This document shows, piece after piece, positions 1 through 54,913 of a stretch of DNA of 54,913 nt (positions within the stretch are counted from its first letter, which is position 1; each line of letters begins with the position of its first letter). Origin of the DNA: a virus (taxonomy: Duplodnaviria; Caudoviricetes). The position numbers and the translations under genes were made by a program. The stretch spans positions 1 through 54,913 of the IMG/VR virus record IMGVR_UViG_3300021425_003774; one strand, written 5' to 3'. A model generated the notes under the pieces. The model did not search any database. It was not told the origin of the DNA and saw nothing but the letters and a program-made list of their open reading frames with translations.

Positions 1-2
1 TC

Positions 3-3000
3 CAGATTCGCAATATTGGGACAGGCGATTATTCAATCACAAATCCTCAGCAAGGAAATAGTATTGAATTTTATGACGGTACCGCAGGTATTGTTATTAA
101 ATATGCAGGCTCAAATAAATTAGCATTTACAAGTACAGGAACTGATTTTACAGGTCTTGCTACTACAACGATTGAAGGTAATCGTATTCTTACAACTGCA
201 GATGAAGGTGCAGGTAATGGATTAGATGCTGATACCGTTGATGGATTACAAGCAAGCCAATTCTTAAGATCTGATATTGCTGATACTGCAGCAGGAACAA
301 TTACTTTCTCACAAGATATTAATGTTGATGGGAATGCACAAATTGACGGAACACTCACCGTTGACCAAGGTGCATTATTTAAAGCATTACTTAGAACACA
401 ACAAAATTTACAAGTTGATGGTAATGCAGTTATTGATGGTGATCTTACTGTTTCAGGTAATACTACTTATGTAAATACCGAAGAGATATTACTCTCTGAT
501 AATATTATTACTCTTAATGCAAACTATACAGGCGGTTCTCCAACAGAGAATGGCGGTATTGAAGTTGAGCGTGGTATTCTTGCTAATGCAAAACTTGTAT
601 GGAATGAAGCATCAGATTATTGGCAATTAGAGGCAAATTCTCAAGTCATTGGTCGAATCATTACAACTGCAGACGAAGGTTCAGGAAATGGATTTGATGC
701 TGATACTGTTGATGGATTAGAAGCAGCTCAGTTCCTTCGTAGTGATGCAGACGATACTGCCACAGGTAATATAACCATTGAAGGCGATCTTACAATTGGA
801 GATAACGCAGGTCCTGCTCAAATCATATTTGATGGTAATGGAATAAACAGAACATTATATCAAGCAGCAGGTGAAATAGGATTCTTAAATTCTTCAGCCA
901 ACTGGGCAATGAAATCGGATGTTGATGGCGATCTTGAAGTTGAAAGAGATGTTGAAGCAGGCAGAGATGTAATTGCACAAGATGACATAACAGCCACTAC
1001 AGGTAATATAGCAGCAACTGCAGGCAATGTAACGGCAGGTGCTGATGTTACTGCACAGAATAATATAACAGCCACAACAGGAAACATTACAGCTTCCGCA
1101 GGAAATATCGCAGCAACAGTTGGTGATGTAACCGCAGGAGACGATGTAACTGCAGGCGATAGTATTACTGCCCAAAATAATATTACAGCCACAACAGGAA
1201 ACATTACAGCAACAGCAGGTTCAGTAGATGCAGGAACATCTGTATCGGCAGGAACAACGGTCACAGCAGGAACCGATGTAATTGGACAAAGATTTGTAGA
1301 TGCAGATGATAATTCTTATCTTGTAAATCCTGCTGGTGATTCAGTAATGAATACCATTGATATTGACGATTATGTTCGTCACAATGGTGATACAAATACC
1401 TATATAGGATTCAGTGCAGAAGATACAGTTGTTGTCGGTGCAAGTGGTACAAATAGATTAACAATTACTCCTTCAGCAGTTACAGCATCGGTTGATGTAT
1501 ACGGTCCAAGATTTATTGACACAGATAATAATACATATCTTGTTGACCCAGCAGGTACTTCAGTCATTAATGATATATCCTTAGTTGGTGAAATCATTCA
1601 CGATGGCGATACTAATACATATTTAAATTTTGTCGCAGCAGATCAATTTGAAATCGTAACAGGCGGTGGACAAAGAGTATTAGTTAAAAATACCGGCGTT
1701 GATATTACAGGCGATCTTGATGTAAGTGGAAATATTACAGCAGTAGATGGTACATTCACTGGTGACCTATCAGCATCAAGATTTGTTGATTCTGACAACA
1801 CAAACTATTTCTTAGATCCTAATTCTGATTCTGTATTACACTCAATCGGTATTGATGATTATATTGTTCATAATGGTGATTCAAATACTTATCTTGGATT
1901 TGATGGTAATGATAATATTGTATTCCATACAGCAGGCGCTGAAAGATTTGAAATTAATGCAACAAATATCACAGGTACTGTTGATGGCATATTCCCGAAC
2001 TTATTTGCTTCAAGATATTACGATTCACAGAACGCAACATATTATTTAGACCCAGCAAGTAATTCAAGATTAAATGGAATAGGTCTTGTTGGTACTATAT
2101 TCCACGACGGTGATACAGATACTTTCATTCACTTTGATGCTGCCAACTCAATAGAATTTGTCGCAGGCGGAAATCAACGATTCCTTGTGCAAGGTACATA
2201 CGCATTAGCAACTAATCAAATGCGTTCACCTATCTATTACGATAGTAATAACACAAATTATTACGGCGACTTTGCATCTACTTCTCAGATGGCACAAATT
2301 GATATTGATAGTTATATTCGTCATCGTGGTGATACAAACACTTATCTTGGCTTTGATGCAAACGATAGTATTACATTCGTAACAGGTGGTGCTGAACGAG
2401 TAAATATTACTGATTCGTTATCAACATTCTATCAGCCTGTTACTGTTCAAGGCGCAGTCACTGCAGACAGATTTGTTGATAGACAAAATGCATCTTATTA
2501 TGTTAATCCTGCTGATGCAGGTTTAGCAGCAACATTTGCTGGTGGTATTCGTATTAATGCAATTTCTAATTATACTCGTTATGATGATAATTCAGGTGAC
2601 GGTGGTATTGCATTAGCAGGTCCTTCTGATATTACTGGCACAAGTGGCACAACCGTAGCAATTAGTGGTCAATACACTTCAGGCTATGCGTTGATGTATC
2701 TCAACAGAATTGACCCAACAGCCAATCCTTTTAATGGTGGTAATAGATTTATAGAATTCAGAGCTGATGGTGCAACTGGTGGATCAATCCGCGGTGACAG
2801 TTCTGGAAACATATATCAGATATTACAGTCAGGAACCAATTGGGGATTCTGGACATCGGGAGCAAGTGAAGCATTAATTGTTGATGATAGCGGAAACGTT
2901 ATGATCTCAAACTCAACTGCTCCAACATATACAACAGGTGATAATACTCCAGTAGTTGGCGGAGCACTTACCACAAGTAAATTACATATTGGCGGTTCAA

Positions 3001-6000
3001 TTCAATTAGCAAATAACGATGATGCTATTGTAATTGGTCGTGGTACAGCAACATTCCTTAAAGACGAAGAATTAGGATTTGGTTGGGGCGGTGGTTGGTA
3101 TATGCTTGATGGTACATATATTCGTGCCAGAAACAATAAGCATATTTACACAACAGGCTCATACTACGGTAACGTTTATTACTCATATCAAAATACTGCT
3201 TATTATGCTGACCCAGATGGTTATTCACAATTTGCTGGTTTAGATGTTGATGATTATATCAGACATCGCGGTGATACAAATACATTCCTTCGTTTCCCAT
3301 CGAATGATTTTATAACACTTGGTACAAATAATACTGCAAGACTTAATATATCAAACTCTACTGTAAGAGCAAGAAACAAATTTGAAGTTTACGGTCCTGG
3401 TATTGAAATACAAAAAGGAAGTAATGGCGGTGGTGTAGGACTTACAGTATCAGACCAAAACAGTGGAGAGAATCCAGGATTAAGTGGATTACAGCAAGGT
3501 TCTATTTTATTCTATCATTCTGATGGTGCCGTCACTACAGGTTCAAGCGCTGCTTGGTATTTCAATTCATCAGAAGCAACTACTCATTACGTATTTGGAA
3601 CAAACAGCGGAGCAGCTGGTGGTAATCTTGTCCCAATCGTTACCAACTCTGGTAGTTTAGGTAATTCAAGTTATCGTTGGGGTTCATTATACGCAGGAAC
3701 AGGTAATTTCTCAGGTGATGTAACTGGTAATAATGCTTACTTCTATCGTTACTATGATAGGAATGATGCAACATATTATGCTGACCCAGCAGGTACTTCT
3801 TATCAACAGTATATGAATATTAATGTTGGTAACGAAAACACAGGTGGTGCAAACTCAAGTACTATCGGATTGATGATGAGAGGTAATTACAATAGTAATA
3901 CCTGGGCTCATAAATTCCATAAGTATGACCACGGTGGCGGAGTACCGATTTACTTATCAGAAACAATTGGTACTGGAGCATGGCAAGCAGTTCAAAGATG
4001 GGGATCATATACAGGAAACTCATTTAAGTCGCAAATATTTGGTACTCTAAAAGTTGATACAAATATTCATACACCAATATTGTATGATTCAGATAACTCT
4101 GGATATTATGTAAATCCAGCCGGCTCATCAAGAATGGATACAATTACTCTTGATGGCAATGCGGTTGTATTGAGGGAACCGACTGGTGACTATGGCTCTC
4201 TTGCAGTTGATGGCGGTGGAAGAAATGGATATGAAGGATTCTCAATCGGTGGTCGTTCTGTCTTTATGCATAACAATGCCGGCCGAACAGGTATTTACAA
4301 TGATGTAGATAATGAATGGTTCTGGTATGCAGACCGAAACTCTTCAATGCGATTAATGTTTAATGGCGGCGAACAGGCAAGAACAGAAAGTGGATACTTC
4401 TTAGCAAATAATCAGATTCGTTCACCAATCTTCTACGATTCAAATAATACAGGCTATTACGTAGATCCTAATAATACATCAAGATTCAACGCAGTTCAAG
4501 CATTAAGATATTACTTTAACCACGCAACCACATATTATGCCGATGCAGCATCAGGTGATTATGGTTCAATGGAAGTTGGTGGTCAGAAGAATGGTTGGGC
4601 AGGATATTCTATTGCTGGTCAATGGGTGTTAATGTCTCCGGGTGCTGACCGCGTTGGCATATACAACGATACTGATAATGAATGGAGTCAGCAGTGGTAC
4701 AGAAATTCATATACACTGTTATACTTTAACGGTATACAACAAGCACAAACAGCAAATGGTTACTTCCTCGCAAATAATCAAATGCGAGCACCAATCTACT
4801 ATGATTCAAATAATACAGCTTACTTTGGTCATTTTGATGATCGCTCGAGAATGCGTACTCTTGAGCTTGGTATCAATGCGTTAACAAGTTCTGGTAGTTA
4901 TGCTTTAGGTATTAGTCATAACAATAGATACTCAATAGGTTTCCGTAATACAAATATTAATGGAAATTATCCTTGGTTAGTACACGACAATTTTAACTTT
5001 AACCAAAAAGGAAATAGAGATGCATTTATTGTTCACTTCAATGGATTGGGCGATAGATTAAATCTTACAGAAGACGGTGACTTACTTATCTCTGGAGAGA
5101 TGGCAGCTTCAAATTACAACCTTAGTGGTGGTAATGAAAACATATCGTTAAGTAAATTATATACTCGTGGTGCTGCCGATGAAACACTCTTTGATGGTAC
5201 AATGTACTTTGAGAAACGTGTTATTCAGAATATGCAAGGCGCTGAAGATTATACTACAAACGTTACATCAGAATTTGTTAAATCGCCTGATGCTCCAGGC
5301 GGATCTTCTTATGTATTAAGAACATCTGCATATAGAACCTTCTATTCAGATTATGTTGAAGTAGAACCTGGTGAAGAAGTATTTGGTGAAATTCACGCAA
5401 GAAGAATATCAGGTTCAGGTGGTCTACTTTATTATGGTATTGAAAGATTTGATAAAGATAAAAGACCAATTGCTGGTAATACAGGTACAACATACTTTGT
5501 CACCGGCGGTAATAATGTAACAAGTACATCTTGGCAGACATTTAGAAATCACACAACAATTCCGACATCTCATACTCCATATAATGGCTCAGATGGTGGC
5601 GGTGTAAGATATGTCAGATTAAGAATTCTTTATAACTATAATTCTGGTGGAGCTCTTCGTGAGTTCACAATGCCAATTCTGAAGAGAGTTAATTATCATT
5701 CAAATATTAGAACTGATTATGATATTTTTGCTAGCAGATTATATTCATATCAGAATACAGGTTTTTATATTGACCCAGACAATACGTCAATTATTAATGA
5801 CTTGACTGCTGACCAAATAACTGCTAACATTTATTACGATAGAGGAAACACCGCATACTATAACGATCCTGCGTCTAATTCTAATACTGTAAAACAAACA
5901 ATGCAAGAGTTGGTTGTTGATGCAGGTGGAAGAAATAATAGTAATGATGCAACTGCTTACTTCTCTGCAACCAATAATAATGATTGGGGAGTAATAATTA

Positions 6001-9000
6001 ATAAGAACCGTAGTGCAGCTACTGAATACGGTTTAGATGTTCGTATGGGTTCATCTCATAGTTACGGAATCAGATTATTAGCAGGCGGTACTGAAAGATA
6101 TAGATTAAACAATACATATATGTGGCATAGAGGTCAGTCACGTGCACCGATCTTCTATGATTCAGATAACACCGCATATTACACAGACCCAGCATCTGAA
6201 TCTAGAATTAATACATTAAGAACTGCAGGTCGAGTTGTAATTGGCGGTACATTCCAAAACAACCCTTATAACTCAGTATCATCTACAAGACTACACTTTG
6301 GTGGTGGTAACTCTGATGCGAATGGTAACTATTACATTGGTACAAACTTAGAAAACTATAATGGTAATTATACCAAGCTTGATTTAAGATGGCATACAGG
6401 TATTCGTATGGGTGCTCAGGCAGTCTACGGTGGTACTCGTATATACAACAACGAAGATTTAAGTACTCTGTTATTCTCTGTTGGTCGAAGTGATACACAT
6501 ACTCGTGTTGAAAGTGGTAACTTATATGTAATGAATGGAGATGCAAGAGCTCAAATATTCTATGACATTCAAGATACTAACTGGTATGCAAATCCAAATG
6601 GTACTTCAAGATTCAGAGAATTGGATGTTGAAAACAATGGAAGTCAGGAAGTATTTAGAGCATATAGATATGGCTCAGGTCCAGGAAACTATACTGCAGC
6701 AAGGACAATTAACCAATACGGTAATCACTCTTGGGGTATTGTTCACGAGTTTAGAATCGGTGAACCTGGCTCACAAAGCGTACCTGGTGGAACTGACAGA
6801 CCTTCTATTATGTTCTCAACTGGATATAATTCAACAACTTGGTCGGTTGGTTTCGGTTATGTAGATAACGATTTCAGAATCAAACAAAATCACGGTCATA
6901 TCAATCAATCTTGGGGTACTGAGAGATTTAGAATTAATACAAGTGGTGAAGTTATTATTGGAAATAACTTCTATGGTACCAATGCTTACTTCAACCGTTA
7001 TTATGACAGAAACAATACTGGATATTATGCTGACCCAGCAAGTACATCTGTATTTAATGCAATGATATTTAATGGTGACGTTGATTTCAACGGTGGTGCC
7101 AATGCGATTAATATTACAAGTTCTGATATTCGTTCAGACGGTAATTCAAGTTGGACAGGTAACCCAGGAGCTGGTGTATTAAAAATACAAGCTCATAGTA
7201 ATAGATGGTATATTGTATCTAACGGCAACTCAAATAGAATTGTTCAGTTCAGACAAAACGGTACCGACAGATCTTATATTGCCAATGACGGTAGATTACA
7301 TGGTGTTGGTGGTACAGGTTCTCAAGATTGGAGAGCTCCAATATTCTATGATAATAACGACACTGGTTATTACATGGATCCGAACTCTACTTCAAACTCT
7401 GCAATAAGACAAAGAGGTGGAACATTACACGGTCCTAATACAACTTGGGGACAATATCTATATGTTGGTGGTAATGGACATTGGACTGGCGCTTATGCTT
7501 CAGTAGCAGCAACAAATGGTAACTTACACCTTGATGCAAGGGCAGGATACAGTATATACTTGAACAACTATGTTGGTGGTCAAACATACAACATAGGTAA
7601 CTTCTATTCAGACAGATACTACGATAGAAATAATACATCTTACTACGGTGACTTTGCTTCTACTTCATATATGAATGATGTAAGAGCTAACATATTCTAC
7701 GAACGTGAAAATACAGCATACTACTTTGGTTCAAGCCAAGGTGATGCAAGAATGCGTGATGTCAGATTCAATCAAGTAAGAGTTGAAAACGGTGCAACAA
7801 TTGAATCAGTAAATGGTGCTGGTAGAATTTACATGGGTGGTAACTTCCACATAGATGCACAGAACGGTTTAGATCTTTACCTCAACTATTATTCTGGTCG
7901 AAGAACAAGAATGTTCTATACTTCGAACAGAGAAGGCGCAAGACTCGATACGAATGGTATTTTCTACGCATTCAGTCAAATACGTACACCATTAATTTAC
8001 GACTATAATAATACTGGTTACTATCTTGATATGAATAACAACTCAAGGTTTAACGACCTTCAGTTGAGAGGATTATATGTAACCACACGTTATCATACAG
8101 GTTCTGACTTTACAGCAGGTACTCTTGTTCAAACAAGTATTCCTGCGACGGCAACTAACGGTGCTTCGTTCGTACTTGAGGCAACAGGTAAATCTTATTC
8201 AGGTGATCCGCCATTCATGTTCACCGCACAAGGTTACTTGTATGCTAATACTATTATTAACTATTCAGGTCAACACATTGGTAAAGCTGGTTTCGGCACA
8301 ATGTATATGTTCCAATACAATGGAGTATTATGTTTCTGGTGGCCAAGAGTATCTTATTGGAACTCCTTCGCCGTTCACGTAAGAAATGCAAACGGTGATG
8401 ATAGAAACTTAGTCACAAGTATTACAAACTCAGGATTACCTGGCGGAAGAACTAAAGAACGTCAAGTAGCAATGCGTACTACCGCAATGTACAATGTTAA
8501 CATTGGTACAGGTGATATGTATGCAACACGTTATTACGATAGCAACAATACATTCTATTATGGAGACTTTGCTTCAACATCAAGAATCAACGCATCCAAT
8601 AATTACGGTTATTTAACATTCCAAAATTATGGTGTTGGTGTTACAGGTACTTATACATCCACAAGATTACAACAAGTATTCGCAATGGGTTCATCATACA
8701 GATTACCTGCTGATGGTAACTCTACAGCAAATATGTATGGTATTGCTTGGTCGCATCCAAACGCTGGTTCTAAAGGTGGTGCCAATCAGTTAAACGATCA
8801 CGGTATGTTAATTATTAACAATGGTTCGTTTAGAGCTGCGATATCAAGTAGAGCAGTATTCTCTGCTGATATTCGTTCGCCAATATTCTATGATTGGAAT
8901 AACACCGGCTATTATGTCAATCCAGCCGGCAATTCTCAATTAAGCGCAGTATATGCTAACAATTGGTTCAGAGCCCAAGGTGGAACTGGTCTTTACTTCC

Positions 9001-11627
9001 AGGATTACGGATATGGTATTCGTTCAGCAGGTGGTGAAGGAAACCCATACGGTAACGTATCAACATATAACACCGGCCGAAACGGTTGGTCTGGTTATGG
9101 TATTGGTACTCGATGGACTCTGATGTCAACCGAAGGCAACAACTGGGGTATGCATGATAATACTCGTAGTTGGAACTTCTATTACAACGGTTCATATCAT
9201 AGATTCTATTATGGATATGTTTACTCAAGCGAATCATTCCGTGCTCCAATATTCTATGATTTAGATAACACTGGCTATTATGGAAACTTTGCTGGTGATA
9301 CTAACTGGCAAGGTCTAACAGCTCGTGGTCAAGCAATGATTGGCTTGCAGGGTATGACCAGAAGTGGCGCAATAAGTAACTACGGTAGAAGACCTAATAT
9401 AACAGGTGACTCTAACTATTGGACAGGATCCAAAGGTTGGGGTAGAGTTGATATGAACACAGTTGGTAACTGGGGTTCAGGATTCTTCGACTCATGGTCT
9501 AATCCGCCTAATCAACCTTCAGGTACTTCGCACTGGGTAGGTGTACAAGCATACCATTATTCTAACGGTTCAGCAAGATATGGTTGGCAGATGGCAGGTG
9601 GTCCGATTACCAACCTAAGATTCCGTTCTTCTTGGTCTGGTTGGAGAGCCTGGAGAACAATACCTGTTCTCGATGAAAATAGTGGTAACGGTGGTTCAAT
9701 GTATGCCGGCCGTTATTATGATTCTAATAACACCGGATATTATACTGACCCAGCATCTACTTCGGTAATGAACGTTCTTGATATTCGTGGAGAAATTTAC
9801 AACGATGGTTGGTTCCGAAACGATAACGCAGGTCGTGGTTTATATAATAGTTCAACAGGCAGACACTTCTATAGCCCAGGTTCAAGTTATTGGCACTTAG
9901 ATGGCGGTTCAAGTTCTGGTGGTTTAATTATATACGATCGTTATAACGGTTCACAAGGAAGCGGTACAGGTCGTCGTGGTTACCTCTATTACGATAGTTC
10001 AGGTTTCGGTCTGTTAAACAGTTCAGGTGGTTGGGCAGTTCGTATTAACCCAGGAAGTTCTTATACTGAAATTTATAGAAATCTTTATGTTGGAACTGAT
10101 GTAAGAGCACCAATCTATTACGATAGAAATAATACAGGATATTACTTCAACGGTGCTTCTGCTCATAGCACAAGATTTGAAGGTGTAAGTGCTAGAACAA
10201 TGGCTTGGTTAAATCAGCCAGGTCATACAAGAGATAGCGGTGAATATTACAGAGCAAGACCTCGTATAACAGGTAATACTGATTATTGGACTGGTGCGAT
10301 GGGTTGGGGTCGTCAAGATATGACCAACACCGTTGCCGATTGGGGTTCAGGATTTATTGATTCTTGGAGTAATCCACCTAATCAGCCTTCAGGTACATCA
10401 CACTGGGTCGGAGTTCAAGCGTATCACTATTCTAATGGTGGAAGCCGTTATGGTTGGCAAATGGTCGGCGGACCAATTACTAACTTAAGATTCAGAAGTA
10501 CTTGGGGTGGATTCCGTTCTTGGAGAACAATTCCAGTATTAGATGAGAATAGCACGAATGGTGGATCAATGTATGCAGGTCGTTATTACGATTCTAATAG
10601 TACAGGTTATTATACAGATCCAGCATCAACATCAAATATGAACCAAGTACGTGCATACGTATTTGACTTTAATGGTACAGGCGGTAACTCAGGAAGAGCA
10701 ATCGGTTCTTATCCTTATGAGTTATTCCAGGCTTCGGGTGGTTGGAGTTTCCCATATCCTGATTTAAGAATTAACTATCATACAGGTATTTCGTTAGGAG
10801 CAAATCCAAGTTACGAAGGTATGAGGTTCATGAATGATTATAACTCGAATACTGTTAGATTCCAAGTCAACGGTGGTTCAAGTTATACTTACGCAAATAC
10901 TTGGTTACAAGTTGGCGGTGGTGGTGTCGGTATCTATGATGGATATAACGGTGCTCACTTCTTCCCGAATAACCAAACAAGTTACGGCTCATGGGCAATA
11001 TACGGTAACAGAAGTGGATGGTATGGTTTAGCATGGCCACAACCTACTTGGGATCCTCACCTAATGTTCGATGGAAACGGCTCAGGTGGTATCTATCTAC
11101 AAGGTGGCGGTCGTTGGGTATACTATCATAACCGTAGTAATAACTGTACTGGCTTCGCATCATCAAGTACAGTTTCTGGATATCGTGTTAGAATCAACGG
11201 TTCACTGTATTGTAATGGTAACGTTGTTGCTTACTCTGATGCTCGTGATAAAGATAACATTATTACTATTGACGGAGCGTTAGATAAAGTATTACAATTA
11301 CGTGGCGTTTATTACGATAGAAAAACTAGAAAGCATTTAGTTGATGATCGTGATGAAATATATAAAGGACGTCAACTTGGTATGATCGCTCAGGAAGTTA
11401 AAGATATTGTTCCTGAAGTTGTATCTTATGCCGAAGAAATTGACCAATACGGTCTTGATTATCCTAAGATGGTTGGTTTACTTGTTGAAGGTATTAAAGA
11501 TCAAAACGCTATCGTAAAGAGTCAAGAAGAAACAATAAATAATATGCAGAAAGATATTGACATTCTGAAAGAAATGGTATATAATATGCAATCAATAATG
11601 GAGAATAGTAGCAATGGCACTAATTAA
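3..11627 (+). CDS. Giant long tail fibre / receptor-binding protein with C-terminal peptidase S74 chaperone domain (5'-truncated by window)
   Basis: The frame of ORF 909..11627 stays open back to position 3 (QIRNIGTG...GLDADTVDGLQASQFLRSD). Many YYDxxNTxYYxDPAxxS repeats. C-terminal YSDARDKDNI..ALDKVLQLRGVYY..GMIAQEV..PEVV..LDYPKMVGLLVEGIK is the S74 pattern, followed by a coiled coil. Confidence 0.9.
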   Translation, partial: QIRNIGTGDYSITNPQQGNSIEFYDGTAGIVIKYAGSNKLAFTSTGTDFTGLATTTIEGNRILTTADEGAGNGLDADTVDGLQASQFLRSDIADTAAGTITFSQDINVDGNAQIDGTLTVDQGALFKALLRTQQNLQVDGNAVIDGDLTVSGNTTYVNTEEILLSDNIITLNANYTGGSPTENGGIEVERGILANAKLVWNEASDYWQLEANSQVIGRIITTADEGSGNGFDADTVDGLEAAQFLRSDADDTATGNITIEGDLTIGDNAGPAQIIFDGNGINRTLYQAAGEIGFLNSSANWAMKSDVDGDLEVERDVEAGRDVIAQDDITATTGNIAATAGNVTAGADVTAQNNITATTGNITASAGNIAATVGDVTAGDDVTAGDSITAQNNITATTGNITATAGSVDAGTSVSAGTTVTAGTDVIGQRFVDADDNSYLVNPAGDSVMNTIDIDDYVRHNGDTNTYIGFSAEDTVVVGASGTNRLTITPSAVTASVDVYGPRFIDTDNNTYLVDPAGTSVINDISLVGEIIHDGDTNTYLNFVAADQFEIVTGGGQRVLVKNTGVDITGDLDVSGNITAVDGTFTGDLSASRFVDSDNTNYFLDPNSDSVLHSIGIDDYIVHNGDSNTYLGFDGNDNIVFHTAGAERFEINATNITGTVDGIFPNLFASRYYDSQNATYYLDPASNSRLNGIGLVGTIFHDGDTDTFIHFDAANSIEFVAGGNQRFLVQGTYALATNQMRSPIYYDSNNTNYYGDFASTSQMAQIDIDSYIRHRGDTNTYLGFDANDSITFVTGGAERVNITDSLSTFYQPVTVQGAVTADRFVDRQNASYYVNPADAGLAATFAGGIRINAISNYTRYDDNSGDGGIALAGPSDITGTSGTTVAISGQYTSGYALMYLNRIDPTANPFNGGNRFIEFRADGATGGSIRGDSSGNIYQILQSGTNWGFWTSGASEALIVDDSGNVMISNSTAPTYTTGDNTPVVGGALTTSKLHIGGSIQLANNDDAIVIGRGTATFLKDEELGFGWGGGWYMLDGTYIRARNNKHIYTTGSYYGNVYYSYQNTAYYADPDGYSQFAGLDVDDYIRHRGDTNTFLRFPSNDFITLGTNNTARLNISNSTVRARNKFEVYGPGIEIQKGSNGGGVGLTVSDQNSGENPGLSGLQQGSILFYHSDGAVTTGSSAAWYFNSSEATTHYVFGTNSGAAGGNLVPIVTNSGSLGNSSYRWGSLYAGTGNFSGDVTGNNAYFYRYYDRNDATYYADPAGTSYQQYMNINVGNENTGGANSSTIGLMMRGNYNSNTWAHKFHKYDHGGGVPIYLSETIGTGAWQAVQRWGSYTGNSFKSQIFGTLKVDTNIHTPILYDSDNSGYYVNPAGSSRMDTITLDGNAVVLREPTGDYGSLAVDGGGRNGYEGFSIGGRSVFMHNNAGRTGIYNDVDNEWFWYADRNSSMRLMFNGGEQARTESGYFLANNQIRSPIFYDSNNTGYYVDPNNTSRFNAVQALRYYFNHATTYYADAASGDYGSMEVGGQKNGWAGYSIAGQWVLMSPGADRVGIYNDTDNEWSQQWYRNSYTLLYFNGIQQAQTANGYFLANNQMRAPIYYDSNNTAYFGHFDDRSRMRTLELGINALTSSGSYALGISHNNRYSIGFRNTNINGNYPWLVHDNFNFNQKGNRDAFIVHFNGLGDRLNLTEDGDLLISGEMAASNYNLSGGNENISLSKLYTRGAADETLFDGTMYFEKRVIQNMQGAEDYTTNVTSEFVKSPDAPGGSSYVLRTSAYRTFYSDYVEVEPGEEVFGEIHARRISGSGGLLYYGIERFDKDKRPIAGNTGTTYFVTGGNNVTSTSWQTFRNHTTIPTSHTPYNGSDGGGVRYVRLRILYNYNSGGALREFTMPILKRVNYHSNIRTDYDIFASRLYSYQNTGFYIDPDNTSIINDLTADQITANIYYDRGNTAYYNDPASNSNTVKQTMQELVVDAGGRNNSNDATAYFSATNNNDWGVIINKNRSAATEYGLDVRMGSSHSYGIRLLAGGTERYRLNNTYMWHRGQSRAPIFYDSDNTAYYTDPASESRINTLRTAGRVVIGGTFQNNPYNSVSSTRLHFGGGNSDANGNYYIGTNLENYNGNYTKLDLRWHTGIRMGAQAVYGGTRIYNNEDLSTLLFSVGRSDTHTRVESGNLYVMNGDARAQIFYDIQDTNWYANPNGTSRFRELDVENNGSQEVFRAYRYGSGPGNYTAARTINQYGNHSWGIVHEFRIGEPGSQSVPGGTDRPSIMFSTGYNSTTWSVGFGYVDNDFRIKQNHGHINQSWGTERFRINTSGEVIIGNNFYGTNAYFNRYYDRNNTGYYADPASTSVFNAMIFNGDVDFNGGANAINITSSDIRSDGNSSWTGNPGAGVLKIQAHSNRWYIVSNGNSNRIVQFRQNGTDRSYIANDGRLHGVGGTGSQDWRAPIFYDNNDTGYYMDPNSTSNSAIRQRGGTLHGPNTTWGQYLYVGGNGHWTGAYASVAATNGNLHLDARAGYSIYLNNYVGGQTYNIGNFYSDRYYDRNNTSYYGDFASTSYMNDVRANIFYERENTAYYFGSSQGDARMRDVRFNQVRVENGATIESVNGAGRIYMGGNFHIDAQNGLDLYLNYYSGRRTRMFYTSNREGARLDTNGIFYAFSQIRTPLIYDYNNTGYYLDMNNNSRFNDLQLRGLYVTTRYHTGSDFTAGTLVQTSIPATATNGASFVLEATGKSYSGDPPFMFTAQGYLYANTIINYSGQHIGKAGFGTMYMFQYNGVLCFWWPRVSYWNSFAVHVRNANGDDRNLVTSITNSGLPGGRTKERQVAMRTTAMYNVNIGTGDMYATRYYDSNNTFYYGDFASTSRINASNNYGYLTFQNYGVGVTGTYTSTRLQQVFAMGSSYRLPADGNSTANMYGIAWSHPNAGSKGGANQLNDHGMLIINNGSFRAAISSRAVFSADIRSPIFYDWNNTGYYVNPAGNSQLSAVYANNWFRAQGGTGLYFQDYGYGIRSAGGEGNPYGNVSTYNTGRNGWSGYGIGTRWTLMSTEGNNWGMHDNTRSWNFYYNGSYHRFYYGYVYSSESFRAPIFYDLDNTGYYGNFAGDTNWQGLTARGQAMIGLQGMTRSGAISNYGRRPNITGDSNYWTGSKGWGRVDMNTVGNWGSGFFDSWSNPPNQPSGTSHWVGVQAYHYSNGSARYGWQMAGGPITNLRFRSSWSGWRAWRTIPVLDENSGNGGSMYAGRYYDSNNTGYYTDPASTSVMNVLDIRGEIYNDGWFRNDNAGRGLYNSSTGRHFYSPGSSYWHLDGGSSSGGLIIYDRYNGSQGSGTGRRGYLYYDSSGFGLLNSSGGWAVRINPGSSYTEIYRNLYVGTDVRAPIYYDRNNTGYYFNGASAHSTRFEGVSARTMAWLNQPGHTRDSGEYYRARPRITGNTDYWTGAMGWGRQDMTNTVADWGSGFIDSWSNPPNQPSGTSHWVGVQAYHYSNGGSRYGWQMVGGPITNLRFRSTWGGFRSWRTIPVLDENSTNGGSMYAGRYYDSNSTGYYTDPASTSNMNQVRAYVFDFNGTGGNSGRAIGSYPYELFQASGGWSFPYPDLRINYHTGISLGANPSYEGMRFMNDYNSNTVRFQVNGGSSYTYANTWLQVGGGGVGIYDGYNGAHFFPNNQTSYGSWAIYGNRSGWYGLAWPQPTWDPHLMFDGNGSGGIYLQGGGRWVYYHNRSNNCTGFASSSTVSGYRVRINGSLYCNGNVVAYSDARDKDNIITIDGALDKVLQLRGVYYDRKTRKHLVDDRDEIYKGRQLGMIAQEVKDIVPEVVSYAEEIDQYGLDYPKMVGLLVEGIKDQNAIVKSQEETINNMQKDIDILKEMVYNMQSIMENSSNGTN
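980..1280 (+). repeat. In-frame low-complexity tandem repeats (ITATTGNITA / DVTAG) in tail fibre
   Basis: ataacagccacaacaggaaacattacagc-type units recur at about 988, 1066 and 1183. Confidence 0.8.
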
Positions 11628-12048
11628 AGATTACGAGATCCAAGGTACTGGGGTGACCGTGCCTGACGCTTATCACGTTATTACAGATATAAAAGTTCAT
11701 AAAAGAACGGCAGAAGTTCCTTTACCGCCCGATAGCTCAACAGAATCTGGTTTAACTAACGATGGTGTTAGAGACGAAGGTACTGAAGTATATTGGCAAG
11801 AAGGATATGTTTGTCGTATATGGGTAACCATGTGGGCAACAAAACAGGCAAGAATTGATGGATTGAATCCTATTGGTATAGCAGGCGAAAACGCAACAGA
11901 GGTTGAAGCCGAATTATCAATTGGTACACCAGGTCTTGACCAAAAGTGTGTATTCATGTTAGACATGGATTCCACTGATTCGGATTTAGTACAAGCTTAT
12001 AATCATCTTAAGTCATTAGATTATTATGCTGGTTGTACTGAAGATTAA
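11614..12048 (+). CDS. Hypothetical protein, possibly tail fibre assembly
   Basis: Overlaps the fibre stop. MALIKDYE..TGVTVPDAYHVI start and QAYNHLKS end resemble small fibre-associated phage proteins. Confidence 0.6.
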   Translation: MALIKDYEIQGTGVTVPDAYHVITDIKVHKRTAEVPLPPDSSTESGLTNDGVRDEGTEVYWQEGYVCRIWVTMWATKQARIDGLNPIGIAGENATEVEAELSIGTPGLDQKCVFMLDMDSTDSDLVQAYNHLKSLDYYAGCTED

Positions 12049-12049
12049 T

Positions 12050-12057
12050 TATAAATA
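12050..12057 (+). promoter_or_regulatory. T4-type late promoter TATAAATA
   Basis: Exact consensus in the intergenic gap before 12101. Confidence 0.8.
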
Positions 12058-12100
12058 GAACTATAACTTAAAGTTATTTAATATTAACGGAGAAAATAAA

Positions 12101-12535
12101 ATGGCACTAAGTAGCGATTACACATGGACTTGGAGCGTAACTAGTCTCAAGAAAAGAGATCAAGTTAACTCTGAAGGCGCAACATTAGAAGGCGCTATTG
12201 TCCAAACATTTTGGAAAGTTGAAGGTGAAGATTCTAGCGGTAATAAAGGAGAGTTCTCAGGAGCCACTCCATTTACAGCAGAAGCTGTCCCAGCAGGTTC
12301 ATTTGTTGCATTTGCTGATTTGACTGAAGCAACTGTTTTAGGTTGGATTCAAGCAGTTGTAAATGCCGACCAAGGATATGCAGATCATATCTCAGAAATG
12401 GTAGCAAAGCAAATTGACGAAGCAAACATTGAAGAACCAACAATGCCTTGGGCAACTGAAGATGTGACACCACCTCTTCCTGATGATGCAGCTGACCCAG
12501 CAGAAGAAGCAGACGACTCAGACGACGCGGAATAA
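12101..12535 (+). CDS. Small fibre-associated hypothetical protein (paralogue of 12550..12882)
   Basis: YTWTW..W...G....F.AFADLTE..VLGW pattern shared with the next gene; GGAG RBS. Confidence 0.7.
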   Translation: MALSSDYTWTWSVTSLKKRDQVNSEGATLEGAIVQTFWKVEGEDSSGNKGEFSGATPFTAEAVPAGSFVAFADLTEATVLGWIQAVVNADQGYADHISEMVAKQIDEANIEEPTMPWATEDVTPPLPDDAADPAEEADDSDDAE

Positions 12536-12549
12536 GCTAGGAATAACGT

Positions 12550-12882
12550 ATGACTTATTCTTGGCAAATTGTTAAGTTTGAAACTAGAGATCAGACAAAC
12601 GCTGATGGCGTTGTGCTGTCAGATGCTGTTGTAAGAATTAAATGGAGACGAATCGGAGTTGATTCAGATGGTAATACAGGTAGAGTTGTAGGATATACAA
12701 TTTTATCTGCTAATGAAACCGCTGAAGCAGACTTTACGGCATTTGCCGATTTAACAGAAGAAAAGGTTGTGGGTTGGTTAAATACTCTCAACTCTGAAGC
12801 TGCTATTAATGATTACAATTTAAAAATACAAGAGTCAATAAATAGTTTAGTAACGACCGAACGCGATATACCTTGGTCTTAA
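12550..12882 (+). CDS. Small fibre-associated hypothetical protein (paralogue of 12101..12535)
   Basis: TYSWQI..RDQTN..FTAFADLTEEKVVGW..PW. Confidence 0.7.
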   Translation: MTYSWQIVKFETRDQTNADGVVLSDAVVRIKWRRIGVDSDGNTGRVVGYTILSANETAEADFTAFADLTEEKVVGWLNTLNSEAAINDYNLKIQESINSLVTTERDIPWS

Positions 12883-12914
12883 ACTAAATTTTTGATTTAC
12901 ATTATGGAGCTTTT

Positions 12915-13949
12915 ATGCATGATTTACGGCATCACGGATTGGTGCATTACGCCTTAAAAAGAGGCGGTAAGATACAACCAATCACCCTCCCAAAAGATTT
13001 AACTGGCGAAACGGGTATTATGAACCCTTCCATCTTTATACATAATGGAAAGGTTTTAATGAATGTTCGTCATGTTAATTATACACTATATCATTCAGAA
13101 GGTAAAAAGTTTCCTCATACATGGGGACCTCTACAATACCTACATCCAGAAAACGACATTAGTTTAACAACTCATAATATTATGACAGAGTTGGATTACG
13201 ATTTCAATGTTGTTTCAGCAAGCAGAATCAAAATGAATTTAGATACAGGTGAACCTACTTGGAACTTTATTGGTCTTGAAGATGGTCGTTTGTTTAGTTG
13301 GGATGATAGATTGTTCTTATGTGGTGTAAGAAGAGACGCATACGACGACCAAGGAACAGGTCGAATGGAAATGTGTGAAATAGAATATATTGATAATGAA
13401 TGGCAAGAGATAGGAAGACATCCTATTCCTGCACCAGGTAAAGACGATACTTTTTGCGAAAAGAATTGGATGCCAATTATTGATATGCCGTGGCACTTTG
13501 TTAAATGGTGTAACCCGGTAGAAATCGTTAAGTACGATATTGATACAAGAACAACAACCACAGTAGTACATGATCAAGAAAAGACATATAAATTACCTCG
13601 TGACTTAAGAGGTGGTACTCAAGTATATCCAATAGGTGAAGGTAGAAGAATGACCTTTACTCATGAAGTTGATTTAACAAGAGATGCATTCTCAAGAAAG
13701 GATGGTCACTATAATCATAGAATAGTTGTATGGGATGAAGATTGGAATATGGTTCATCATACACAAGATTTTCATTTTATGGGTACGCAAATAGACCCAA
13801 CAACAGGATATGAATATAATATTGAGTTTGCGACAGGTATGACATTTTTAAATGGTGAAGTTATTGTTGCGTTTGGATATCAGGACAATGGAACGTTCTT
13901 ATTAAGAATGCCTGAGAAATTATTTTTTGACTTTGTGGCGAGGGGATAG
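12915..13949 (+). CDS. Putative beta-propeller glycoside hydrolase/phosphorylase (GH130/GH43-like)
   Basis: NPSI, GLEDGRL, EKNWMP, LRGGT and IEF..G..FGYQD motifs. Confidence 0.6.
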   Translation: MHDLRHHGLVHYALKRGGKIQPITLPKDLTGETGIMNPSIFIHNGKVLMNVRHVNYTLYHSEGKKFPHTWGPLQYLHPENDISLTTHNIMTELDYDFNVVSASRIKMNLDTGEPTWNFIGLEDGRLFSWDDRLFLCGVRRDAYDDQGTGRMEMCEIEYIDNEWQEIGRHPIPAPGKDDTFCEKNWMPIIDMPWHFVKWCNPVEIVKYDIDTRTTTTVVHDQEKTYKLPRDLRGGTQVYPIGEGRRMTFTHEVDLTRDAFSRKDGHYNHRIVVWDEDWNMVHHTQDFHFMGTQIDPTTGYEYNIEFATGMTFLNGEVIVAFGYQDNGTFLLRMPEKLFFDFVARG

Positions 13950-13952
13950 ATT

Positions 13953-15149
13953 ATGTTACAGACTGCATTAGAAACACATGTCATGGATCCAAAGAATCCA
14001 CACAAATGTTTTGCACTTGCTCAAGAATACGACTACTTAGAACAAGGAGCGATGGCAGTATCTTTATATCTTAAGGCCGCCGATCTCAGTGATGATAAAA
14101 ATTTACAATATGATTGTATGGTTGGTATTGCATTATGCTATGACAGGCAAAGAGATAGAGGTTATACAGTAGAAGGTGCATTACTTGATGCAATTGCTTT
14201 AGATCCTACAAGAACAACGGCGCATTATTACTTATGTAAATTTTATGAAGGCGGTTCTCAATGGAAGAAAGTTTTGATGCATGCAAATACTGCATTACAA
14301 TTTGAACAATCAGATAAAGAGTATCAAGACTTATTATATTATCAAGCATTAGCAACATGGTATATATGTGGTCAACAAAACGGAAAGCATTTATTTTTTG
14401 ATTTAGTATATAGACACAGTTTATATCCTGAGCTCAAACAAAAAGCTATAGAAAAGTTAAATCAAATCTTTTATCCTGACACTATTCCATATAACGGCAT
14501 TGAAGACTATGAAAGAATGAAGCATTTGTTTCAAGGAATAGAAACCATCGAAAAGAATTACTCAAAACATTTTCAAGATATGTTTGTATTATCGGTGTAT
14601 AATGGAAAGGAAGGTGGTTCTTGGTTAGAGATTGGTTCAGGAGATCCTTTTGTTCATAACAATACAGCGCTATTAGAACAGTTTGGTTGGAGCGGAATAT
14701 CTATTGACAATTCTGAAGCTTTGTGTTATAAATTCAAAGAGAACAGAAATAATACAGTCATCTGTGCAGACGCAACTGAAATCGGTTATGTGGATTTATT
14801 TGAAAAACATCTTGTAGGCCCAGTCGTAGATTATTTACAAATTGATTGTGATGAAGCTTCAATAGACATATTAAAGCGTATTCCTTTTAACGAAGTTAAA
14901 TTTGGAGTCATTACTTTTGAACACGATTCTTACCGACTAGGTGGAAAACGAAGGGATGAAGCAAGACAGATATTATTTCAATTAGGATATGAATTGGTTG
15001 TACCAAATGTTGGGTTTACAGATATTCATCCATATGAAGATTGGTTTATTCATCCTGATGTAATAGATAGAGACATAATTAGAAAATTCCAAGCACCGCC
15101 TAGAGAATGTAATTTTGTATGGGATTATTTTATGGAGGCAGAGAAATGA
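13953..15149 (+). CDS. TPR-repeat plus FkbM-like SAM methyltransferase
   Basis: Helical TPR-like N half. C half has QDMFVL..LEIGSGDP..NNT.LLE..GWSGISID..DYLQIDCD..ITFEHD. Confidence 0.7.
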   Translation: MLQTALETHVMDPKNPHKCFALAQEYDYLEQGAMAVSLYLKAADLSDDKNLQYDCMVGIALCYDRQRDRGYTVEGALLDAIALDPTRTTAHYYLCKFYEGGSQWKKVLMHANTALQFEQSDKEYQDLLYYQALATWYICGQQNGKHLFFDLVYRHSLYPELKQKAIEKLNQIFYPDTIPYNGIEDYERMKHLFQGIETIEKNYSKHFQDMFVLSVYNGKEGGSWLEIGSGDPFVHNNTALLEQFGWSGISIDNSEALCYKFKENRNNTVICADATEIGYVDLFEKHLVGPVVDYLQIDCDEASIDILKRIPFNEVKFGVITFEHDSYRLGGKRRDEARQILFQLGYELVVPNVGFTDIHPYEDWFIHPDVIDRDIIRKFQAPPRECNFVWDYFMEAEK

Positions 15150-15898
15150 TTACTGTAGTCGCAACTGGTGGATTTGACCCAATACATTCAGGACATATTA
15201 AATATCTAGAAGAAGCAGCTACTTATGGTACGAGTTTAATTGTTGGAGTAAATTCAGACTCTTGGCTTAAAAGAAAGAAAGGTAGATACTTTATGCCTTT
15301 TGAAGAACGAGCATCAATTGTTAATGCGTTAACTTGTGTTGATAAAGTTATTGATTTTGACGATTCAGATAACAGTGCCATACACTGTCTAGAACAAGTT
15401 AAACTATTATACCCTAATGATACCATTGTATTTGTAAATGGTGGTGATAGAACATCAGACAACATCCCTGAGATGGCAGTTGAAGGAGTTGAGTTTGAGT
15501 TTGGTGTTGGCGGAGAAGATAAAAAGAATTCATCGAGTTGGATATTAAAAGAATGGTCACAACCTACAGTACAAAGAGCTTGGGGAACATATACGGTTTT
15601 AGATACAAACGGAACTTGGCAAGTAAAAGAATTATCTTTTGACCCAGGCAAATCATTGAGTGACCAAAAACATTCGCATAGGTCTGAGCATTGGCATGTT
15701 GTTGAAGGTGCAATACTTATGGAGTTAGATCATGGTATGAGTAGAAGAGAATCACGAATTTATTGGAAAGGACAAAGTATTGATATTCCAAAAGGAGTTT
15801 GGCACAAAGCAACAAACGTAGGAACAGAAACTGCTAAAGTAATCGAAGTATGGCTTGGAGACAAACTATCAGAAGATGACATTGAAAGACGTGATTAA
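15146..15898 (+). CDS. Cytidylyltransferase (HxGH) fused to mannose-6-phosphate-isomerase-type cupin
   Basis: TGGFDPIHSGH, GVNSD.WL.RKKG, NGGDR, then R.WG.Y..LS.QKH.HRSEHW.VV.G. Start moved to ATG 15146 (ATGA overlap, GGAG RBS). Confidence 0.85.
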   Translation: MITVVATGGFDPIHSGHIKYLEEAATYGTSLIVGVNSDSWLKRKKGRYFMPFEERASIVNALTCVDKVIDFDDSDNSAIHCLEQVKLLYPNDTIVFVNGGDRTSDNIPEMAVEGVEFEFGVGGEDKKNSSSWILKEWSQPTVQRAWGTYTVLDTNGTWQVKELSFDPGKSLSDQKHSHRSEHWHVVEGAILMELDHGMSRRESRIYWKGQSIDIPKGVWHKATNVGTETAKVIEVWLGDKLSEDDIERRD

Positions 15899-16308
15899 TG
15901 AAACCAAAAAGATTACGCAATCTTATATTACCATCAGAAAAGCAATGCACAAGAATTGAACCTTTAGATATTTTAAAAGATAAGTTTGTAACAGGATGCT
16001 TTGAATATCAACCAGGTGACCAACAAGGGTGGCATAATAATTTTGGAACTAATAAAGCTCGATGCTATTTAGTTTACAGCGAGACTGGTGATAGTGGAAT
16101 GAGATTTGTACTTAATGGTAAAGTACAAACCTTTTATGATATTCCTGGGTGGCAATATAGAATATTTAATGTACCACAGCCGCATTGTGTTTTTTCAAAT
16201 TGTTTACGTAGGAGTTATGGATTTAGAGTTGAACGAGTTGATGATGACAAACAAATCTTTAATCCTATAAAATTAAAAAATGCTGAAGCTATATTACAAG
16301 TTACCTAA
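15898..16308 (+). CDS. Hypothetical protein, possible double-stranded beta-helix (cupin/2OG-Fe(II)-like)
   Basis: GWHNN ... HCV ... R.SYGF pattern; translationally coupled to both neighbours. Confidence 0.45.
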   Translation: MKPKRLRNLILPSEKQCTRIEPLDILKDKFVTGCFEYQPGDQQGWHNNFGTNKARCYLVYSETGDSGMRFVLNGKVQTFYDIPGWQYRIFNVPQPHCVFSNCLRRSYGFRVERVDDDKQIFNPIKLKNAEAILQVT

Positions 16309-16864
16309 CGGAAATCATTTTGCTCATATAAGCAGAAGCGGTACCTCTACATTAGCAGCACACGTATTAAAAAACTTTTATCCTGAAAAATATCAAGAAT
16401 TTTTAAAACAAAAAGAAATAAAATATCAAGCACCGCAACAATTCCTAGAAGAATATTGGTCAAATAGATTACCGCCCAATTGTGTTTGTATGCTAAGAGA
16501 TCCTGTTATAAGATTAAAAAGCATGTTAAACAAAAGACCTCAAATGTCTAACTATTTAGATTTTGTTGGCAATATCGGTATTAGAAATTCTATTACAACA
16601 AGAAGCATAAGTCGTAAATTAGATATTCTTACAATAATTCATTTAGCACAATTTACAAGCATTGCTGATAATGATTCTAATATAATTTTGTTTCCAAATA
16701 TTGAACAAGCGTGTAAAGAACTTGATATGGAATATCATAAAAACATTCACGAAAACAATTCAATGACTAGATATGATAATGATTTGCCAAATAAGTGGAA
16801 ACATTATTTAGAAGAATCTGTTGGTCTCTATAGTGCTTTTAATATAAATAAAACTATAAGCTAA
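16280..16864 (+). CDS. Sulfotransferase-like protein
   Basis: HISRSGTST resembles the 5'-PSB motif; LRDPVIRLKS resembles the 3'-PB motif; HEN near the C-terminus. Confidence 0.55.
   Translation: MLKLYYKLPNGNHFAHISRSGTSTLAAHVLKNFYPEKYQEFLKQKEIKYQAPQQFLEEYWSNRLPPNCVCMLRDPVIRLKSMLNKRPQMSNYLDFVGNIGIRNSITTRSISRKLDILTIIHLAQFTSIADNDSNIILFPNIEQACKELDMEYHKNIHENNSMTRYDNDLPNKWKHYLEESVGLYSAFNINKTIS
16843..16850 (+). promoter_or_regulatory. T4-type late promoter TATAAATA
   Basis: Exact consensus 31 nt before ORF 16882. Confidence 0.75.
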
Positions 16865-16881
16865 TAGTCGAGGAGACGAAG

Positions 16882-17796
16882 ATGGCAGTTAAAGTATCAG
16901 GCACAACCGTAATAGATAACTCACGTGGGTTTTTCCCTCAGGATATTACGGGCACCTATTCAAATTTTCATCCAACATTAAACATTAATACATCAAGTGT
17001 AATCAGTTTTGCCAATCCAGCGCAAAGCATTACGATGTCGGCTGACACAACATATTCAACTACAGGCTTAGCAGCAGGAAGACAACTTACACTTAGTTTA
17101 GATAGGTCAACTAGTGGATACACACCAACTTTTGGATCAGAGGTAGAATTTGCTGGTGGAACACCAACGTGGTCAAACAGAAGACATTGGTTAATTTCTT
17201 TTACTTGTTGGGACTCATCAGTAATTAGAGCAACTGCTCTTGGTTTTGATGAACCAGGTACAGCATCATCAACAATGGATTCAAGTTTTTCTTTAGCGGG
17301 CTGGAATACTAATGAAAACGATTTTGGTACAAGTTTCGAGCAAGCTTGGTGTTATTGTGCTTTTAATCATGATTCATCAAATAATAGAGTCAAAGTAGAA
17401 TATGCTTCAGGTAATACGCAGGCAATGGCAACAGTGTATACTCAATATATTGATTACACAGGTATGACTGGTACCATTACAGTAACGGCTCAATATAATG
17501 GTACTTTTAGTACTTCTGGCGAGACTGGCCAGGCAACTTGGGGTCCTCGGCCTCAAGATGATGGATATCTTTCTGGAACATATTACTCTGTTCCAACTGG
17601 TGGAGGAACTCGTTCATTTGGCTGGATGGCAGCAAACAATCCAAACTTTAGCAACAACTCGGGCGTGACAGGATCATTTTCAGCTCCTGCATTTAGAGTT
17701 AAATTAGTTTCTAACGAAGGAACTTTTTATTCAACCGGTTCTTGGGTAGCAAATATGGCATTATCAGTAAATTATGGAAATACTCAAGGATTCTAA
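16882..17796 (+). CDS. Putative virion fibre/appendage protein, paralogue 1
   Basis: MAVKVSGTTVIDNSR N-terminus; S/T/G-rich, beta-rich composition. Confidence 0.65.
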   Translation: MAVKVSGTTVIDNSRGFFPQDITGTYSNFHPTLNINTSSVISFANPAQSITMSADTTYSTTGLAAGRQLTLSLDRSTSGYTPTFGSEVEFAGGTPTWSNRRHWLISFTCWDSSVIRATALGFDEPGTASSTMDSSFSLAGWNTNENDFGTSFEQAWCYCAFNHDSSNNRVKVEYASGNTQAMATVYTQYIDYTGMTGTITVTAQYNGTFSTSGETGQATWGPRPQDDGYLSGTYYSVPTGGGTRSFGWMAANNPNFSNNSGVTGSFSAPAFRVKLVSNEGTFYSTGSWVANMALSVNYGNTQGF

Positions 17797-17806
17797 GGAA
17801 TAACTT

Positions 17807-18631
17807 ATGGCAATCAAAGTAAATAATACAACTGTAATAGACAACAATAGAAACTTTACTAACGTCGCTGATACAATTGGTTTTTATACTAACCTACATC
17901 CAAGTTTAGCAAGTCAAAGTTCTTCAGGCTCAATCACATTAGACGCGGATAGTCCTTCTAATTTACTTGTACTAACTGGCGCTTTAACAATAACTGACAT
18001 GACAAATAAAGCTGCAGGAAAGCAATGTATATATTTAGTTGATGTTACTCAAGCAGGTTATGATATTACATGGGGTACTAATTTTAAATTTGTAAATGAT
18101 AGTGAGCCTAATTGGACAACCGCAAGATATTGGTTGTTAGGAATTACCGTTTGGGATAATAGTACAATATTAGTAACTGCAACAAGTTGGTCAGGCGGAG
18201 GTGGTACTTCATCATCTGTTGCATTGCCATCTAGCATTGATATTTATTCTTCCTCCGGTACTCTTAGTGGAAACTGTAATGCAGTTGTTAGATTAAATTC
18301 TACCGGAACATTATCTCTAACAGGTTCTGGAACACAAGGTAGTACATCAGGAATGGCAAATAACGGATTCACATGGTTGCTTTCAGGAACTAATAGTGAT
18401 TACGAGTGTAACTTCAATTATACATTTACAGATGAGGGCGGTGCAGACCAATCAACTGCAGGCAATAATACGTGGCAAGTTTTGAGTTCACACAGAGAAT
18501 GGAAGATTTACGACGCATCAACAAGTGGTGCTGAAAATAAACTTGCTGGTACATTAAAGATTAGAAGGGCGTCTGACCAAACTGAATTAGTATCTATTGC
18601 TTGCGAATTAAGTGCCGATCATTCACCATAA
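17807..18631 (+). CDS. Putative virion fibre/appendage protein, paralogue 2
   Basis: MAIKVNNTTVIDNNR N-terminus; EPNWTTARYW matches the paralogues. Confidence 0.65.
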   Translation: MAIKVNNTTVIDNNRNFTNVADTIGFYTNLHPSLASQSSSGSITLDADSPSNLLVLTGALTITDMTNKAAGKQCIYLVDVTQAGYDITWGTNFKFVNDSEPNWTTARYWLLGITVWDNSTILVTATSWSGGGGTSSSVALPSSIDIYSSSGTLSGNCNAVVRLNSTGTLSLTGSGTQGSTSGMANNGFTWLLSGTNSDYECNFNYTFTDEGGADQSTAGNNTWQVLSSHREWKIYDASTSGAENKLAGTLKIRRASDQTELVSIACELSADHSP

Positions 18632-18641
18632 GGAAATAATA

Positions 18642-18878
18642 ATGCCACATACAGGAAATTATAAACAAATATTTTTTACATCAAATACGCTGTTTTCTGA
18701 TTCGTTTGATTATTTGAACGGGCCTTATTTAATGTCTGCTAACAGTGTATCAAAAGATGTTTTAGTTGAAGGATACGAAACAGTAAAAATAATGGAATAT
18801 GATCCAGAACAAGAAGAAGAAAATTTAGCAGCTTATAGAAAACTAGCAGTAGGTGTTATAATTGGAGAAGATGAATAA
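18642..18878 (+). CDS. Hypothetical protein
   Basis: AAGGA RBS before ATG 18642; TAATG coupling to the next gene. Confidence 0.6.
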   Translation: MPHTGNYKQIFFTSNTLFSDSFDYLNGPYLMSANSVSKDVLVEGYETVKIMEYDPEQEEENLAAYRKLAVGVIIGEDE

Positions 18879-19717
18879 TGGCAATTAAAGTATCAGGCAC
18901 AACAGTAATAGATAACTCACGCAAATTAACAAACGTTGCTGATATGCAAGGCAATTATAGTGGGTTTAAGCCAGTTGGTGCTGGAGCAACAAATAATATT
19001 AGTTTTGAAAAGCCAGTAACAATTTGTGCTTTATCAGCTGACACAACATTTACAGAATCTGGTACTGGTACTTCCGGTAGGCCAACTTGTACTTTATTAT
19101 TAGATACTTCGACTTCAGCTCATACTCCAACATTCTCATCAAATATTAATTGGCAAGACAATACAGAACCTACCTGGTCAACTTATCGTAAATGGCAGAT
19201 AACGTTCCATGAAATTACAGATAGCCCATTAAGAATAGATGCGGCTGCAGTAGGGTTTTCTGCACAAAATTCTCAACCAACAGAATCTGTAACTCTTGAA
19301 GGTACTTCATCAAGTCCTGAAAGATTACGTGATGACCCAGGTATTGCTCCTTTCCTTGCTGGTTGGAGATTTAAATCAGACGGCAATGTTTACAAATATG
19401 AGTCTCCTAATAACGTTTCAGGTAGTGGAGAATATGTACATAGTACTACTACTTGGAATAATATTACACCTTCACAAACATATTATATAAGAGTAACTAA
19501 TTATAGCGGAACTAATTTGGATGTTGGCGAAAGTGACTCACTAAATACTTGGTTATCATTAGACCAAACGCGCTCATTTGAATATAAAGATACAAGAGAC
19601 CCTCAATCGTATGCAGATACAAATGGTGTTTTTAAAGCAGAAATATCTTCAACATCAAATGGTTCAAATATAGTTGCGACTGGTTATTATCAAGTATATT
19701 GGATCGGAACCGCTTAA
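18878..19717 (+). CDS. Putative virion fibre/appendage protein, paralogue 3
   Basis: MAIKVSGTTVIDNSR N-terminus; EPTWSTYRKW. Confidence 0.65.
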   Translation: MAIKVSGTTVIDNSRKLTNVADMQGNYSGFKPVGAGATNNISFEKPVTICALSADTTFTESGTGTSGRPTCTLLLDTSTSAHTPTFSSNINWQDNTEPTWSTYRKWQITFHEITDSPLRIDAAAVGFSAQNSQPTESVTLEGTSSSPERLRDDPGIAPFLAGWRFKSDGNVYKYESPNNVSGSGEYVHSTTTWNNITPSQTYYIRVTNYSGTNLDVGESDSLNTWLSLDQTRSFEYKDTRDPQSYADTNGVFKAEISSTSNGSNIVATGYYQVYWIGTA

Positions 19718-19726
19718 GGAAAAATT

Positions 19727-20584
19727 ATGCCTACACATACACAAATGACAATTATAGGAGCCAAAGCATCTGGCTCAACAGGACTCGGAAGCTCAGGGGA
19801 CTTCGGATTTGGTGGAGATACAAGCGCAGGTGGTTCAACTACCGTAACGATACCTTCCGATTTAATGGTTGCACAATGTGAAGACGACGATAGAGGTGGA
19901 GGAGATGATGCAAACTCTCATTTTCGTGTTTCTCTTAATTGGTCCAATACTTCTGAAGTAAGTTATACTCTTGCTGATTATTGTGGTCTATATGAGGACT
20001 ATACTTTAACTAGCACTACTTATGGTGTTGGAGATTTTAGTGCAGAAGGTAATAATTATCATGTTGAAACTGGAGTTGGAAGATATGCTTTTTATGGCTC
20101 CACTTATAATTCAGGTGCCACAATTACTCAAAAAGCAGCACCTACTACTGGAACCGTATCATTAAGTAATGCTTCTTCAAGTACTATTTCTAATATACAA
20201 GCAAGATGGGTGGCTGCTAACGCTAACTATGATGGTAATGAAACATTTACTACTTATTCAACTACAGGTATTAATGTAACAAGTTATAGCACAATAGGAT
20301 TTGGTACATCCTTTACAGATTCTTACGTAACTATAAAGCCACAAGTATATGGTGGCTCAGCAGGCAATTCACAATTTTTTGAATTCGGTGTAGAAGCTGA
20401 TGCACCAGGAAATCCTGCTTCAGACAGTTCTACTGCAACACTAAGCTCAGGTGGTTATTATAGATTAGAAATATTAGTAACAAGAAGTGACAGTACTACA
20501 CAAACACTAATTTTTAATAAGCCGTATGTTAGCAGTAGTAATCCTAGATTACACGCAAGGTCAGAGGATTCAGAAACGGATTAA
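19727..20584 (+). CDS. Hypothetical S/T/G-rich putative structural protein
   Basis: Long ORF with AAGGA RBS in the late operon. Confidence 0.55.
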   Translation: MPTHTQMTIIGAKASGSTGLGSSGDFGFGGDTSAGGSTTVTIPSDLMVAQCEDDDRGGGDDANSHFRVSLNWSNTSEVSYTLADYCGLYEDYTLTSTTYGVGDFSAEGNNYHVETGVGRYAFYGSTYNSGATITQKAAPTTGTVSLSNASSSTISNIQARWVAANANYDGNETFTTYSTTGINVTSYSTIGFGTSFTDSYVTIKPQVYGGSAGNSQFFEFGVEADAPGNPASDSSTATLSSGGYYRLEILVTRSDSTTQTLIFNKPYVSSSNPRLHARSEDSETD

Positions 20585-20616
20585 GATAAATAATAGAAAC
20601 AATAGAGTAAATTAAA

Positions 20617-21360
20617 ATGGCACAACCGACAACAAGAAACGAATTTAAAGACTGGGTTTTAAGAAAGCTTGGTGCGCCTGTCATTGACATTAATGTTTCT
20701 GATGAGCAAGTTGAGGATCGTATTGATGAAGCAATAGATTATTGGAGAGACTATCATTATAATGGAAGCCAATTAGTATACTTAAAACATCAGCTAACTC
20801 AAACTGATAAAGATAACGGATACATTACTTTACCGTCAACATTACTTGGTATTTCAGGCATCTTTAATATGCAGTCAAGTATTTCAACCGGTTCAGGTAT
20901 CTTTAATGTTCAGTATCAGTTTGTTCTAAATAACCTTGAAGATATCACGGGCTATAATATTACAAATTATTATATGGCAATGTCTCACATGGAATTCCTA
21001 TCAGAAATGCTTGTAGGTAAACCAAGAATAAGATATAATAAACATGTAAACAGACTATACATTGATATGGATAAAGATTTGTTAGTTGTAGGTGAGTATG
21101 TTATTATTGAAGCCTATGATGTAATAGATGCTACTACATATTCCGATGTGTGGTCAGATCGTTGGTTACAAAATTATACCTCTGCTTTAATTAAAGAACA
21201 GTGGGGGTCAAACTTAACTAAGTTTAGTGGAATGCAATTAGTTGGAGGAGTATCATTTAACGGGGAACAAATTTTAGCAGACGGACGTGAAGAACGAAGA
21301 TTAATGGAAGAGGAAGCCGTCAATAATTTACAGCCTCTATCATACAACTATATTGGGTAG
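20617..21360 (+). CDS. gp13: Neck protein gp13
   Basis: LRKLGAPVIDINV..QVEDRIDEA; KEQWGSNLTKFSGMQLVGGVSFNGEQI. Confidence 0.93.
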   Translation: MAQPTTRNEFKDWVLRKLGAPVIDINVSDEQVEDRIDEAIDYWRDYHYNGSQLVYLKHQLTQTDKDNGYITLPSTLLGISGIFNMQSSISTGSGIFNVQYQFVLNNLEDITGYNITNYYMAMSHMEFLSEMLVGKPRIRYNKHVNRLYIDMDKDLLVVGEYVIIEAYDVIDATTYSDVWSDRWLQNYTSALIKEQWGSNLTKFSGMQLVGGVSFNGEQILADGREERRLMEEEAVNNLQPLSYNYIG

Positions 21361-21363
21361 AGC

Positions 21364-22053
21364 ATGGCAACTAATGTATTCTTTAATAATTACGCTCGAA
21401 TCTCAGAGCAAACCTTAATTGATGATTTAGTAATTGAATCCATCAAACAATATGGTGTTGATGTCATTTACATTACAAGAGCAATTAAAGGCCGTGATAA
21501 TATATTCAATGAAGATGACTTTCCAGAATATAACGAAACTTTTGAATTTGAAGCCTATGTTAAAAATATGGAAGGCTTTGAAGGAGAAGGTGATTTCCTA
21601 TCTAAGTTTGGATTACAAATAAGAGACCAATTAACACTTACTGTTGCTAATAGAACTTTCGAAAGACACGTGACTCGAGAAGTTGTTGATCTTATTCGCC
21701 CAAGAGAAGGCGATCTAATTTACTTCCCACTTAATGAAAAGATTTTTGAAATTAAGAATGTTGAGCATGAAAGCATATTCTATCAAATGGGACAAACACA
21801 AGTCTATGATATGGTATGTGAATTAATAGAATACAGTAATCAAAGATTCAACACAGGTCGTGTTAATATCGATGAATACTTTGCTGAATATAATACGGAT
21901 ATAATTGTTGATGCAAACAATGCAACACTTAATGCAATTTCAACTACTGATGACCTTGCTCGTAACCTTGACTTCGAGGTTGAAGGTGATAGCATATTAG
22001 ATTTCTCAGAAGTAGATCCATTTAGCGAAAATATACAGATAAGTGATAACTAA
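21364..22053 (+). CDS. gp14: Neck protein gp14
   Basis: EQTLIDDLVIESIKQYG; GFEGEGDFLSKFGLQIRD; RPREGDLIYFPL. Confidence 0.93.
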   Translation: MATNVFFNNYARISEQTLIDDLVIESIKQYGVDVIYITRAIKGRDNIFNEDDFPEYNETFEFEAYVKNMEGFEGEGDFLSKFGLQIRDQLTLTVANRTFERHVTREVVDLIRPREGDLIYFPLNEKIFEIKNVEHESIFYQMGQTQVYDMVCELIEYSNQRFNTGRVNIDEYFAEYNTDIIVDANNATLNAISTTDDLARNLDFEVEGDSILDFSEVDPFSENIQISDN

Positions 22054-22910
22054 TGGCAATAGCAAACTATTTTTATAATTCTACGATTCGTAAATATGTT
22101 GCTTTATTTGGTACATATTTTAATCAATTAGAAGTTCGTAGAGCAAGTGCTGATGGGACATTAAATCAGAGGCAGATTGTACCTATATCATATGCACCTT
22201 ATCAAAAGATATTAGTTCGTCTTGACCAAGATCCTGCATTACAAGGTGGTGCAACAACAGATGCGAGAGGACAACCTATAGGAGGACAACCATACGGAAT
22301 TACATTACCTCGTATGTCTTTTGAATTAACAAGCTTTCAGTATGATGCAGAAAGAAAGGTTGCTCCTACAAGAAAAATAAGAAAGAAAGTAGTTGATGAA
22401 GCAAACGGTGGTCGTAGATTTGTATATTCAGGAACTCCATATAATATGGGATTCAGTTTATACATTATGGCAAAATACAACGAAGATGCTGTTAAACTAT
22501 TAGAACAAATTTTACCATTCTTTAATCCAGATTTTACAAGCACCGTAAATTTGATTACTGGGTTAGAGCCAATTGATGTACCTCTAATTTTGAATGATGT
22601 GCAATCAGAAGATATTTACGAAGAAGCCTTTACACAAAGAAGAAGTATATTATATACATTAAACTTTACAATGAAAGGTTGGTTCTTCGGACCTGAAAAG
22701 GATAAGAACACAATTAAATTTATTGATGTTCGTTACGCAAGTACTGATCTTGCGAATACATCGTTTGAAGAATTTCAAACAATACAACCTGGGTCGACTG
22801 CTAATAATGTTGCGACCACGGATATAACACAAACAGTTGATTATAGCTTAATTGAATTTGATGACAACTGGGACTTTATCGAGCAGATCTCTGATACTGA
22901 ACCTAGTTAA
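22053..22910 (+). CDS. gp15: Tail sheath stabiliser/terminator gp15
   Basis: YFYNSTIRKYVALFGTYFN; LPRMSFE; EQILPFFNP. Confidence 0.93.
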   Translation: MAIANYFYNSTIRKYVALFGTYFNQLEVRRASADGTLNQRQIVPISYAPYQKILVRLDQDPALQGGATTDARGQPIGGQPYGITLPRMSFELTSFQYDAERKVAPTRKIRKKVVDEANGGRRFVYSGTPYNMGFSLYIMAKYNEDAVKLLEQILPFFNPDFTSTVNLITGLEPIDVPLILNDVQSEDIYEEAFTQRRSILYTLNFTMKGWFFGPEKDKNTIKFIDVRYASTDLANTSFEEFQTIQPGSTANNVATTDITQTVDYSLIEFDDNWDFIEQISDTEPS

Positions 22911-22922
22911 AGAAGGAACAAT

Positions 22923-23372
22923 ATGATGAAAATTGGATTTACTTGTAGTAGCTTTGACCTACTTCATGCTGGACATGTTCAAATGCTGAGAGATGCAAAA
23001 GAGCAATGTGATTATTTAATTGTAGGATTACAAATGGATCCTGCCATTGACCGACCTAAAGAAAAGAACCCTCCTATACAAACTATCGTCGAGAGATATA
23101 CACAACTAAAAGCTGTAAGTTATGTTGATGAAATCATTCCGTATTCAACCGAAAGAGATCTTGAAGATATATTAGAATTATATACAATTCATGTTCGTAT
23201 CTTAGGTGAAGAATATAGAGATAAAGAATTTACAGGAAAAGATATTTGTCGTAAACGAGATGTTGAACTATTTTTCAATAAAAGAGATCATAGATTTAGT
23301 ACATCGTCTTTGAGAAAATCTTGTACTTGGGTGAATAAGGACGGCGATTGGAAGATGACTGCTGAGGGATAA
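22923..23372 (+). CDS. Cytidylyltransferase (TagD-like, glycerol-3-phosphate cytidylyltransferase family)
   Basis: GFTCSSFDLLHAGH, LIVGLQ, R.H.FSTSSLR. Confidence 0.85.
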   Translation: MMKIGFTCSSFDLLHAGHVQMLRDAKEQCDYLIVGLQMDPAIDRPKEKNPPIQTIVERYTQLKAVSYVDEIIPYSTERDLEDILELYTIHVRILGEEYRDKEFTGKDICRKRDVELFFNKRDHRFSTSSLRKSCTWVNKDGDWKMTAEG

Positions 23373-23380
23373 ATAATACT

Positions 23381-23920
23381 ATGACTGATGATAAAATAGC
23401 ACAGGCACTTAATATGAGACCACTTGAAGAAGTTGAGGCTGAGAAACAAGAAGCATTAGACAGATTAAATCCAGAAAAACTACCTGACCTTCCAATCAAT
23501 TCTTTTTCAACAAACGAAGATGTTGAATTGGTGCAAGAAAGTGTAGACGATGTGAAGAATTTGCCGCAAGAAAGTGTAATGCAACCTCCTGCTGTTATAT
23601 CAAAAGAAGCCGAAGAAAACTTAAAAGATATTGAATTGGCAAAAGCTAACATCGAGAATATTATTAATCTTGGTGATGATTCAGTTAAAGAGATGGTTGA
23701 AATCGCAAAACAGTCTGAATCACCTCGAGCATTTGAAGTTGTATCAACTCTTATGAAAACATTGCTTGATGCAAACAAAGATTATGTTGAAATGTCAACA
23801 AAGAAAAGATATGCTAAAGAAGAAGATACTTCAAACCAAGCTCAAATTACAAACAACAATTTAATAGTATCTACAGCAGATTTATTAAAAATGATAAAAG
23901 GCGATAATGAGAATGGATAG
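23381..23920 (+). CDS. gp16: Terminase small subunit gp16
   Basis: SESPRAFEVVSTL; NNNLIVSTADLLKMIK; lies directly before gp17. Confidence 0.88.
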   Translation: MTDDKIAQALNMRPLEEVEAEKQEALDRLNPEKLPDLPINSFSTNEDVELVQESVDDVKNLPQESVMQPPAVISKEAEENLKDIELAKANIENIINLGDDSVKEMVEIAKQSESPRAFEVVSTLMKTLLDANKDYVEMSTKKRYAKEEDTSNQAQITNNNLIVSTADLLKMIKGDNENG

Positions 23921-25526
23921 AGGATATCTTGGTAACTCTTATCTTAAAAAGATTGGAGAGCAAATTGAATTTACTCCGGAAATGTTAAAGGAGTATATGA
24001 AATGTTCACAAGATCCTGTTTACTTCGCCGAAAACTATATTAAAATCGTACATGTTGATAAAGGTTTAGTTAATCTAAATATGTATGATTATCAAAAAGA
24101 GATCACAAGAAAGATTACAGACTCAAGACGTGTTGCTGTATTAACCGCAAGACAGAGTGGTAAAACTACAACGGCAACCGCTGTTATATTGCACTACATC
24201 TTATTTAATGAATTCAAAACAGTTGCTATATTAGCAAACAAGGGTGATGCTGCAAGAGAGGTATTAAGCCGTATTCAATTAGCTTATGAAGCTTTACCTA
24301 AATGGATGCAGCAAGGTATTGAAGAATGGAATAAAGGTAACATAACTCTTGAGAATGGTTGTAAGATATATGCAGGAACAACTACTTCAAGCGCCATTCG
24401 TGGTAAGTCTATTTCCTTTCTATATCTTGATGAGGTTGCATTTATTGAAGGCTTTGATGAATTCTTTGCTTCTGTATATCCAACAATATCATCAGGTCAA
24501 AGTACAAAACTATTAATGACTTCTACTCCAAATGGTTTGAACCACTTTTGGAAAACATGTAAGGGTGCTAAAGAAGGTACAAATGGTTATGAATATGTTG
24601 AGGTTATGTGGCACGATGTACCTGGTAGAGATGAAGTATGGAAAGACGAAACTCTCGAAGCATTAGACTTTGACATGGAAAAATTTAATCAAGAGTACTG
24701 CTGTCAATTTTTAGGCAGTTCAGGAACTCTTATAAGTGGAGCCAAGCTTAAAGAACTTGCTCCTTCACGCCCAATTACTGAAAGCGAGAATGTAACGCAA
24801 TACGAAAAGGCCGAGCCGGGTCACTCGTATGTAATGACGGTCGATGTATCAAGAGGTAAAGGATTAGACTATTCAACCTTTACTATAGTTGATGTAACGG
24901 AAATGCCGTATAAGCAAGTTTGTTGCTTTCAGGATAATACCATAAGTCCAGTAGACTTTGCCTCCGTTATATATAGAATAGGGCTGATGTATAATGAGAG
25001 TGCTATTTTGATTGAGATTAATGATATCGGTGAACAAGTTGCTGATGTACTCTTAATGGACTACGGCTATGAGAATCTTCTCTTCACGGAAAATGCTGGA
25101 CGAGCAGGAAAGCAAGTTTCAAGTGGTTTTGGAGGGAAGCGTGCAGATCATGGAATACGAACAACACGAAGTGTAAAATCTAAAGGTTGTTCTATATTGA
25201 AACTATTAATTGAGCAGAATCAGTTAATAATACAAGATTATAATACAATACAGGAGTTATCACGATTTTCCAAAAAGGGTAATTCTTATGAGGCTGAAGC
25301 GGGATCTAATGATGATCTCGCAATGAATTTAGTTTTATTTGCTTGGTTATCAGACCAAAGGTTCTTTAGAGAACTGACAGATATTAATACATTAGCGGCT
25401 TTAAAAGAAAAAACAGAACAACAGCTTGATGAAGAATTGTTGCCTTTTGGCTTTATTGATACAGGAGATCCTATAGCTGATGAGCAAGGTTGGATCGAAT
25501 ATCCTCAACGAAGTTTTGAGATATAA
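23907..25526 (+). CDS. gp17: Terminase large subunit gp17
   Basis: ARQSGKTT Walker A, YLDEVAF Walker B, TSTPNG, DVSRGKGLDYS and DDLAM nuclease motifs. Confidence 0.97.
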   Translation: MRMDRGYLGNSYLKKIGEQIEFTPEMLKEYMKCSQDPVYFAENYIKIVHVDKGLVNLNMYDYQKEITRKITDSRRVAVLTARQSGKTTTATAVILHYILFNEFKTVAILANKGDAAREVLSRIQLAYEALPKWMQQGIEEWNKGNITLENGCKIYAGTTTSSAIRGKSISFLYLDEVAFIEGFDEFFASVYPTISSGQSTKLLMTSTPNGLNHFWKTCKGAKEGTNGYEYVEVMWHDVPGRDEVWKDETLEALDFDMEKFNQEYCCQFLGSSGTLISGAKLKELAPSRPITESENVTQYEKAEPGHSYVMTVDVSRGKGLDYSTFTIVDVTEMPYKQVCCFQDNTISPVDFASVIYRIGLMYNESAILIEINDIGEQVADVLLMDYGYENLLFTENAGRAGKQVSSGFGGKRADHGIRTTRSVKSKGCSILKLLIEQNQLIIQDYNTIQELSRFSKKGNSYEAEAGSNDDLAMNLVLFAWLSDQRFFRELTDINTLAALKEKTEQQLDEELLPFGFIDTGDPIADEQGWIEYPQRSFEI

Positions 25527-25533
25527 CATTTTT

Positions 25534-25541
25534 TATAAATA
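25534..25541 (+). promoter_or_regulatory. T4-type late promoter TATAAATA
   Basis: Exact consensus upstream of gp18. Confidence 0.8.
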
Positions 25542-25604
25542 AAACTGTGATAACTATAAATTAAAAAATAGGTTTAAATAGATAATAATTTAAAGGAGAA
25601 TAAT

Positions 25605-27527
25605 ATGGCTTTTTCCGTAAGTCCTTCCGTAATTGTTCGAGAGGTGGACGCATCAGCATCGGTTCCTGCCATCGCAACGCCGCCTGCAGCAGTAGCTGGT
25701 GTTTTCAGATGGGGTCCTGTTGGCGAGGCAGTACTTGTTTCTTCAGAGAATGAATTAGTAAACCGTTTCAGTACACCTGATAACGATAACTATGAAACAT
25801 TCTTTGTAGCAGCAGATTACCTTTCATATGCAAATGCTTTATATGTAGCTCGTGTCGATAATGGCGCAGTTGCTGCATCGGCTTCCGATACGTCAAATGC
25901 TAACAGTGCATTACATACGTTTGGTTCATTCGATGCTAAATATCCTGGGGATCTTGGTAATTCCTTGGAAGTTGCATATGTTAAAGATACTAACTTCGCT
26001 TCAGATATTATTGTTGTAGGTGATATTCCTTCAACAAGAATAAGTGGAAACAGCGAACAGCAGAACACCAATCAAACAACTACTTTTAACGCAACCTCAT
26101 TAAGTTTCGAAGTTGCACCATCAAATAGAATTACAGTTGCTAATGTCGCTGATGGCGATATTTTTGTAATCGGTAACGATTCAGTTGGATACCAATCAAT
26201 CCCAGTTTCTTCAATCACTGAAGAAGCAAGAGATTCAGCTGGTGATCCTACTGCGAATACAGTATTAACTACCGCATACCACTACACAGTTGCTTTAGAT
26301 CAAGCGTTTAGGCTTCCTGAAACTGATTTGAATAAACTTTCCATTGAAAAGAAATGGGGATATTCAGGTTCTTTCGGTAAGGCACCACAAACTGGTAACT
26401 ATCACATCGCCGTTATTGACGAAGATGGAGCAATCAGTGGAACAGCAGGAACATTATTAGAAACATATTCTGATGTATCAGTTTCAAGTACAGCAAAACT
26501 ATCAAGTGGTAAAACAAATTACTATAAAGAAGTTATTGAGCAAGAATCGTCTTGGGTAAAAGTTGCTAATACAACGCATTTTGAATCGAAAACAAAAGAA
26601 TACGAATCATTAGCAAATGGAGATGCAGGTAGAACTGAAACAGCGGCAACGTTGGCAGATCTTGCTGCAGGATACGATTTGTTTAAGAGTTCAAATGAAA
26701 TTGATGTTTCTTTTGTATTACAAGGTAAAGGTGATGATGCAGGTAATCTTGCTACATACCTTATCTCTAATATTGCAGATTACAGAAAAGATACGATCGC
26801 GTTTATCTCTCCTGCTAAATCTGACGTAGTTGACGAAAGTAAAACAGAAACTAAACTCGCAAATGTAATTGCATATAAGAATGCTTTACCTAGTTCTTCA
26901 TACTATGTAATGGATTCAGGTTACAAATACAGATACGACAGATACAACGATGTATATAGATACACTCCACTCAATGGTGATATAGCAGGTCTTGCTTCAA
27001 GAGTTGAACCTTTTGAATCTCCTGCCGGTTTCCGTAAGGGTGTAATCAAGAATGTTGTGAAGCTTGCCTTTAATCCTAACAAGGCTCAAAGAGATCAATT
27101 ATACAGTGCTGAAGTTAACCCAGTAATGAGTCAAGTAGGTCAAGGAATTGTCCTATTCGGTGATAAGACAGGTTTAGGTCAGAACAGTGCATTTGATAGA
27201 ATCAATGTTAGAAGACTGTTTATTGCAGTTGAAAAGGCAATCGCAAATGCTGCTCAATCGTTCTTATTTGAAATGAACGATGAATTCACTCAAGCTCAGT
27301 TCAAAGGAATTGTTGAACCATTCTTGAGAGATATTCAAGGAAGAAGAGGCATTGTTGATTTCAGAGTAGTTTCTGATGAAACAGTTAATACGCCAGCAAT
27401 TGTAGATCAAAGTAAGTTCAGAGCTAATATCTTTATTAAGCCTGCACGTTCAATCAATGTAATTGAGTTGACCTTTGTTGCTACAAGAAGCGGGGTTGAG
27501 TTTGAAGAAATTGTTGGGTCGCTCTAA
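25605..27527 (+). CDS. gp18: Tail sheath protein gp18
   Basis: SPSVIVREVD, FRWGP, FGDKT, FDRINVRRLF, IKPARSINVIELTFVA. Confidence 0.97.
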   Translation: MAFSVSPSVIVREVDASASVPAIATPPAAVAGVFRWGPVGEAVLVSSENELVNRFSTPDNDNYETFFVAADYLSYANALYVARVDNGAVAASASDTSNANSALHTFGSFDAKYPGDLGNSLEVAYVKDTNFASDIIVVGDIPSTRISGNSEQQNTNQTTTFNATSLSFEVAPSNRITVANVADGDIFVIGNDSVGYQSIPVSSITEEARDSAGDPTANTVLTTAYHYTVALDQAFRLPETDLNKLSIEKKWGYSGSFGKAPQTGNYHIAVIDEDGAISGTAGTLLETYSDVSVSSTAKLSSGKTNYYKEVIEQESSWVKVANTTHFESKTKEYESLANGDAGRTETAATLADLAAGYDLFKSSNEIDVSFVLQGKGDDAGNLATYLISNIADYRKDTIAFISPAKSDVVDESKTETKLANVIAYKNALPSSSYYVMDSGYKYRYDRYNDVYRYTPLNGDIAGLASRVEPFESPAGFRKGVIKNVVKLAFNPNKAQRDQLYSAEVNPVMSQVGQGIVLFGDKTGLGQNSAFDRINVRRLFIAVEKAIANAAQSFLFEMNDEFTQAQFKGIVEPFLRDIQGRRGIVDFRVVSDETVNTPAIVDQSKFRANIFIKPARSINVIELTFVATRSGVEFEEIVGSL

Positions 27528-27530
27528 CAG

Positions 27531-27538
27531 TATAAATA
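27531..27538 (+). promoter_or_regulatory. T4-type late promoter TATAAATA
   Basis: Exact consensus upstream of gp19. Confidence 0.8.
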
Positions 27539-27561
27539 TTTTTAAATAAAGGAGAATAAGA

Positions 27562-28095
27562 ATGGCATTTAATATTAATGAGTTCAAATCGCAGCTTACT
27601 GGCGGTGGTGCTCGTTCCAATCTATTCCAAGTGCAAATCCTCAACCCAGTAGATCCGTCTGCCGACTTTAAGGCGCCGTTTATGATTAAGACTGCAGGCT
27701 TACCTGCATCTGATGTAGCATCATTTACGGTTCCATATTTTGGAAGACAGGTTAAATATGCTGGTGACAGAACATTTGCTGATTGGGAAGTAACAGTAAT
27801 AAATGATGAAGATTTCTTAGTACGTAACTCATTGGAAGCGTGGTTGAATGCGTTAAATTCGCATGATTCAAATGTACGCGCATTACCGCAGGATTATAAA
27901 TCCAATGCATTGATTACTCAATACAGTAAAAGCGGTGATCCAATTAGAACGTATGTTTTTGAAGGTCTGTTCCCGACTTCGGTTTCACAGATCGCAATGG
28001 ATTGGTCAACTAACGACTCAATTCAGGAATTCACTTGTACCTTCTCATATGATTTATGGAAAGTTGAAGGTGCGACCGGTATTCCGACTACATAA
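27562..28095 (+). CDS. gp19: Tail tube protein gp19
   Basis: GGARSNLFQV; GRQVKYAGDRTFADWEVTVINDEDF. Confidence 0.95.
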   Translation: MAFNINEFKSQLTGGGARSNLFQVQILNPVDPSADFKAPFMIKTAGLPASDVASFTVPYFGRQVKYAGDRTFADWEVTVINDEDFLVRNSLEAWLNALNSHDSNVRALPQDYKSNALITQYSKSGDPIRTYVFEGLFPTSVSQIAMDWSTNDSIQEFTCTFSYDLWKVEGATGIPTT

Positions 28096-28111
28096 TTAAA
28101 TAGGTGATATT

Positions 28112-29635
28112 TTGAAAATTTTTGGCTTTGATATAAAGAGGGCAGAGGAGGAGACCACAATACCGGTCTCGTTTGCCGAACCCTCTAATGAAGATGGAGC
28201 AATTACGGTTGGTAATGCTCTAGGTGGATTTTATAATACAATTTTGGATATGGAAGGTTCCGCTAAAACGGAATCTGAACTTATTACAAAATATCGTCAC
28301 ATGGCAATGCAACCTGAAATAAGTCAGGCTCTGGATGACATTGTGAACGAAGCAATTAGTGTTGATACAGATGATAGGGTTGTTGAGATCTCATTAGGAG
28401 AAACTGAATTACCTGATAAAGTAAAGAAGACTATTGTTAAAGAATTTGATAATATACTTGCATTATTTGATTTTACAAACAATGCATATGATATGTTTTC
28501 AAAATTTTACGTTGATGGAAGATTAAATTATCATATTATTATTGACCCTGAAGATGTAAAGAAAGGTGTAATAGAATTAAGATATGTTGATCCTCGTAAG
28601 ATCAAATTAATTAGGGAAGTAGACAAGAAGACTAAAGATAAGCATTCTGGTATACCAACTAAAAAGGTAAAGAATGAATATTATATGTATTCTGAAAATG
28701 GTTTTCAGAATGCAGGTACAGGAGCCGGTGGCTCCACAAGTACATCAGGAATAAAAATTGCGAAGGACTCTGTAGCAAGAGTAACTTCAGGCTTGATGAA
28801 TGAGAATAACAGTTTAGTATTATCTCATTTACATCCAGCAACGAAAGCATTAAATCAGCTTCGTATGTTGGAAGATGCTGTTGTTATATACACATTAACG
28901 AGAGCACCAGAAAGAAGGATTTTTTATATTGATGTAGGTAATTTGCCAAAGAATAAGGCAGAGCAGTATTTAAGAGATATGATGGCTCGCCATAAAAACA
29001 AATTACAATATAATTCTGGTACAGGTGAAATCACCGATGCTAGAAAAATGTTAACAATGACTGAAGATTTTTGGTTCCCTCGTAGAGGTGGCGAAAGATC
29101 AACAGAGGTAGATACTTTAGCTGGTGGTAATGCACCAGGTTTGAGTGGAAACGAAAACTTAGAGTATTTTCAACGTAAATTATATAAGGCGTTGAAAGTA
29201 CCCTTAACTCGTTTAGAGCCAGAAGCAATGGCAACCTTTGGTAGAACGTCCGAGATTACTCGAGACGAATTAAAGTTTGGCAAATTTATTAGAAGAATTA
29301 GGACTCGTTTTTCATGGTTATTTAATGTTGTTTTAGAAAAACAGTTAGTACTCAAAGGTATATTAACACCTGAAGAGTTTAACGAAATTAGAAACGACTT
29401 AAGGTATGACTTTGTTAAAGATAATTATTTTGAAGAATTGAAAGAAGCTGAAATTTTGAGAGAAAGATTGAATACTCTCAGAGATATATCAGAATATACT
29501 GGAAAGTATTTCTCTCATCAGTGGATTACACGTAATGTTCTTCAAATGACTGACGAAGATATGCAATCAATGGAAGATGAAATTCAGCAGGAAAAGGACG
29601 CTGGAGGTCATCAAGACGATGATAATCCTTTTTAA
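28112..29635 (+). CDS. gp20: Portal protein gp20
   Basis: YVDGR; RAPERRIFYIDVGNLPK.KAEQY; EDFWFPRR; ITRDELKF. TTG start. Confidence 0.97.
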   Translation: MKIFGFDIKRAEEETTIPVSFAEPSNEDGAITVGNALGGFYNTILDMEGSAKTESELITKYRHMAMQPEISQALDDIVNEAISVDTDDRVVEISLGETELPDKVKKTIVKEFDNILALFDFTNNAYDMFSKFYVDGRLNYHIIIDPEDVKKGVIELRYVDPRKIKLIREVDKKTKDKHSGIPTKKVKNEYYMYSENGFQNAGTGAGGSTSTSGIKIAKDSVARVTSGLMNENNSLVLSHLHPATKALNQLRMLEDAVVIYTLTRAPERRIFYIDVGNLPKNKAEQYLRDMMARHKNKLQYNSGTGEITDARKMLTMTEDFWFPRRGGERSTEVDTLAGGNAPGLSGNENLEYFQRKLYKALKVPLTRLEPEAMATFGRTSEITRDELKFGKFIRRIRTRFSWLFNVVLEKQLVLKGILTPEEFNEIRNDLRYDFVKDNYFEELKEAEILRERLNTLRDISEYTGKYFSHQWITRNVLQMTDEDMQSMEDEIQQEKDAGGHQDDDNPF

Positions 29636-29643
29636 TATAAATA
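29636..29643 (+). promoter_or_regulatory. T4-type late promoter TATAAATA
   Basis: Exact consensus directly after the gp20 stop. Confidence 0.75.
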
Positions 29644-29674
29644 GGTAATATAAATTAAACATTAGGGACTAAAC

Positions 29675-30820
29675 ATGAAAAATTTTAAAGATCTAGTTTC
29701 GGAAGTTGCCCAGCCAAAGTCTCCCGAAGAAAAGCGCTTTAAGGATCAGCACACAATTGAATTAATACGTCATCCTGTTGCTCCTGACCACGTTTTTACC
29801 GGAGAGATAGCAGGCAAGAAAGATGCAAAGAGACCTGCTGATAAGGTTAACGACGAAGCTGACTACGACAAAGCGTATGCCAAGAAGAAAACACAAACTT
29901 TACCACAAAGAGGAACAGGAGATGGTAAGGATCTTGACGACGTTAAAGAATCAAAGAAATCCATAACTGAAATCCTTGGAGTAAATAAAAAGGTTAAAGA
30001 ATCAGACAAAAAGAAAGATGATTCAATGGAAGAAGAAGCAGCAATGCCTTCAAAATCCCATGTTATGGATATGTGCAAAGATGGATTAACCTTTGCAGAA
30101 ATCAAAAAGATGCACCCAGAAGCAGATGAAGATGAACTTAAAGCAATGGTAGATGCATGTAATGATGAACTTGGAGAAGGTAGTTGTAGCGGAGATCGTC
30201 TTAATGCAGAAAAGAAACCTGAGAAAAAAGTTAAAAAAGAATCAGATACAGAAGCGGCGGACACATTGGAACAACAACCAAAAGTCGCAAAGCCAAAGCC
30301 AAGCCAAGTTACAATAAAAGATTCAAACGGTAAAACAATCAGTCTAACATTCAAAGAAATGTTGAATAAAGTTTCCACAGAGGAAGAATTGCTTGAAAGT
30401 CCCCAACAAGAAATTCCTATGATGATGAAACAGTTAGAATTTATATGTTATGCATCAAATGAGATTGCTGATTACCTTGGTGAAAATGTAGATCCTGAAG
30501 AGTGGTGGCAAAATAAATTAGCAGAAGTATTCTCAAATGTTAAATCATTATATGCATATGCTAAAGGCGAACAAATGGTAAGTGGCCGTCCAATGGGAGC
30601 GGCAAAGGTATTCGCCAAAGCCTTCGGAGAATCTATTGAAGCAGGAACGTTTGATTTAGAAAATGCAACTTCAGTTGAAATCACAGAAGAAGATGCAGCA
30701 ATATTAAATAAAATGTTCGAAGAATTAACTGAAACAAATTCTAAAGAAATGTGGAAAGTTATGGTTGCTGATGAAGCAGGATATAGTGAAATATTGGAAT
30801 TTGCCAAGAATAACTTATAA
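29675..30820 (+). CDS. Charged putative prohead core/internal head protein (gp67/gp68 position)
   Basis: Lies between gp20 and gp21; K/E-rich; several (L/I)xE sites. Confidence 0.55.
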   Translation: MKNFKDLVSEVAQPKSPEEKRFKDQHTIELIRHPVAPDHVFTGEIAGKKDAKRPADKVNDEADYDKAYAKKKTQTLPQRGTGDGKDLDDVKESKKSITEILGVNKKVKESDKKKDDSMEEEAAMPSKSHVMDMCKDGLTFAEIKKMHPEADEDELKAMVDACNDELGEGSCSGDRLNAEKKPEKKVKKESDTEAADTLEQQPKVAKPKPSQVTIKDSNGKTISLTFKEMLNKVSTEEELLESPQQEIPMMMKQLEFICYASNEIADYLGENVDPEEWWQNKLAEVFSNVKSLYAYAKGEQMVSGRPMGAAKVFAKAFGESIEAGTFDLENATSVEITEEDAAILNKMFEELTETNSKEMWKVMVADEAGYSEILEFAKNNL

Positions 30821-30823
30821 ATA
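30816..30823 (+). promoter_or_regulatory. T4-type late promoter TATAAATA
   Basis: Exact consensus just before gp21. Confidence 0.7.
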
Positions 30824-30833
30824 GGTAAAAGCT

Positions 30834-31508
30834 ATGAATTTAATAACAGAATATACAGAGAGTTGCGAAGTAATCACCGAAGCTAAAGAAGACGGTAAAA
30901 AGAATTACTTTATTGAAGGTATCTTTATGCAAGGAGATATCAAAAATCGCAACGGAAGAATTTATCCAAGCTCGACGCTAGAAAGCGAGATGAATCGTTA
31001 TCAAAATGAATTTATTGATACAAAGCGCGCTCTTGGAGAACTAGGTCACCCTGATGGTCCACAAATCAACGGGGATCGTGTTTCGCATTTGATTACTGAA
31101 ATGAGACGCGATAAGAACGATTTTTATGGTAAGGCTAAAATCTTATCAACACCTATGGGGGAAATCGTTAAAAGCCTATTAGACGAAGGAGTAAAGATTG
31201 GAGTTTCGACTCGAGGTCTTGGTTCGGTCAAGGCAGGTAGAGATGGAGTAATGGAAGTACAAAAGGATTTCCACCTTTCTACTGTTGATATTGTTACTGA
31301 CCCTTCAGCACCAAACGCGTTCGTAAATGGTATCATGGAGAACGTAGAGTATTACTACGATATAGCTTCTGGTAACTGGAAAGCAACACAAGTTGTTGAA
31401 CAAGTACAGGAAGAAGTTGAAAAACAATATAGAAAAGTAGTAAAGACTATTGATGAAGCAACGGCAACAAGAATGTTTGAAACATTCGTTCGTTCTTTGA
31501 GAAACTAA
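30834..31508 (+). CDS. gp21: Prohead protease gp21
   Basis: IEGIFMQ..NRNGRIY; ALGELGHP; GVSTRGLGS; DIVTDPSAPNAFV. Confidence 0.96.
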   Translation: MNLITEYTESCEVITEAKEDGKKNYFIEGIFMQGDIKNRNGRIYPSSTLESEMNRYQNEFIDTKRALGELGHPDGPQINGDRVSHLITEMRRDKNDFYGKAKILSTPMGEIVKSLLDEGVKIGVSTRGLGSVKAGRDGVMEVQKDFHLSTVDIVTDPSAPNAFVNGIMENVEYYYDIASGNWKATQVVEQVQEEVEKQYRKVVKTIDEATATRMFETFVRSLRN

Positions 31509-31513
31509 CTTTT

Positions 31514-31521
31514 TATAAATA
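31514..31521 (+). promoter_or_regulatory. T4-type late promoter TATAAATA
   Basis: Exact consensus upstream of gp22. Confidence 0.8.
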
Positions 31522-31584
31522 AAATAGACAAGTTTATTATAATTAGATATTTGTAAATTAAAAACAAATTTAAAGGAGAAAATA

Positions 31585-32568
31585 ATGGCAAACGTAGAAG
31601 AAAAATTCGTTGCTGATGATGGAGTCTCAAGTGTACCTGATGCTGTAACACCTGAAGGTGGAGAAGGCAAAAAGGACAAGCTGAAGAAGACAACAACTGA
31701 CGAGCCAAAAGGAGCTGCTGACGCTAAGAAAGTAACACCTGACCAAGGCGATGCAGGCAAGCCTGTACCTACTGCTGAAGAAACTGAGGCTGAAGCTGAA
31801 GTTGAAACAGTAGAAGAAGTAGTTGTAGAATCTTCAATTGAGTCAATCATTGAAGGCGAAGAATTATCAGAAGAATTCAAATCTAAAATATCTTTAGTAT
31901 TTGAAGCCGCATTAAACGAAGAAGTCGCAAAGCAGACTGAAACAATTCGCGAAGAGTTAACAAAATCTTTAGACGAAACATTAGAAGAAACTGTTGCTGA
32001 GAAATTAGAAGCAATTACAGAAAATGTTGATAAGTATTTAGATTACGTTGTCTCTGAATGGATGACTGAAAATGAAATTGCTATCGAATCTGGAATTAAG
32101 GTTGAGATGGCTGAATCATTAATGTCAGGTCTTAAGAACTTATTCGTTGAGCACAACGTATCAGTTGATGAAGAATCAGTTGATGTTGTAGCAAACTTAG
32201 AAACAACAGTTTCTGAATTAGAAGGTAAAGCAAACGATTTAGTAAACGAGAATATCGACTTACAAAAACAAATTGCTACTTTTAAAGCAGAACAAAAATT
32301 TGACGAACTTGCAGAAGGTTTATCTGAGAATCAGGTAGAGCGTTTGAAAGTATTGTCTGAAAAGCTTGATATTGAAGATCTTGATGCATACGCAGAAAAT
32401 CTTCAAGTAATTAAGGAATCATTCTTCAGTGATAAGCCGATTGTTGAAAAACATGACGTCCAGGAAGAGAATGATGAAATTATTCTAGAGGAACAGGAAG
32501 TAACTAAACCAGCTTCTGAGCACACCTCTATTAATGCTCTTGTTGAAGCTTTCAACACTAGAAAATAA
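31585..32568 (+). CDS. gp22: Prohead scaffold protein gp22
   Basis: LSEEFKSK..VFEAA; VDKYLDYVVSEWMTENEIAIESGIK; acidic coiled coil. Confidence 0.93.
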   Translation: MANVEEKFVADDGVSSVPDAVTPEGGEGKKDKLKKTTTDEPKGAADAKKVTPDQGDAGKPVPTAEETEAEAEVETVEEVVVESSIESIIEGEELSEEFKSKISLVFEAALNEEVAKQTETIREELTKSLDETLEETVAEKLEAITENVDKYLDYVVSEWMTENEIAIESGIKVEMAESLMSGLKNLFVEHNVSVDEESVDVVANLETTVSELEGKANDLVNENIDLQKQIATFKAEQKFDELAEGLSENQVERLKVLSEKLDIEDLDAYAENLQVIKESFFSDKPIVEKHDVQEENDEIILEEQEVTKPASEHTSINALVEAFNTRK

Positions 32569-32620
32569 GAATAATTGAATTTGGTTTTTTAAATTAAATT
32601 TAACTTAAAGGAGATCCAAA

Positions 32621-33937
32621 ATGGATAACTATACAAGACTAGTGGAAAAGTGGGAGCCTATCTTAGCGCATGAATCTTTTTCACCAATTACTGATTCTCA
32701 CAGGAAAGCAGTTACAGCTACTATCCTAGAGAATACAGAAAAAGCACTCATGGAATCAGGTGACTTATCTGCTAACATGACTAGCCTTCTTTCAGAGGCA
32801 CCTGCTAACGACGCCGGAACTGGCGGATTTGGCGGTGGAGCTACTGCAGGCGGTCCTGTTGCTGGTTACGACCCTATCCTTATCTCATTAGTGAGACGTG
32901 CTGTACCTAACTTAATCGCATACGACATCTGTGGTGTTCAGCCTATGACAGGTCCTACAGGACTTATCTTCGCAATGCGTTCAAGATACAGCTCACAATC
33001 TGGTGCAGAAGCAATGTACAACGAAGCTGATACAGACTTCGCTGGAGACGGTACACATGCTAACACACTTCCTAATGCTAATACTGCGTTGATTACAACT
33101 GGTACTGGTATGGGTACAACTGAAGCTGAAGCTTTAGGTGATGGTAATGGTACTAACTATGCAGAAATGGCATTCTCAATCGAGAAGGTTACTGTATCTG
33201 CTAAGACTCGTGCCCTAAAGGCTGAGTATACAACTGAGCTTGCTCAGGATCTTAAGGCTGTTCACGGCTTAGACGCTGAAACAGAACTTGCTAACATTCT
33301 TCAAACTGAAATCTTAACAGAGATCAACCGTGAAGTTGTTAGAACAATTTATACTAACGCTGTTGTTGGTGCCGCTGGTACTGCATCTGCTGGTGTATTC
33401 GACCTTGACGTTGATTCTAACGGAAGATGGTCAGTTGAGAAGTTCAAAGGCCTAATGTTCCAAATCGAGCAAGAAGCAAATGCTATTGCTAAAGACACAA
33501 GAAGAGGAAAAGGTAACGTTGTTATTTGTTCTTCTGATGTTGCTTCAGCATTACAAATGGCTGGCGTTCTCGACTATACTCCTGCTCTTAACTCTAACTC
33601 TTTAGAAGTTGATGACACAGGTAATACTTTTGCTGGTGTTCTTAACGGAAGATTCAGAGTATATGTTGATCCTTTCGCAGGCGGAAACTACTTAGTAGTT
33701 GGTTATAAGGGTTCATCTGCATTCGACGCAGGTTTATTCTATTGCCCATACGTACCATTACAAATGGTTCGTGCCGTTGGTGAAAATAGCTTCCAACCAA
33801 AAATTGGTTTCAAAACTCGTTACGGTATGGTTGCTAATCCTTTCGCAGAAGGCGATGCAGGTTCGCAAGGACTTGGTAGACTTCAGCAGGATACCAACAA
33901 GTATTACAGAAAAGTTCGTATTTCTAACTTATTCTAA
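32621..33937 (+). CDS. gp23: Major capsid protein gp23
   Basis: CGVQPMTGPTGLIFAMRSRY; RALKAEYTTELAQDLKAVHGLDAE; FYCPYVPLQM; FQPKIGFKTRYG. Confidence 0.98.
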   Translation: MDNYTRLVEKWEPILAHESFSPITDSHRKAVTATILENTEKALMESGDLSANMTSLLSEAPANDAGTGGFGGGATAGGPVAGYDPILISLVRRAVPNLIAYDICGVQPMTGPTGLIFAMRSRYSSQSGAEAMYNEADTDFAGDGTHANTLPNANTALITTGTGMGTTEAEALGDGNGTNYAEMAFSIEKVTVSAKTRALKAEYTTELAQDLKAVHGLDAETELANILQTEILTEINREVVRTIYTNAVVGAAGTASAGVFDLDVDSNGRWSVEKFKGLMFQIEQEANAIAKDTRRGKGNVVICSSDVASALQMAGVLDYTPALNSNSLEVDDTGNTFAGVLNGRFRVYVDPFAGGNYLVVGYKGSSAFDAGLFYCPYVPLQMVRAVGENSFQPKIGFKTRYGMVANPFAEGDAGSQGLGRLQQDTNKYYRKVRISNLF

Positions 33938-33990
33938 TACTAAGAGTTTAGGTCAACTAAACCACGCAAACGATTCTTCGGAATCATTGA

Positions 33991-34022
33991 GAAGGACTCC
34001 AATCGGGGTCCTTCTTTTTTTT
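33991..34022 (+). terminator. Rho-independent terminator after gp23
   Basis: GAAGGACTCC-AATC-GGGGTCCTTC stem followed by a T8 run. Confidence 0.9.
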
Positions 34023-34323
34023 ACCATACGAAATTAGACCAAGGTTCATAACAACCTTGAACACCAATAGCAGAGTTATCACAACCTCTTGCGTCGTCAA
34101 AGATCTCTAAACCGATTTCATCGAACTCAGAAACATTAAAGGTAACTGGTGAATAAGTTCCATAATGATAGTCAACAGACATAGGCTTAATAACAATACT
34201 ATCTTCGTTAAACTCCTTGATGTAACCAACAATTCTTTTACCTTCAAATTTATATTGGCACTGTTCAATTCCATTTGGATCCATACCAAGTGCAACCCAA
34301 TTAGCAAATAAAGTCTTTTTCAT
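34021..34323 (-). CDS. Hypothetical protein
   Basis: 100-aa ORF coupled (TAATG) to an upstream 40-aa ORF. Confidence 0.65.
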   Translation of the reverse strand: MKKTLFANWVALGMDPNGIEQCQYKFEGKRIVGYIKEFNEDSIVIKPMSVDYHYGTYSPVTFNVSEFDEIGLEIFDDARGCDNSAIGVQGCYEPWSNFVW

Positions 34324-34445
34324 TAACCTGCCCTCATTTCAAACTGTTCATCAATAAAGTGTTCCAACTGTTCTCCTTCGAGACCAAGAGCTTCACCTTC
34401 TTCTTTCAATTGTTCTAAAACAATTTCATTCCATTCACAACTCAT
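34323..34445 (-). CDS. Small acidic hypothetical protein (40 aa, MSCEWNEIVLEQLKEEG...)
   Basis: Read by hand; AAGGAG RBS and promoter directly upstream. Confidence 0.6.
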   Translation of the reverse strand: MSCEWNEIVLEQLKEEGEALGLEGEQLEHFIDEQFEMRAG

Positions 34446-34475
34446 AATTAACTCCTTTTCCTTTAATATACAACA

Positions 34476-34504
34476 ATTATACTCTATATGAGAGCAATTG
34501 TCAA
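34476..34504 (-). promoter_or_regulatory. Early sigma70-type promoter
   Basis: TTGACA-17 nt-TATAAT on the minus strand. Confidence 0.85.
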
Positions 34505-34527
34505 TAGTTTTATGAGAAAAAGTTTAA

Positions 34528-34746
34528 TTATTTTTTAGAGAAATAAGATCGAATCAGAAAGATTCTAGTGTATGCCACTATAGTCATAACTAAAGTGACC
34601 AGAGTGCCCAACATGACAGGGTCAGTAATACCAAACCGTTCTATATAGATATACAACAAAAAGAGGTTTAGAGGGTAATTTATGGCTAGGCCGGTTGCGA
34701 TTTGAAATGAAGTTTCTTTATGAATTCTTTTTGTTTCTGGTTTCAT
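34528..34746 (-). CDS. Small two-TM membrane protein
   Basis: Two hydrophobic segments; ATGA overlap with the hemC stop. Confidence 0.65.
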   Translation of the reverse strand: MKPETKRIHKETSFQIATGLAINYPLNLFLLYIYIERFGITDPVMLGTLVTLVMTIVAYTRIFLIRSYFSKK

Positions 34747-35585
34747 TTTATGTTTGTGCCGAGTTCACGACCAATAGTAATGTATTCTTCAATAGGTCCA
34801 TGATTAAGACTTAATTGCTGAGTTTCAAAATTCTTTGCTATCATGTGTATTGTCTTATTATCTATATATGAAAGTACACCAATAGGAGTATGACAATCTC
34901 CATCTATTTCTCTTAACATTGCCTTCTCTGCCATTGCACAAAACCAAGTATCAATATGATTCTTTGACCAAAGCTTTGCGAAAATTGCTTCATCACGCTC
35001 ATCGTTTAGCTTACGTGTTTGTAAAGCAATAACTCCTTGATTAGGAGCAGGTATCATATCTGCTGTTCCAAATATTCTACTTGCTTTTATAGTAAGTCCT
35101 AAAGCATCAAGACCTGCCTTTGCTAAAACAATTGCATCATATTCTCCATTTTCTTGTTTCGCAATACGAGTATCTATATTACCACGAATAGGAACAATCT
35201 CTGCACCTGGATAAAGATCCATTAATTGATACATTCTTCTTGGACTGCTTGTACCTATTGTTCTTGGATTAACTGCATTACCTATTAAACAATCTCTAAA
35301 GTCAGCTCTTGGTAATACACAAGGAATATCTAACAAGTGATCGTTATCTCTTGTCATGTCTTTCATTGCATGGCATGCAATATCAATATGATGTTCTATT
35401 AATGCGGCTTCTATTTCTTTTGTGAATACACCCTTTCCACCCATTTCTTGGATTGGTGTCTTTGGGTTAAGATCTGCTGTGGAATCTATAAGGACTTGTG
35501 TTGTGTCAAACTCTAAATGTTTTTGAGCTGCTTTAGTATAGGCAAGAGCAAGCTTTGATTTTCGAGTTCCAATTAATGGTATCAT
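34743..35585 (-). CDS. hemC: Porphobilinogen deaminase (hydroxymethylbilane synthase)
   Basis: GTRKSKLAL, GGKGVFTKEIE, HAMKD, GTSSPRR, IRGNIDTR, YDAIVLA.AGL, PAPNQG, cofactor Cys in GDCHTPIG. Confidence 0.93.
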   Translation of the reverse strand: MIPLIGTRKSKLALAYTKAAQKHLEFDTTQVLIDSTADLNPKTPIQEMGGKGVFTKEIEAALIEHHIDIACHAMKDMTRDNDHLLDIPCVLPRADFRDCLIGNAVNPRTIGTSSPRRMYQLMDLYPGAEIVPIRGNIDTRIAKQENGEYDAIVLAKAGLDALGLTIKASRIFGTADMIPAPNQGVIALQTRKLNDERDEAIFAKLWSKNHIDTWFCAMAEKAMLREIDGDCHTPIGVLSYIDNKTIHMIAKNFETQQLSLNHGPIEEYITIGRELGTNIK

Positions 35586-35600
35586 ATTTTGTCCTTATCT

Positions 35601-35675
35601 TGGTAGCCCGTAGGAGAATCGAACTCCTGTTGCATGGATGAAAACCATGTGTCCTAACCACTAGACGAACGGGCC
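35601..35675 (-). tRNA. tRNA-Glu(TTC)
   Basis: GGCCCGTTCGTCTAGTGGTTAGGAC...CATGG-TTTTCAT-CCATG...GGAGTTCGATTCTCC...ACCA; CCA is encoded. Confidence 0.95.
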
Positions 35676-35679
35676 GAAT

Positions 35680-35733
35680 AAAAAAACGGCGGATCTTCCA
35701 TATACGCCTATCAAAGGTATGTCAAGATCCGCC
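35680..35733 (-). terminator. Terminator-like hairpin closing the putative ncRNA
   Basis: GGCGGATCTT...AAGATCCGCC 10-bp stem followed by GTTTTTTT on the minus strand. Confidence 0.7.
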
Positions 35734-36343
35734 TAGGTATTGAACTTCAGTGTCACAATCGTCATTTGGTCTTACTGCCTTTCTAAAGGACCTGATGACT
35801 AATCAGGGATTTCAAACTACCTTAGTGATTGGAAATATTGTGTTAACGCAATTCGTTAAATAATGTGGAATTGTTAATCGTAATATTCCAATCGAAAAAA
35901 CTTAAAAATTCGTGGGTACGTCTCTCGGACTTATCTGTTACTTGTTAACTCCAGTCTCGGAGGTAGCAAACTACCTCTATACCTAAAGGAGAAAGATCCT
36001 AGACTGCCGTCTTGTGTTGGTTTGGGTGCAAACCTAAACCCTATCTCTTTCACAGTGCGCGGTTCGTAACCGACTTCAGTATCGAGCGTTTCTTCATACA
36101 CGGAGACGCTTTGATACCCACTCTATTGATTTCGTTCTGACCCGTATAATTACATGTATTCCTACATCGGCCCTCTCATTACTCTGTGAATATATCTGTT
36201 ACGATGGGATATATTCAACAGCTTCAGCTGCCGGTCGGGTTGTCCACCTATATATTAGAGCCTTCCGATTGATAAGATCTTCTATTCGACTCAGGTTCTC
36301 TACTCACCGATTGTCTCTGTCGGTGGGGTGTTTCCCTCAATAT
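35680..36343 (-). ncRNA. Putative large structured non-coding RNA (~660 nt, ROOL/GOLLD-like class)
   Basis: No ORF >=60 aa in any frame; at least 8 hairpins; consensus promoter at the 5' end; GC stem plus U-run at the 3' end; adjacent to a tRNA. Confidence 0.7.
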
Positions 36344-36349
36344 ACGATT

Positions 36350-36378
36350 ATTATACTATAGTTCTTTATGAATGTCAA
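36350..36378 (-). promoter_or_regulatory. Early sigma70-type promoter driving the ncRNA
   Basis: TTGACA-TTCATAAAGAACTATAG-TATAAT; no RBS or ORF follows. Confidence 0.88.
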
Positions 36379-36397
36379 TAGTTTTTGTGAAAAAAGT

Positions 36398-36589
36398 TTA
36401 ATTATTTGATAATATGAAATCTGCTACGTCAGAATCCTCGGTAGCTTCAACAATACAAGGAATTCCTCTTGCATCCATTTTATCAACAAAATCTCTTGCA
36501 TGCTTATATCTCATCTCACCTTGGTCAATTTTTTCCATTGTGGATGGATTAATAATAGAGACATTAAATAATGTAAAATCGGTAATCAT
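36398..36589 (-). CDS. Hypothetical protein
   Basis: Last of a chain of coupled small ORFs. Confidence 0.55.
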   Translation of the reverse strand: MITDFTLFNVSIINPSTMEKIDQGEMRYKHARDFVDKMDARGIPCIVEATEDSDVADFILSNN

Positions 36590-36774
36590 ACTTCAGCAAT
36601 ACTCGACTTATGAATTACAGTTGATTCCAACCTACCATACTTATCGTATGTATACACAGTTTGTTGCTGATGATCTCCATGCACTTGAGTTGTTACTTTT
36701 ACAACTCGCGTATCATACTCAACTTTATTGAAATAATTGGTTGGCCACATTGGGCTGATAGGAGTAACTTCCAT
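36586..36774 (-). CDS. Hypothetical protein
   Basis: Coupled small ORF with GAGGA RBS. Confidence 0.55.
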   Translation of the reverse strand: MEVTPISPMWPTNYFNKVEYDTRVVKVTTQVHGDHQQQTVYTYDKYGRLESTVIHKSSIAEV

Positions 36775-36993
36775 TTATAGATCCTCTTCCAAATCGTCAT
36801 ACCTGACTAATTCTATTTCGTTGTTTTCATCTCTTCGAGTTCTAATATACTTCATATCAATTAAAGTATCAATAGTTTCTTGAGTGATTCTTTTTGTTTC
36901 TTTATACGATGTCATGGGAGCAAAAGAATAACCTACAGCAGTAAATATGGCTGCAGTAACCCAATACATCCAAACATCCATACTAATCTCCAT
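36775..36993 (-). CDS. Hypothetical protein with N-terminal TM helix
   Basis: WMYWVTAAIFTAVGYSF hydrophobic segment. Confidence 0.6.
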   Translation of the reverse strand: MEISMDVWMYWVTAAIFTAVGYSFAPMTSYKETKRITQETIDTLIDMKYIRTRRDENNEIELVRYDDLEEDL

Positions 36994-37210
36994 GGCGTGC
37001 TAACACCGCGTCGATGATTCTTTCCTGCGGAGAAGCATTCATATCAACTCTTTCAGCAGGTTCATCGGTTGCTATGAAGCCATATTCGATTGACATCTCA
37101 TATAGCTGATCTTCGGACATAGTTCTTAAACAAGCGCGCAGCAAATCATCTTTACTGATGACTCGTCTGTTAGCGTCTTCGAACAATTGGTTCGACAAAT
37201 TCTTTCCCAT
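36983..37210 (-). CDS. Hypothetical protein
   Basis: AGGAG RBS; 75 aa. Confidence 0.6.
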   Translation of the reverse strand: MGKNLSNQLFEDANRRVISKDDLLRACLRTMSEDQLYEMSIEYGFIATDEPAERVDMNASPQERIIDAVLARHGD

Positions 37211-37241
37211 ATTACACTCCTATTAATACCATAATTATAAT

Positions 37242-37805
37242 TTAAGCAACTTCAGTTGCATTCCACCATTCAGGAATGTCACGTTTGGACCATGTCATAC
37301 TAAAACGCTTTTGCTTTGTATGATAAAATGCGCGGTATGATTCTACCGCATCTTCAGATATGCATTCTGGATTTGATGCCATCGCAAGTCTGAATGGTGT
37401 TCTTTTATTTGACCTATGGATATTCACAGGAGGTGCCTTTAAGGCCTGTCTTAGTTTTCTATCGGTTGCATGTATCTTTCCATACCTATGCGTGTATTCA
37501 TCACACAATGCAACAAAATGTTTATAGTGCCAATTATAGTTGGCTGAATTTTCTCTTGTCCAAATAGTACATGGATGATTGAAATGACATGCTTTATACA
37601 ATGTCCTTTCTCTTTCTTTGTCTTCAAGATAAAAGTATTGTAGCATAGAACCACTCTTTGATGGTCTACGCTCCATTATGCCGTCAATCATACGATGAGT
37701 TGTTGAAAGCATTTGTGCAGATTCAATAACCATCTTAACAACATGTTTATCACATTGCTGTTGAGCAGCTTTAATTGGGTCGTCGTCTAAAATAAAAAGA
37801 TTCAT
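37242..37805 (-). CDS. Pyrimidine-dimer DNA glycosylase family protein (DenV-like)
   Basis: MNLFILD.DP..AA...CDKHVVKM..ESAQMLST.H; H.NHPCTIW.R; EYT.RYGK.H. Confidence 0.8.
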   Translation of the reverse strand: MNLFILDDDPIKAAQQQCDKHVVKMVIESAQMLSTTHRMIDGIMERRPSKSGSMLQYFYLEDKERERTLYKACHFNHPCTIWTRENSANYNWHYKHFVALCDEYTHRYGKIHATDRKLRQALKAPPVNIHRSNKRTPFRLAMASNPECISEDAVESYRAFYHTKQKRFSMTWSKRDIPEWWNATEVA

Positions 37806-37812
37806 AATGTCT

Positions 37813-37841
37813 ATTATATCAAAAGTTTAATTAAATGTCAA
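37813..37841 (-). promoter_or_regulatory. Early sigma70-type promoter (likely leaderless transcript)
   Basis: TTGACA-17-TATAAT, 7 nt before the ATG. Confidence 0.8.
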
Positions 37842-37844
37842 TAG

Positions 37845-38063
37845 TTAACCTTCGTATTCAATTCCTAAGTGTTCGCCTTCATTAAAATGATAGCCCATTG
37901 ATTTCATAAAATTTTCTAATACTCCAATCATCTCATCTTTGCTCAAATCTTTTTCCATTACGTCAATGGTGATTCGTGTATTAGTTGAACTTGCATCTTC
38001 GTATGGATGGCATATCAATTGAATATATGGTTTTTCTTCAGCAGGTTTATGATTCCAAGTCAT
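37845..38063 (-). CDS. Hypothetical protein
   Basis: 72-aa ORF with AAAGGTG RBS, downstream of tRNA-Leu. Confidence 0.6.
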   Translation of the reverse strand: MTWNHKPAEEKPYIQLICHPYEDASSTNTRITIDVMEKDLSKDEMIGVLENFMKSMGYHFNEGEHLGIEYEG

Positions 38064-38089
38064 TCACCTTTCCTCTTGTTATTAGTAAG

Positions 38090-38176
38090 TGGTACCGCGA
38101 GTCGGACTTGAACCGACAAGGCCGTTAAGCCGAGGGATTTTAAGTCCCTTGTGTTTACCAATTTCACCACCGCGGC
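38090..38176 (-). tRNA. tRNA-Leu(TAA)
   Basis: GCCGCGGTGGTGAAATTGGTAAACAC-AGGGA-CTTAAAA-TCCCT, long variable arm, GTCGGTTCAAGTCCGAC...ACCA. Confidence 0.95.
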
Positions 38177-38232
38177 CTCGCATAGTGAAAAGCCCAGGGG
38201 ATCCTGAGCTTCTCGGTTTTGGTCAGAACGAC

Positions 38233-38511
38233 CTATGAAGCCTTAAGCATGGTGGCAGGAACTCTCCATACACCATCGGCAGTAGAAACCTTAACGTTTT
38301 TCTGCATTACTTTCTCAACAACTCCTGAGATCTTTTGACCTGATCTTGAATTGATGAAGAAGACAGAATCTCCTTTAGCAAAGTTGCCTGTAGCCATTTG
38401 AGCAACGTTGGTTTGATGTTGCTTAAACATTGTAGCAACTTGTTTAAAATCAGAACCTTCCATTTTAGCAAACAGAGAGTTGATTTCGAGCATTTCTTTT
38501 TTAGTTAACAT
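38233..38511 (-). CDS. Hypothetical protein with SH3/KOW-like C-terminus
   Basis: FAKGDSVFF..GVVEKVMQKNVKV..WRVP. Confidence 0.65.
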   Translation of the reverse strand: MLTKKEMLEINSLFAKMEGSDFKQVATMFKQHQTNVAQMATGNFAKGDSVFFINSRSGQKISGVVEKVMQKNVKVSTADGVWRVPATMLKAS

Positions 38512-38541
38512 ATTTTCACCTTTTCCTTAATTTATATAGAT

Positions 38542-38570
38542 ATTATACTATAGTTCTTTATGAATGTCAA
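38542..38570 (-). promoter_or_regulatory. Early sigma70-type promoter (38-bp identical copy of 36349..36386)
   Basis: TTGACA-17-TATAAT. Confidence 0.88.
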
Positions 38571-38579
38571 TAGTTTTTT

Positions 38580-38768
38580 TCAATTATTTTCAGCTAATTC
38601 TTGCTGAGCGTAACGAATTTCAGCAAGGTCAACTTTAAGTTCAGATAGCATAGCCATTGTTTCAGGACCAAAGTAATCCTTACCCAATTGACTGTTAATT
38701 GATAGGATAGCGGTTTCAGCGTTCTGAATTGCACTAACCTTTTTATCGATGTTCTTAACTACTTCCAT
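38580..38768 (-). CDS. Hypothetical protein
   Basis: AGGAG RBS; 62 aa. Confidence 0.6.
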   Translation of the reverse strand: MEVVKNIDKKVSAIQNAETAILSINSQLGKDYFGPETMAMLSELKVDLAEIRYAQQELAENN

Positions 38769-38771
38769 GAT

Positions 38772-38963
38772 TTATACTCCTGAAGCAACGAAAGCGTGAG
38801 CAGCTTTGGACTGCGGAACCAACATAAAGATTTCGTCAAATCCGTAAAGAACATAACCGTCCAACGGATCAGTACCTTTTTCGTATTCAACCAAGTCAAA
38901 CCCAGCAGGTCGAGAACCGCGAAAGGTTTGGATATCTTCAATAAGAATAGTTTCTAACGACAT
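38772..38963 (-). CDS. Hypothetical protein
   Basis: Start moved to MSLETIL at 38963, after the AAGGA RBS and the promoter. Confidence 0.6.
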   Translation of the reverse strand: MSLETILIEDIQTFRGSRPAGFDLVEYEKGTDPLDGYVLYGFDEIFMLVPQSKAAHAFVASGV

Positions 38964-38993
38964 GATTAATTCCTTTTTCCATTTGATGTATCT

Positions 38994-39022
38994 ATTATGG
39001 ACTATTTCGCTCATAATGTCAA
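38994..39022 (-). promoter_or_regulatory. Early sigma70-type promoter
   Basis: TTGACA-17-CATAAT. Confidence 0.75.
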
Positions 39023-39217
39023 CAACTTTTTTCAGTTTTTTTAGTTATTTTTAGAACTTTTTGTTATATCATTTATGATTGTTATTCAGTCAAAAATGTC
39101 CTCTAGTAATCATAAATGATCGTAGTATTATTGTACTACTACTTCAAACAAGACCTCTAGAAGGAGAATGGAGGCTTCTTGATTCGTATTAATAGTGACT
39201 AACGGCTACTTACAATG

Positions 39218-39225
39218 TATAAATA
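39218..39225 (+). promoter_or_regulatory. T4-type late promoter TATAAATA heading the curli island
   Basis: Exact consensus 37 nt before the first + strand ORF, in a divergent intergenic region. Confidence 0.75.
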
Positions 39226-39262
39226 ACATTGAGGGTTTTTACCTTCCGATTACAGGATACTT

Positions 39263-39559
39263 ATGGAAGAAATATTTCAGCTTATATCAGACGTAGGTTT
39301 ACCTATTGCTGGTGCCCTTACGATGGGATTCTTCATATTCATTATTATTAAACAAATCTTTGAAGGAATCATAGACAGCATCGGCACCTTAACAATGTTC
39401 GCAGAAACATTGGAGAATAGAGCAACCACAATGTCAAATGAGATGATCAAGATTGATCTTCTTGTGAGTAGTGCATTAGGATTAAATCCTGACATCGAAA
39501 GAGTAGCCCGAGCAGAAAATTTTATAGAAGATGGCAAAGTAGACGTAAGAAGAGATTAA
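39263..39559 (+). CDS. Small membrane protein (YvrJ/holin-like N-terminus)
   Basis: LISDVGLPIA plus TM helix plus coiled coil. Confidence 0.6.
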   Translation: MEEIFQLISDVGLPIAGALTMGFFIFIIIKQIFEGIIDSIGTLTMFAETLENRATTMSNEMIKIDLLVSSALGLNPDIERVARAENFIEDGKVDVRRD

Positions 39560-39563
39560 TATA

Positions 39564-39833
39564 ATGGATGTAGCGAGTTTAGTCAGTGAGTATGGCTTTC
39601 CTGCCGTTATGGTAGTAGGTCTTGGGTATTTTGTATATTTTGTGTGGAATTTCGTTAACACAAAATTACAGCCTGAGATTGATAAGCAACACATGGCTTT
39701 AATCAAATTGATAGATAGAATGAGAATGTTAGATCAAGACTTAATACGATTACAACAGAAAGTTGATGTTGTACTGAAATATCGAGAAATTGAAGAATTG
39801 AAGAAAAAAGGTGAAAAGACTAATGAAGATTAA
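39564..39833 (+). CDS. Small membrane protein (YvrJ/holin-like N-terminus), paralogue
   Basis: LVSEYGFPAV plus TM helix plus coiled coil. Confidence 0.6.
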   Translation: MDVASLVSEYGFPAVMVVGLGYFVYFVWNFVNTKLQPEIDKQHMALIKLIDRMRMLDQDLIRLQQKVDVVLKYREIEELKKKGEKTNED

Positions 39834-40320
39834 TGGAACACATTTAGGATTGCTTGTAATAAGTTTCTATTTCACTGCGCAAGTCTGTGCAGAACCTATA
39901 GTACACAAATTCAAAAATCCGTCATTTAGCGGAGTAGGTACTGGTGCTCATTATTTAACAATTGAGAATCAGGAACACTCAAGAAAAGAACAAATCAAGG
40001 ATGCTATGGAAGCAGCCGAGAGAGCAGCACAACGAGAATTAGATAACTCGACACTTTCGAAGTTTATAAGAAACCTTGAAAGTAGAATTTATGCTCAGTT
40101 AGCAAAACAGTTAGTGGACAATATGTTCTCTAACGATAATGCAGTAAGGTTTGGATCTTTCGTATTAGAAGGATCTACCGTAACCTATGAAGTAATTACG
40201 AATGCAGATGGTACTGAATTTATTAAGATGACAATTGTTGATGAAAATGGTACTACAACTGTTATTGAGATTCCGATAGGAACAGGAAACTTCGGGGGCG
40301 GTGACCCAGATGGCGGCTAA
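39823..40320 (+). CDS. csgF: Curli assembly protein CsgF homologue
   Basis: Signal peptide, then IVHKFKNPSFSG...YLTIENQ; FIRNLESRIYAQL; terminal G.TT.IEIP; directly upstream of csgG. Confidence 0.85.
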   Translation: MKINGTHLGLLVISFYFTAQVCAEPIVHKFKNPSFSGVGTGAHYLTIENQEHSRKEQIKDAMEAAERAAQRELDNSTLSKFIRNLESRIYAQLAKQLVDNMFSNDNAVRFGSFVLEGSTVTYEVITNADGTEFIKMTIVDENGTTTVIEIPIGTGNFGGGDPDGG

Positions 40321-41257
40321 ATTACTTACAGCAATTATGTCAACTCTTATCTTGGCGAGTTGCGCACAAATGCCGCAATGGTCAGAAGGACCTGCGAATT
40401 GTGAATACGGGCAAGGAAGATACGTTGAAGGATTTAACAAAACTCGAGACGAACATGGAGACGGTTTAGTACTTGACCAAATTAATACAGGCGTTCGTAA
40501 ATATGTTGAGACAAAACAAATTTGTGTTGAACAGCCTCAGGTGGTTAAGTTACCTGCCTATATAGATTTACTTAATCTACCTCCTGCAGAAAATAAGCCT
40601 GTAGTAGCAGTATATGGATTTTTAGATAAGACAGGACAAAGAAAAGATTCTGTCACAGGACAGAGTTTCTCCACTGCGGTAACACAAGGTGGAACAGAAT
40701 TATTAATAGATGCTTTGAAAACAGCAGGTGGTGGAACCTGGTTCAGAGTAGTAGAAAGACAAGGTATTGACGCTCTTGTAAGAGAACGTCAAATCATTCG
40801 TTCAGGTCGTGATGAAGCGGCAAAGAAACTGGGCGAAGAATCTAAGGGTGTTGGCCCACTATTGTTCGCGGGAATGATAATTGAGGGCGGCATCATTGGT
40901 TATGATAGTAATGTAAAAACAGGAGGCCGCGGAGCAAGGACGCTCGGAATTGGCTTTAGTAGACAATATCGTCAGGATGTCGTGACTGTCTCCGTACGTG
41001 CAGTATCCGTTCTTACAGGTGAAATATTATTAAACGTCCAAACGAAGAAATCAATTCTGAGTTACGGCTCAGGAGGAGACGTCTTCCGCTTTATAGAGCA
41101 AGGTACTCAGTTGATTGAATACGAGGACGGAGTTGGTAATAATGAAAGTGTAACATACGCGGTACGAACAGCAATTGAAGCTGCCGTGCTAGAGATGGTG
41201 TATCAGGGTCACGAACGTGGCTTCTGGACAATTAACGATAAAAAAGAGGAAGAATAA
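40301..41257 (+). CDS. csgG: Curli secretion channel CsgG (outer-membrane lipoprotein)
   Basis: LASC lipobox; VAVYGFLDKTGQRK, FSTAVTQG, WFRVVERQG..L..ERQIIR, IIEGGIIGYDSN..TGG.GAR.LGIG, YRQD.VTV..RAVSV.TGEIL. Confidence 0.95.
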   Translation: MTQMAAKLLTAIMSTLILASCAQMPQWSEGPANCEYGQGRYVEGFNKTRDEHGDGLVLDQINTGVRKYVETKQICVEQPQVVKLPAYIDLLNLPPAENKPVVAVYGFLDKTGQRKDSVTGQSFSTAVTQGGTELLIDALKTAGGGTWFRVVERQGIDALVRERQIIRSGRDEAAKKLGEESKGVGPLLFAGMIIEGGIIGYDSNVKTGGRGARTLGIGFSRQYRQDVVTVSVRAVSVLTGEILLNVQTKKSILSYGSGGDVFRFIEQGTQLIEYEDGVGNNESVTYAVRTAIEAAVLEMVYQGHERGFWTINDKKEEE

Positions 41258-41988
41258 TGATACGTAAAATATTAGGCCTATCTTTATTATGTGCGTTTTC
41301 TTTCAATGCGCATGCGCAAGCGACTGACGACAATGAAATCAATATCGACCAAACTGGTGATACTTTAACATTGTATGTAGATCAGTATGGATATGGTAAC
41401 AAGATCGGATTGGATAACTTTTCAACCGGATCAAGTGCTATGCCGATAACAGGTTCTTCATTAACATTTAATATTGACCAAATAGGAAATGAAAACTTGT
41501 TCTTTGGTACTTATATCGGTGACAGTACAACTGTTAACGCTTTATTTACTGGAGATTCTAACTCTTGGGATTGGAACGTAGGTTATATTGGTTCATCCGA
41601 TACTTCAACAATTGATGTTGATATTACTGGTGATTCAAATACTATGGACTTTGACCAAGGTTATAACGCAAGTGCAGAAAGATTAGACCTTGACTTAACG
41701 GTTATTGGAGACAGCAATATTTTTGATGTTGACATTGACGTTGACGACGCTGTGTGGAATATGGATATCACAGGCGGAAGCAATAACATCAACACAATGC
41801 AGAAAGACGGAGCAGAGCATGAAATTAACTTGACTCACGTTGGGTCTTCTGCTGATATTGATATTAACCAATTATCTGGAACATGCCCTACAGGCGTAAG
41901 TACTTGTAATGGTATTATCACACTAGATATTGATAGTGAAAATGCTACAATCCAAATTAATCAGAAAGACAGTTCAACAGATTCGTAA
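41257..41988 (+). CDS. Secreted curlin-repeat protein (CsgA/CsgB-like)
   Basis: Signal peptide (AHA), then repeats NEINIDQTGD, VDQYGYGN, IDQIGNEN, DITGDSN, IQINQ. Confidence 0.75.
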   Translation: MIRKILGLSLLCAFSFNAHAQATDDNEINIDQTGDTLTLYVDQYGYGNKIGLDNFSTGSSAMPITGSSLTFNIDQIGNENLFFGTYIGDSTTVNALFTGDSNSWDWNVGYIGSSDTSTIDVDITGDSNTMDFDQGYNASAERLDLDLTVIGDSNIFDVDIDVDDAVWNMDITGGSNNINTMQKDGAEHEINLTHVGSSADIDINQLSGTCPTGVSTCNGIITLDIDSENATIQINQKDSSTDS

Positions 41989-43120
41989 TTCCAGATTCTT
42001 TGTCCTGTCTTTGTGCATGCTTCTGTCACTAGCGGCAAGTGCAAGTACAGGTGCGGCAGAGAATATTGGTGGAATTGTTGAACAGACTGGTAACGGTAAG
42101 ATTGTCCGGGAAGAAGGCGCTGTACTTGATGCGGCCCTTATCCCGGACATTCAACTTAACGATACCGCAGAAACCTCTCAAGGAAGAATGCTTATTCGAT
42201 TCTTGGATGAAGCAGAGCTTTCTTTAACAGAACACACAAAGGTATACATAGATAAAGTATACTACGACCCAGACCCAAGTAAATCAAAAATGGCAATGCG
42301 TATGGCATTAGGCACAGCTCGGTTTGCGTCTGGTCGTTTAGGAATGGTCAATAAGAATAATATTGATATTCAAACACCCACGGCAACGGTATCAGTTCGT
42401 GGAACAGATTTTACAACAACCATTGACGAGTTAGGTAGATCACTTGTAATACTTCTACCTGACCAATATGGTAATCCTTCAGGCGTTATTGATGTAACAA
42501 ATAACGGTGGTACAATTACTTTAGATGAAGCCTACGCTGCTACAATGGTAAGCAGTTTAGATACGGCGCCAACAAGATCAATCACAATGCAAAACATTAC
42601 TCCAACAATGATTGATAATATGTTTATTGTAAGTCCACCACCTGAAGTAAAGGAAGCATTAGAAGAACAATATGAAGACGAATCAAACCAAGATCAAGGA
42701 TTACTTGATTTTGACTTTTTAGAATTCAATGAATTAGAATATGATGCGTTGGAAGAAGATGCTTTAGAATTTACGGAGCTTGACATTGATTATCTTGATG
42801 TTGATTTTTTAACGGACTTATTGGATGTAGTTGAAGAACTTGTAAAAACAACTGCATCTCTTGATGATAGAGCAATATCAGGAAGTTCATTAGGAGCAGA
42901 ATTAAAGGGAGCAACATTCGGTATGAATACTGACTCTCAATATAACATTTATGAATCAGCAGGAAAAATATTCTTTTATAGAAATGTCAATGGAGTAATA
43001 AATATTGCGTTCGCAGTAGATTCTTCGGTTAGGATTGAAACGAATGTAGATGGTTACGAAGGAATCATAGATCTTAACGGAGGAAATGATTCCATAATCG
43101 TAATTAGACAAGGAGGATAA
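41930..43120 (+). CDS. FecR-domain exported protein (start uncertain)
   Basis: IG.I.E..G...I.R, D...T..GR..I.FLD...L.LTEHT...ID, G.ARF.SG, I.TPTATVSVRGTDF; acidic tract. Confidence 0.82.
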   Translation: MIVKMLQSKLIRKTVQQIRNSRFFVLSLCMLLSLAASASTGAAENIGGIVEQTGNGKIVREEGAVLDAALIPDIQLNDTAETSQGRMLIRFLDEAELSLTEHTKVYIDKVYYDPDPSKSKMAMRMALGTARFASGRLGMVNKNNIDIQTPTATVSVRGTDFTTTIDELGRSLVILLPDQYGNPSGVIDVTNNGGTITLDEAYAATMVSSLDTAPTRSITMQNITPTMIDNMFIVSPPPEVKEALEEQYEDESNQDQGLLDFDFLEFNELEYDALEEDALEFTELDIDYLDVDFLTDLLDVVEELVKTTASLDDRAISGSSLGAELKGATFGMNTDSQYNIYESAGKIFFYRNVNGVINIAFAVDSSVRIETNVDGYEGIIDLNGGNDSIIVIRQGG

Positions 43121-43128
43121 ATAATATT

Positions 43129-43914
43129 ATGAAAACTCGTAGTGAACATGAAGAAAGAGCCTGGGCAAGATTTAGAAAACAAACTCCTTATATATGGACA
43201 ACAAAAGACTTAGCACATGTCTTTGCGTTAGGTCTATTATTTGGTATGTTAATGTTAACCCCTTCCGTACTCGCAGACAATTTAATCACAATTGAACAGA
43301 CAGGTGATAATCTAAATTTAGAGATTCAGCAATACGGTGCTGATAACGAAGTTAAAATGTTAGACCAATATTCGTTCATTAATTCATCGTCATTAGATTT
43401 ATTAATTGTTCAATATAATACTACAGGTAATGATAACACAATAGTATTTGATGAAATCAATGGCACAGGTAATGAATTTAAATTAGGACAAGGTGTTGCT
43501 TTTGATAATACCACACAAGGTTGGAATTATGATGGTTACGAAGGTGGTGGTCATTATATGGAAATAGATTTATACGGTAATGATAACTTTGTTGAATGGC
43601 ATCAAACAAATCAAAGTGGTGCAACTGACGGACATGATTTTAACTTACATGTTGCTGGGTCTGATAATTGGATAGATGGAAGACAACAATCTTCAGGCGC
43701 AAAAGAAGCAAACGTTACAATTTACAATTCAGACAATACTTTAACATTCAGACAAAAAGGCGCCAACGCAAACCATACAGCAAATATTACTTTAGATGGT
43801 ATTTACGGAACGGATGCGCTTATCAGACAAAATAGCACAACCAATCAAACATATAACTTATCAGTAGATTGTTATACAGTTGGTGGTTGTTCAGTAAACG
43901 TGATACAAGAATAA
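43129..43914 (+). CDS. Second secreted curlin-repeat protein (CsgA/CsgB-like)
   Basis: Hydrophobic signal (..PSVLA), then NLITIEQTGDN, EIQQYGADN, IDLYGNDN, TFRQKG, VNVIQE. Confidence 0.72.
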   Translation: MKTRSEHEERAWARFRKQTPYIWTTKDLAHVFALGLLFGMLMLTPSVLADNLITIEQTGDNLNLEIQQYGADNEVKMLDQYSFINSSSLDLLIVQYNTTGNDNTIVFDEINGTGNEFKLGQGVAFDNTTQGWNYDGYEGGGHYMEIDLYGNDNFVEWHQTNQSGATDGHDFNLHVAGSDNWIDGRQQSSGAKEANVTIYNSDNTLTFRQKGANANHTANITLDGIYGTDALIRQNSTTNQTYNLSVDCYTVGGCSVNVIQE

Positions 43915-44225
43915 TGGAATTAGATATTTACGGAAATCCAGTAGGAACATTATATCCGGGTGATGAAGGTTGCCCTCAAGATATGATTTGTTTAACCGAA
44001 GAAGGATTTAACCAAATGCTTGCTGAAGCTGATATGCATTACAATGCGGAAACGTTTCAAGTTGAGCCGATGGGCGACGCAGAAGCTATTATAGATTTTA
44101 CAACAGATTTGCTATTTTTAGATATATGGACAATTTTAAATATGGCAGTTCCTTTAACAATATTCGCAGTGTATGGATTGACTCTATATGCTGGATTCAA
44201 ATGGGTACAAAAACAATTTAATTAA
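43914..44225 (+). CDS. Hypothetical membrane protein
   Basis: Start moved to ATG 43914 (TAATG coupling); C-terminal TM helix. Confidence 0.6.
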   Translation: MELDIYGNPVGTLYPGDEGCPQDMICLTEEGFNQMLAEADMHYNAETFQVEPMGDAEAIIDFTTDLLFLDIWTILNMAVPLTIFAVYGLTLYAGFKWVQKQFN

Positions 44226-44227
44226 TT

Positions 44228-45175
44228 ATGAAAACATTATTACAAAGAACTATTCAGGATAAAGAAGTCAATTTATATCCTGTTTGGTTAATGAGACAAG
44301 CCGGAAGATATATGCCAGAATATATGGCAATGAAAGAAAAATCAAATGGCTTTTTAGATATGGCTCTTACTCCTTGGAAGGCTGCTGAAATTACAATGCA
44401 ACCTATTAAAGAGTTTGATATGGATTGTGCAATTATATTCTCAGACATACTTATTGTGAATTATGCACTTGGTCAAGAATTAGATTATACGCCTGGTCCT
44501 GTTCTTGGACCATATTCAGAAAATTTTTGGAACACAACTTCAGACGAGTTTTACGAAAAGTGTAAATATGTATATGAAGCAATAAAAATAGTTAGAGAAG
44601 AACTTGACGATAGTAAATCTCTAATTGGTTTTGCTGCAGCACCATATACAATATGCAAGTATATGTGTGATGAAAAAAGATTAGATGTGGTACAAAAATT
44701 AGTACCTTATATTATTGAACATCTTTGCATGCAAATTGAAGCAGGATGTGATACAGTACAAATTTTTGATAGTCATGCTTGTGATATATCAGAAGATGAT
44801 TTTTATGAATATGTCATTGAACCAACAAAGCAAATTGTTGATGTAATAAGAGCACATTATCCTGATGTATGTATCATTGCTTTTCCAAGACTTGTTGGTA
44901 CAAAAATAAACGATTACATAGAACAAGTAAATCCTGATGCAATTAATATCAGTGATGATTTGCCTGTGGACGAAATAAATGCAGAAGTCATTCAAGGTGG
45001 CATTTCAGTTAAAAGATTAATAAAAGGAGAAGACATAACGCCAGTTTTAAATAAGATGAAAGACAGGCCGTATATTGTAAACCTTGCTCATGGAATTCAT
45101 AAGACAACTCCAGTTGAACATGTAAGGCAACTTATAAATACGACAAAGATGTACCGTAAACATTTCGGAGCTTAA
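44228..45175 (+). CDS. hemE: Uroporphyrinogen decarboxylase
   Basis: PVWLMRQAGRYMPEY, AIIFSDIL, LIGFAAAPYT, QIFDS, NLAHGI. Confidence 0.93.
   Translation: MKTLLQRTIQDKEVNLYPVWLMRQAGRYMPEYMAMKEKSNGFLDMALTPWKAAEITMQPIKEFDMDCAIIFSDILIVNYALGQELDYTPGPVLGPYSENFWNTTSDEFYEKCKYVYEAIKIVREELDDSKSLIGFAAAPYTICKYMCDEKRLDVVQKLVPYIIEHLCMQIEAGCDTVQIFDSHACDISEDDFYEYVIEPTKQIVDVIRAHYPDVCIIAFPRLVGTKINDYIEQVNPDAINISDDLPVDEINAEVIQGGISVKRLIKGEDITPVLNKMKDRPYIVNLAHGIHKTTPVEHVRQLINTTKMYRKHFGA
45133..45140 (+). promoter_or_regulatory. Possible T4-type late promoter TATAAATA for GT2-PlcP-cyclase
   Basis: Exact consensus inside the hemE 3' end, 36 nt before the GT2 start. Confidence 0.5.
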
Positions 45176-45176
45176 T

Positions 45177-45887
45177 ATGAAAGACGAAGTTACGATAGTT
45201 GTCCCGTGTAAAAACGAACAATTTTATATTCATCATTTGCTTGATGGATTAAAGAAACAAAAAGGTATAGAAGGTATAAGAATTTATATCGCAGATTGTT
45301 CAACCGATGACACAAGAAAGGTCATTGAAGATAATAAAGAAAATTTAGATGTTGTTATTATTGAAGGAGGACCTGTTTCAGTTGCTAAAAATAACGGAGC
45401 AGCTTTAGTAACCACACCGTATATTCTTTTCATAGATTCTGATGTTAGATTTTTTTCAAATACAGTAATCTATGATACTCTAAAACAAATGAAAGAAGAA
45501 GATTTACATTTAATAGGATTAAGTATTAAATGTTATGACAATGATTGGAGAGCAAAGATTGGCTTTTCAATGTTTAATGTAGTAAATAAGATATTGTCAA
45601 GATGGATTCCCTTTGCTGTAGGAGCGTATTGTTTAACTCGTAGAGATAAGTTTTATGAGCACGGTGCGTTTCCTTGTAAGTATCCAACATCAGAAGATTT
45701 TCACTTGTCGAGAAAATATGATCCAAAGAAATTTAAACTTGCCAAACATTACTTTGGACAAGACAGTAGAAGATTCAAGCAGATGGGATATTTTGGTATG
45801 TCCTGGTATTTAATTAAAAATTTCTTATATAGAAATAACCAAAAGCATTGGGATAATATAGATGAAAAAAGATATTGGTCATCGTAG
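45177..45887 (+). CDS. Glycosyltransferase family 2
   Basis: TIVVPCKNE, IAD.STD.T, AKNNGA, LFIDSD (DxD), SED, DSRRF. Confidence 0.9.
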   Translation: MKDEVTIVVPCKNEQFYIHHLLDGLKKQKGIEGIRIYIADCSTDDTRKVIEDNKENLDVVIIEGGPVSVAKNNGAALVTTPYILFIDSDVRFFSNTVIYDTLKQMKEEDLHLIGLSIKCYDNDWRAKIGFSMFNVVNKILSRWIPFAVGAYCLTRRDKFYEHGAFPCKYPTSEDFHLSRKYDPKKFKLAKHYFGQDSRRFKQMGYFGMSWYLIKNFLYRNNQKHWDNIDEKRYWSS

Positions 45888-46602
45888 TGTATTCATTTCA
45901 GATTTACATTTAGGTAGCAAGCACTGCAGAGACGAAGACTTATTAAAATTTCTCAAAGAAGTTAGAACAGAAAAGCTTTATTTGGTCGGTGATATTATTG
46001 ATGGTTGGAGACTTCAGAAAAAATGGTATTGGCCAAACAATCATAATAGAGTAGTTAAAGAACTTATTCGTATTTCAAAATATACAGATGTTTATTGGAT
46101 AAGCGGTAATCACGATGAGTTCTTAAGAACAATTCCAAATATTAATGTAGGTAATATTGAAACACATAATAGATTAACTCATATTGGAGCTGATGGAAAA
46201 AAATATCTTGTAGTACATGGAGATATGTTTGACTATCTAATGAGAACAAAATTTGGTAAAACAGTAATGCATCTTGGTGACTGGGGTTATGATAGATTAA
46301 TCAACATTAATTATATAGTAAATAAAATAAGAAACTTCTTTGGATATAAACCTTGGTCATTAGCAAAATACCTTAAAAGAAAAGCTAAGTTAGCCTCAAA
46401 CTTTATTGGCGAGTTTGAAACAGAAATGGTTAAGTACGCAAGAAAGAAAAATTATGATGGAATTATATGTGGTCATATTCATCATGCAGAAATAAAACAA
46501 CACGACGAAATCACATATATGAATGATGGTGATTGGTGTGAAAGCTGTTCAGCATTAATTGAAGATCACGAAGGTAATTGGAAAATAAATTATTATGCTT
46601 AA
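45862..46602 (+). CDS. Calcineurin-like metallophosphoesterase, PlcP-like phospholipase C (LpxH superfamily)
   Basis: FISDLHLGS, LVGDIIDGWRL...WYWP, GNHDEFLR, YLVVHGD.FD, LGDW.YD, NFIGEFE, ICGHIHHA, N.GDW.ESC. Confidence 0.8.
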   Translation: MKKDIGHRSVFISDLHLGSKHCRDEDLLKFLKEVRTEKLYLVGDIIDGWRLQKKWYWPNNHNRVVKELIRISKYTDVYWISGNHDEFLRTIPNINVGNIETHNRLTHIGADGKKYLVVHGDMFDYLMRTKFGKTVMHLGDWGYDRLININYIVNKIRNFFGYKPWSLAKYLKRKAKLASNFIGEFETEMVKYARKKNYDGIICGHIHHAEIKQHDEITYMNDGDWCESCSALIEDHEGNWKINYYA

Positions 46603-48640
46603 ACAATTAACCAAGTGGTGGACAGTCTTATTTACAATCGCAGGATTTGCTTCTTTAAGTATTATTAACCCAAATATAATTCAAAGTATAGAATACGCTT
46701 ATTATGATACCTTACAGCAAAATAAAGAAAAAGAAATTATTGAAGACATTGTACTCGTCAACATCGACGAAAAAGCAATCGCTGCCAAAGGTCAGTACCC
46801 TTGGCCTCGTGGTTCAATTGCTGATTATTTACGCGACGGTCCTGACGATAGCCTTTATGTTCTTAACGTAATATATTCTGAAGAAGATAGATTTGGGGAA
46901 GACAACTTACTTGCATTTGAAATGCAACAAAAGGCGGTGGTGTTGGCATCAGCACCATCACAACAAATAACCGGAGGAGTAGGCAACTTTGTTGGAGTTG
47001 CTACGTTTGGAGAACAAAATGAAAATTGGCTTTACTCGTTCCCAGGTTTATTATATCCTGTGGATCAAATTAGTAGTTGGGCTTTTGGTGTTGGGGCCAC
47101 TGTTAGCATACCTGACCAACCCACAGGAGTCGTGCGAAGGTCGCCGCTCGTTATACAAGCAGCCGGGAATTCCTACCCATCTCTCGCCCTCGATACCTTA
47201 CGTGTGTACACAGGAGAACCAAGCTACCAAATGAAGGTAGGCACCAATGGTGTTGAATGGGTAAGAATAGGAAAGCAAGATCCTATTACAACAAATAGCT
47301 TTTCTGAATTACCAATTGCGTTTTGGAATCAATTTGAACAAATAAGTATCACCGATCCTTTACCTAGTGGAAAGGTTCTTATCTTCGGAGTAACAGCCGA
47401 AGGTGTCTCTAATCCAGTTTCAACCCCAACGGGTGCAATGTATCCCCACGAAGTTCAAGCACATCTGATTCAGACCGTTCTTTCAGGAGTTGAAATAAAA
47501 ATTCCCGACTGGTCTGCAATATTTGAGCTTTTCTTTTTGGTGGTTGTATGTCTAGGAATCCTTGGAGCGGTCTATGGATTGCCCATAATTCCTGGGGTGA
47601 TAACATCTCTTCTTCTTGTCGGGTCCGGATACGGAGTAAGCTGGTGGCTTTGGAGCGACTCACTAACATTTGTTGACGCATCTTTGATTTCATTAGGTTC
47701 CTTAGTGGTGTTTGCACAATCATCGTTCAACAATTACTATTTAACATTTTTAGAAAAGCGGGCAATCATGAAACAGTTTGCCGGTTATTGCTCTCCAGAA
47801 GTTGTTACTATTTTACAACAAAATCCTTCTCTTGTCAAGGATGGAATGAAGAAAGATGTAAGTATTGTATTTAGTGATCTTCGAGGATTTACTCCATTAG
47901 GCGAAAGCTTCGGCGATGATGTTAGAGGGCTGACTACTTTGATGAATGGTTATATGGATGCTATTACACAACCTGTTCTAGATGCAAATGGAATGATCAT
48001 AAAGTATATTGGAGACGCAAGTATGCATATACATAATGCTCCAATGGAAGATAACGATCATGCAAAGACTGCAGTCCAAACTGGTATTAATATGTTAAGA
48101 GCGGTGGAAAAATTTAATGATAAGATTACAAAAGAAGGAAGGCCTCCAATTGGTATGGGGGCTGGGATTAACAGTGGCTTGGGTTATGTTGGTGAGATGG
48201 GTTCTACAAGTCGACATAGTTATGACATCCTTGGAGATTCTGTTTCAACAGCTGCACGAATTGAGTCTAAATGTAAAGAATATGGTTGCTTATTATTAGT
48301 TGGAGAAGAAACGGTTAGTAGATGTAATCCTGAAGAGTTTCTTTTCTTAAAGGTAGATGATCTTGCTGTGAAAGGAAAATCAGTAGGAGTTGGAATATAC
48401 ACAGTGTTGGACTTGGTAAAAGATAAATACAATAAACCAGCAGAAATGCATGAAGCGATGCATTCAAATTATCAAAAGCAAAACTTTGATAAGGCGATCA
48501 AAATATGTAATGACCTTATGGATTGCTTCGAAGGACAAATGCAAGGTTATTATAAAATGTGGATTGAGCGTTGTGAATATATGAAAACGCAAGATTTGCC
48601 AAAGGATTGGAATGGAGTTTTTATCGCGACCACTAAGTAG
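46595..48640 (+). CDS. CHASE2-domain membrane class III adenylate/guanylate cyclase
   Basis: N-terminal TM; IVLVNIDE..I...GQYPWPR (CHASE2); three TM helices; FSDLRGFT, IKYIGD, GAGINSG, GD.V.TAARIE. Confidence 0.92.
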   Translation: MLKQLTKWWTVLFTIAGFASLSIINPNIIQSIEYAYYDTLQQNKEKEIIEDIVLVNIDEKAIAAKGQYPWPRGSIADYLRDGPDDSLYVLNVIYSEEDRFGEDNLLAFEMQQKAVVLASAPSQQITGGVGNFVGVATFGEQNENWLYSFPGLLYPVDQISSWAFGVGATVSIPDQPTGVVRRSPLVIQAAGNSYPSLALDTLRVYTGEPSYQMKVGTNGVEWVRIGKQDPITTNSFSELPIAFWNQFEQISITDPLPSGKVLIFGVTAEGVSNPVSTPTGAMYPHEVQAHLIQTVLSGVEIKIPDWSAIFELFFLVVVCLGILGAVYGLPIIPGVITSLLLVGSGYGVSWWLWSDSLTFVDASLISLGSLVVFAQSSFNNYYLTFLEKRAIMKQFAGYCSPEVVTILQQNPSLVKDGMKKDVSIVFSDLRGFTPLGESFGDDVRGLTTLMNGYMDAITQPVLDANGMIIKYIGDASMHIHNAPMEDNDHAKTAVQTGINMLRAVEKFNDKITKEGRPPIGMGAGINSGLGYVGEMGSTSRHSYDILGDSVSTAARIESKCKEYGCLLLVGEETVSRCNPEEFLFLKVDDLAVKGKSVGVGIYTVLDLVKDKYNKPAEMHEAMHSNYQKQNFDKAIKICNDLMDCFEGQMQGYYKMWIERCEYMKTQDLPKDWNGVFIATTK

Positions 48641-49241
48641 TTTATTACTAGGATTGTTTTTATTAGCAGTTCCAGTAGAAGCATATGTTCCAAAAGACCC
48701 ATTTATTTCTGAACTCTCAGAAGCACGAAAAGAACTTATCAGAATGGGGCATACAGCTCCTTACAATGAATTAACAGTACGAAGAGTCGTTGTTGGTAAG
48801 GCAAGAATAATGCCGAATGGTGCAATCATTACATTACCTCATGGTCCTGATATGGTTCCCTCTTTTTACGCCTTACAATACGATCCAAAATGGCAAGTAA
48901 AAAAAGAACCTGATTATACAATATCTTATTGGTCCGACAGAGAAAAACGAATGATAGATATTTTATTTTTCTCTGCTCAAATACTTGATGTTTATTCAAC
49001 TTATCGTGGATTAAAATACGAATGTATCACTGAAGCAAATCCTTTATTACCTCAAGTACCTGACCTAACAGAATTAATAGGATTAAAACTTGTTGTCATT
49101 GGTGGATTTAAAAATTGGATTGAAGCCGATGAAAATTTTTGGTATGGGTGGAAGCTCGGAGCAGGAATGACAACAGGTATGGTTACAGTAAATAACTTTA
49201 GGCTTTTGAAAAAAGCACAAAAGCAATGTAGAAGAAGATAA
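48612..49241 (+). CDS. Hypothetical membrane/exported protein
   Basis: Signal-like N-terminus; LDVYSTY.GL...EANPL motif; hydrophobic helices. Confidence 0.6.
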   Translation: MEFLSRPLSSLLLGLFLLAVPVEAYVPKDPFISELSEARKELIRMGHTAPYNELTVRRVVVGKARIMPNGAIITLPHGPDMVPSFYALQYDPKWQVKKEPDYTISYWSDREKRMIDILFFSAQILDVYSTYRGLKYECITEANPLLPQVPDLTELIGLKLVVIGGFKNWIEADENFWYGWKLGAGMTTGMVTVNNFRLLKKAQKQCRRR

Positions 49242-49265
49242 AAAAAGGTGGCCTTTCGACCACCT
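49240..49265 (-). terminator. Rho-independent terminator at a convergent junction
   Basis: Minus strand AGGTGGTC-GAAA-GGCCACCT followed by a T-run. Confidence 0.8.
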
Positions 49266-49288
49266 CAACCGGTTGGATTGCACTCAGG

Positions 49289-49399
49289 TTATGCAATCGT
49301 ACTTATGCTGTAAACCGTCATTCCCATAAAAATAGAAATTAACAAACACTCGATACAGATTTCACTATTGAGGGCAATCCGTTTTACGAATGCTCTCAT
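49289..49399 (-). CDS. Small hydrophobic peptide (36 aa)
   Basis: MRAFVKRIALNSEICIECLLISIFMGMTVYSISTIA with GAGGAAGGA RBS; read by hand. Confidence 0.55.
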   Translation of the reverse strand: MRAFVKRIALNSEICIECLLISIFMGMTVYSISTIA

Positions 49400-49481
49400 T
49401 TCCTTCCTCTAAATATTTTTAATATGCCGCCCAGGGTGCCAAGGTAATACCCAATACTTAAAGAATACTTTTAACATTTTT

Positions 49482-49574
49482 TTAAACACCAGGATTAACT
49501 CCCACTAAAGAAATCAAAAATATACTTACTAATGTAAATAATTCTAGTCCTTCTTTGATTTTTTCAAGCTTCAT
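49482..49574 (-). CDS. Small hydrophobic peptide (30 aa)
   Basis: MKLEKIKEGLELFTLVSIFLISLVGVNPGV; read by hand. Confidence 0.4.
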   Translation of the reverse strand: MKLEKIKEGLELFTLVSIFLISLVGVNPGV

Positions 49575-49665
49575 ACTTTTACCCGTTACGAAAAAAGATT
49601 TTTCTTTTCCCTATAAAAGTATATATAACCAGAATTGATAATCTATAATAAAAATATGATATATT

Positions 49666-49842
49666 TTACATGCTGTAAAAAATACCTTCTTCCTCTGCTA
49701 TACACTCATCATAAAACTTTTTAAGAGGTGCGTATTGATTACGAATCTGAACTGGCATTACACCACCAGAATCTATAACCCATTGTATTTCTCTTGCCAA
49801 TTTTCTTGCGAGTTGTATCTCCTTTAATATTCTTGCATCCAT
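49666..49842 (-). CDS. Hypothetical protein (58 aa)
   Basis: MDARILKEIQLARKLAREIQW...; follows the SnoaL-like gene; read by hand. Confidence 0.5.
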   Translation of the reverse strand: MDARILKEIQLARKLAREIQWVIDSGGVMPVQIRNQYAPLKKFYDECIAEEEGIFYSM

Positions 49843-49848
49843 AGTTGC

Positions 49849-50238
49849 CTATTGTTTGAACGCTGATATTGCTTTAATCTTAAGATCGTTAGTCAGCGTA
49901 ATTAAATCCACAACCTTAAGTGTTTCGTGATTTTCCGCGAAATCATTTGTTGGATCTGTTCCTTCAGTAATCACTTCAATAGTTAACAATGCACAAACAT
50001 TATTACCGTCAATAATGATCTCTTCAGGAATAGCGGTAATCCTTAATACAGAATTAAAGATTTGTTCATTAGCTCTACAGACAGGTAAAATACCTTCAGC
50101 AGATATATCCCAATCTGTCAAAGTAACATCTTTATCAAACATCTTTTCTAAGGTATCAATATCCTTATTACTAAATGCGTCAAAATATTTACGAATGACA
50201 TCTTCTCTTGTTGCAGATTCCATTAAGTACGCGCTCAC
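49849..50238 (-). CDS. SnoaL/NTF2-like protein
   Basis: YFDAFSNKDIDTLEKMFDKDVTLTDW...VVDLI...KIKAISAFK. Confidence 0.8.
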   Translation of the reverse strand: MSAYLMESATREDVIRKYFDAFSNKDIDTLEKMFDKDVTLTDWDISAEGILPVCRANEQIFNSVLRITAIPEEIIIDGNNVCALLTIEVITEGTDPTNDFAENHETLKVVDLITLTNDLKIKAISAFKQ

Positions 50239-50549
50239 TTTTCATTTCTCCAATCTTTAACCCATTTAGAACCATCACGTTCAGCGTCTAAAAATACTGC
50301 ATTTGTAAATGCCATAGGTAATAGAACTCCGATATGAACAATGATACTTGTAATAGTAGAATAACCTAACCATCCCATATAGTAAGATGCAACAAATCCA
50401 AAGTACACCGACCACATAGTAAACAATACCAACATAAAGTAGGTTTGTAAACTTGGATCTGGAATAAACCTCAAAGGATTATACTTGGCATTCATTACAA
50501 GTCTCCAACTATCCACGACAAATAAAATTGTCTTTTTCAATATATTCAT
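50235..50549 (-). CDS. Hypothetical membrane protein
   Basis: Two TM segments; coupled to neighbours. Confidence 0.7.
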   Translation of the reverse strand: MNILKKTILFVVDSWRLVMNAKYNPLRFIPDPSLQTYFMLVLFTMWSVYFGFVASYYMGWLGYSTITSIIVHIGVLLPMAFTNAVFLDAERDGSKWVKDWRNEK

Positions 50550-50866
50550 GCTACACTCCTTACATGTTTACAATCGCCGCGGAACTGAAATCCTTTACAG
50601 TTGCATTTACCGTCCACGATATAATATGTATTCCCATTACTACCTTTCACAGGAATACCGCCGAGATTATCTTTTTCTTGATAATCTCCAACCTTTACAA
50701 ACTTGCGTCTTGATTTAGAAAACTGTTTGATTGGTGTCTTATACACCTTAAGATCTCCACCAACAGGTTGATATGCAACAAGTTGTGTTTGACCATTTAC
50801 ATGATAGAAACCATTATGACAGTTATAGTCTCCCCAATCAGTTACTTCTTTCAAGATCTCAATCAC
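50546..50866 (-). CDS. SWIM zinc-finger protein
   Basis: VKGSNGNTY.....CNCKGFQFRGDCKH (CxC...CxH). Confidence 0.8.
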   Translation of the reverse strand: MIEILKEVTDWGDYNCHNGFYHVNGQTQLVAYQPVGGDLKVYKTPIKQFSKSRRKFVKVGDYQEKDNLGGIPVKGSNGNTYYIVDGKCNCKGFQFRGDCKHVRSVA

Positions 50867-51066
50867 TTCATAAACTCCACTAGAAAATTATCACCTTTTT
50901 TATTGATGTAATCTGTTCCAAGCCAAATAACTTTAACTGTCCAATACCATGCAGTAAAAAGTATAACTGGAATAAAGACAAGTATTACCTTACCTACATA
51001 TTTCCAATCAGCAGCTGAAGCAACGGCATCTAGGCCGTCATTAAAATATTCAATTAATGGTTTCAT
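50863..51066 (-). CDS. Hypothetical membrane protein
   Basis: One TM helix; coupled. Confidence 0.55.
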   Translation of the reverse strand: MKPLIEYFNDGLDAVASAADWKYVGKVILVFIPVILFTAWYWTVKVIWLGTDYINKKGDNFLVEFMK

Positions 51067-51281
51067 GTATTGTCTCCATCGAAATATTTTACTTTACTCT
51101 TATCAAATACTTTATGATAAGTCCTATTGAATAGTCCACCTTTTTCCCAAAGGAGTGGAAGCCTCTTTTTCTGATCTTTTTCGTTTGCCATGTGCAGTCC
51201 TAAGTATGTAAACAAAACTGCGAAAATCATAATGACGGCAATGAAAAGATTATTTACTAACGTCTCCATTATTTCACCCAT
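51063..51281 (-). CDS. Hypothetical membrane protein
   Basis: One TM helix; coupled; start may be 51269. Confidence 0.55.
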   Translation of the reverse strand: MGEIMETLVNNLFIAVIMIFAVLFTYLGLHMANEKDQKKRLPLLWEKGGLFNRTYHKVFDKSKVKYFDGDNT

Positions 51282-51499
51282 ACATGGTTATACTTTGAAG
51301 GATAATTTTCACAAGTGTAATTAAACCTTTCATCGTAATTGATTACTTTGACACATTCACCTGTTGAATGCGATATATGAACATCAGGAATTGATGCTAC
51401 TGAATTGGCAGCAAAGAGTCCGATACCTACTAAGATAACGAATCCTATTGCTCCTACAATAAAGTTTTCTAACTTTTTTAGTTCTTGGTCAAAATACAT
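51269..51499 (-). CDS. Hypothetical membrane-anchored protein
   Basis: TM helix, then PDVHISHSTGECVKV..C. Confidence 0.6.
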   Translation of the reverse strand: MYFDQELKKLENFIVGAIGFVILVGIGLFAANSVASIPDVHISHSTGECVKVINYDERFNYTCENYPSKYNHVWVK

Positions 51500-51996
51500 T
51501 ATGCTGCCTCCGTTAAATAAGTTTTAAGTTCAGTAGAAGATAGGATAAGATCATTATCCATAGTGAAGGAAGAAGAATAGAATTTCCTCTCCTGTCTTGG
51601 AAGCATAGTCCAAGTTTCAAATTTAGACTTAATCTCAGGCCTCATATAACCGAACTCACCATTCATAGTTCTCTTTTGAGCAATGAATCCATATTCGGCT
51701 TGAATGATATAAGTAGGAGTTTCCCACTCTTGAATGTGGTCCTCAAGTTTGAAGTCAGCATCATCGATGACTGACATGTCAAGAACGTACTCTTTTGAAG
51801 CATCGTTATAATACGTGACTAATGTCTCAAGCGTATCCCAGAAAGATGAAGATTGCGCTTGCTCAGCGGTCACATCCTCAACAATGTATGTATCACCACC
51901 CTTGAACTTCCAGTACGCATCAGCGCCTGTACCTAACGAGCCGTCCTCGTTCCAAGCATAGTTTTCACAATATTGAGTTTGAATAACGATTTTCAT
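51499..51996 (-). CDS. Hypothetical phage protein
   Basis: Start moved to MKIVIQTQYCENY after the AAGGAAGGA RBS; YWKFKGGDTY motif. Confidence 0.7.
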   Translation of the reverse strand: MKIVIQTQYCENYAWNEDGSLGTGADAYWKFKGGDTYIVEDVTAEQAQSSSFWDTLETLVTYYNDASKEYVLDMSVIDDADFKLEDHIQEWETPTYIIQAEYGFIAQKRTMNGEFGYMRPEIKSKFETWTMLPRQERKFYSSSFTMDNDLILSSTELKTYLTEAA

Positions 51997-52025
51997 AATT
52001 CCTTCCTTTTCCAATTTATAGAACA

Positions 52026-52054
52026 ATTATACTCTATATCATAATGAATGTCAA
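52026..52054 (-). promoter_or_regulatory. Early sigma70-type promoter
   Basis: TTGACA-17-TATAAT. Confidence 0.85.
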
Positions 52055-52093
52055 TAGTTTTTATGAAAATAAACTAACTTTTTTCACCATTGA

Positions 52094-53110
52094 TTAGATC
52101 TTTACTGAATCTGTATCAATGTCGGCCATAAATCCTTCTGGATTCACATTACCGAGGACTATTTCGTTCTTCAGGTAATCTATCGTATCGTAAATAGCAT
52201 CCTGTATCGTCTTCTCAGGGACCCATCCTAATTCGTTTGCCTTATCAATATTGGCAAAAATTGTATGAGCTTCTCCATTGATCTCTGGCATCATATCGTA
52301 TTCCAAAGCATCTACTGAGATTTCGTCTTTCAAATAGTCGAAGATGATCTCCGATATTTCGTATAGAGAATGACTTTGATTCATACCTAAGTTATATGTC
52401 TGATTAATAGTTCTTTCATCAGTTAGGCATTGTAGGTGGAACTTATTTACGTCATCGACATGAATAAAATCTCGTCTACGTGTACCGTCTCCAAATATGA
52501 TTGGATTATTACCACCTAATAGTCTAAGTGCAACTCCTGCGAATAGAGGAGGTACAGTTCTCTTATAGTCTTGAATCGGTCCTGCGATATTAAAATACCT
52601 TAGAGCAGTATACTTCAATCCTCTTGTCCTTGCATAACTATCTGCTATCAAAGCAACTGCTGCTTTTGAAGCTGCATAGAATGTTGTAGGATCTGATTGA
52701 GATTCTTCGTAACCGGTCTCAGGTAGTTCAACATTTTCATATACGGCTGATGTCTCTGAAAAGATAACTCTGTCACATCCACACTCAAGTGCTGCATTAA
52801 ATACATTAATAGAACCAATGATATTGTTCTCTGCTGCAAGTTTAGGATTATTATGACAGTCGTAAATAGATACTAAACCACCAAAGTGAAATACCACATC
52901 AGGCTTTTCAATACGCATGATATTTGTAATATCGTATGTGTCACGAATATCTGCTTTGTAGAATTTACTTGCTTGGTCATGAAACTCATCAACATATACC
53001 GATTGAGCAAGATTATCAACTAAGACAACTTCATGCCCGTTTGCATTAAGCATAGGAAGTAAATTAGTACCTACGAATCCTGTGCCACCCGTAATAAGAA
53101 TTTTACTCAT
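52094..53110 (-). CDS. NAD-dependent nucleotide-sugar epimerase/dehydratase (GalE-like)
   Basis: ITGGTGFVG, YAASK, LRYFNIAGP, GDG...RDFIHVDDV. Confidence 0.92.
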   Translation of the reverse strand: MSKILITGGTGFVGTNLLPMLNANGHEVVLVDNLAQSVYVDEFHDQASKFYKADIRDTYDITNIMRIEKPDVVFHFGGLVSIYDCHNNPKLAAENNIIGSINVFNAALECGCDRVIFSETSAVYENVELPETGYEESQSDPTTFYAASKAAVALIADSYARTRGLKYTALRYFNIAGPIQDYKRTVPPLFAGVALRLLGGNNPIIFGDGTRRRDFIHVDDVNKFHLQCLTDERTINQTYNLGMNQSHSLYEISEIIFDYLKDEISVDALEYDMMPEINGEAHTIFANIDKANELGWVPEKTIQDAIYDTIDYLKNEIVLGNVNPEGFMADIDTDSVKI

Positions 53111-53222
53111 CGTCCATTACCTCGGTTGCTTTTTCTTTAATTTTTTCTACGATCTCAATGAGCTGCTCAATTTCAGATGCATCTCTATCGGTATCAAGTT
53201 CTACTTCAATTTTAATCTTCAT
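53103..53222 (-). CDS. Small hypothetical protein (39 aa, MKIKIEVELDTDRD...)
   Basis: Read by hand; coupled to both neighbours. Confidence 0.55.
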   Translation of the reverse strand: MKIKIEVELDTDRDASEIEQLIEIVEKIKEKATEVMDDE

Positions 53223-53572
53223 GATATCTTCCTATCCTTCCACATTGAATCTGATAGGTATCTATGAATATAGACATCGACAGCTCCAGCATTTTCCATT
53301 CCACCAATCACATCTCCGTGGTATGTATAACCTCTGAGTTGACCTGTTCTATGGTGTCTTATTTTATTGATTGGCTTTCTGCCTTTCAAAGATGTTCTGT
53401 ACCTAAGAGGATATCCTCTTGCGTCCCTTGCATCGTAATACTTAAGATCTTTATTAACTTGCTTAACAAGACTCTTAATAGTTTCTACCTCAAGCATATC
53501 ACCTGCACATTGCGTACTAAATGTTCCTACATAGGCATCTGTTCTCACTTTTCCGTTTTTATCAAATTTCAT
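53219..53572 (-). CDS. Hypothetical protein
   Basis: GGAG RBS after an early promoter. Confidence 0.7.
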   Translation of the reverse strand: MKFDKNGKVRTDAYVGTFSTQCAGDMLEVETIKSLVKQVNKDLKYYDARDARGYPLRYRTSLKGRKPINKIRHHRTGQLRGYTYHGDVIGGMENAGAVDVYIHRYLSDSMWKDRKIS

Positions 53573-53603
53573 AATAACTCCAATTATTTTAATTTATACA
53601 GCT

Positions 53604-53632
53604 ATTATACAATAGTTCTTTATGAATGTCAA
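53604..53632 (-). promoter_or_regulatory. Early sigma70-type promoter
   Basis: TTGACA-TTCATAAAGAACTATTG-TATAAT, one mismatch to the 36350 and 38542 copies. Confidence 0.87.
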
Positions 53633-53671
53633 TAGCTGTGATAAATTAAAATCCATGAAAGTGGAAGCTGC

Positions 53672-54628
53672 TTACGCAGCCTCCGCCATTTCAACCGCAA
53701 GATTGAGAGCATCAAGCTTTCTCTTTGCGTTATGTCCGAACCAAGCAGCAGCAGCTCTTGTATCCGCAGACCTACCCATTTCGTGGTCAGTCATATAGGT
53801 TACTGAGTTGTAAGCATTCCACCATGTTCCTGGTGACATATCAGCTCCTGGCTGAGTATCAACGATTTCCAATGCACGTTCAGCAGTTCTTGATAGAACC
53901 TTACCTTCTTGATTAGAAGTACCGAATACTTGAGCAAGGAATGTCTTGTAAGCAGAATCAGAATACCTTTTTGAAGAAAGGAATTCAGCAGCTTCTTGAA
54001 ATTGCTCTACACGATTATGAGAGATACCAAGTAACTCTTTAACCATATCAGCATTGAAGTGATTTCTATGAGACAGCCTTACTGCAGGTTGACCTCTTTC
54101 AGTTAAAGCCATAGACAGAGTATTATTACAAACAACTCTTGTCATTACGAACTTAACATCAATAGACTTACCATATACATGAGGATTTGAAAATAAAAGA
54201 TAACCTTTTACTTGATCGTCATTTTTAAGGGTAAATCCATCTTTGACATCAGCAGCCGCAAAGACCATTTGACCGTCCTTTAGACTACCTGCGGTGTCCA
54301 TCACCATATCACCATTTGCTACGAATTCATTAAAGAACTCAAAAGCTTCTAAATTTTGACAAGGTTTCCAGTTACCTGAAACATTCGTCAAGATCTTGCC
54401 GTCAGTATCTCGTACCAAAGCCTCTTGACCTGTCTCAACTTTTTCACCGTTGATTTCAACAAAAGACTTCTTCTTAGAAACTGTCCAATCAAGATTAGCA
54501 GCTTGCATCATTTCTATCGGAGTCATATCATCCGATACCGGAACACCAAGACCGTGCCAAGGGATTCCTTTACTTTCACGATAAGCCATTGCAGCTACAC
54601 CGTTTACCATTTCTAATTCATGTGCCAT
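53672..54628 (-). CDS. DUF932/DUF945 family phage/plasmid protein
   Basis: MAHELE...PWHGLG, LDWTV, QN.EAF.FF, TAGSL, RVVCNNTL, GTWW.AYN.VT...DH. Confidence 0.85.
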   Translation of the reverse strand: MAHELEMVNGVAAMAYRESKGIPWHGLGVPVSDDMTPIEMMQAANLDWTVSKKKSFVEINGEKVETGQEALVRDTDGKILTNVSGNWKPCQNLEAFEFFNEFVANGDMVMDTAGSLKDGQMVFAAADVKDGFTLKNDDQVKGYLLFSNPHVYGKSIDVKFVMTRVVCNNTLSMALTERGQPAVRLSHRNHFNADMVKELLGISHNRVEQFQEAAEFLSSKRYSDSAYKTFLAQVFGTSNQEGKVLSRTAERALEIVDTQPGADMSPGTWWNAYNSVTYMTDHEMGRSADTRAAAAWFGHNAKRKLDALNLAVEMAEAA

Positions 54629-54650
54629 AGTTATACTCCTTTTCCATTCA

Positions 54651-54809
54651 TTAGTTATTAAATTTCTCAGTCCAAGCTTTGAAGATCTCGAAAGATTCTC
54701 CTTTGCTCAAACCAAACTCATCTTGAAGCACCTTGGGAGCGCCGAACATATTAATAGTTCCGCTCTCTCGTAGTGCATCCAAAAACTCAAAATATTCATT
54801 AAGCGACAT
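54651..54809 (-). CDS. Small hypothetical protein (52 aa)
   Basis: FLDALRESGTINMFGAP motif; read by hand. Confidence 0.65.
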   Translation of the reverse strand: MSLNEYFEFLDALRESGTINMFGAPKVLQDEFGLSKGESFEIFKAWTEKFNN

Positions 54810-54912
54810 CAGAAAGAACTCCTGTAATTCCTAGTAACTTGAAACCCCAATCACAAACAATGTAATGATCTCCTGTGTCCTTCTCTACGATGATATCACC
54901 GACTGAAGTACT
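54799..54912 (-). CDS. Partial hypothetical protein (5' end outside window)
   Basis: ...STSVGDIIVEKDTGDHYIVCDWGFK... Confidence 0.5.
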   Translation of the reverse strand, partial: STSVGDIIVEKDTGDHYIVCDWGFKLLGITGVLSDVA

Positions 54913-54913
54913 G

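Follow-up and report, generated by a model that had tools for sequence, protein, structure and literature searches.

Large, elaborate RNAs are rare in bacteria and phages, the known cases being ribosomal RNA, RNase P, introns, OLE, ROOL and GOLLD, and each of these has proved to be unusual in its chemistry or in the assemblies that it builds. The tRNA cluster of phage T4 additionally encodes the smaller stable RNAs C and D (approximately 120-140 nt), which are co-transcribed with the tRNAs, are cut from the common precursor and have an unknown function. ROOL is described as a large ornate RNA of 581 nt on average, with many multistem junctions and an unknown function (PMC5737381; PMC12286853). 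ROOL and GOLLD are presented in the latter source as phage or prophage RNAs often located close to tRNA genes or tRNA islands, GOLLD being modular, with one conserved and one variable part, and increasing in expression during phage lysis; one GOLLD example given there derives from a marine metagenome and lies beside a tRNA (PMC12286853). In the same source, the pocket of the OLE dimer is said to resemble a pocket filled by the ribosomal protein RpsU (bS21) (PMC12286853).

The stretch of DNA analysed here (the window; 54,913 nt) is a T4-like phage contig whose nearest cultured matches are pelagimyophages. It contains a gene encoding a large, highly structured non-coding RNA of a family not described before, the carriers of which are marine T4-like myophages. 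No trace of a description of this RNA family was found in Rfam 15 or in the full-text literature, supplementary files being outside the scope. The RNA shares with ROOL the phage location and, in the window, the adjoining tRNA gene, and with 666 nt, more than 15 helices and nested junctions it is roughly comparable to ROOL in size and complexity; unlike ROOL, it is found in the habitat and hosts of marine T4-like myophages, does not match the ROOL covariance model and has a tRNA neighbour only occasionally (in 9 of the 52 distinct family members). With GOLLD it shares very large size, phage location, modular build and a nearby tRNA, but again no model match was obtained, and GOLLD conserves its 3′ part whereas the present family conserves its 5′ core (domains D1 and D2). 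The parallel to OLE lies in size and in a phage S21 gene near the RNA in 8 of the 52 distinct members; OLE, however, gives no model match and is a cellular, abundant, bacterial RNA, unlike the phage-borne family described here, and the S21 adjacency, being a minority context, may be without meaning. The T4 RNAs C and D are likewise non-coding RNAs of a T4-type phage, with 120-140 nt compared to 430-670 nt.

In a cmscan search of the window that covered all 4227 families of Rfam 15, two tRNAs and nothing else reached the gathering score. Positions 35500-36600 were additionally searched at E≤10 with permissive filters, which gave no match to ROOL (which we take to be RF03087), GOLLD (presumably RF01998), OLE, HEARO, RNase P, tmRNA, introns, raiA or any other large Rfam RNA, but only three chance-level matches of 15-19 bits, compared to gathering scores of 60-80. 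No tmRNA was found by ARAGORN. A preliminary description of the window, made from its sequence alone, had proposed a new large RNA or a member of the ROOL/GOLLD class and had been reminded of ROOL by a GUGGGUAU-hairpin-ACUGAAG arrangement. The new large RNA is supported, as it is conserved, covarying and promoter-driven; the likeness to ROOL was not confirmed, the stretch in question being unconserved even within the family. Two further words noticed by eye, the RNase P-like or B12-box-like AAGUCCG and ACAGAAC, were rejected because they have no Rfam match and the candidate GUCC/GGAC pairing is without covariation.

Layout and boundaries of the RNA gene

The RNA gene occupies positions 35680-36345 of the minus strand and lies within the largest gap that is left when ORFs of 60 aa or more from both strands are considered (35586-36397, 812 nt; the second-largest gap by the same criterion has 565 nt), in agreement with the preliminary description, which had named this the longest ORF-free stretch of the window. 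Its perfect TTGACA-17-TATAAT promoter could be confirmed at 12 of 12 consensus positions, its 3′ end in a 10-bp stem plus U7 is borne out by the sequence (35733-35680), and its placement of the RNA upstream of tRNA-Glu is likewise correct, with the tRNA beginning 4 nt past the U-run. The coordinates of all features are given in Table 1, in which nucleotide n of the RNA corresponds to window position 36346-n. The RNA probably starts at 36345-36343, and invariance among relatives starts at A36343. The window has four further minus-strand copies of the promoter block (approximately 40-70 nt); the RNA itself is present in one copy, as it is in a 156-kb relative. The terminator was missed by a simple terminator scan because its loop is larger than 8 nt. 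Due to the fact that the spacer of 4 nt between the U-run and tRNA-Glu is too small for a tRNA promoter, the tRNA probably relies on read-through or processing of the RNA transcript. The next gene 3′ of the tRNA encodes HemC and represents an auxiliary metabolic gene.

Table 1. Features of the RNA gene and its immediate surroundings in the window
Feature	Position	Strand	Details
Promoter	36350..36378	-	sigma-70-type early promoter; TTGACA 36378-36373, 17-nt spacer, TATAAT 36355-36350
Whole RNA, 666 nt	35680..36345	-	between promoter and terminator; no ORF ≥60 aa
Domain 1 (D1), nt 1-225	36121..36345	-	closed by helix P1
P1	36343-36337 with 36129-36122	-	5′ end AUAUUGA with UCAAUAGA
D1 contents			P2 (CACC/GGUG), P3, P4, P5, P6, P7, P7a, P7b
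P5 loop	36277-36269	-	UCUUAUCAA; in D1
P7a	36218-36187	-	optional insert hairpin in D1
P7b	36167-36154	-	GGAA loop; in D1
Domain 2 (D2), nt 226-434	35912..36120	-	closed by long-range helix P8
P8	36109-36101 with 35927-35918	-	GCGUCUCCG with CGAGAGACGU
Outer extension of P8	35918-35912 (3′ strand)	-	GUGGGUA with UACCCAC
P9	36101-36079	-	hairpin in D2; conserved loop GAAGAAACGCUCG
P10	36074-36057	-	variable hairpin in D2
Long-range CUGU/ACAG helix		-	inside D2
P11	36048-36043 with 35997-35992	-	three-way junction stem in D2
P12, P13	36041-36019; 36012-36001	-	in D2
P14, P15	35977-35960 (P15)	-	in D2
Linker D2-D3	35893..35910	-	U-rich AAUUUUUAAGUUUUUUCG; composition kept among relatives, sequence not
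Domain 3 (D3)	35828..35892	-	long hairpin; conserved inner part ACGAUUAACAAUUC - loop CACAUUAUUUAAC - GAAUUGCGUUAAC
Domain 4 (D4) including terminator	35680..35827	-	hairpins 35807-35791, 35789-35778
Conserved element in D4	35767-35753	-	AAAUGACGAUUGUGA
Terminator	35688-35733 + U7	-	stem GGCGGAUCUU (35733-35724) with AAGAUCCGCC (35697-35688); U7 35686-35680
tRNA-Glu (UUC)	35601..35675	-	ARAGORN; Rfam tRNA 62 bits
hemC, porphobilinogen deaminase (HemC)	34743..35585	-	PF01379 7.2e-58, PF03900 1.5e-08

Homologues, gene neighbourhoods and RNA libraries

An 18-mer from the 5′ end of the RNA identified 39 viral and 68 metagenome loci; once duplicates, 4 truncated loci and 9 chance matches had been discarded, 57 distinct homologues remained (23 clusters at 90% identity, 10 at 80%). 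A second probe derived from D2 added 9 loci, 6 of them distinct and all without the exact 18-mer. The homologues originate from marine viral and metagenome contigs, and full-length homologues are 75-90% identical. Among cultured phages, a blastn search of 50,697 phage records with two variants at word size 11 revealed no homologue; the sole matches were promoter-like stretches of 55 nt in two Streptococcus satellites. The 18-mer was also compared with the cellular genomes of 185,579 species, a narrow test in which three contigs matched and none of the matches extended into the RNA.

The RNA has a conserved promoter of its own directly upstream, as would be expected of an independent gene: a TTGACW-N16-18-TAKAWT motif is located 3-9 nt 5′ of the RNA in 55 of the 56 distinct homologues with upstream sequence. 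Promoter and RNA occur as a unit in at least three gene neighbourhoods, namely with small ORFs on the 5′ side and (tRNA-Glu and) hemC on the 3′ side, with a gene for a TAGT-like glycosyltransferase 5′ and hemC 3′, and with an SNase-like nuclease gene 5′ and the gene of ribosomal protein S21 3′. A constant tie to one class of downstream gene was not found among the 52 distinct members, since hemC follows in 20, S21 (as the next or next-but-one ORF) in 8, and other genes or none visible in 24. Conversely, upstream sequence is visible at 25 hemC loci, 20 of which are without the RNA. The adjacency of tRNA-Glu, true in the window, is not general.

Fourteen RNA runs contain 21-54% of the sampled words from the RNA, and four of the runs, each from a different study, include contigs of 131-409 nt that differ from its interior at 0-1 positions, these contigs being unstranded and in principle open to inclusion of DNA. 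The flanking protein genes are uncovered in the four runs, which had been picked for holding the RNA; flanking-gene cover was dropped as evidence because of this choice and because contigs cannot rank expression. Two of the RNA contigs end at 35922-35926, and this position was rejected as an RNA 3′ end because the family variants diverge there, where assemblers stop.

Structure of the RNA and its support by covariation

The conserved core of the RNA consists of two closed domains, D1 and D2, and the D3 hairpin and the 3′ domain D4 with the terminator are optional modules. D3 is present in 46 of the 52 distinct relatives, with its inner stem swapped for AUCUCAAAGA/UCUUUUAGAGAU in one subgroup, and D4 in at least 11 of 52. 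An intrinsic terminator is located directly 3′ of D2 in five variants (L058, L102, L114, L134 and L184) and after D3 in one gene neighbourhood (context II), two variants (L126 and L039) run into an ORF with no clear terminator, and in one (L048) most of D1 and D2 is gone and D3 and D4 are kept. Between the covarying helices, conserved unpaired stretches were found (GAGGGAAACACCCC, AGGUGGAC, GAAGAAAC and UUAAC..UAAGUCCGA).

Several stems listed in the preliminary description recur in this structure: 36305-36325 corresponds to the covariation-supported P3, 36187-36217 to the optional insert hairpin P7a, 36019-36040 and 35960-35977 to P12 and P15, 35827-35893 to D3, and 35791-35807 and 35688-35733 to a D4 hairpin and the terminator. 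Of the proposed stem 36079-36117, the 3′ strand is indeed part of P9 (GUAU/AUAC), but the 5′ strand is missing in most relatives. The short recurrent motifs that had been pointed out are present as counted, with three copies of CUGAAG in the RNA and AGGUAGUUUG twice in the 54.9-kb window, both times within the RNA; three more copies of CUGAAG, however, lie in the adjoining 3 kb (6 in 3725 nt compared to 1.56 expected), and the count of two for AGGUAGUUUG was reached by 0 of 100 shuffles. Neither motif is conserved among the homologues and therefore neither was given weight. Two pairings were tried and rejected, namely a local hairpin (GGG/CCC) near the 5′ terminus, which is separable from the long-range CACC/GGUG helix solely via the L171 variants, and a pseudoknot (GCG/CGC) involving the loop of P9, which was seen by eye, clashes with the covarying P8 and shows no covariation.

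Covariation among homologues, named in the preliminary description as a test of its proposal, was detected in both domains of the core. For D2 it was counted in an alignment of 41 distinct sequences (A2) with 48 pairs and 500 shuffles. Both sides are changed in 31 of the 48 pairs, 89.2% of the cells are paired compared to 76.5 ± 0.5% in shuffles and 36-42% in slid controls, and the covariation score is 0.403 compared to 0.174 in shuffles; none of the 500 shuffles was as high for cells paired, two-sided changes or covariation score. Further pair types gave a weaker signal (74 compared to 69.0, with 27 of 500 shuffles as high). For D1, several helices of which are misaligned by MAFFT, support is based on a duplex-swap test instead of a column-based count. 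In this test, cognate strands paired better than permuted partners in 15 of the 16 D1 and D2 helices (0-2 of 2000 permutations), and for P3, P3a, P4, P5, P6, P7 and P7b they did so in 2000 of 2000 permutations. Helix P1 does not vary, so that the test has no power for it (764 of 2000), and it was present in 47 of 47 single-sequence MFE folds. In L171-type relatives, inspected by eye, CACC/GGUG is replaced by GGCC/GGUC and CCCG/CGGG by AACCA/UGGUU. Swap-test support for D3 is weaker, with 9 and 35 of 2000 permutations in two helices and no support in a third, and in 11 distinct D4 sequences covariation is seen in the D4 hairpins and in the stem of the terminator (37, 10 and 0 of 2000 permutations).

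The above-chance status of the feature rests on covariation in relatives and not on folding energy. The comparison with shuffled controls that had been suggested did not clearly favour the RNA, the minus-strand folding energy of the whole RNA being not clearly better than chance (z = -1.84; 1 of 20 shuffles). Individual domains of the window RNA gave z = -1.3 to -2.5, and the domains of five family members z = -0.1 to -2.5 on the transcribed strand. Folding energy was dropped as evidence in either direction, as the per-domain values are weak and, in the five members, inconsistent on both strands.

The promoter and the terminators are the main grounds for the orientation of the RNA, structure alone leaning only mildly to the minus strand. 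In a like-for-like RNAalifold comparison of D2, the sense strand scored -12.42 and the antisense strand -9.64; with RIBOSUM scoring the antisense strand was marginally better. In helices common to both strands, 24 G-U compared to 4 A-C cells were counted for D2 and 22 compared to 35 for D1, and the numbers of GNRA/UNCG tetraloops (71 compared to 58) are a near-tie.

Interpretation and significance

Our preferred reading, held with moderate confidence, is that the phage makes a stable and free-standing RNA early in infection, which is comparable in kind to ROOL and GOLLD and whose function we infer. Host RNA polymerase would produce the RNA early in infection from the sigma-70 consensus promoter. 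In the folded transcript, D1 and D2 would each be closed independently of the other and would form a conserved core of approximately 430 nt, to which the window copy would add, as is in part directly visible, the D3 hairpin and a D4 domain ending in the terminator hairpin. The first bases would be locked in P1 and the last ones in the terminator stem; as both ends would thus be protected by helices, the RNA could accumulate as a stable trans-acting particle, presumably of the kind that ROOL and GOLLD represent, both of them large and ornate phage RNAs located close to tRNA genes. Transcription past the terminator hairpin may also supply the promoter-less tRNA-Glu and hemC. As a leading guess, the RNA could be a scaffold or assembly acting on host translation or on the RNA machinery. 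The bolder proposal of a third giant ornate phage RNA class, unrelated to ROOL and GOLLD, and of an RNA-only machine (self-assembling particle or ribozyme) that targets host translation at tRNA, ribosomes or bS21, the phage copy of which adjoins the RNA in one lineage, is tentative, and we rather doubt it.

The main rival to a stand-alone RNA is a cis-acting 5′ leader that would act on its own transcript by processive antitermination, as the put RNA of phage HK022 does, as a huge riboswitch, or by stabilising or processing the tRNA-Glu/hemC/S21 message. It would fit the position of the RNA, always directly after the promoter and heading a co-directional string of genes with hemC (20) or S21 (8) next in at least 28 of 52 members, the use of the very first transcribed bases in P1, the two variants without an obvious terminator and the window tRNA-Glu, which, 4 nt past the U-run, requires transcription through the 'terminator'. 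The head-of-operon position is weak evidence, however, because all genes of the block are co-directional anyway, and a gene-specific sensor is unlikely because the downstream genes vary and most hemC loci (20 of 25) are without the RNA. Strong terminators directly after D2 in five variants likewise argue against a leader, as do approximately 430 conserved nt with more than 15 helices, which by far exceed the needs of the cis elements known to us. A leader is an unlikely explanation, if one with an appreciable chance.

A new large ribozyme, which might for example cut or join tRNA or its own transcript during infection, is improbable. A catalytic core would be in keeping with the size, the pair of closed domains and the large number of invariant unpaired bases, strictly conserved single strands are located between covarying helices, the complexity is on par with that of RNase P RNA or group I introns, and the adjoining tRNA must be processed from the common transcript, but no Rfam ribozyme family matched at E≤10 and there is no sign of a processing site, the contigs that end near 35922-35926 stopping where variants diverge.

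Far less probable is that the locus is not an RNA gene at all and represents a DNA-level element (an origin or protein-binding palindromes), a missed protein gene or an opposite-strand transcript. In favour of this, shuffles fold less well than the plus strand of the window RNA (z = -6.26), the two strands hardly differ in consensus folding and the D3 core is an imperfect palindrome. The plus-strand value is not general, however, with antisense D2 giving z = +1.07, +0.46 and -0.14 in three of the four other relatives examined; the stems alter their sequence yet keep pairing, unlike a protein-binding site; indel lengths do not keep to multiples of three and the subgroups have no ORF of 45 aa or more in common; and in 55 of 56 homologues the conserved promoter adjoins D1, with differing genes next to the other end. 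Least probable of all is a divergent member of ROOL or GOLLD, membership of this class having been one of the two options in the preliminary description. Similar size, ornate structure, phage origin and the tRNA adjacent in the window would speak for it, but neither covariance model gives a match, be it at the gathering score or, with permissive filters, at E≤10, and a tRNA adjoins few of the distinct members.

With a well-supported structure, dozens of natural variants for modelling, a modular build, a strong consensus promoter and matches in RNA libraries from many studies, the RNA family lends itself readily to cryo-EM, chemical probing and pull-downs. The scheme of a large RNA beside a tRNA in a phage reaches past the two known families. 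Because the nearest cultured matches of these phages infect very abundant ocean bacteria, a role of the RNA in host take-over would bear on ocean microbial turnover. Should the RNA be a third class and an RNA-only machine, phages would be making general use of large structured RNAs as a tool, and these would no longer be two curiosities.

Layout of the RNA gene and nearby promoters

A group of small genes on the minus strand, with a plus-strand block on either side, contains the gene for the large RNA. The window is a 54.9-kb piece of a viral contig (approximately 29% complete). Its genes, among them those for large terminase, tail sheath, scaffold and major head protein, are those of a T4-like myophage, and its capsid gene shares approximately 75% DNA identity with Pelagibacter phage HTVC008M and Methylophilales phage Melnitz. 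The lack of ORFs, the perfect promoter, the ending in a stem plus U7 and the position upstream of tRNA-Glu, all reported in the preliminary description, were found again at the sites listed in the table; no ORF in the large RNA reaches 60 aa, and the gap around it is the longest of the window at that threshold. The second-longest such stretch gave no Rfam match at the gathering score.

Features of the window and of the large RNA (RNA nt n = window position 36346-n)
Feature	Position	Strand	Details
Giant open frame	3-11627	+	at least 3874 aa, runs past window start; sole Pfam match C-terminal Peptidase_S74 (endosialidase chaperone) domain, residues 3745-3807; probably giant tail fibre
tRNA-Glu(UUC), hemC directly 3′	34743-35675	-	tRNA begins at 35675, 4 nt past U7; HemC (porphobilinogen deaminase) 280 aa, Pfam 7.2e-58
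ORF-free gap (ORFs of at least 60 aa)	35586-36397		812 nt
Large RNA	35680-36345	-	666 nt
Terminator	35733-35724 with 35697-35688; U7 35686-35680	-	10-bp stem
Domain 4 (D4) and terminator	35680-35827	-	
Domain 3 (D3)	35828-35892	-	
Domain 2 (D2)	35912-36120	-	nt 226-434; closed by long-range helix P8
Domain 1 (D1)	36121-36345	-	nt 1-225; closed by P1, holds P2 to P7b
Promoter of large RNA	36378-36350	-	TTGACA-17-TATAAT, precedes large RNA
Other perfect promoters	34476-34504, 37813-37841, 38542-38570	-	TTGACA-17-TATAAT
Recurrences of longer promoter block	52026-52069, 53595-53635		
187-aa protein	37242-37805	-	weak pyrimidine-dimer glycosylase match (Pfam PF03013, 2.7e-05); PHROG 'DNA binding protein', 1.3e-57
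tRNA-Leu(UAA)	38090-38176	-	second phage tRNA of window
Second-longest ORF-free stretch	49284-49848		565 nt at 60-aa threshold
RNA-library contig, 409 nt	35926-36333		1 difference
RNA-library contig, 362 nt	35922-36283		0 differences
RNA-library contigs, 131 and 137 nt	on large RNA		0 differences
RNA-library contig, 222 nt	on large RNA		0 differences

Between 34000 and 39200 the minus strand carries four perfect consensus promoters, all within 5 kb, among them that of the large RNA. The block of this promoter (approximately 40-70 nt) has four further copies in the window. The four promoters lie inside a longer repeated block that recurs at two other sites and is a strongly conserved early-promoter cassette. 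Since pelagimyophages are described in a survey (PMC7029224) as being without the T4 genes for control of early and middle transcription, the consensus promoters are most simply read as early promoters served by the host polymerase. A match of 55 nt (84% identity) to the promoter block in the Streptococcus satellite phages MK448460.1 and MK448463.1 (2043-2097) most likely reflects a convergent consensus promoter rather than homology.

Relatives and gene neighbourhoods

All 4227 families of Rfam 15 were searched, with the whole window at the gathering score, which returned the two tRNAs and nothing else, and with 35500-36600 at E<=10 under permissive filters, which added three chance-level hits of 15-19 bits. 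ROOL, GOLLD, OLE, HEARO, RNase P, tmRNA and introns were therefore rejected, and of the earlier proposal of a ROOL or GOLLD member or a new large RNA only the second part stood. No relatives were found among 50,697 deposited phage records (blastn, word size 11, with the window copy and a divergent copy as queries), no description of the family was found in searches of the main text of articles, and the word 'noncoding' is absent from the main text of the pelagimyophage survey PMC7029224.

HemC-encoding loci were gathered first (29, of which 25 had enough upstream sequence). The large RNA was present in five of the 25 and is thus an optional insert at hemC loci; in the remaining 20, tRNA-Glu or hemC comes directly after the upstream ORF. 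An exact probe made of the 18 conserved bases at the start of the RNA was found at 39 viral and 68 metagenome loci. After removal of four cut-off loci, duplicates and nine distinct sequences without similarity past the probe, the homologue set comprised 57 distinct sequences including the window (23 clusters at 90% identity, 10 at 80%). Representative prokaryote genomes contained the 18-mer three times, and in no case did the match extend into the RNA. A probe from D2 gave mostly chance matches and nine further loci (six distinct) without the exact 18-mer, so that the 5′-end is highly conserved and not strictly invariant.

The main rival to a stand-alone RNA is a cis-acting leader that would serve for read-through or stabilisation, and against it stands the finding of the promoter-plus-RNA unit in at least three gene neighbourhoods, not bound to one gene. 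In the first, a denV-like gene and four small ORFs lie upstream and hemC, with or without tRNA-Glu, or other small ORFs downstream; in the second, a TAGT-like glycosyltransferase and a small ORF precede the unit and hemC follows; in the third, an SNase-like nuclease precedes the unit, and a small ORF, ribosomal protein S21 and, further on, an ATP-dependent DNA ligase come after it. Of 52 distinct members, 20 have hemC and eight have S21 as the first recognisable ORF downstream, and in nine the RNA is followed by tRNA-Glu. Given these varied surroundings, the unit behaves as a portable, self-contained gene, present in one copy in the window and in one copy in a 156-kb relative.

The phage S21 (Pfam PF01165, 2.7e-17; L039:7032-7328 and relatives) is the first or second ORF downstream of the RNA in these eight members, and the pelagimyophage survey reports S21 as a core gene (PMC7029224). 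The arrangement of hemC directly 3′ of a phage tRNA-Glu(UUC) is shared by the window and loci L012-L028 and includes many relatives without the large RNA. The C5 route to tetrapyrroles starts from Glu-tRNA, and the pairing may therefore be functional; it may also hint at a host that uses this route.

Architecture, covariation and orientation

In D1 the first transcribed bases, AUAUUGA, pair with UCAAUAnA to form helix P1, which was seen in 47 of 47 single-sequence folds; the hairpins P3a (missing in the window) and P7a (present at 36218-36187) are optional. D2 contains hairpin P9 with a conserved 13-nt loop, GAAGAAACGCUCG, the variable hairpin P10 with insertions of 37 nt or larger in some lineages, a further long-range helix, a three-way junction (P11, P12, P13), P14 and P15. 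D3, found in 46 of 52 distinct members, lies past a U-rich linker and is a long hairpin whose inner part is conserved; D4 and the terminator come next in at least 11 of the 52. In five variants (L058, L102, L114, L134, L184) a strong intrinsic terminator directly follows D2, and in others D2 or D3 leads into an ORF. Because the 3′-ends and modules vary in this way across the family, the conserved core is D1 plus D2 (approximately 430 nt). The deletion variant L048 (= L006; about nt 100-230 of its RNA) has kept promoter, first approximately 100 nt, D3, D4 and terminator, whereas D2 is gone entirely and D1 for the most part; this copy is either decaying or retains D3-D4 for a separate use.

For D2, a MAFFT alignment of 41 distinct sequences and a RIBOSUM RNAalifold structure of 48 pairs were used. 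Compared with shuffles that leave the relatedness of the sequences in place, standard pairs filled 89.2% of cells (shuffled 76.5 +/- 0.5%), 31 pairs were changed on both sides (24.0 +/- 1.7) and the covariation score was 0.403 (0.174), with none of 500 shuffles as high in each case; further pair types numbered 74 (69.0; 27 of 500 as high). Sliding the partners by 1-3 columns left 36-42% pairing and a covariation score of 0.07-0.11, a comparison biased towards the structure by its origin in the same alignment. As MAFFT places several helices in differing registers between subgroups, a register-free test was added, in which duplex energies of both strand windows of each distinct sequence were compared between cognate and permuted partners. 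For 15 of the 16 helices the cognate strands were superior, equalled by 0-2 of 2000 permutations; the test was uninformative for the almost invariant P1 (764 of 2000). The D4 hairpins and terminator stem also covary (37, 10 and 0 of 2000, with only 5-8 distinct pairs), and support for D3 is weaker. By eye, L171-type variants replace CACC/GGUG by GGCC/GGUC and CCCG/CGGG by AACCA/UGGUU in two otherwise invariant helices.

Covariation, named in the preliminary description as a check, was thus found, and the folding energy it also named was not convincingly below that of shuffles on the transcribed strand. The better-folding plus strand of the window was rejected as a signal, as its advantage was not reproduced in relatives. 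The two strands nearly tie in RIBOSUM RNAalifold. In helices common to both, G-U versus A-C counts were 24 to 4 in D2 and 22 to 35 in D1, where the A-C excess is due to two columns, a terminal one in P1 and a misaligned one in P3; stable tetraloops numbered 71 versus 58 between strands. Like for like, RNAalifold gave -12.42 for the minus strand (covariation term -4.07; 14 of 19 pairs with double changes) and -9.64 for the plus strand (-3.14; 12 of 19). Structure by itself leaves the strand unsettled, and the orientation follows mainly from the promoter, which 55 of 56 homologues have at the D1 end, from U-tract terminators, which function in that direction only, and from the different genes that adjoin the far end across lineages.

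Expression and proposed mode of action

An index of public runs contained 14 RNA runs with 21-54% of the sampled words, and contigs of four RNA runs from four studies were compared with the RNA (see table). These contigs are strandless, their ends cannot be read from them and RNA libraries can contain DNA, so that they back transcription of the large RNA as support, not proof.

The RNA gene is conserved, covarying and linked to a promoter; its core comprises two domains, its 3′ modules are optional, and we are highly confident that it represents a real structured RNA family. Our confidence in a stand-alone, trans-acting mechanism is moderate. The host polymerase would transcribe the RNA early; P1 would enclose its 5′-end and the terminator hairpin its 3′-end, shielding both from end-dependent decay, and the RNA would accumulate and, folded into a particle, work in trans. 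Transcription beyond the terminator hairpin would, in the window, supply tRNA-Glu and hemC, as there is no room for a promoter of the tRNA's own. Activity as a ribozyme is possible and would not exclude this mechanism.

The large ornate phage RNA family is genuine and, as far as found, undescribed; it is the same in kind as ROOL and GOLLD, though a member of neither. As described in PMC12286853, ROOL and GOLLD form cages, GOLLD pulls down ribosomes and OLE has a pocket likened to the RpsU site. By analogy with these three RNAs, our guess is that the large RNA may target translation or RNA metabolism, and the adjoining S21 gene in one lineage would fit a target in translation.

Follow-up and report, generated by a model that had tools for sequence, protein, structure and literature searches.

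The analysed stretch of DNA (the window; 54,913 nucleotides) is a T4-like myophage contig with sheath, tube, protease and scaffold genes, and the completeness of the virus record was put at 29% by CheckV. Positions 39218-49241 of the window hold 13 open reading frames, all on the plus strand and overlapping or separated by gaps of only a few bases; these coordinates bear out the co-directional, tightly coupled run described in a sequence-only reading of this DNA. The genes encode two small membrane proteins (TM1, TM2), CsgF, CsgG, a curlin-like protein (Cur1), a FecR-domain protein, a second curlin-like protein (Cur2), TM3, HemE, a glycosyltransferase (GT2), a metallophosphoesterase, a CHASE2 receptor cyclase and TM4. 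A Pfam HMM search matched all of the families named in that reading for CsgF, CsgG, FecR, uroporphyrinogen decarboxylase, GT2, metallophosphoesterase and CHASE2 plus cyclase. The core products are all envelope-directed. The block is an already published viral curli cassette and not a new one, and its function is what we infer below; the earlier observation is confirmed as real, and its interpretation is partly supported.

TM1 (39263..39559; 98 aa; phrog_18771, 5e-23) has a transmembrane helix at its N-terminus and then a long helix, matches no Pfam family and is kept in the relatives. TM2 (39564..39833; 89 aa; phrog_18771, 6.3e-26) aligns with TM1 and is its paralogue. The label 'histidine kinase', which the accessible text of the viral T8SS papers gives to these small proteins, was unsupported here. 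The CsgF homologue (39811..40320; 169 aa) has a signal peptide and matched PF10614 (4.8e-16) and phrog_35372 (2.5e-37). The CsgG homologue (40301..41257; 318 aa; PF03783, 3.2e-54) carries a lipobox-like LASC close to its N-terminus, and the Pfam domain begins at residue 95; the NCBIfam CsgG model matched at 1.1e-51, under its equivalog cut-off. The identity of this CsgG is 51.5% to that of HTVC008M and 48.4% to that of Melnitz. Cur1 (41257..41988; 243 aa, with signal peptide) and Cur2 (43129..43914; 261 aa) had been named curlins, and this naming held in part. Their Curlin_rpt scores of 20.2 and 19.1 bits are both below the Pfam cut-off of 20.7 bits, while the mutual homology of the two proteins (hhalign probability 98.6%, E 8e-16) and the beta-solenoid predicted for Cur1 (AF2 pLDDT 79.7) speak in its favour. 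Cur1 also matched NCBIfam CsgA at 4.7e-6. The second-ranked structural match of the Cur1 model was Pontibacter CsgA (8c50_A; VIA Z 16.4, rmsd 9.0 A), standing among many generic beta-helices. Given the sub-cut-off Pfam scores, the rmsd of the CsgA match and a search against solved chains that gave no sequence match for the curlin-like proteins, the curlin assignment is weak.

The exported FecR-domain protein (41930..43120; 396 aa as listed; PF04773, 3.7e-8; phrog_37870, 8.3e-64) has a conserved Met in alignment A1 which suggests a start at 41942. It is laid out as a FecR fold, an acidic linker and a small C-terminal beta domain, and Foldseek matched it to the C-terminal signalling domain of PupR (6ovk_R; E 2.7e-4), a periplasmic domain solved in 6ovk bound to the signalling domain of an outer-membrane transducer. 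The CHASE2 receptor with class III adenylate cyclase domain (46595..48640; 681 aa; PF05226, 9.8e-30; PF00211, 6.4e-18; phrog_35576, 7.2e-140) belongs to the Melnitz-type clade, with 48% identity, and retains both metal Asp residues, the Lys-Asp pair and the Arg. In the clade of the window's cyclase (15 of 41 viral sequences) the class III transition-state Asn is replaced by Ser, so that adenylate cyclase activity is not assured. The 51 scanned ORFs of the window, a contig of only about 29% of a genome, gave no cAMP receptor. TM4 (48612..49241; 209 aa), an exported or membrane protein, scored 23.0 bits against DUF5658 (cut-off 25.2), and a homologue follows the cyclase in 36 of the 61 related loci.

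Between Cur2 and the cyclase lies a variable slot. Its first gene, TM3 (43869..44225; 118 aa as listed), encodes a membrane protein that more likely starts at an internal ATG near 43914, and the Pfam and PHROGs searches gave no family for it. TM3 is present in 21 of the 61 related loci and is also found directly upstream of GT2 or phosphoesterase in three loci with no curli match in their flanks (L205, L258 and L259); as it is shared by both kinds of locus, the border between cassette and insert is not sharp. HemE, a uroporphyrinogen decarboxylase (44228..45175; 315 aa; PF01208, 3.3e-70), scored 244.7 bits against TIGR01464, whose cut-off is 302.95, and is 34-45% identical to alphaproteobacterial HemE among the matches listed. 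GT2, a family 2 glycosyltransferase (45177..45887; 236 aa; PF00535, 2.4e-15), is followed by a PlcP-type (LpxH-like) metallophosphoesterase (45862..46602; 246 aa; PF00149, 8.1e-15), which LpxH models matched under their cut-offs. The phosphoesterase is 30-51% identical to the product of a gene present in 141 of 401 alphaproteobacterial genomes, and in 10 of 10 loci examined this homologue is followed by a GT4 gene, an order that matches the published plcP-agt layout (PMC4796936). That bacterial lipid renovation operon resembles the phage pair in setting an LpxH-like metallophosphoesterase beside a glycosyltransferase; it differs in that its partner is a downstream GT4 (Agt), whereas the phage has a short GT2 upstream, and in that the phage pair lies behind a late-promoter motif within a curli cassette. 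Judged by these sequence features, GT2 and the phosphoesterase are a putative PlcP-type lipid-remodelling cassette with a late-promoter motif of its own.

The T4 late promoter claimed at 39218 is backed by the presence of the motif, by its placement and by its conservation in relatives. The T4-type late-promoter motif TATAAATA stands at 39218..39225, 45 nt upstream of the first gene, and again at 45133..45140 within the 3' end of hemE, 44 nt upstream of the GT2 start; a related locus (L025) likewise has it before GT2. The window's total of 9 copies does not exceed chance (8.1 expected; at least 9 in 43 of 100 shuffles). All 9 are on the plus strand and 18-71 nt upstream of an ORF start, and copies also precede the known late genes for sheath, tube, protease and scaffold. 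Of 59 distinct related loci, 38 have the motif within 120 nt upstream of the first cassette gene, compared with 1.6% of background windows, and it was found in none of the 41-59 regions upstream of TM2, CsgG, Cur1, FecR, Cur2 and the cyclase in these loci.

Viral contigs yielded 377 confirmed CsgG relatives, and among the best 80, which were kept, the order TM1-TM2-CsgF-CsgG-Cur1-FecR-Cur2-[slot]-cyclase-TM4 is maintained; the synteny comparison showed the gene order recurring across 61 related loci, with Cur1, Cur2, FecR and the cyclase conserved equally with the pore genes. The core order of small membrane proteins, CsgF, CsgG, curlin, FecR, curlin and cyclase is annotated in the T8SS (curli) regions of Pelagibacter phage HTVC008M (KC465899) and Methylophilales phage Melnitz (MZ577097), marine T4-like myoviruses like the present phage, as described in the accessible parts of PMC7029224, PMC9004378 and PMC9599517. 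Those regions have one or two small proteins ahead of CsgF, here two, and they differ from the window in the slot, which here carries TM3, hemE, GT2 and the PlcP-type phosphoesterase. The statement that phage csgF/csgG are mostly discussed as a pore pair alone is outdated, since the accessible text of PMC9599517 (2022) already gives a viral curli block with curlin cargo, FecR and cyclase, and suggests as roles aggregation (sibling capture), defence against superinfection, and import. The claim that this phage also encodes cargo and a sensor holds for the genes but, by the same text, not as a novelty. The term CHASE2 is absent from PMC9599517. The present analysis adds the frequencies of slot cargo, the PlcP-type identity of the pair, hemC in the window, the bacterial FecR-CHASE2 neighbourhoods and the lack of histidine-kinase support.

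Bacterial curli systems (csgBAC-csgDEFG and alphaproteobacterial csg loci) also place CsgG/CsgF beside signal-peptide repeat proteins; seven alphaproteobacterial CsgF loci pair curlin-repeat proteins with CsgF/CsgG, the ORF picks having recovered CsgG in 5 and CsgF in 4 of them. Unlike these, the phage block has repeat proteins below the Curlin_rpt cut-off, adds FecR, the CHASE2 cyclase and small TM proteins, and lacks CsgE, CsgC and CsgD; their absence, as previously asserted, was upheld by an HMM scan with no match among the 13 island ORFs and 38 further window ORFs. Neither FecR nor CHASE2 was seen near CsgF in the bacterial loci (0 of 7). Of the 40 best alphaproteobacterial FecR loci, 10 have a CHASE2 gene within roughly +-10 kb, where less than 1 is expected by chance (a rough estimate from counts); the neighbourhood is thus recurrent but a minority. 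In 13 hand-picked loci the FecR/CHASE2 pair is accompanied by TPR/Slam-like barrel, OmpA or type I secretion genes. The bacterial matches reach only the N-terminal domain of the phage FecR protein, and none matches its acidic linker and C-terminal domain, which are phage-specific. Because FecR-CHASE2 neighbours recur and none of the seven curli loci has either, the block gives the appearance of a curli exporter to which a bacterial FecR/CHASE2 pair was fused; the two phage proteins are most plausibly a bacterial pair for envelope signalling joined to that exporter. In the accessible text of the respective papers, the CHASE2 receptor cyclases of S. meliloti (CyaD1, CyaD2, CyaK) combine, as in the phage, a CHASE2 periplasmic sensor with a class III cyclase; the gene of an exported FecR-domain protein, smc02177, adjoins cyaD1 and was dispensable for the plant signal assayed (PMC5498481), and the outer-membrane protein NsrA, in place of which the phage has CsgG/CsgF, works with CyaK/CyaD (PMC7529298, PMC13001267). 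A Burkholderia LysM-FecR/CHASE2 kinase operon is described in the accessible part of PMC5192318.

The whole is probably best explained as a copy of the published curli cassette, a bacterial FecR/CHASE2 pair and separate slot inserts. The T4-type late promoter would drive the cassette, and late in infection a CsgG/CsgF channel would be set into the outer membrane of the host and would export the two signal-peptide-bearing, curlin-like beta-solenoid proteins, which may form fibres of benefit to the phage. The periplasmic FecR-fold protein, possibly in contact with the CHASE2 receptor adenylate cyclase, would link either the condition of the export machinery or an external cue to cAMP in the infected cell. 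CsgG/CsgF would here occupy the place of the bacterial outer-membrane partner, that is the Slam-like barrel, OmpA or type I secretion genes, with NsrA as the published case. HemE, GT2 and the PlcP-type phosphoesterase would be separate auxiliary genes settled in the variable slot, hemE paired with the phage's hemC (34743-35585) as a tetrapyrrole gene and the other two serving phospholipid-to-glycolipid remodelling.

A different reading, taken from Buchholz et al. (2022), is that CsgG/CsgF form a gated pore, similar to a pinholin or secretin, that has been repurposed to time or trigger lysis, with TM1 and TM2 holin-like and fibres irrelevant. The late-promoter motif at the head of the block, the N-terminus of CsgG, about 40 residues longer than in the CsgG of the bacterial CsgF loci examined, and the absence of clumping in Melnitz-infected cells, as reported in the accessible text of PMC9004378, are in accordance with it. 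The small proteins have a holin-like build, and the nearest named Atlas clusters of TM2 are YvrJ (0.87) and Holin_BhlA/UviB (0.86); scores below 0.9 are leads only, and none of 39 TM1/TM2 family members matched Holin_BhlA or YvrJ in Pfam even at E up to 5. CsgG is an outer-membrane protein, whereas holins act at the inner membrane. A pore-only role also leaves the equal conservation of the curlin-like, FecR and cyclase genes unexplained, and we regard lysis timing as unlikely. Still less credit is given to an uptake channel, an option in the accessible text of PMC9599517, in which the CsgG pore, ungated as CsgE was not found in the 51 window ORFs scanned, would admit cofactors or iron compounds to the periplasm with FecR as an iron-linked regulator, the sense in which the viral T8SS papers, where accessible, take it. 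The name and fold of FecR agree with this, but the role of iron regulator was rejected, the protein having a signal peptide and no cytoplasmic anti-sigma part; scanning 51 window ORFs revealed neither an ECF sigma factor nor a TonB-dependent transducer. In bacteria, its relatives do not belong to iron regulons; they either form the N-terminal domain of large adhesin-like exoproteins (cadherin, Big, RTX) or neighbour CHASE2 sensors. An uptake role would also leave unexplained why two secreted repeat proteins are conserved.

The earlier view of one integrated 13-gene envelope system would have hemE, GT2 and the phosphoesterase serve curli, for example by fibre glycosylation, lipid anchoring or membrane change around the pore. 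Tight coupling on a common strand and the tie of TM3 to both gene sets favour it, as does the position of GT2-phosphoesterase between FecR and cyclase in another, divergent phage (L256; 59-67% identity) and downstream of a cyclase fragment in L260. The gene content of relatives goes against it, with hemE in 11 and GT2 plus phosphoesterase in 1 of the 61 related loci, Cur2 only in 36 and Cur2 with TM3 in 12, and the full slot set of the window recurring in only one (L025). Moreover, of 80 viral loci 32 have GT2 immediately ahead of the phosphoesterase gene, and 29 of these 32 pairs have no curli genes in their flanks, against 3 that do; the pair has its own TATAAATA, its bacterial homologue has the plcP-glycosyltransferase layout, and hemC lies elsewhere in the window. 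The membership of the lipid and haem enzymes was therefore not borne out, these being cargo of a variable slot, and the integrated system is judged highly improbable. That the block is an assembly chimera or host insert, as several genes of bacterial type and relatives in bins labelled bacterial MAGs might suggest, has a negligible chance. T4-like structural and replication genes flank it on one contig, its G+C is even over the island borders, and its gene order is shared by the 61 related loci and two isolate genomes. DNA contigs of public run X1, which may be the source sample, match 44344-45664 with 0 and 45666-47437 with 3 differences, and run X5, from another study, likewise covers the stretch, the junctions being spanned by DNA contigs of both studies; the phage origin stood up to this check of order and junctions.

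In one study, contigs from RNA libraries cover csgG and cur1 in part, at depths of 10.3 and 14.3, and the capsid region at 44-65; these are coverage only and carry no transcript starts, strand or timing, and DNA carry-over is possible because the coverage of the stretch in one RNA run is so even. No clear plus-strand intrinsic terminator was found after the cassette. A G+C-rich hairpin with a T-tail on the minus strand only (49245..49266) lies directly past the last gene and fits a terminator of converging minus-strand genes.

Thirteen open reading frames were found in series at 39263-49241, all on the + strand and with slight overlaps or gaps between them, and the G+C content was level across the island borders. 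Pfam assigned CsgF (PF10614, 4.8e-16), CsgG (PF03783, 3.2e-54), the FecR-domain protein (PF04773, 3.7e-8), hemE (URO-D PF01208, 3.3e-70, residues 3-307), the glycosyltransferase GT2 (Glycos_transf_2, 2.4e-15), the phosphoesterase (Metallophos, 8.1e-15) and the cyclase, which carries CHASE2 (PF05226, 9.8e-30, residues 21-319) and Guanylate_cyc (PF00211, 6.4e-18, residues 419-596). The four small membrane or exported proteins TM1, TM2, TM3 and TM4 were assigned to no family, TM4 showing a sub-threshold DUF5658 match. The order csgF, csgG, curlin, FecR, curlin and cyclase on one strand, which the sequence-only reading had proposed, was borne out by Pfam and PHROGs. The 54.9-kb virus record is linear and about 29% complete, and it contains a T4-like structural set at 20617-33937 (+) with terminase, portal, sheath, tube, prohead protease, scaffold and major head protein (PHROGs).

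The same adjacent csgF/csgG, curlin, FecR, curlin and cyclase genes on one strand make up the viral T8SS (curli) cassette of pelagiphages (PMC9599517, 2022). That paper gives the region in podo- and myoviruses as HK, CsgF, CsgG, CsgA/B, FecR, CsgA/B and AC, states that FecR, HK and AC are absent from bacterial curli operons, reports cassette genes from every one of the 65 stations examined as well as from metatranscriptomes, and suggests that they serve in defence against superinfection, in aggregation or in import. A pelagimyophage 'curli operon' was reported in 2020 together with the proposal of 'sibling capture' (PMC7029224), and a gated pore timing lysis was proposed in 2022, no clumping being observed (PMC9004378). 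Since these three papers describe the region and its proposed roles, the suggestion that the phage builds and regulates an amyloid-like surface structure late in infection is already in print; the island is one more example of a known cassette and adds no new kind of system.

CsgG was matched by tblastn at 51.5% in the Pelagibacter phage HTVC008M and at 48.4% in four records of the Methylophilales phage Melnitz, while megablast of the island against isolate phages gave no match. The GenBank annotation of both isolates has the gene order of the window; in Melnitz two small hypothetical genes are followed by CsgF, CsgG, a curlin repeat protein, a FecR domain protein, another curlin repeat protein and an adenylate/guanylate cyclase. 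Scanning of viral contigs with CsgG yielded 391 pattern matches; confirmation left 377, and the 80 best of these were retained. The synteny check on the proposed gene order, made by tblastn with the 13 window proteins, revealed a single order across these best 80 of 377 loci and the two isolates, namely TM1-TM2-CsgF-CsgG-Cur1-FecR-Cur2-(slot)-cyclase-TM4, where Cur1 and Cur2 are curlin-like repeat proteins and the slot is a variable stretch between the second curlin gene and the cyclase gene. With 377 confirmed CsgG relatives in viral contigs the cassette is highly prevalent in the ocean, and it would supply a new envelope structure to hosts without curli genes. A scan of genome contigs with the FecR alignment recovered 7 loci only, at 49-61% identity and all on MAG-bin contigs. 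Their interpretation as true bacterial relatives was dropped; they are probably mis-binned phage contigs, because G001:C7 has CsgF, FecR and CHASE2 side by side. The seven cassette-bearing contigs (L083-L089) belong to MAGs assigned to Sphingobacteriales, Rhodobacterales, Synechococcus, Planctomycetaceae and Saprospirales.

The outer-membrane lipoprotein CsgG and CsgF are shared with bacterial curli, whereas the CsgE, CsgC and CsgD features of the bacterial system are missing from the window ORFs scanned. A lipobox-like LASC is legible in the CsgG sequence, and the protein scored 175.9 bits against the NCBIfam CsgG equivalog, the cut-off of 505 not being reached. The absence of csgE, csgC and csgD noticed earlier agrees with the Pfam results, as the CsgE gate, CsgC chaperone and CsgD regulator had no match among the 13 island and 38 other window ORFs of a record holding about 29% of the genome. 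Cur1 and Cur2 (both +) scored 20.2 and 19.1 bits for Curlin_rpt against a cut-off of 20.7. The two are homologous (hhalign probability 98.6%, E 8e-16) and both contain Q-x-G-x-x-N-type repeats; the NCBIfam CsgA model gave 26.6 bits (cut-off 160). The structural model of Cur1 was all-beta (pLDDT 79.7, pTM 0.75) and was placed by VIA-align in the beta-helix class, with a SufD-like chain at rank 1 (Z 16.9) and Pontibacter CsgA 8c50_A at rank 2 (Z 16.4, 18% identity, rmsd 9.0 A over 192 residues). Foldseek returned nothing for this model at E <= 1e-3, and sequence searches of Cur1 and CsgF against solved structures gave no match. The earlier identification of curlins is therefore kept in part: a curlin-like beta-solenoid is supported, and Cur1 and Cur2, both below the Curlin_rpt cut-off, are candidate members of the CsgA/B family.

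The published cassette has one or two small upstream genes named 'histidine kinase' (PMC9599517). Both positions are filled in the window, by TM1 and TM2, which are conserved in relatives and are paralogues (about 19% identical, 89-98 aa). Both have one transmembrane helix, at the N-terminus, and a long helix besides. HisKA and HATPase_c were matched by none of 39 members of the TM1/TM2 family at E up to 5, and Pfam gave no recurring family among these 39, holin or kinase. The 'histidine kinase' label is thus unsupported, no kinase domain having been recognised. The nearest named Atlas clusters, YvrJ (0.87) and Holin_BhlA/UviB (0.86), are leads only.

The contents of the slot were compared in 61 loci spanning FecR to cyclase, near-identical contigs being kept in. 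Cur2 alone was present in 36 loci, Cur2 with TM3 in 12, Cur2 with TM3 and hemE in 8, and Cur2 with hemE in 2; the two isolates had no Cur2 match at E 1e-5. The full set of the window, that is Cur2, TM3, hemE, GT2 and phosphoesterase, occurred in a single relative (L025, GT2 98% identical). The phosphoesterase matched LpxH models below the cut-offs only. Its relatives are numerous (7967 at E <= 1e-10 among 8000 candidates scored), many of them at 61-69% identity on contigs of up to 273 kb and under the JGI name LpxH. In the alphaproteobacterial sample 141/401 genomes had a homologue at 30-51% identity, a tally that includes the unpublished genome G243, and a GT4 gene lay directly downstream at 10/10 loci examined of the 12 fetched. 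The plcP-agt layout is likewise phosphoesterase then glycosyltransferase (PMC4796936). The window pair, with an LpxH-like phosphoesterase homologous to bacterial plcP-type genes beside a glycosyltransferase, would share these features with PlcP-glycosyltransferase lipid renovation.

Of 83 confirmed viral loci 80 were kept, and in 32 of them GT2 is the gene immediately upstream of the phosphoesterase. Matches to CsgG, FecR, curlin, hemE or cyclase within 5-kb flanks were seen at three of these 32, L197, L256 and L260, and L197 is the same contig as L025. The L256 locus, from a divergent phage (IMG/VR contig, 59-67% identity), has GT2 and phosphoesterase between FecR and cyclase with no second curlin match; this more distant example is the second in which the lipid cassette lies within a curli block. 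TM3 homologues occur just ahead of GT2 or phosphoesterase in three further loci (L205, L258, L259) with no curli match in the flanks, so that TM3 may belong to either unit. Among isolate phages the phosphoesterase has relatives in Pelagibacter phage Mosig (45.9%) and Synechococcus phage S-SRM01 (34%), and no relative of the window GT2 was found there.

hemE scored 244.7 with TIGR01464 (cut-off 302.95), in two stretches. Its length is some 30 residues below that of the cellular forms, and it is 34-45% identical to alphaproteobacterial HemE among the matches listed; 243 of 391 genomes matched, the unpublished G243 and G043 included in the tally, and no true relative was found among phage isolates. 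A second tetrapyrrole-pathway gene, hemC (porphobilinogen deaminase), is located at 34743-35585 (-), about 9 kb from hemE (Porphobil_deam, 7.2e-58). Haem genes are mentioned for one pelagimyophage group in PMC7029224. hemE is read as a putative tetrapyrrole auxiliary gene and the GT2-phosphoesterase pair as a putative lipid-remodelling cassette. They are read as two unrelated auxiliary sets for which the cassette slot served as landing site.

The FecR protein starts with a segment resembling a signal peptide; a FecR domain comes next, then an acidic linker and, at the C-terminus, a small beta domain. Its AF2 model had a mean pLDDT of 57.5 and was confident only at residues 80-225 (pLDDT 70-89). 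Foldseek matched this part with 6ovk_R, the periplasmic signalling domain of the anti-sigma regulator PupR (E 2.7e-4), and with 4m0h, which is a putative anti-sigma factor (3.4e-4); a sequence search of FecR against solved structures gave no match. By PF04773 and the confident part of the model, the phage protein shares the periplasmic FecR fold of FecIRA-type regulators. No second Pfam domain and no cytoplasmic anti-sigma part was found in it, and neither a sigma factor nor a TonB-dependent receptor was found among the 51 window ORFs scanned, so that the cytoplasmic anti-sigma domain, the ECF sigma partner and the TonB-dependent transducer of FecIRA signalling are all missing there. On the ORFs scanned, the phage FecR is therefore not a FecIRA-type regulator. 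Its C-terminus was also considered as a curlin-like nucleator on account of the 'IxIxQ' ending and rejected, with hhalign against Cur1 giving a probability of 1.3% and the C-terminal pLDDT being mostly <65.

The alphaproteobacterial sample comprised about 400 genomes. The profile of the phage FecR matched 111/401, one of these being the phage-like contig itself, CHASE2 was present in 178/401 and CsgF in 9/401. The bacterial FecR matches covered the N-terminal domain only, and they often lay where a very long open frame begins. Among the 40 best FecR places taken regardless of neighbours (up to +-10 kb, several cut by contig ends), a CHASE2 gene was near FecR in 10, where, given about one CHASE2 match per genome, our rough estimate is <1 by chance. 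In 13 loci hand-picked for close FecR and CHASE2 matches (Pfam on 57 of 76 ORFs), one recurrent member was an exoprotein with a FecR domain, which either stood alone or was fused to cadherin/Big or RTX repeats, and another was a CHASE2 protein of the cyclase or the PP2C phosphatase kind. The outer-membrane component found in between or next to these was TPR/SlipAM (Slam-like) in L132 and L142, with homologues in L137, L144, L140 and L141, OmpA in L136 and type I secretion genes in L143. Slam-type translocons serve surface lipoproteins. A Slam-like barrel as regular third partner was rejected and is taken as limited to a subset, because such a protein was found at only 2/40 of the unbiased FecR loci. 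The triad of FecR-domain exoprotein, TPR/Slam-like outer-membrane protein and CHASE2 cyclase or CHASE2-PP2C phosphatase was observed in L132, L137, L140-L142 and L144, and in L144 it adjoins a Crp-family cNMP-binding regulator. At the 7 bacterial CsgF loci curlin-repeat proteins were present, the ORF picks recovered CsgG in 5 and CsgF in 4, and no FecR or CHASE2 was found among the 58 ORFs scanned of 113 called.

Earlier studies also place the two families together. In S. meliloti the FecR-domain gene smc02177 adjoins the CHASE2 cyclase gene cyaD1 (PMC5498481), and the CHASE2 cyclases depend on the outer-membrane barrel NsrA for sensing a protein signal (PMC7529298, PMC13001267); in a Burkholderia biofilm operon a LysM-FecR gene lies beside a CHASE2 histidine kinase (PMC5192318). 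We argue that the phage FecR and cyclase are a cognate bacterial signalling pair rather than an iron regulator accompanied by a stray enzyme. In our reading, whose mechanism is inference, the phage cassette is a curli exporter joined to this FecR/CHASE2 envelope-signalling pair. This link was not found in the text of PMC7029224, PMC9004378 and PMC9599517, and the literature search on CHASE2 with FecR or Slam returned no phage paper. Complex prediction for the CHASE2 periplasmic part (26-318) with FecR (45-235), each supplied with its alignment, scored 0.00 and 0.20 where the mark is 0.32, which speaks neither for nor against binding.

In the cyclase, CHASE2 is bounded by transmembrane segments and a class III cyclase domain comes after it. 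This is the layout of the CHASE2 receptor class III adenylate cyclases, and its best solved relatives were adenylate cyclases. Catalysis in class III cyclases involves two metal-binding Asp, a substrate Lys-Asp pair, a transition-state Asn and an Arg. The alignment of 41 viral and 9 bacterial sequences revealed that both metal Asp are kept in all, as are the Lys and the Arg. In the clade of the window (15/41 viral sequences, Melnitz included) the Lys-Asp is the ATP-type pair and Ser stands at the transition-state Asn position; Asn is retained in the other viral clade, which includes HTVC008M, and in the bacterial sequences.

Taken jointly, these observations allow a reading, to which we give a low probability, in which the cassette works mainly as an outside-in sensor and fibre production is not its purpose. 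The phage would here have acquired the bacterial FecR/CHASE2 pair and replaced its Slam- or NsrA-like outer-membrane partner by CsgG/CsgF, the curlin-like proteins would act as surface antenna or reported cargo, and the infected SAR11-type cell would turn an outside or envelope cue into cAMP, tuning lysis timing or host metabolism. If so, the possible cues would include neighbouring cells, superinfecting phage or export load, and the cassette would be a functional analogue of T4 lysis inhibition. 

The window sharpens the question, as the cassette is set apart from two unrelated auxiliary sets landing in its slot, FecR and cyclase are argued to be a cognate pair and the 'histidine kinase' label is removed; attention is therefore directed to the cAMP output and the FecR-CHASE2 contact.

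The motif TATAAATA, taken earlier as a T4 late promoter, lies at 39218, 45 nt ahead of the first island gene. Its count in the window was 9 against 8.1 expected, and >=9 copies were seen in 43/100 shuffles, showing no excess over chance. All nine copies are on the + strand and 18-71 nt ahead of ORF starts, including those of sheath, tube, protease and scaffold. Related viral loci gave 59 distinct upstream regions for the first small gene, and in 38 of them the motif was present at <=120 nt (background 1.6% of 120-nt windows); it was present in none of the 41-59 upstream regions each of TM2, CsgG, Cur1, FecR, Cur2 and cyclase. Another copy, at 45133 within the 3' end of hemE, lies ahead of GT2, as in the single GT2-bearing slot relative. 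The hairpin past the last island gene has a T-tail on the minus strand only. In the public RNA run X17, contigs covered the capsid region at depth 44-65, a csgG part (40946-41373) at 10.3 and a cur1 part (41700-41960) at 14.3; the RNA evidence consists of contigs, from which transcript starts, ends, strand or timing are not readable. The RNA run X16 covered 29/30 bins, so evenly that DNA carry-over is possible.

Parts of the stretch were found in 20 public runs from 14 studies. DNA contigs of run X1 matched 44344-45664 at 0 differences and 45666-47437 at 3, and X1 may be the source sample; run X5, from another study, covers the stretch too. Eleven DNA runs from eight studies (P4-P11) each contained exactly 0.67 of the sampled words of 39250-49240, which suggests a common variant sharing about two thirds of this stretch.

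Elsewhere in the window, a minus-strand block just upstream of the island includes tRNA genes for Glu(ttc) at 35601-35675 (-) and Leu(taa) at 38090-38176 (-). Sugar-nucleotide genes occur amid the structural genes at 15119-15898 and 22923-23372 (+) and at 52094-53110 (-), the set comprising a cytidylyltransferase with mannose-6-phosphate isomerase/cupin, a second cytidylyltransferase-like gene and an NAD-dependent epimerase/dehydratase. At 3-11627 (+) a giant open frame, no shorter than 3874 aa, runs off the 5' contig end; it is probably a very long tail fibre, because it has a C-terminal Peptidase_S74 (endosialidase chaperone) domain.
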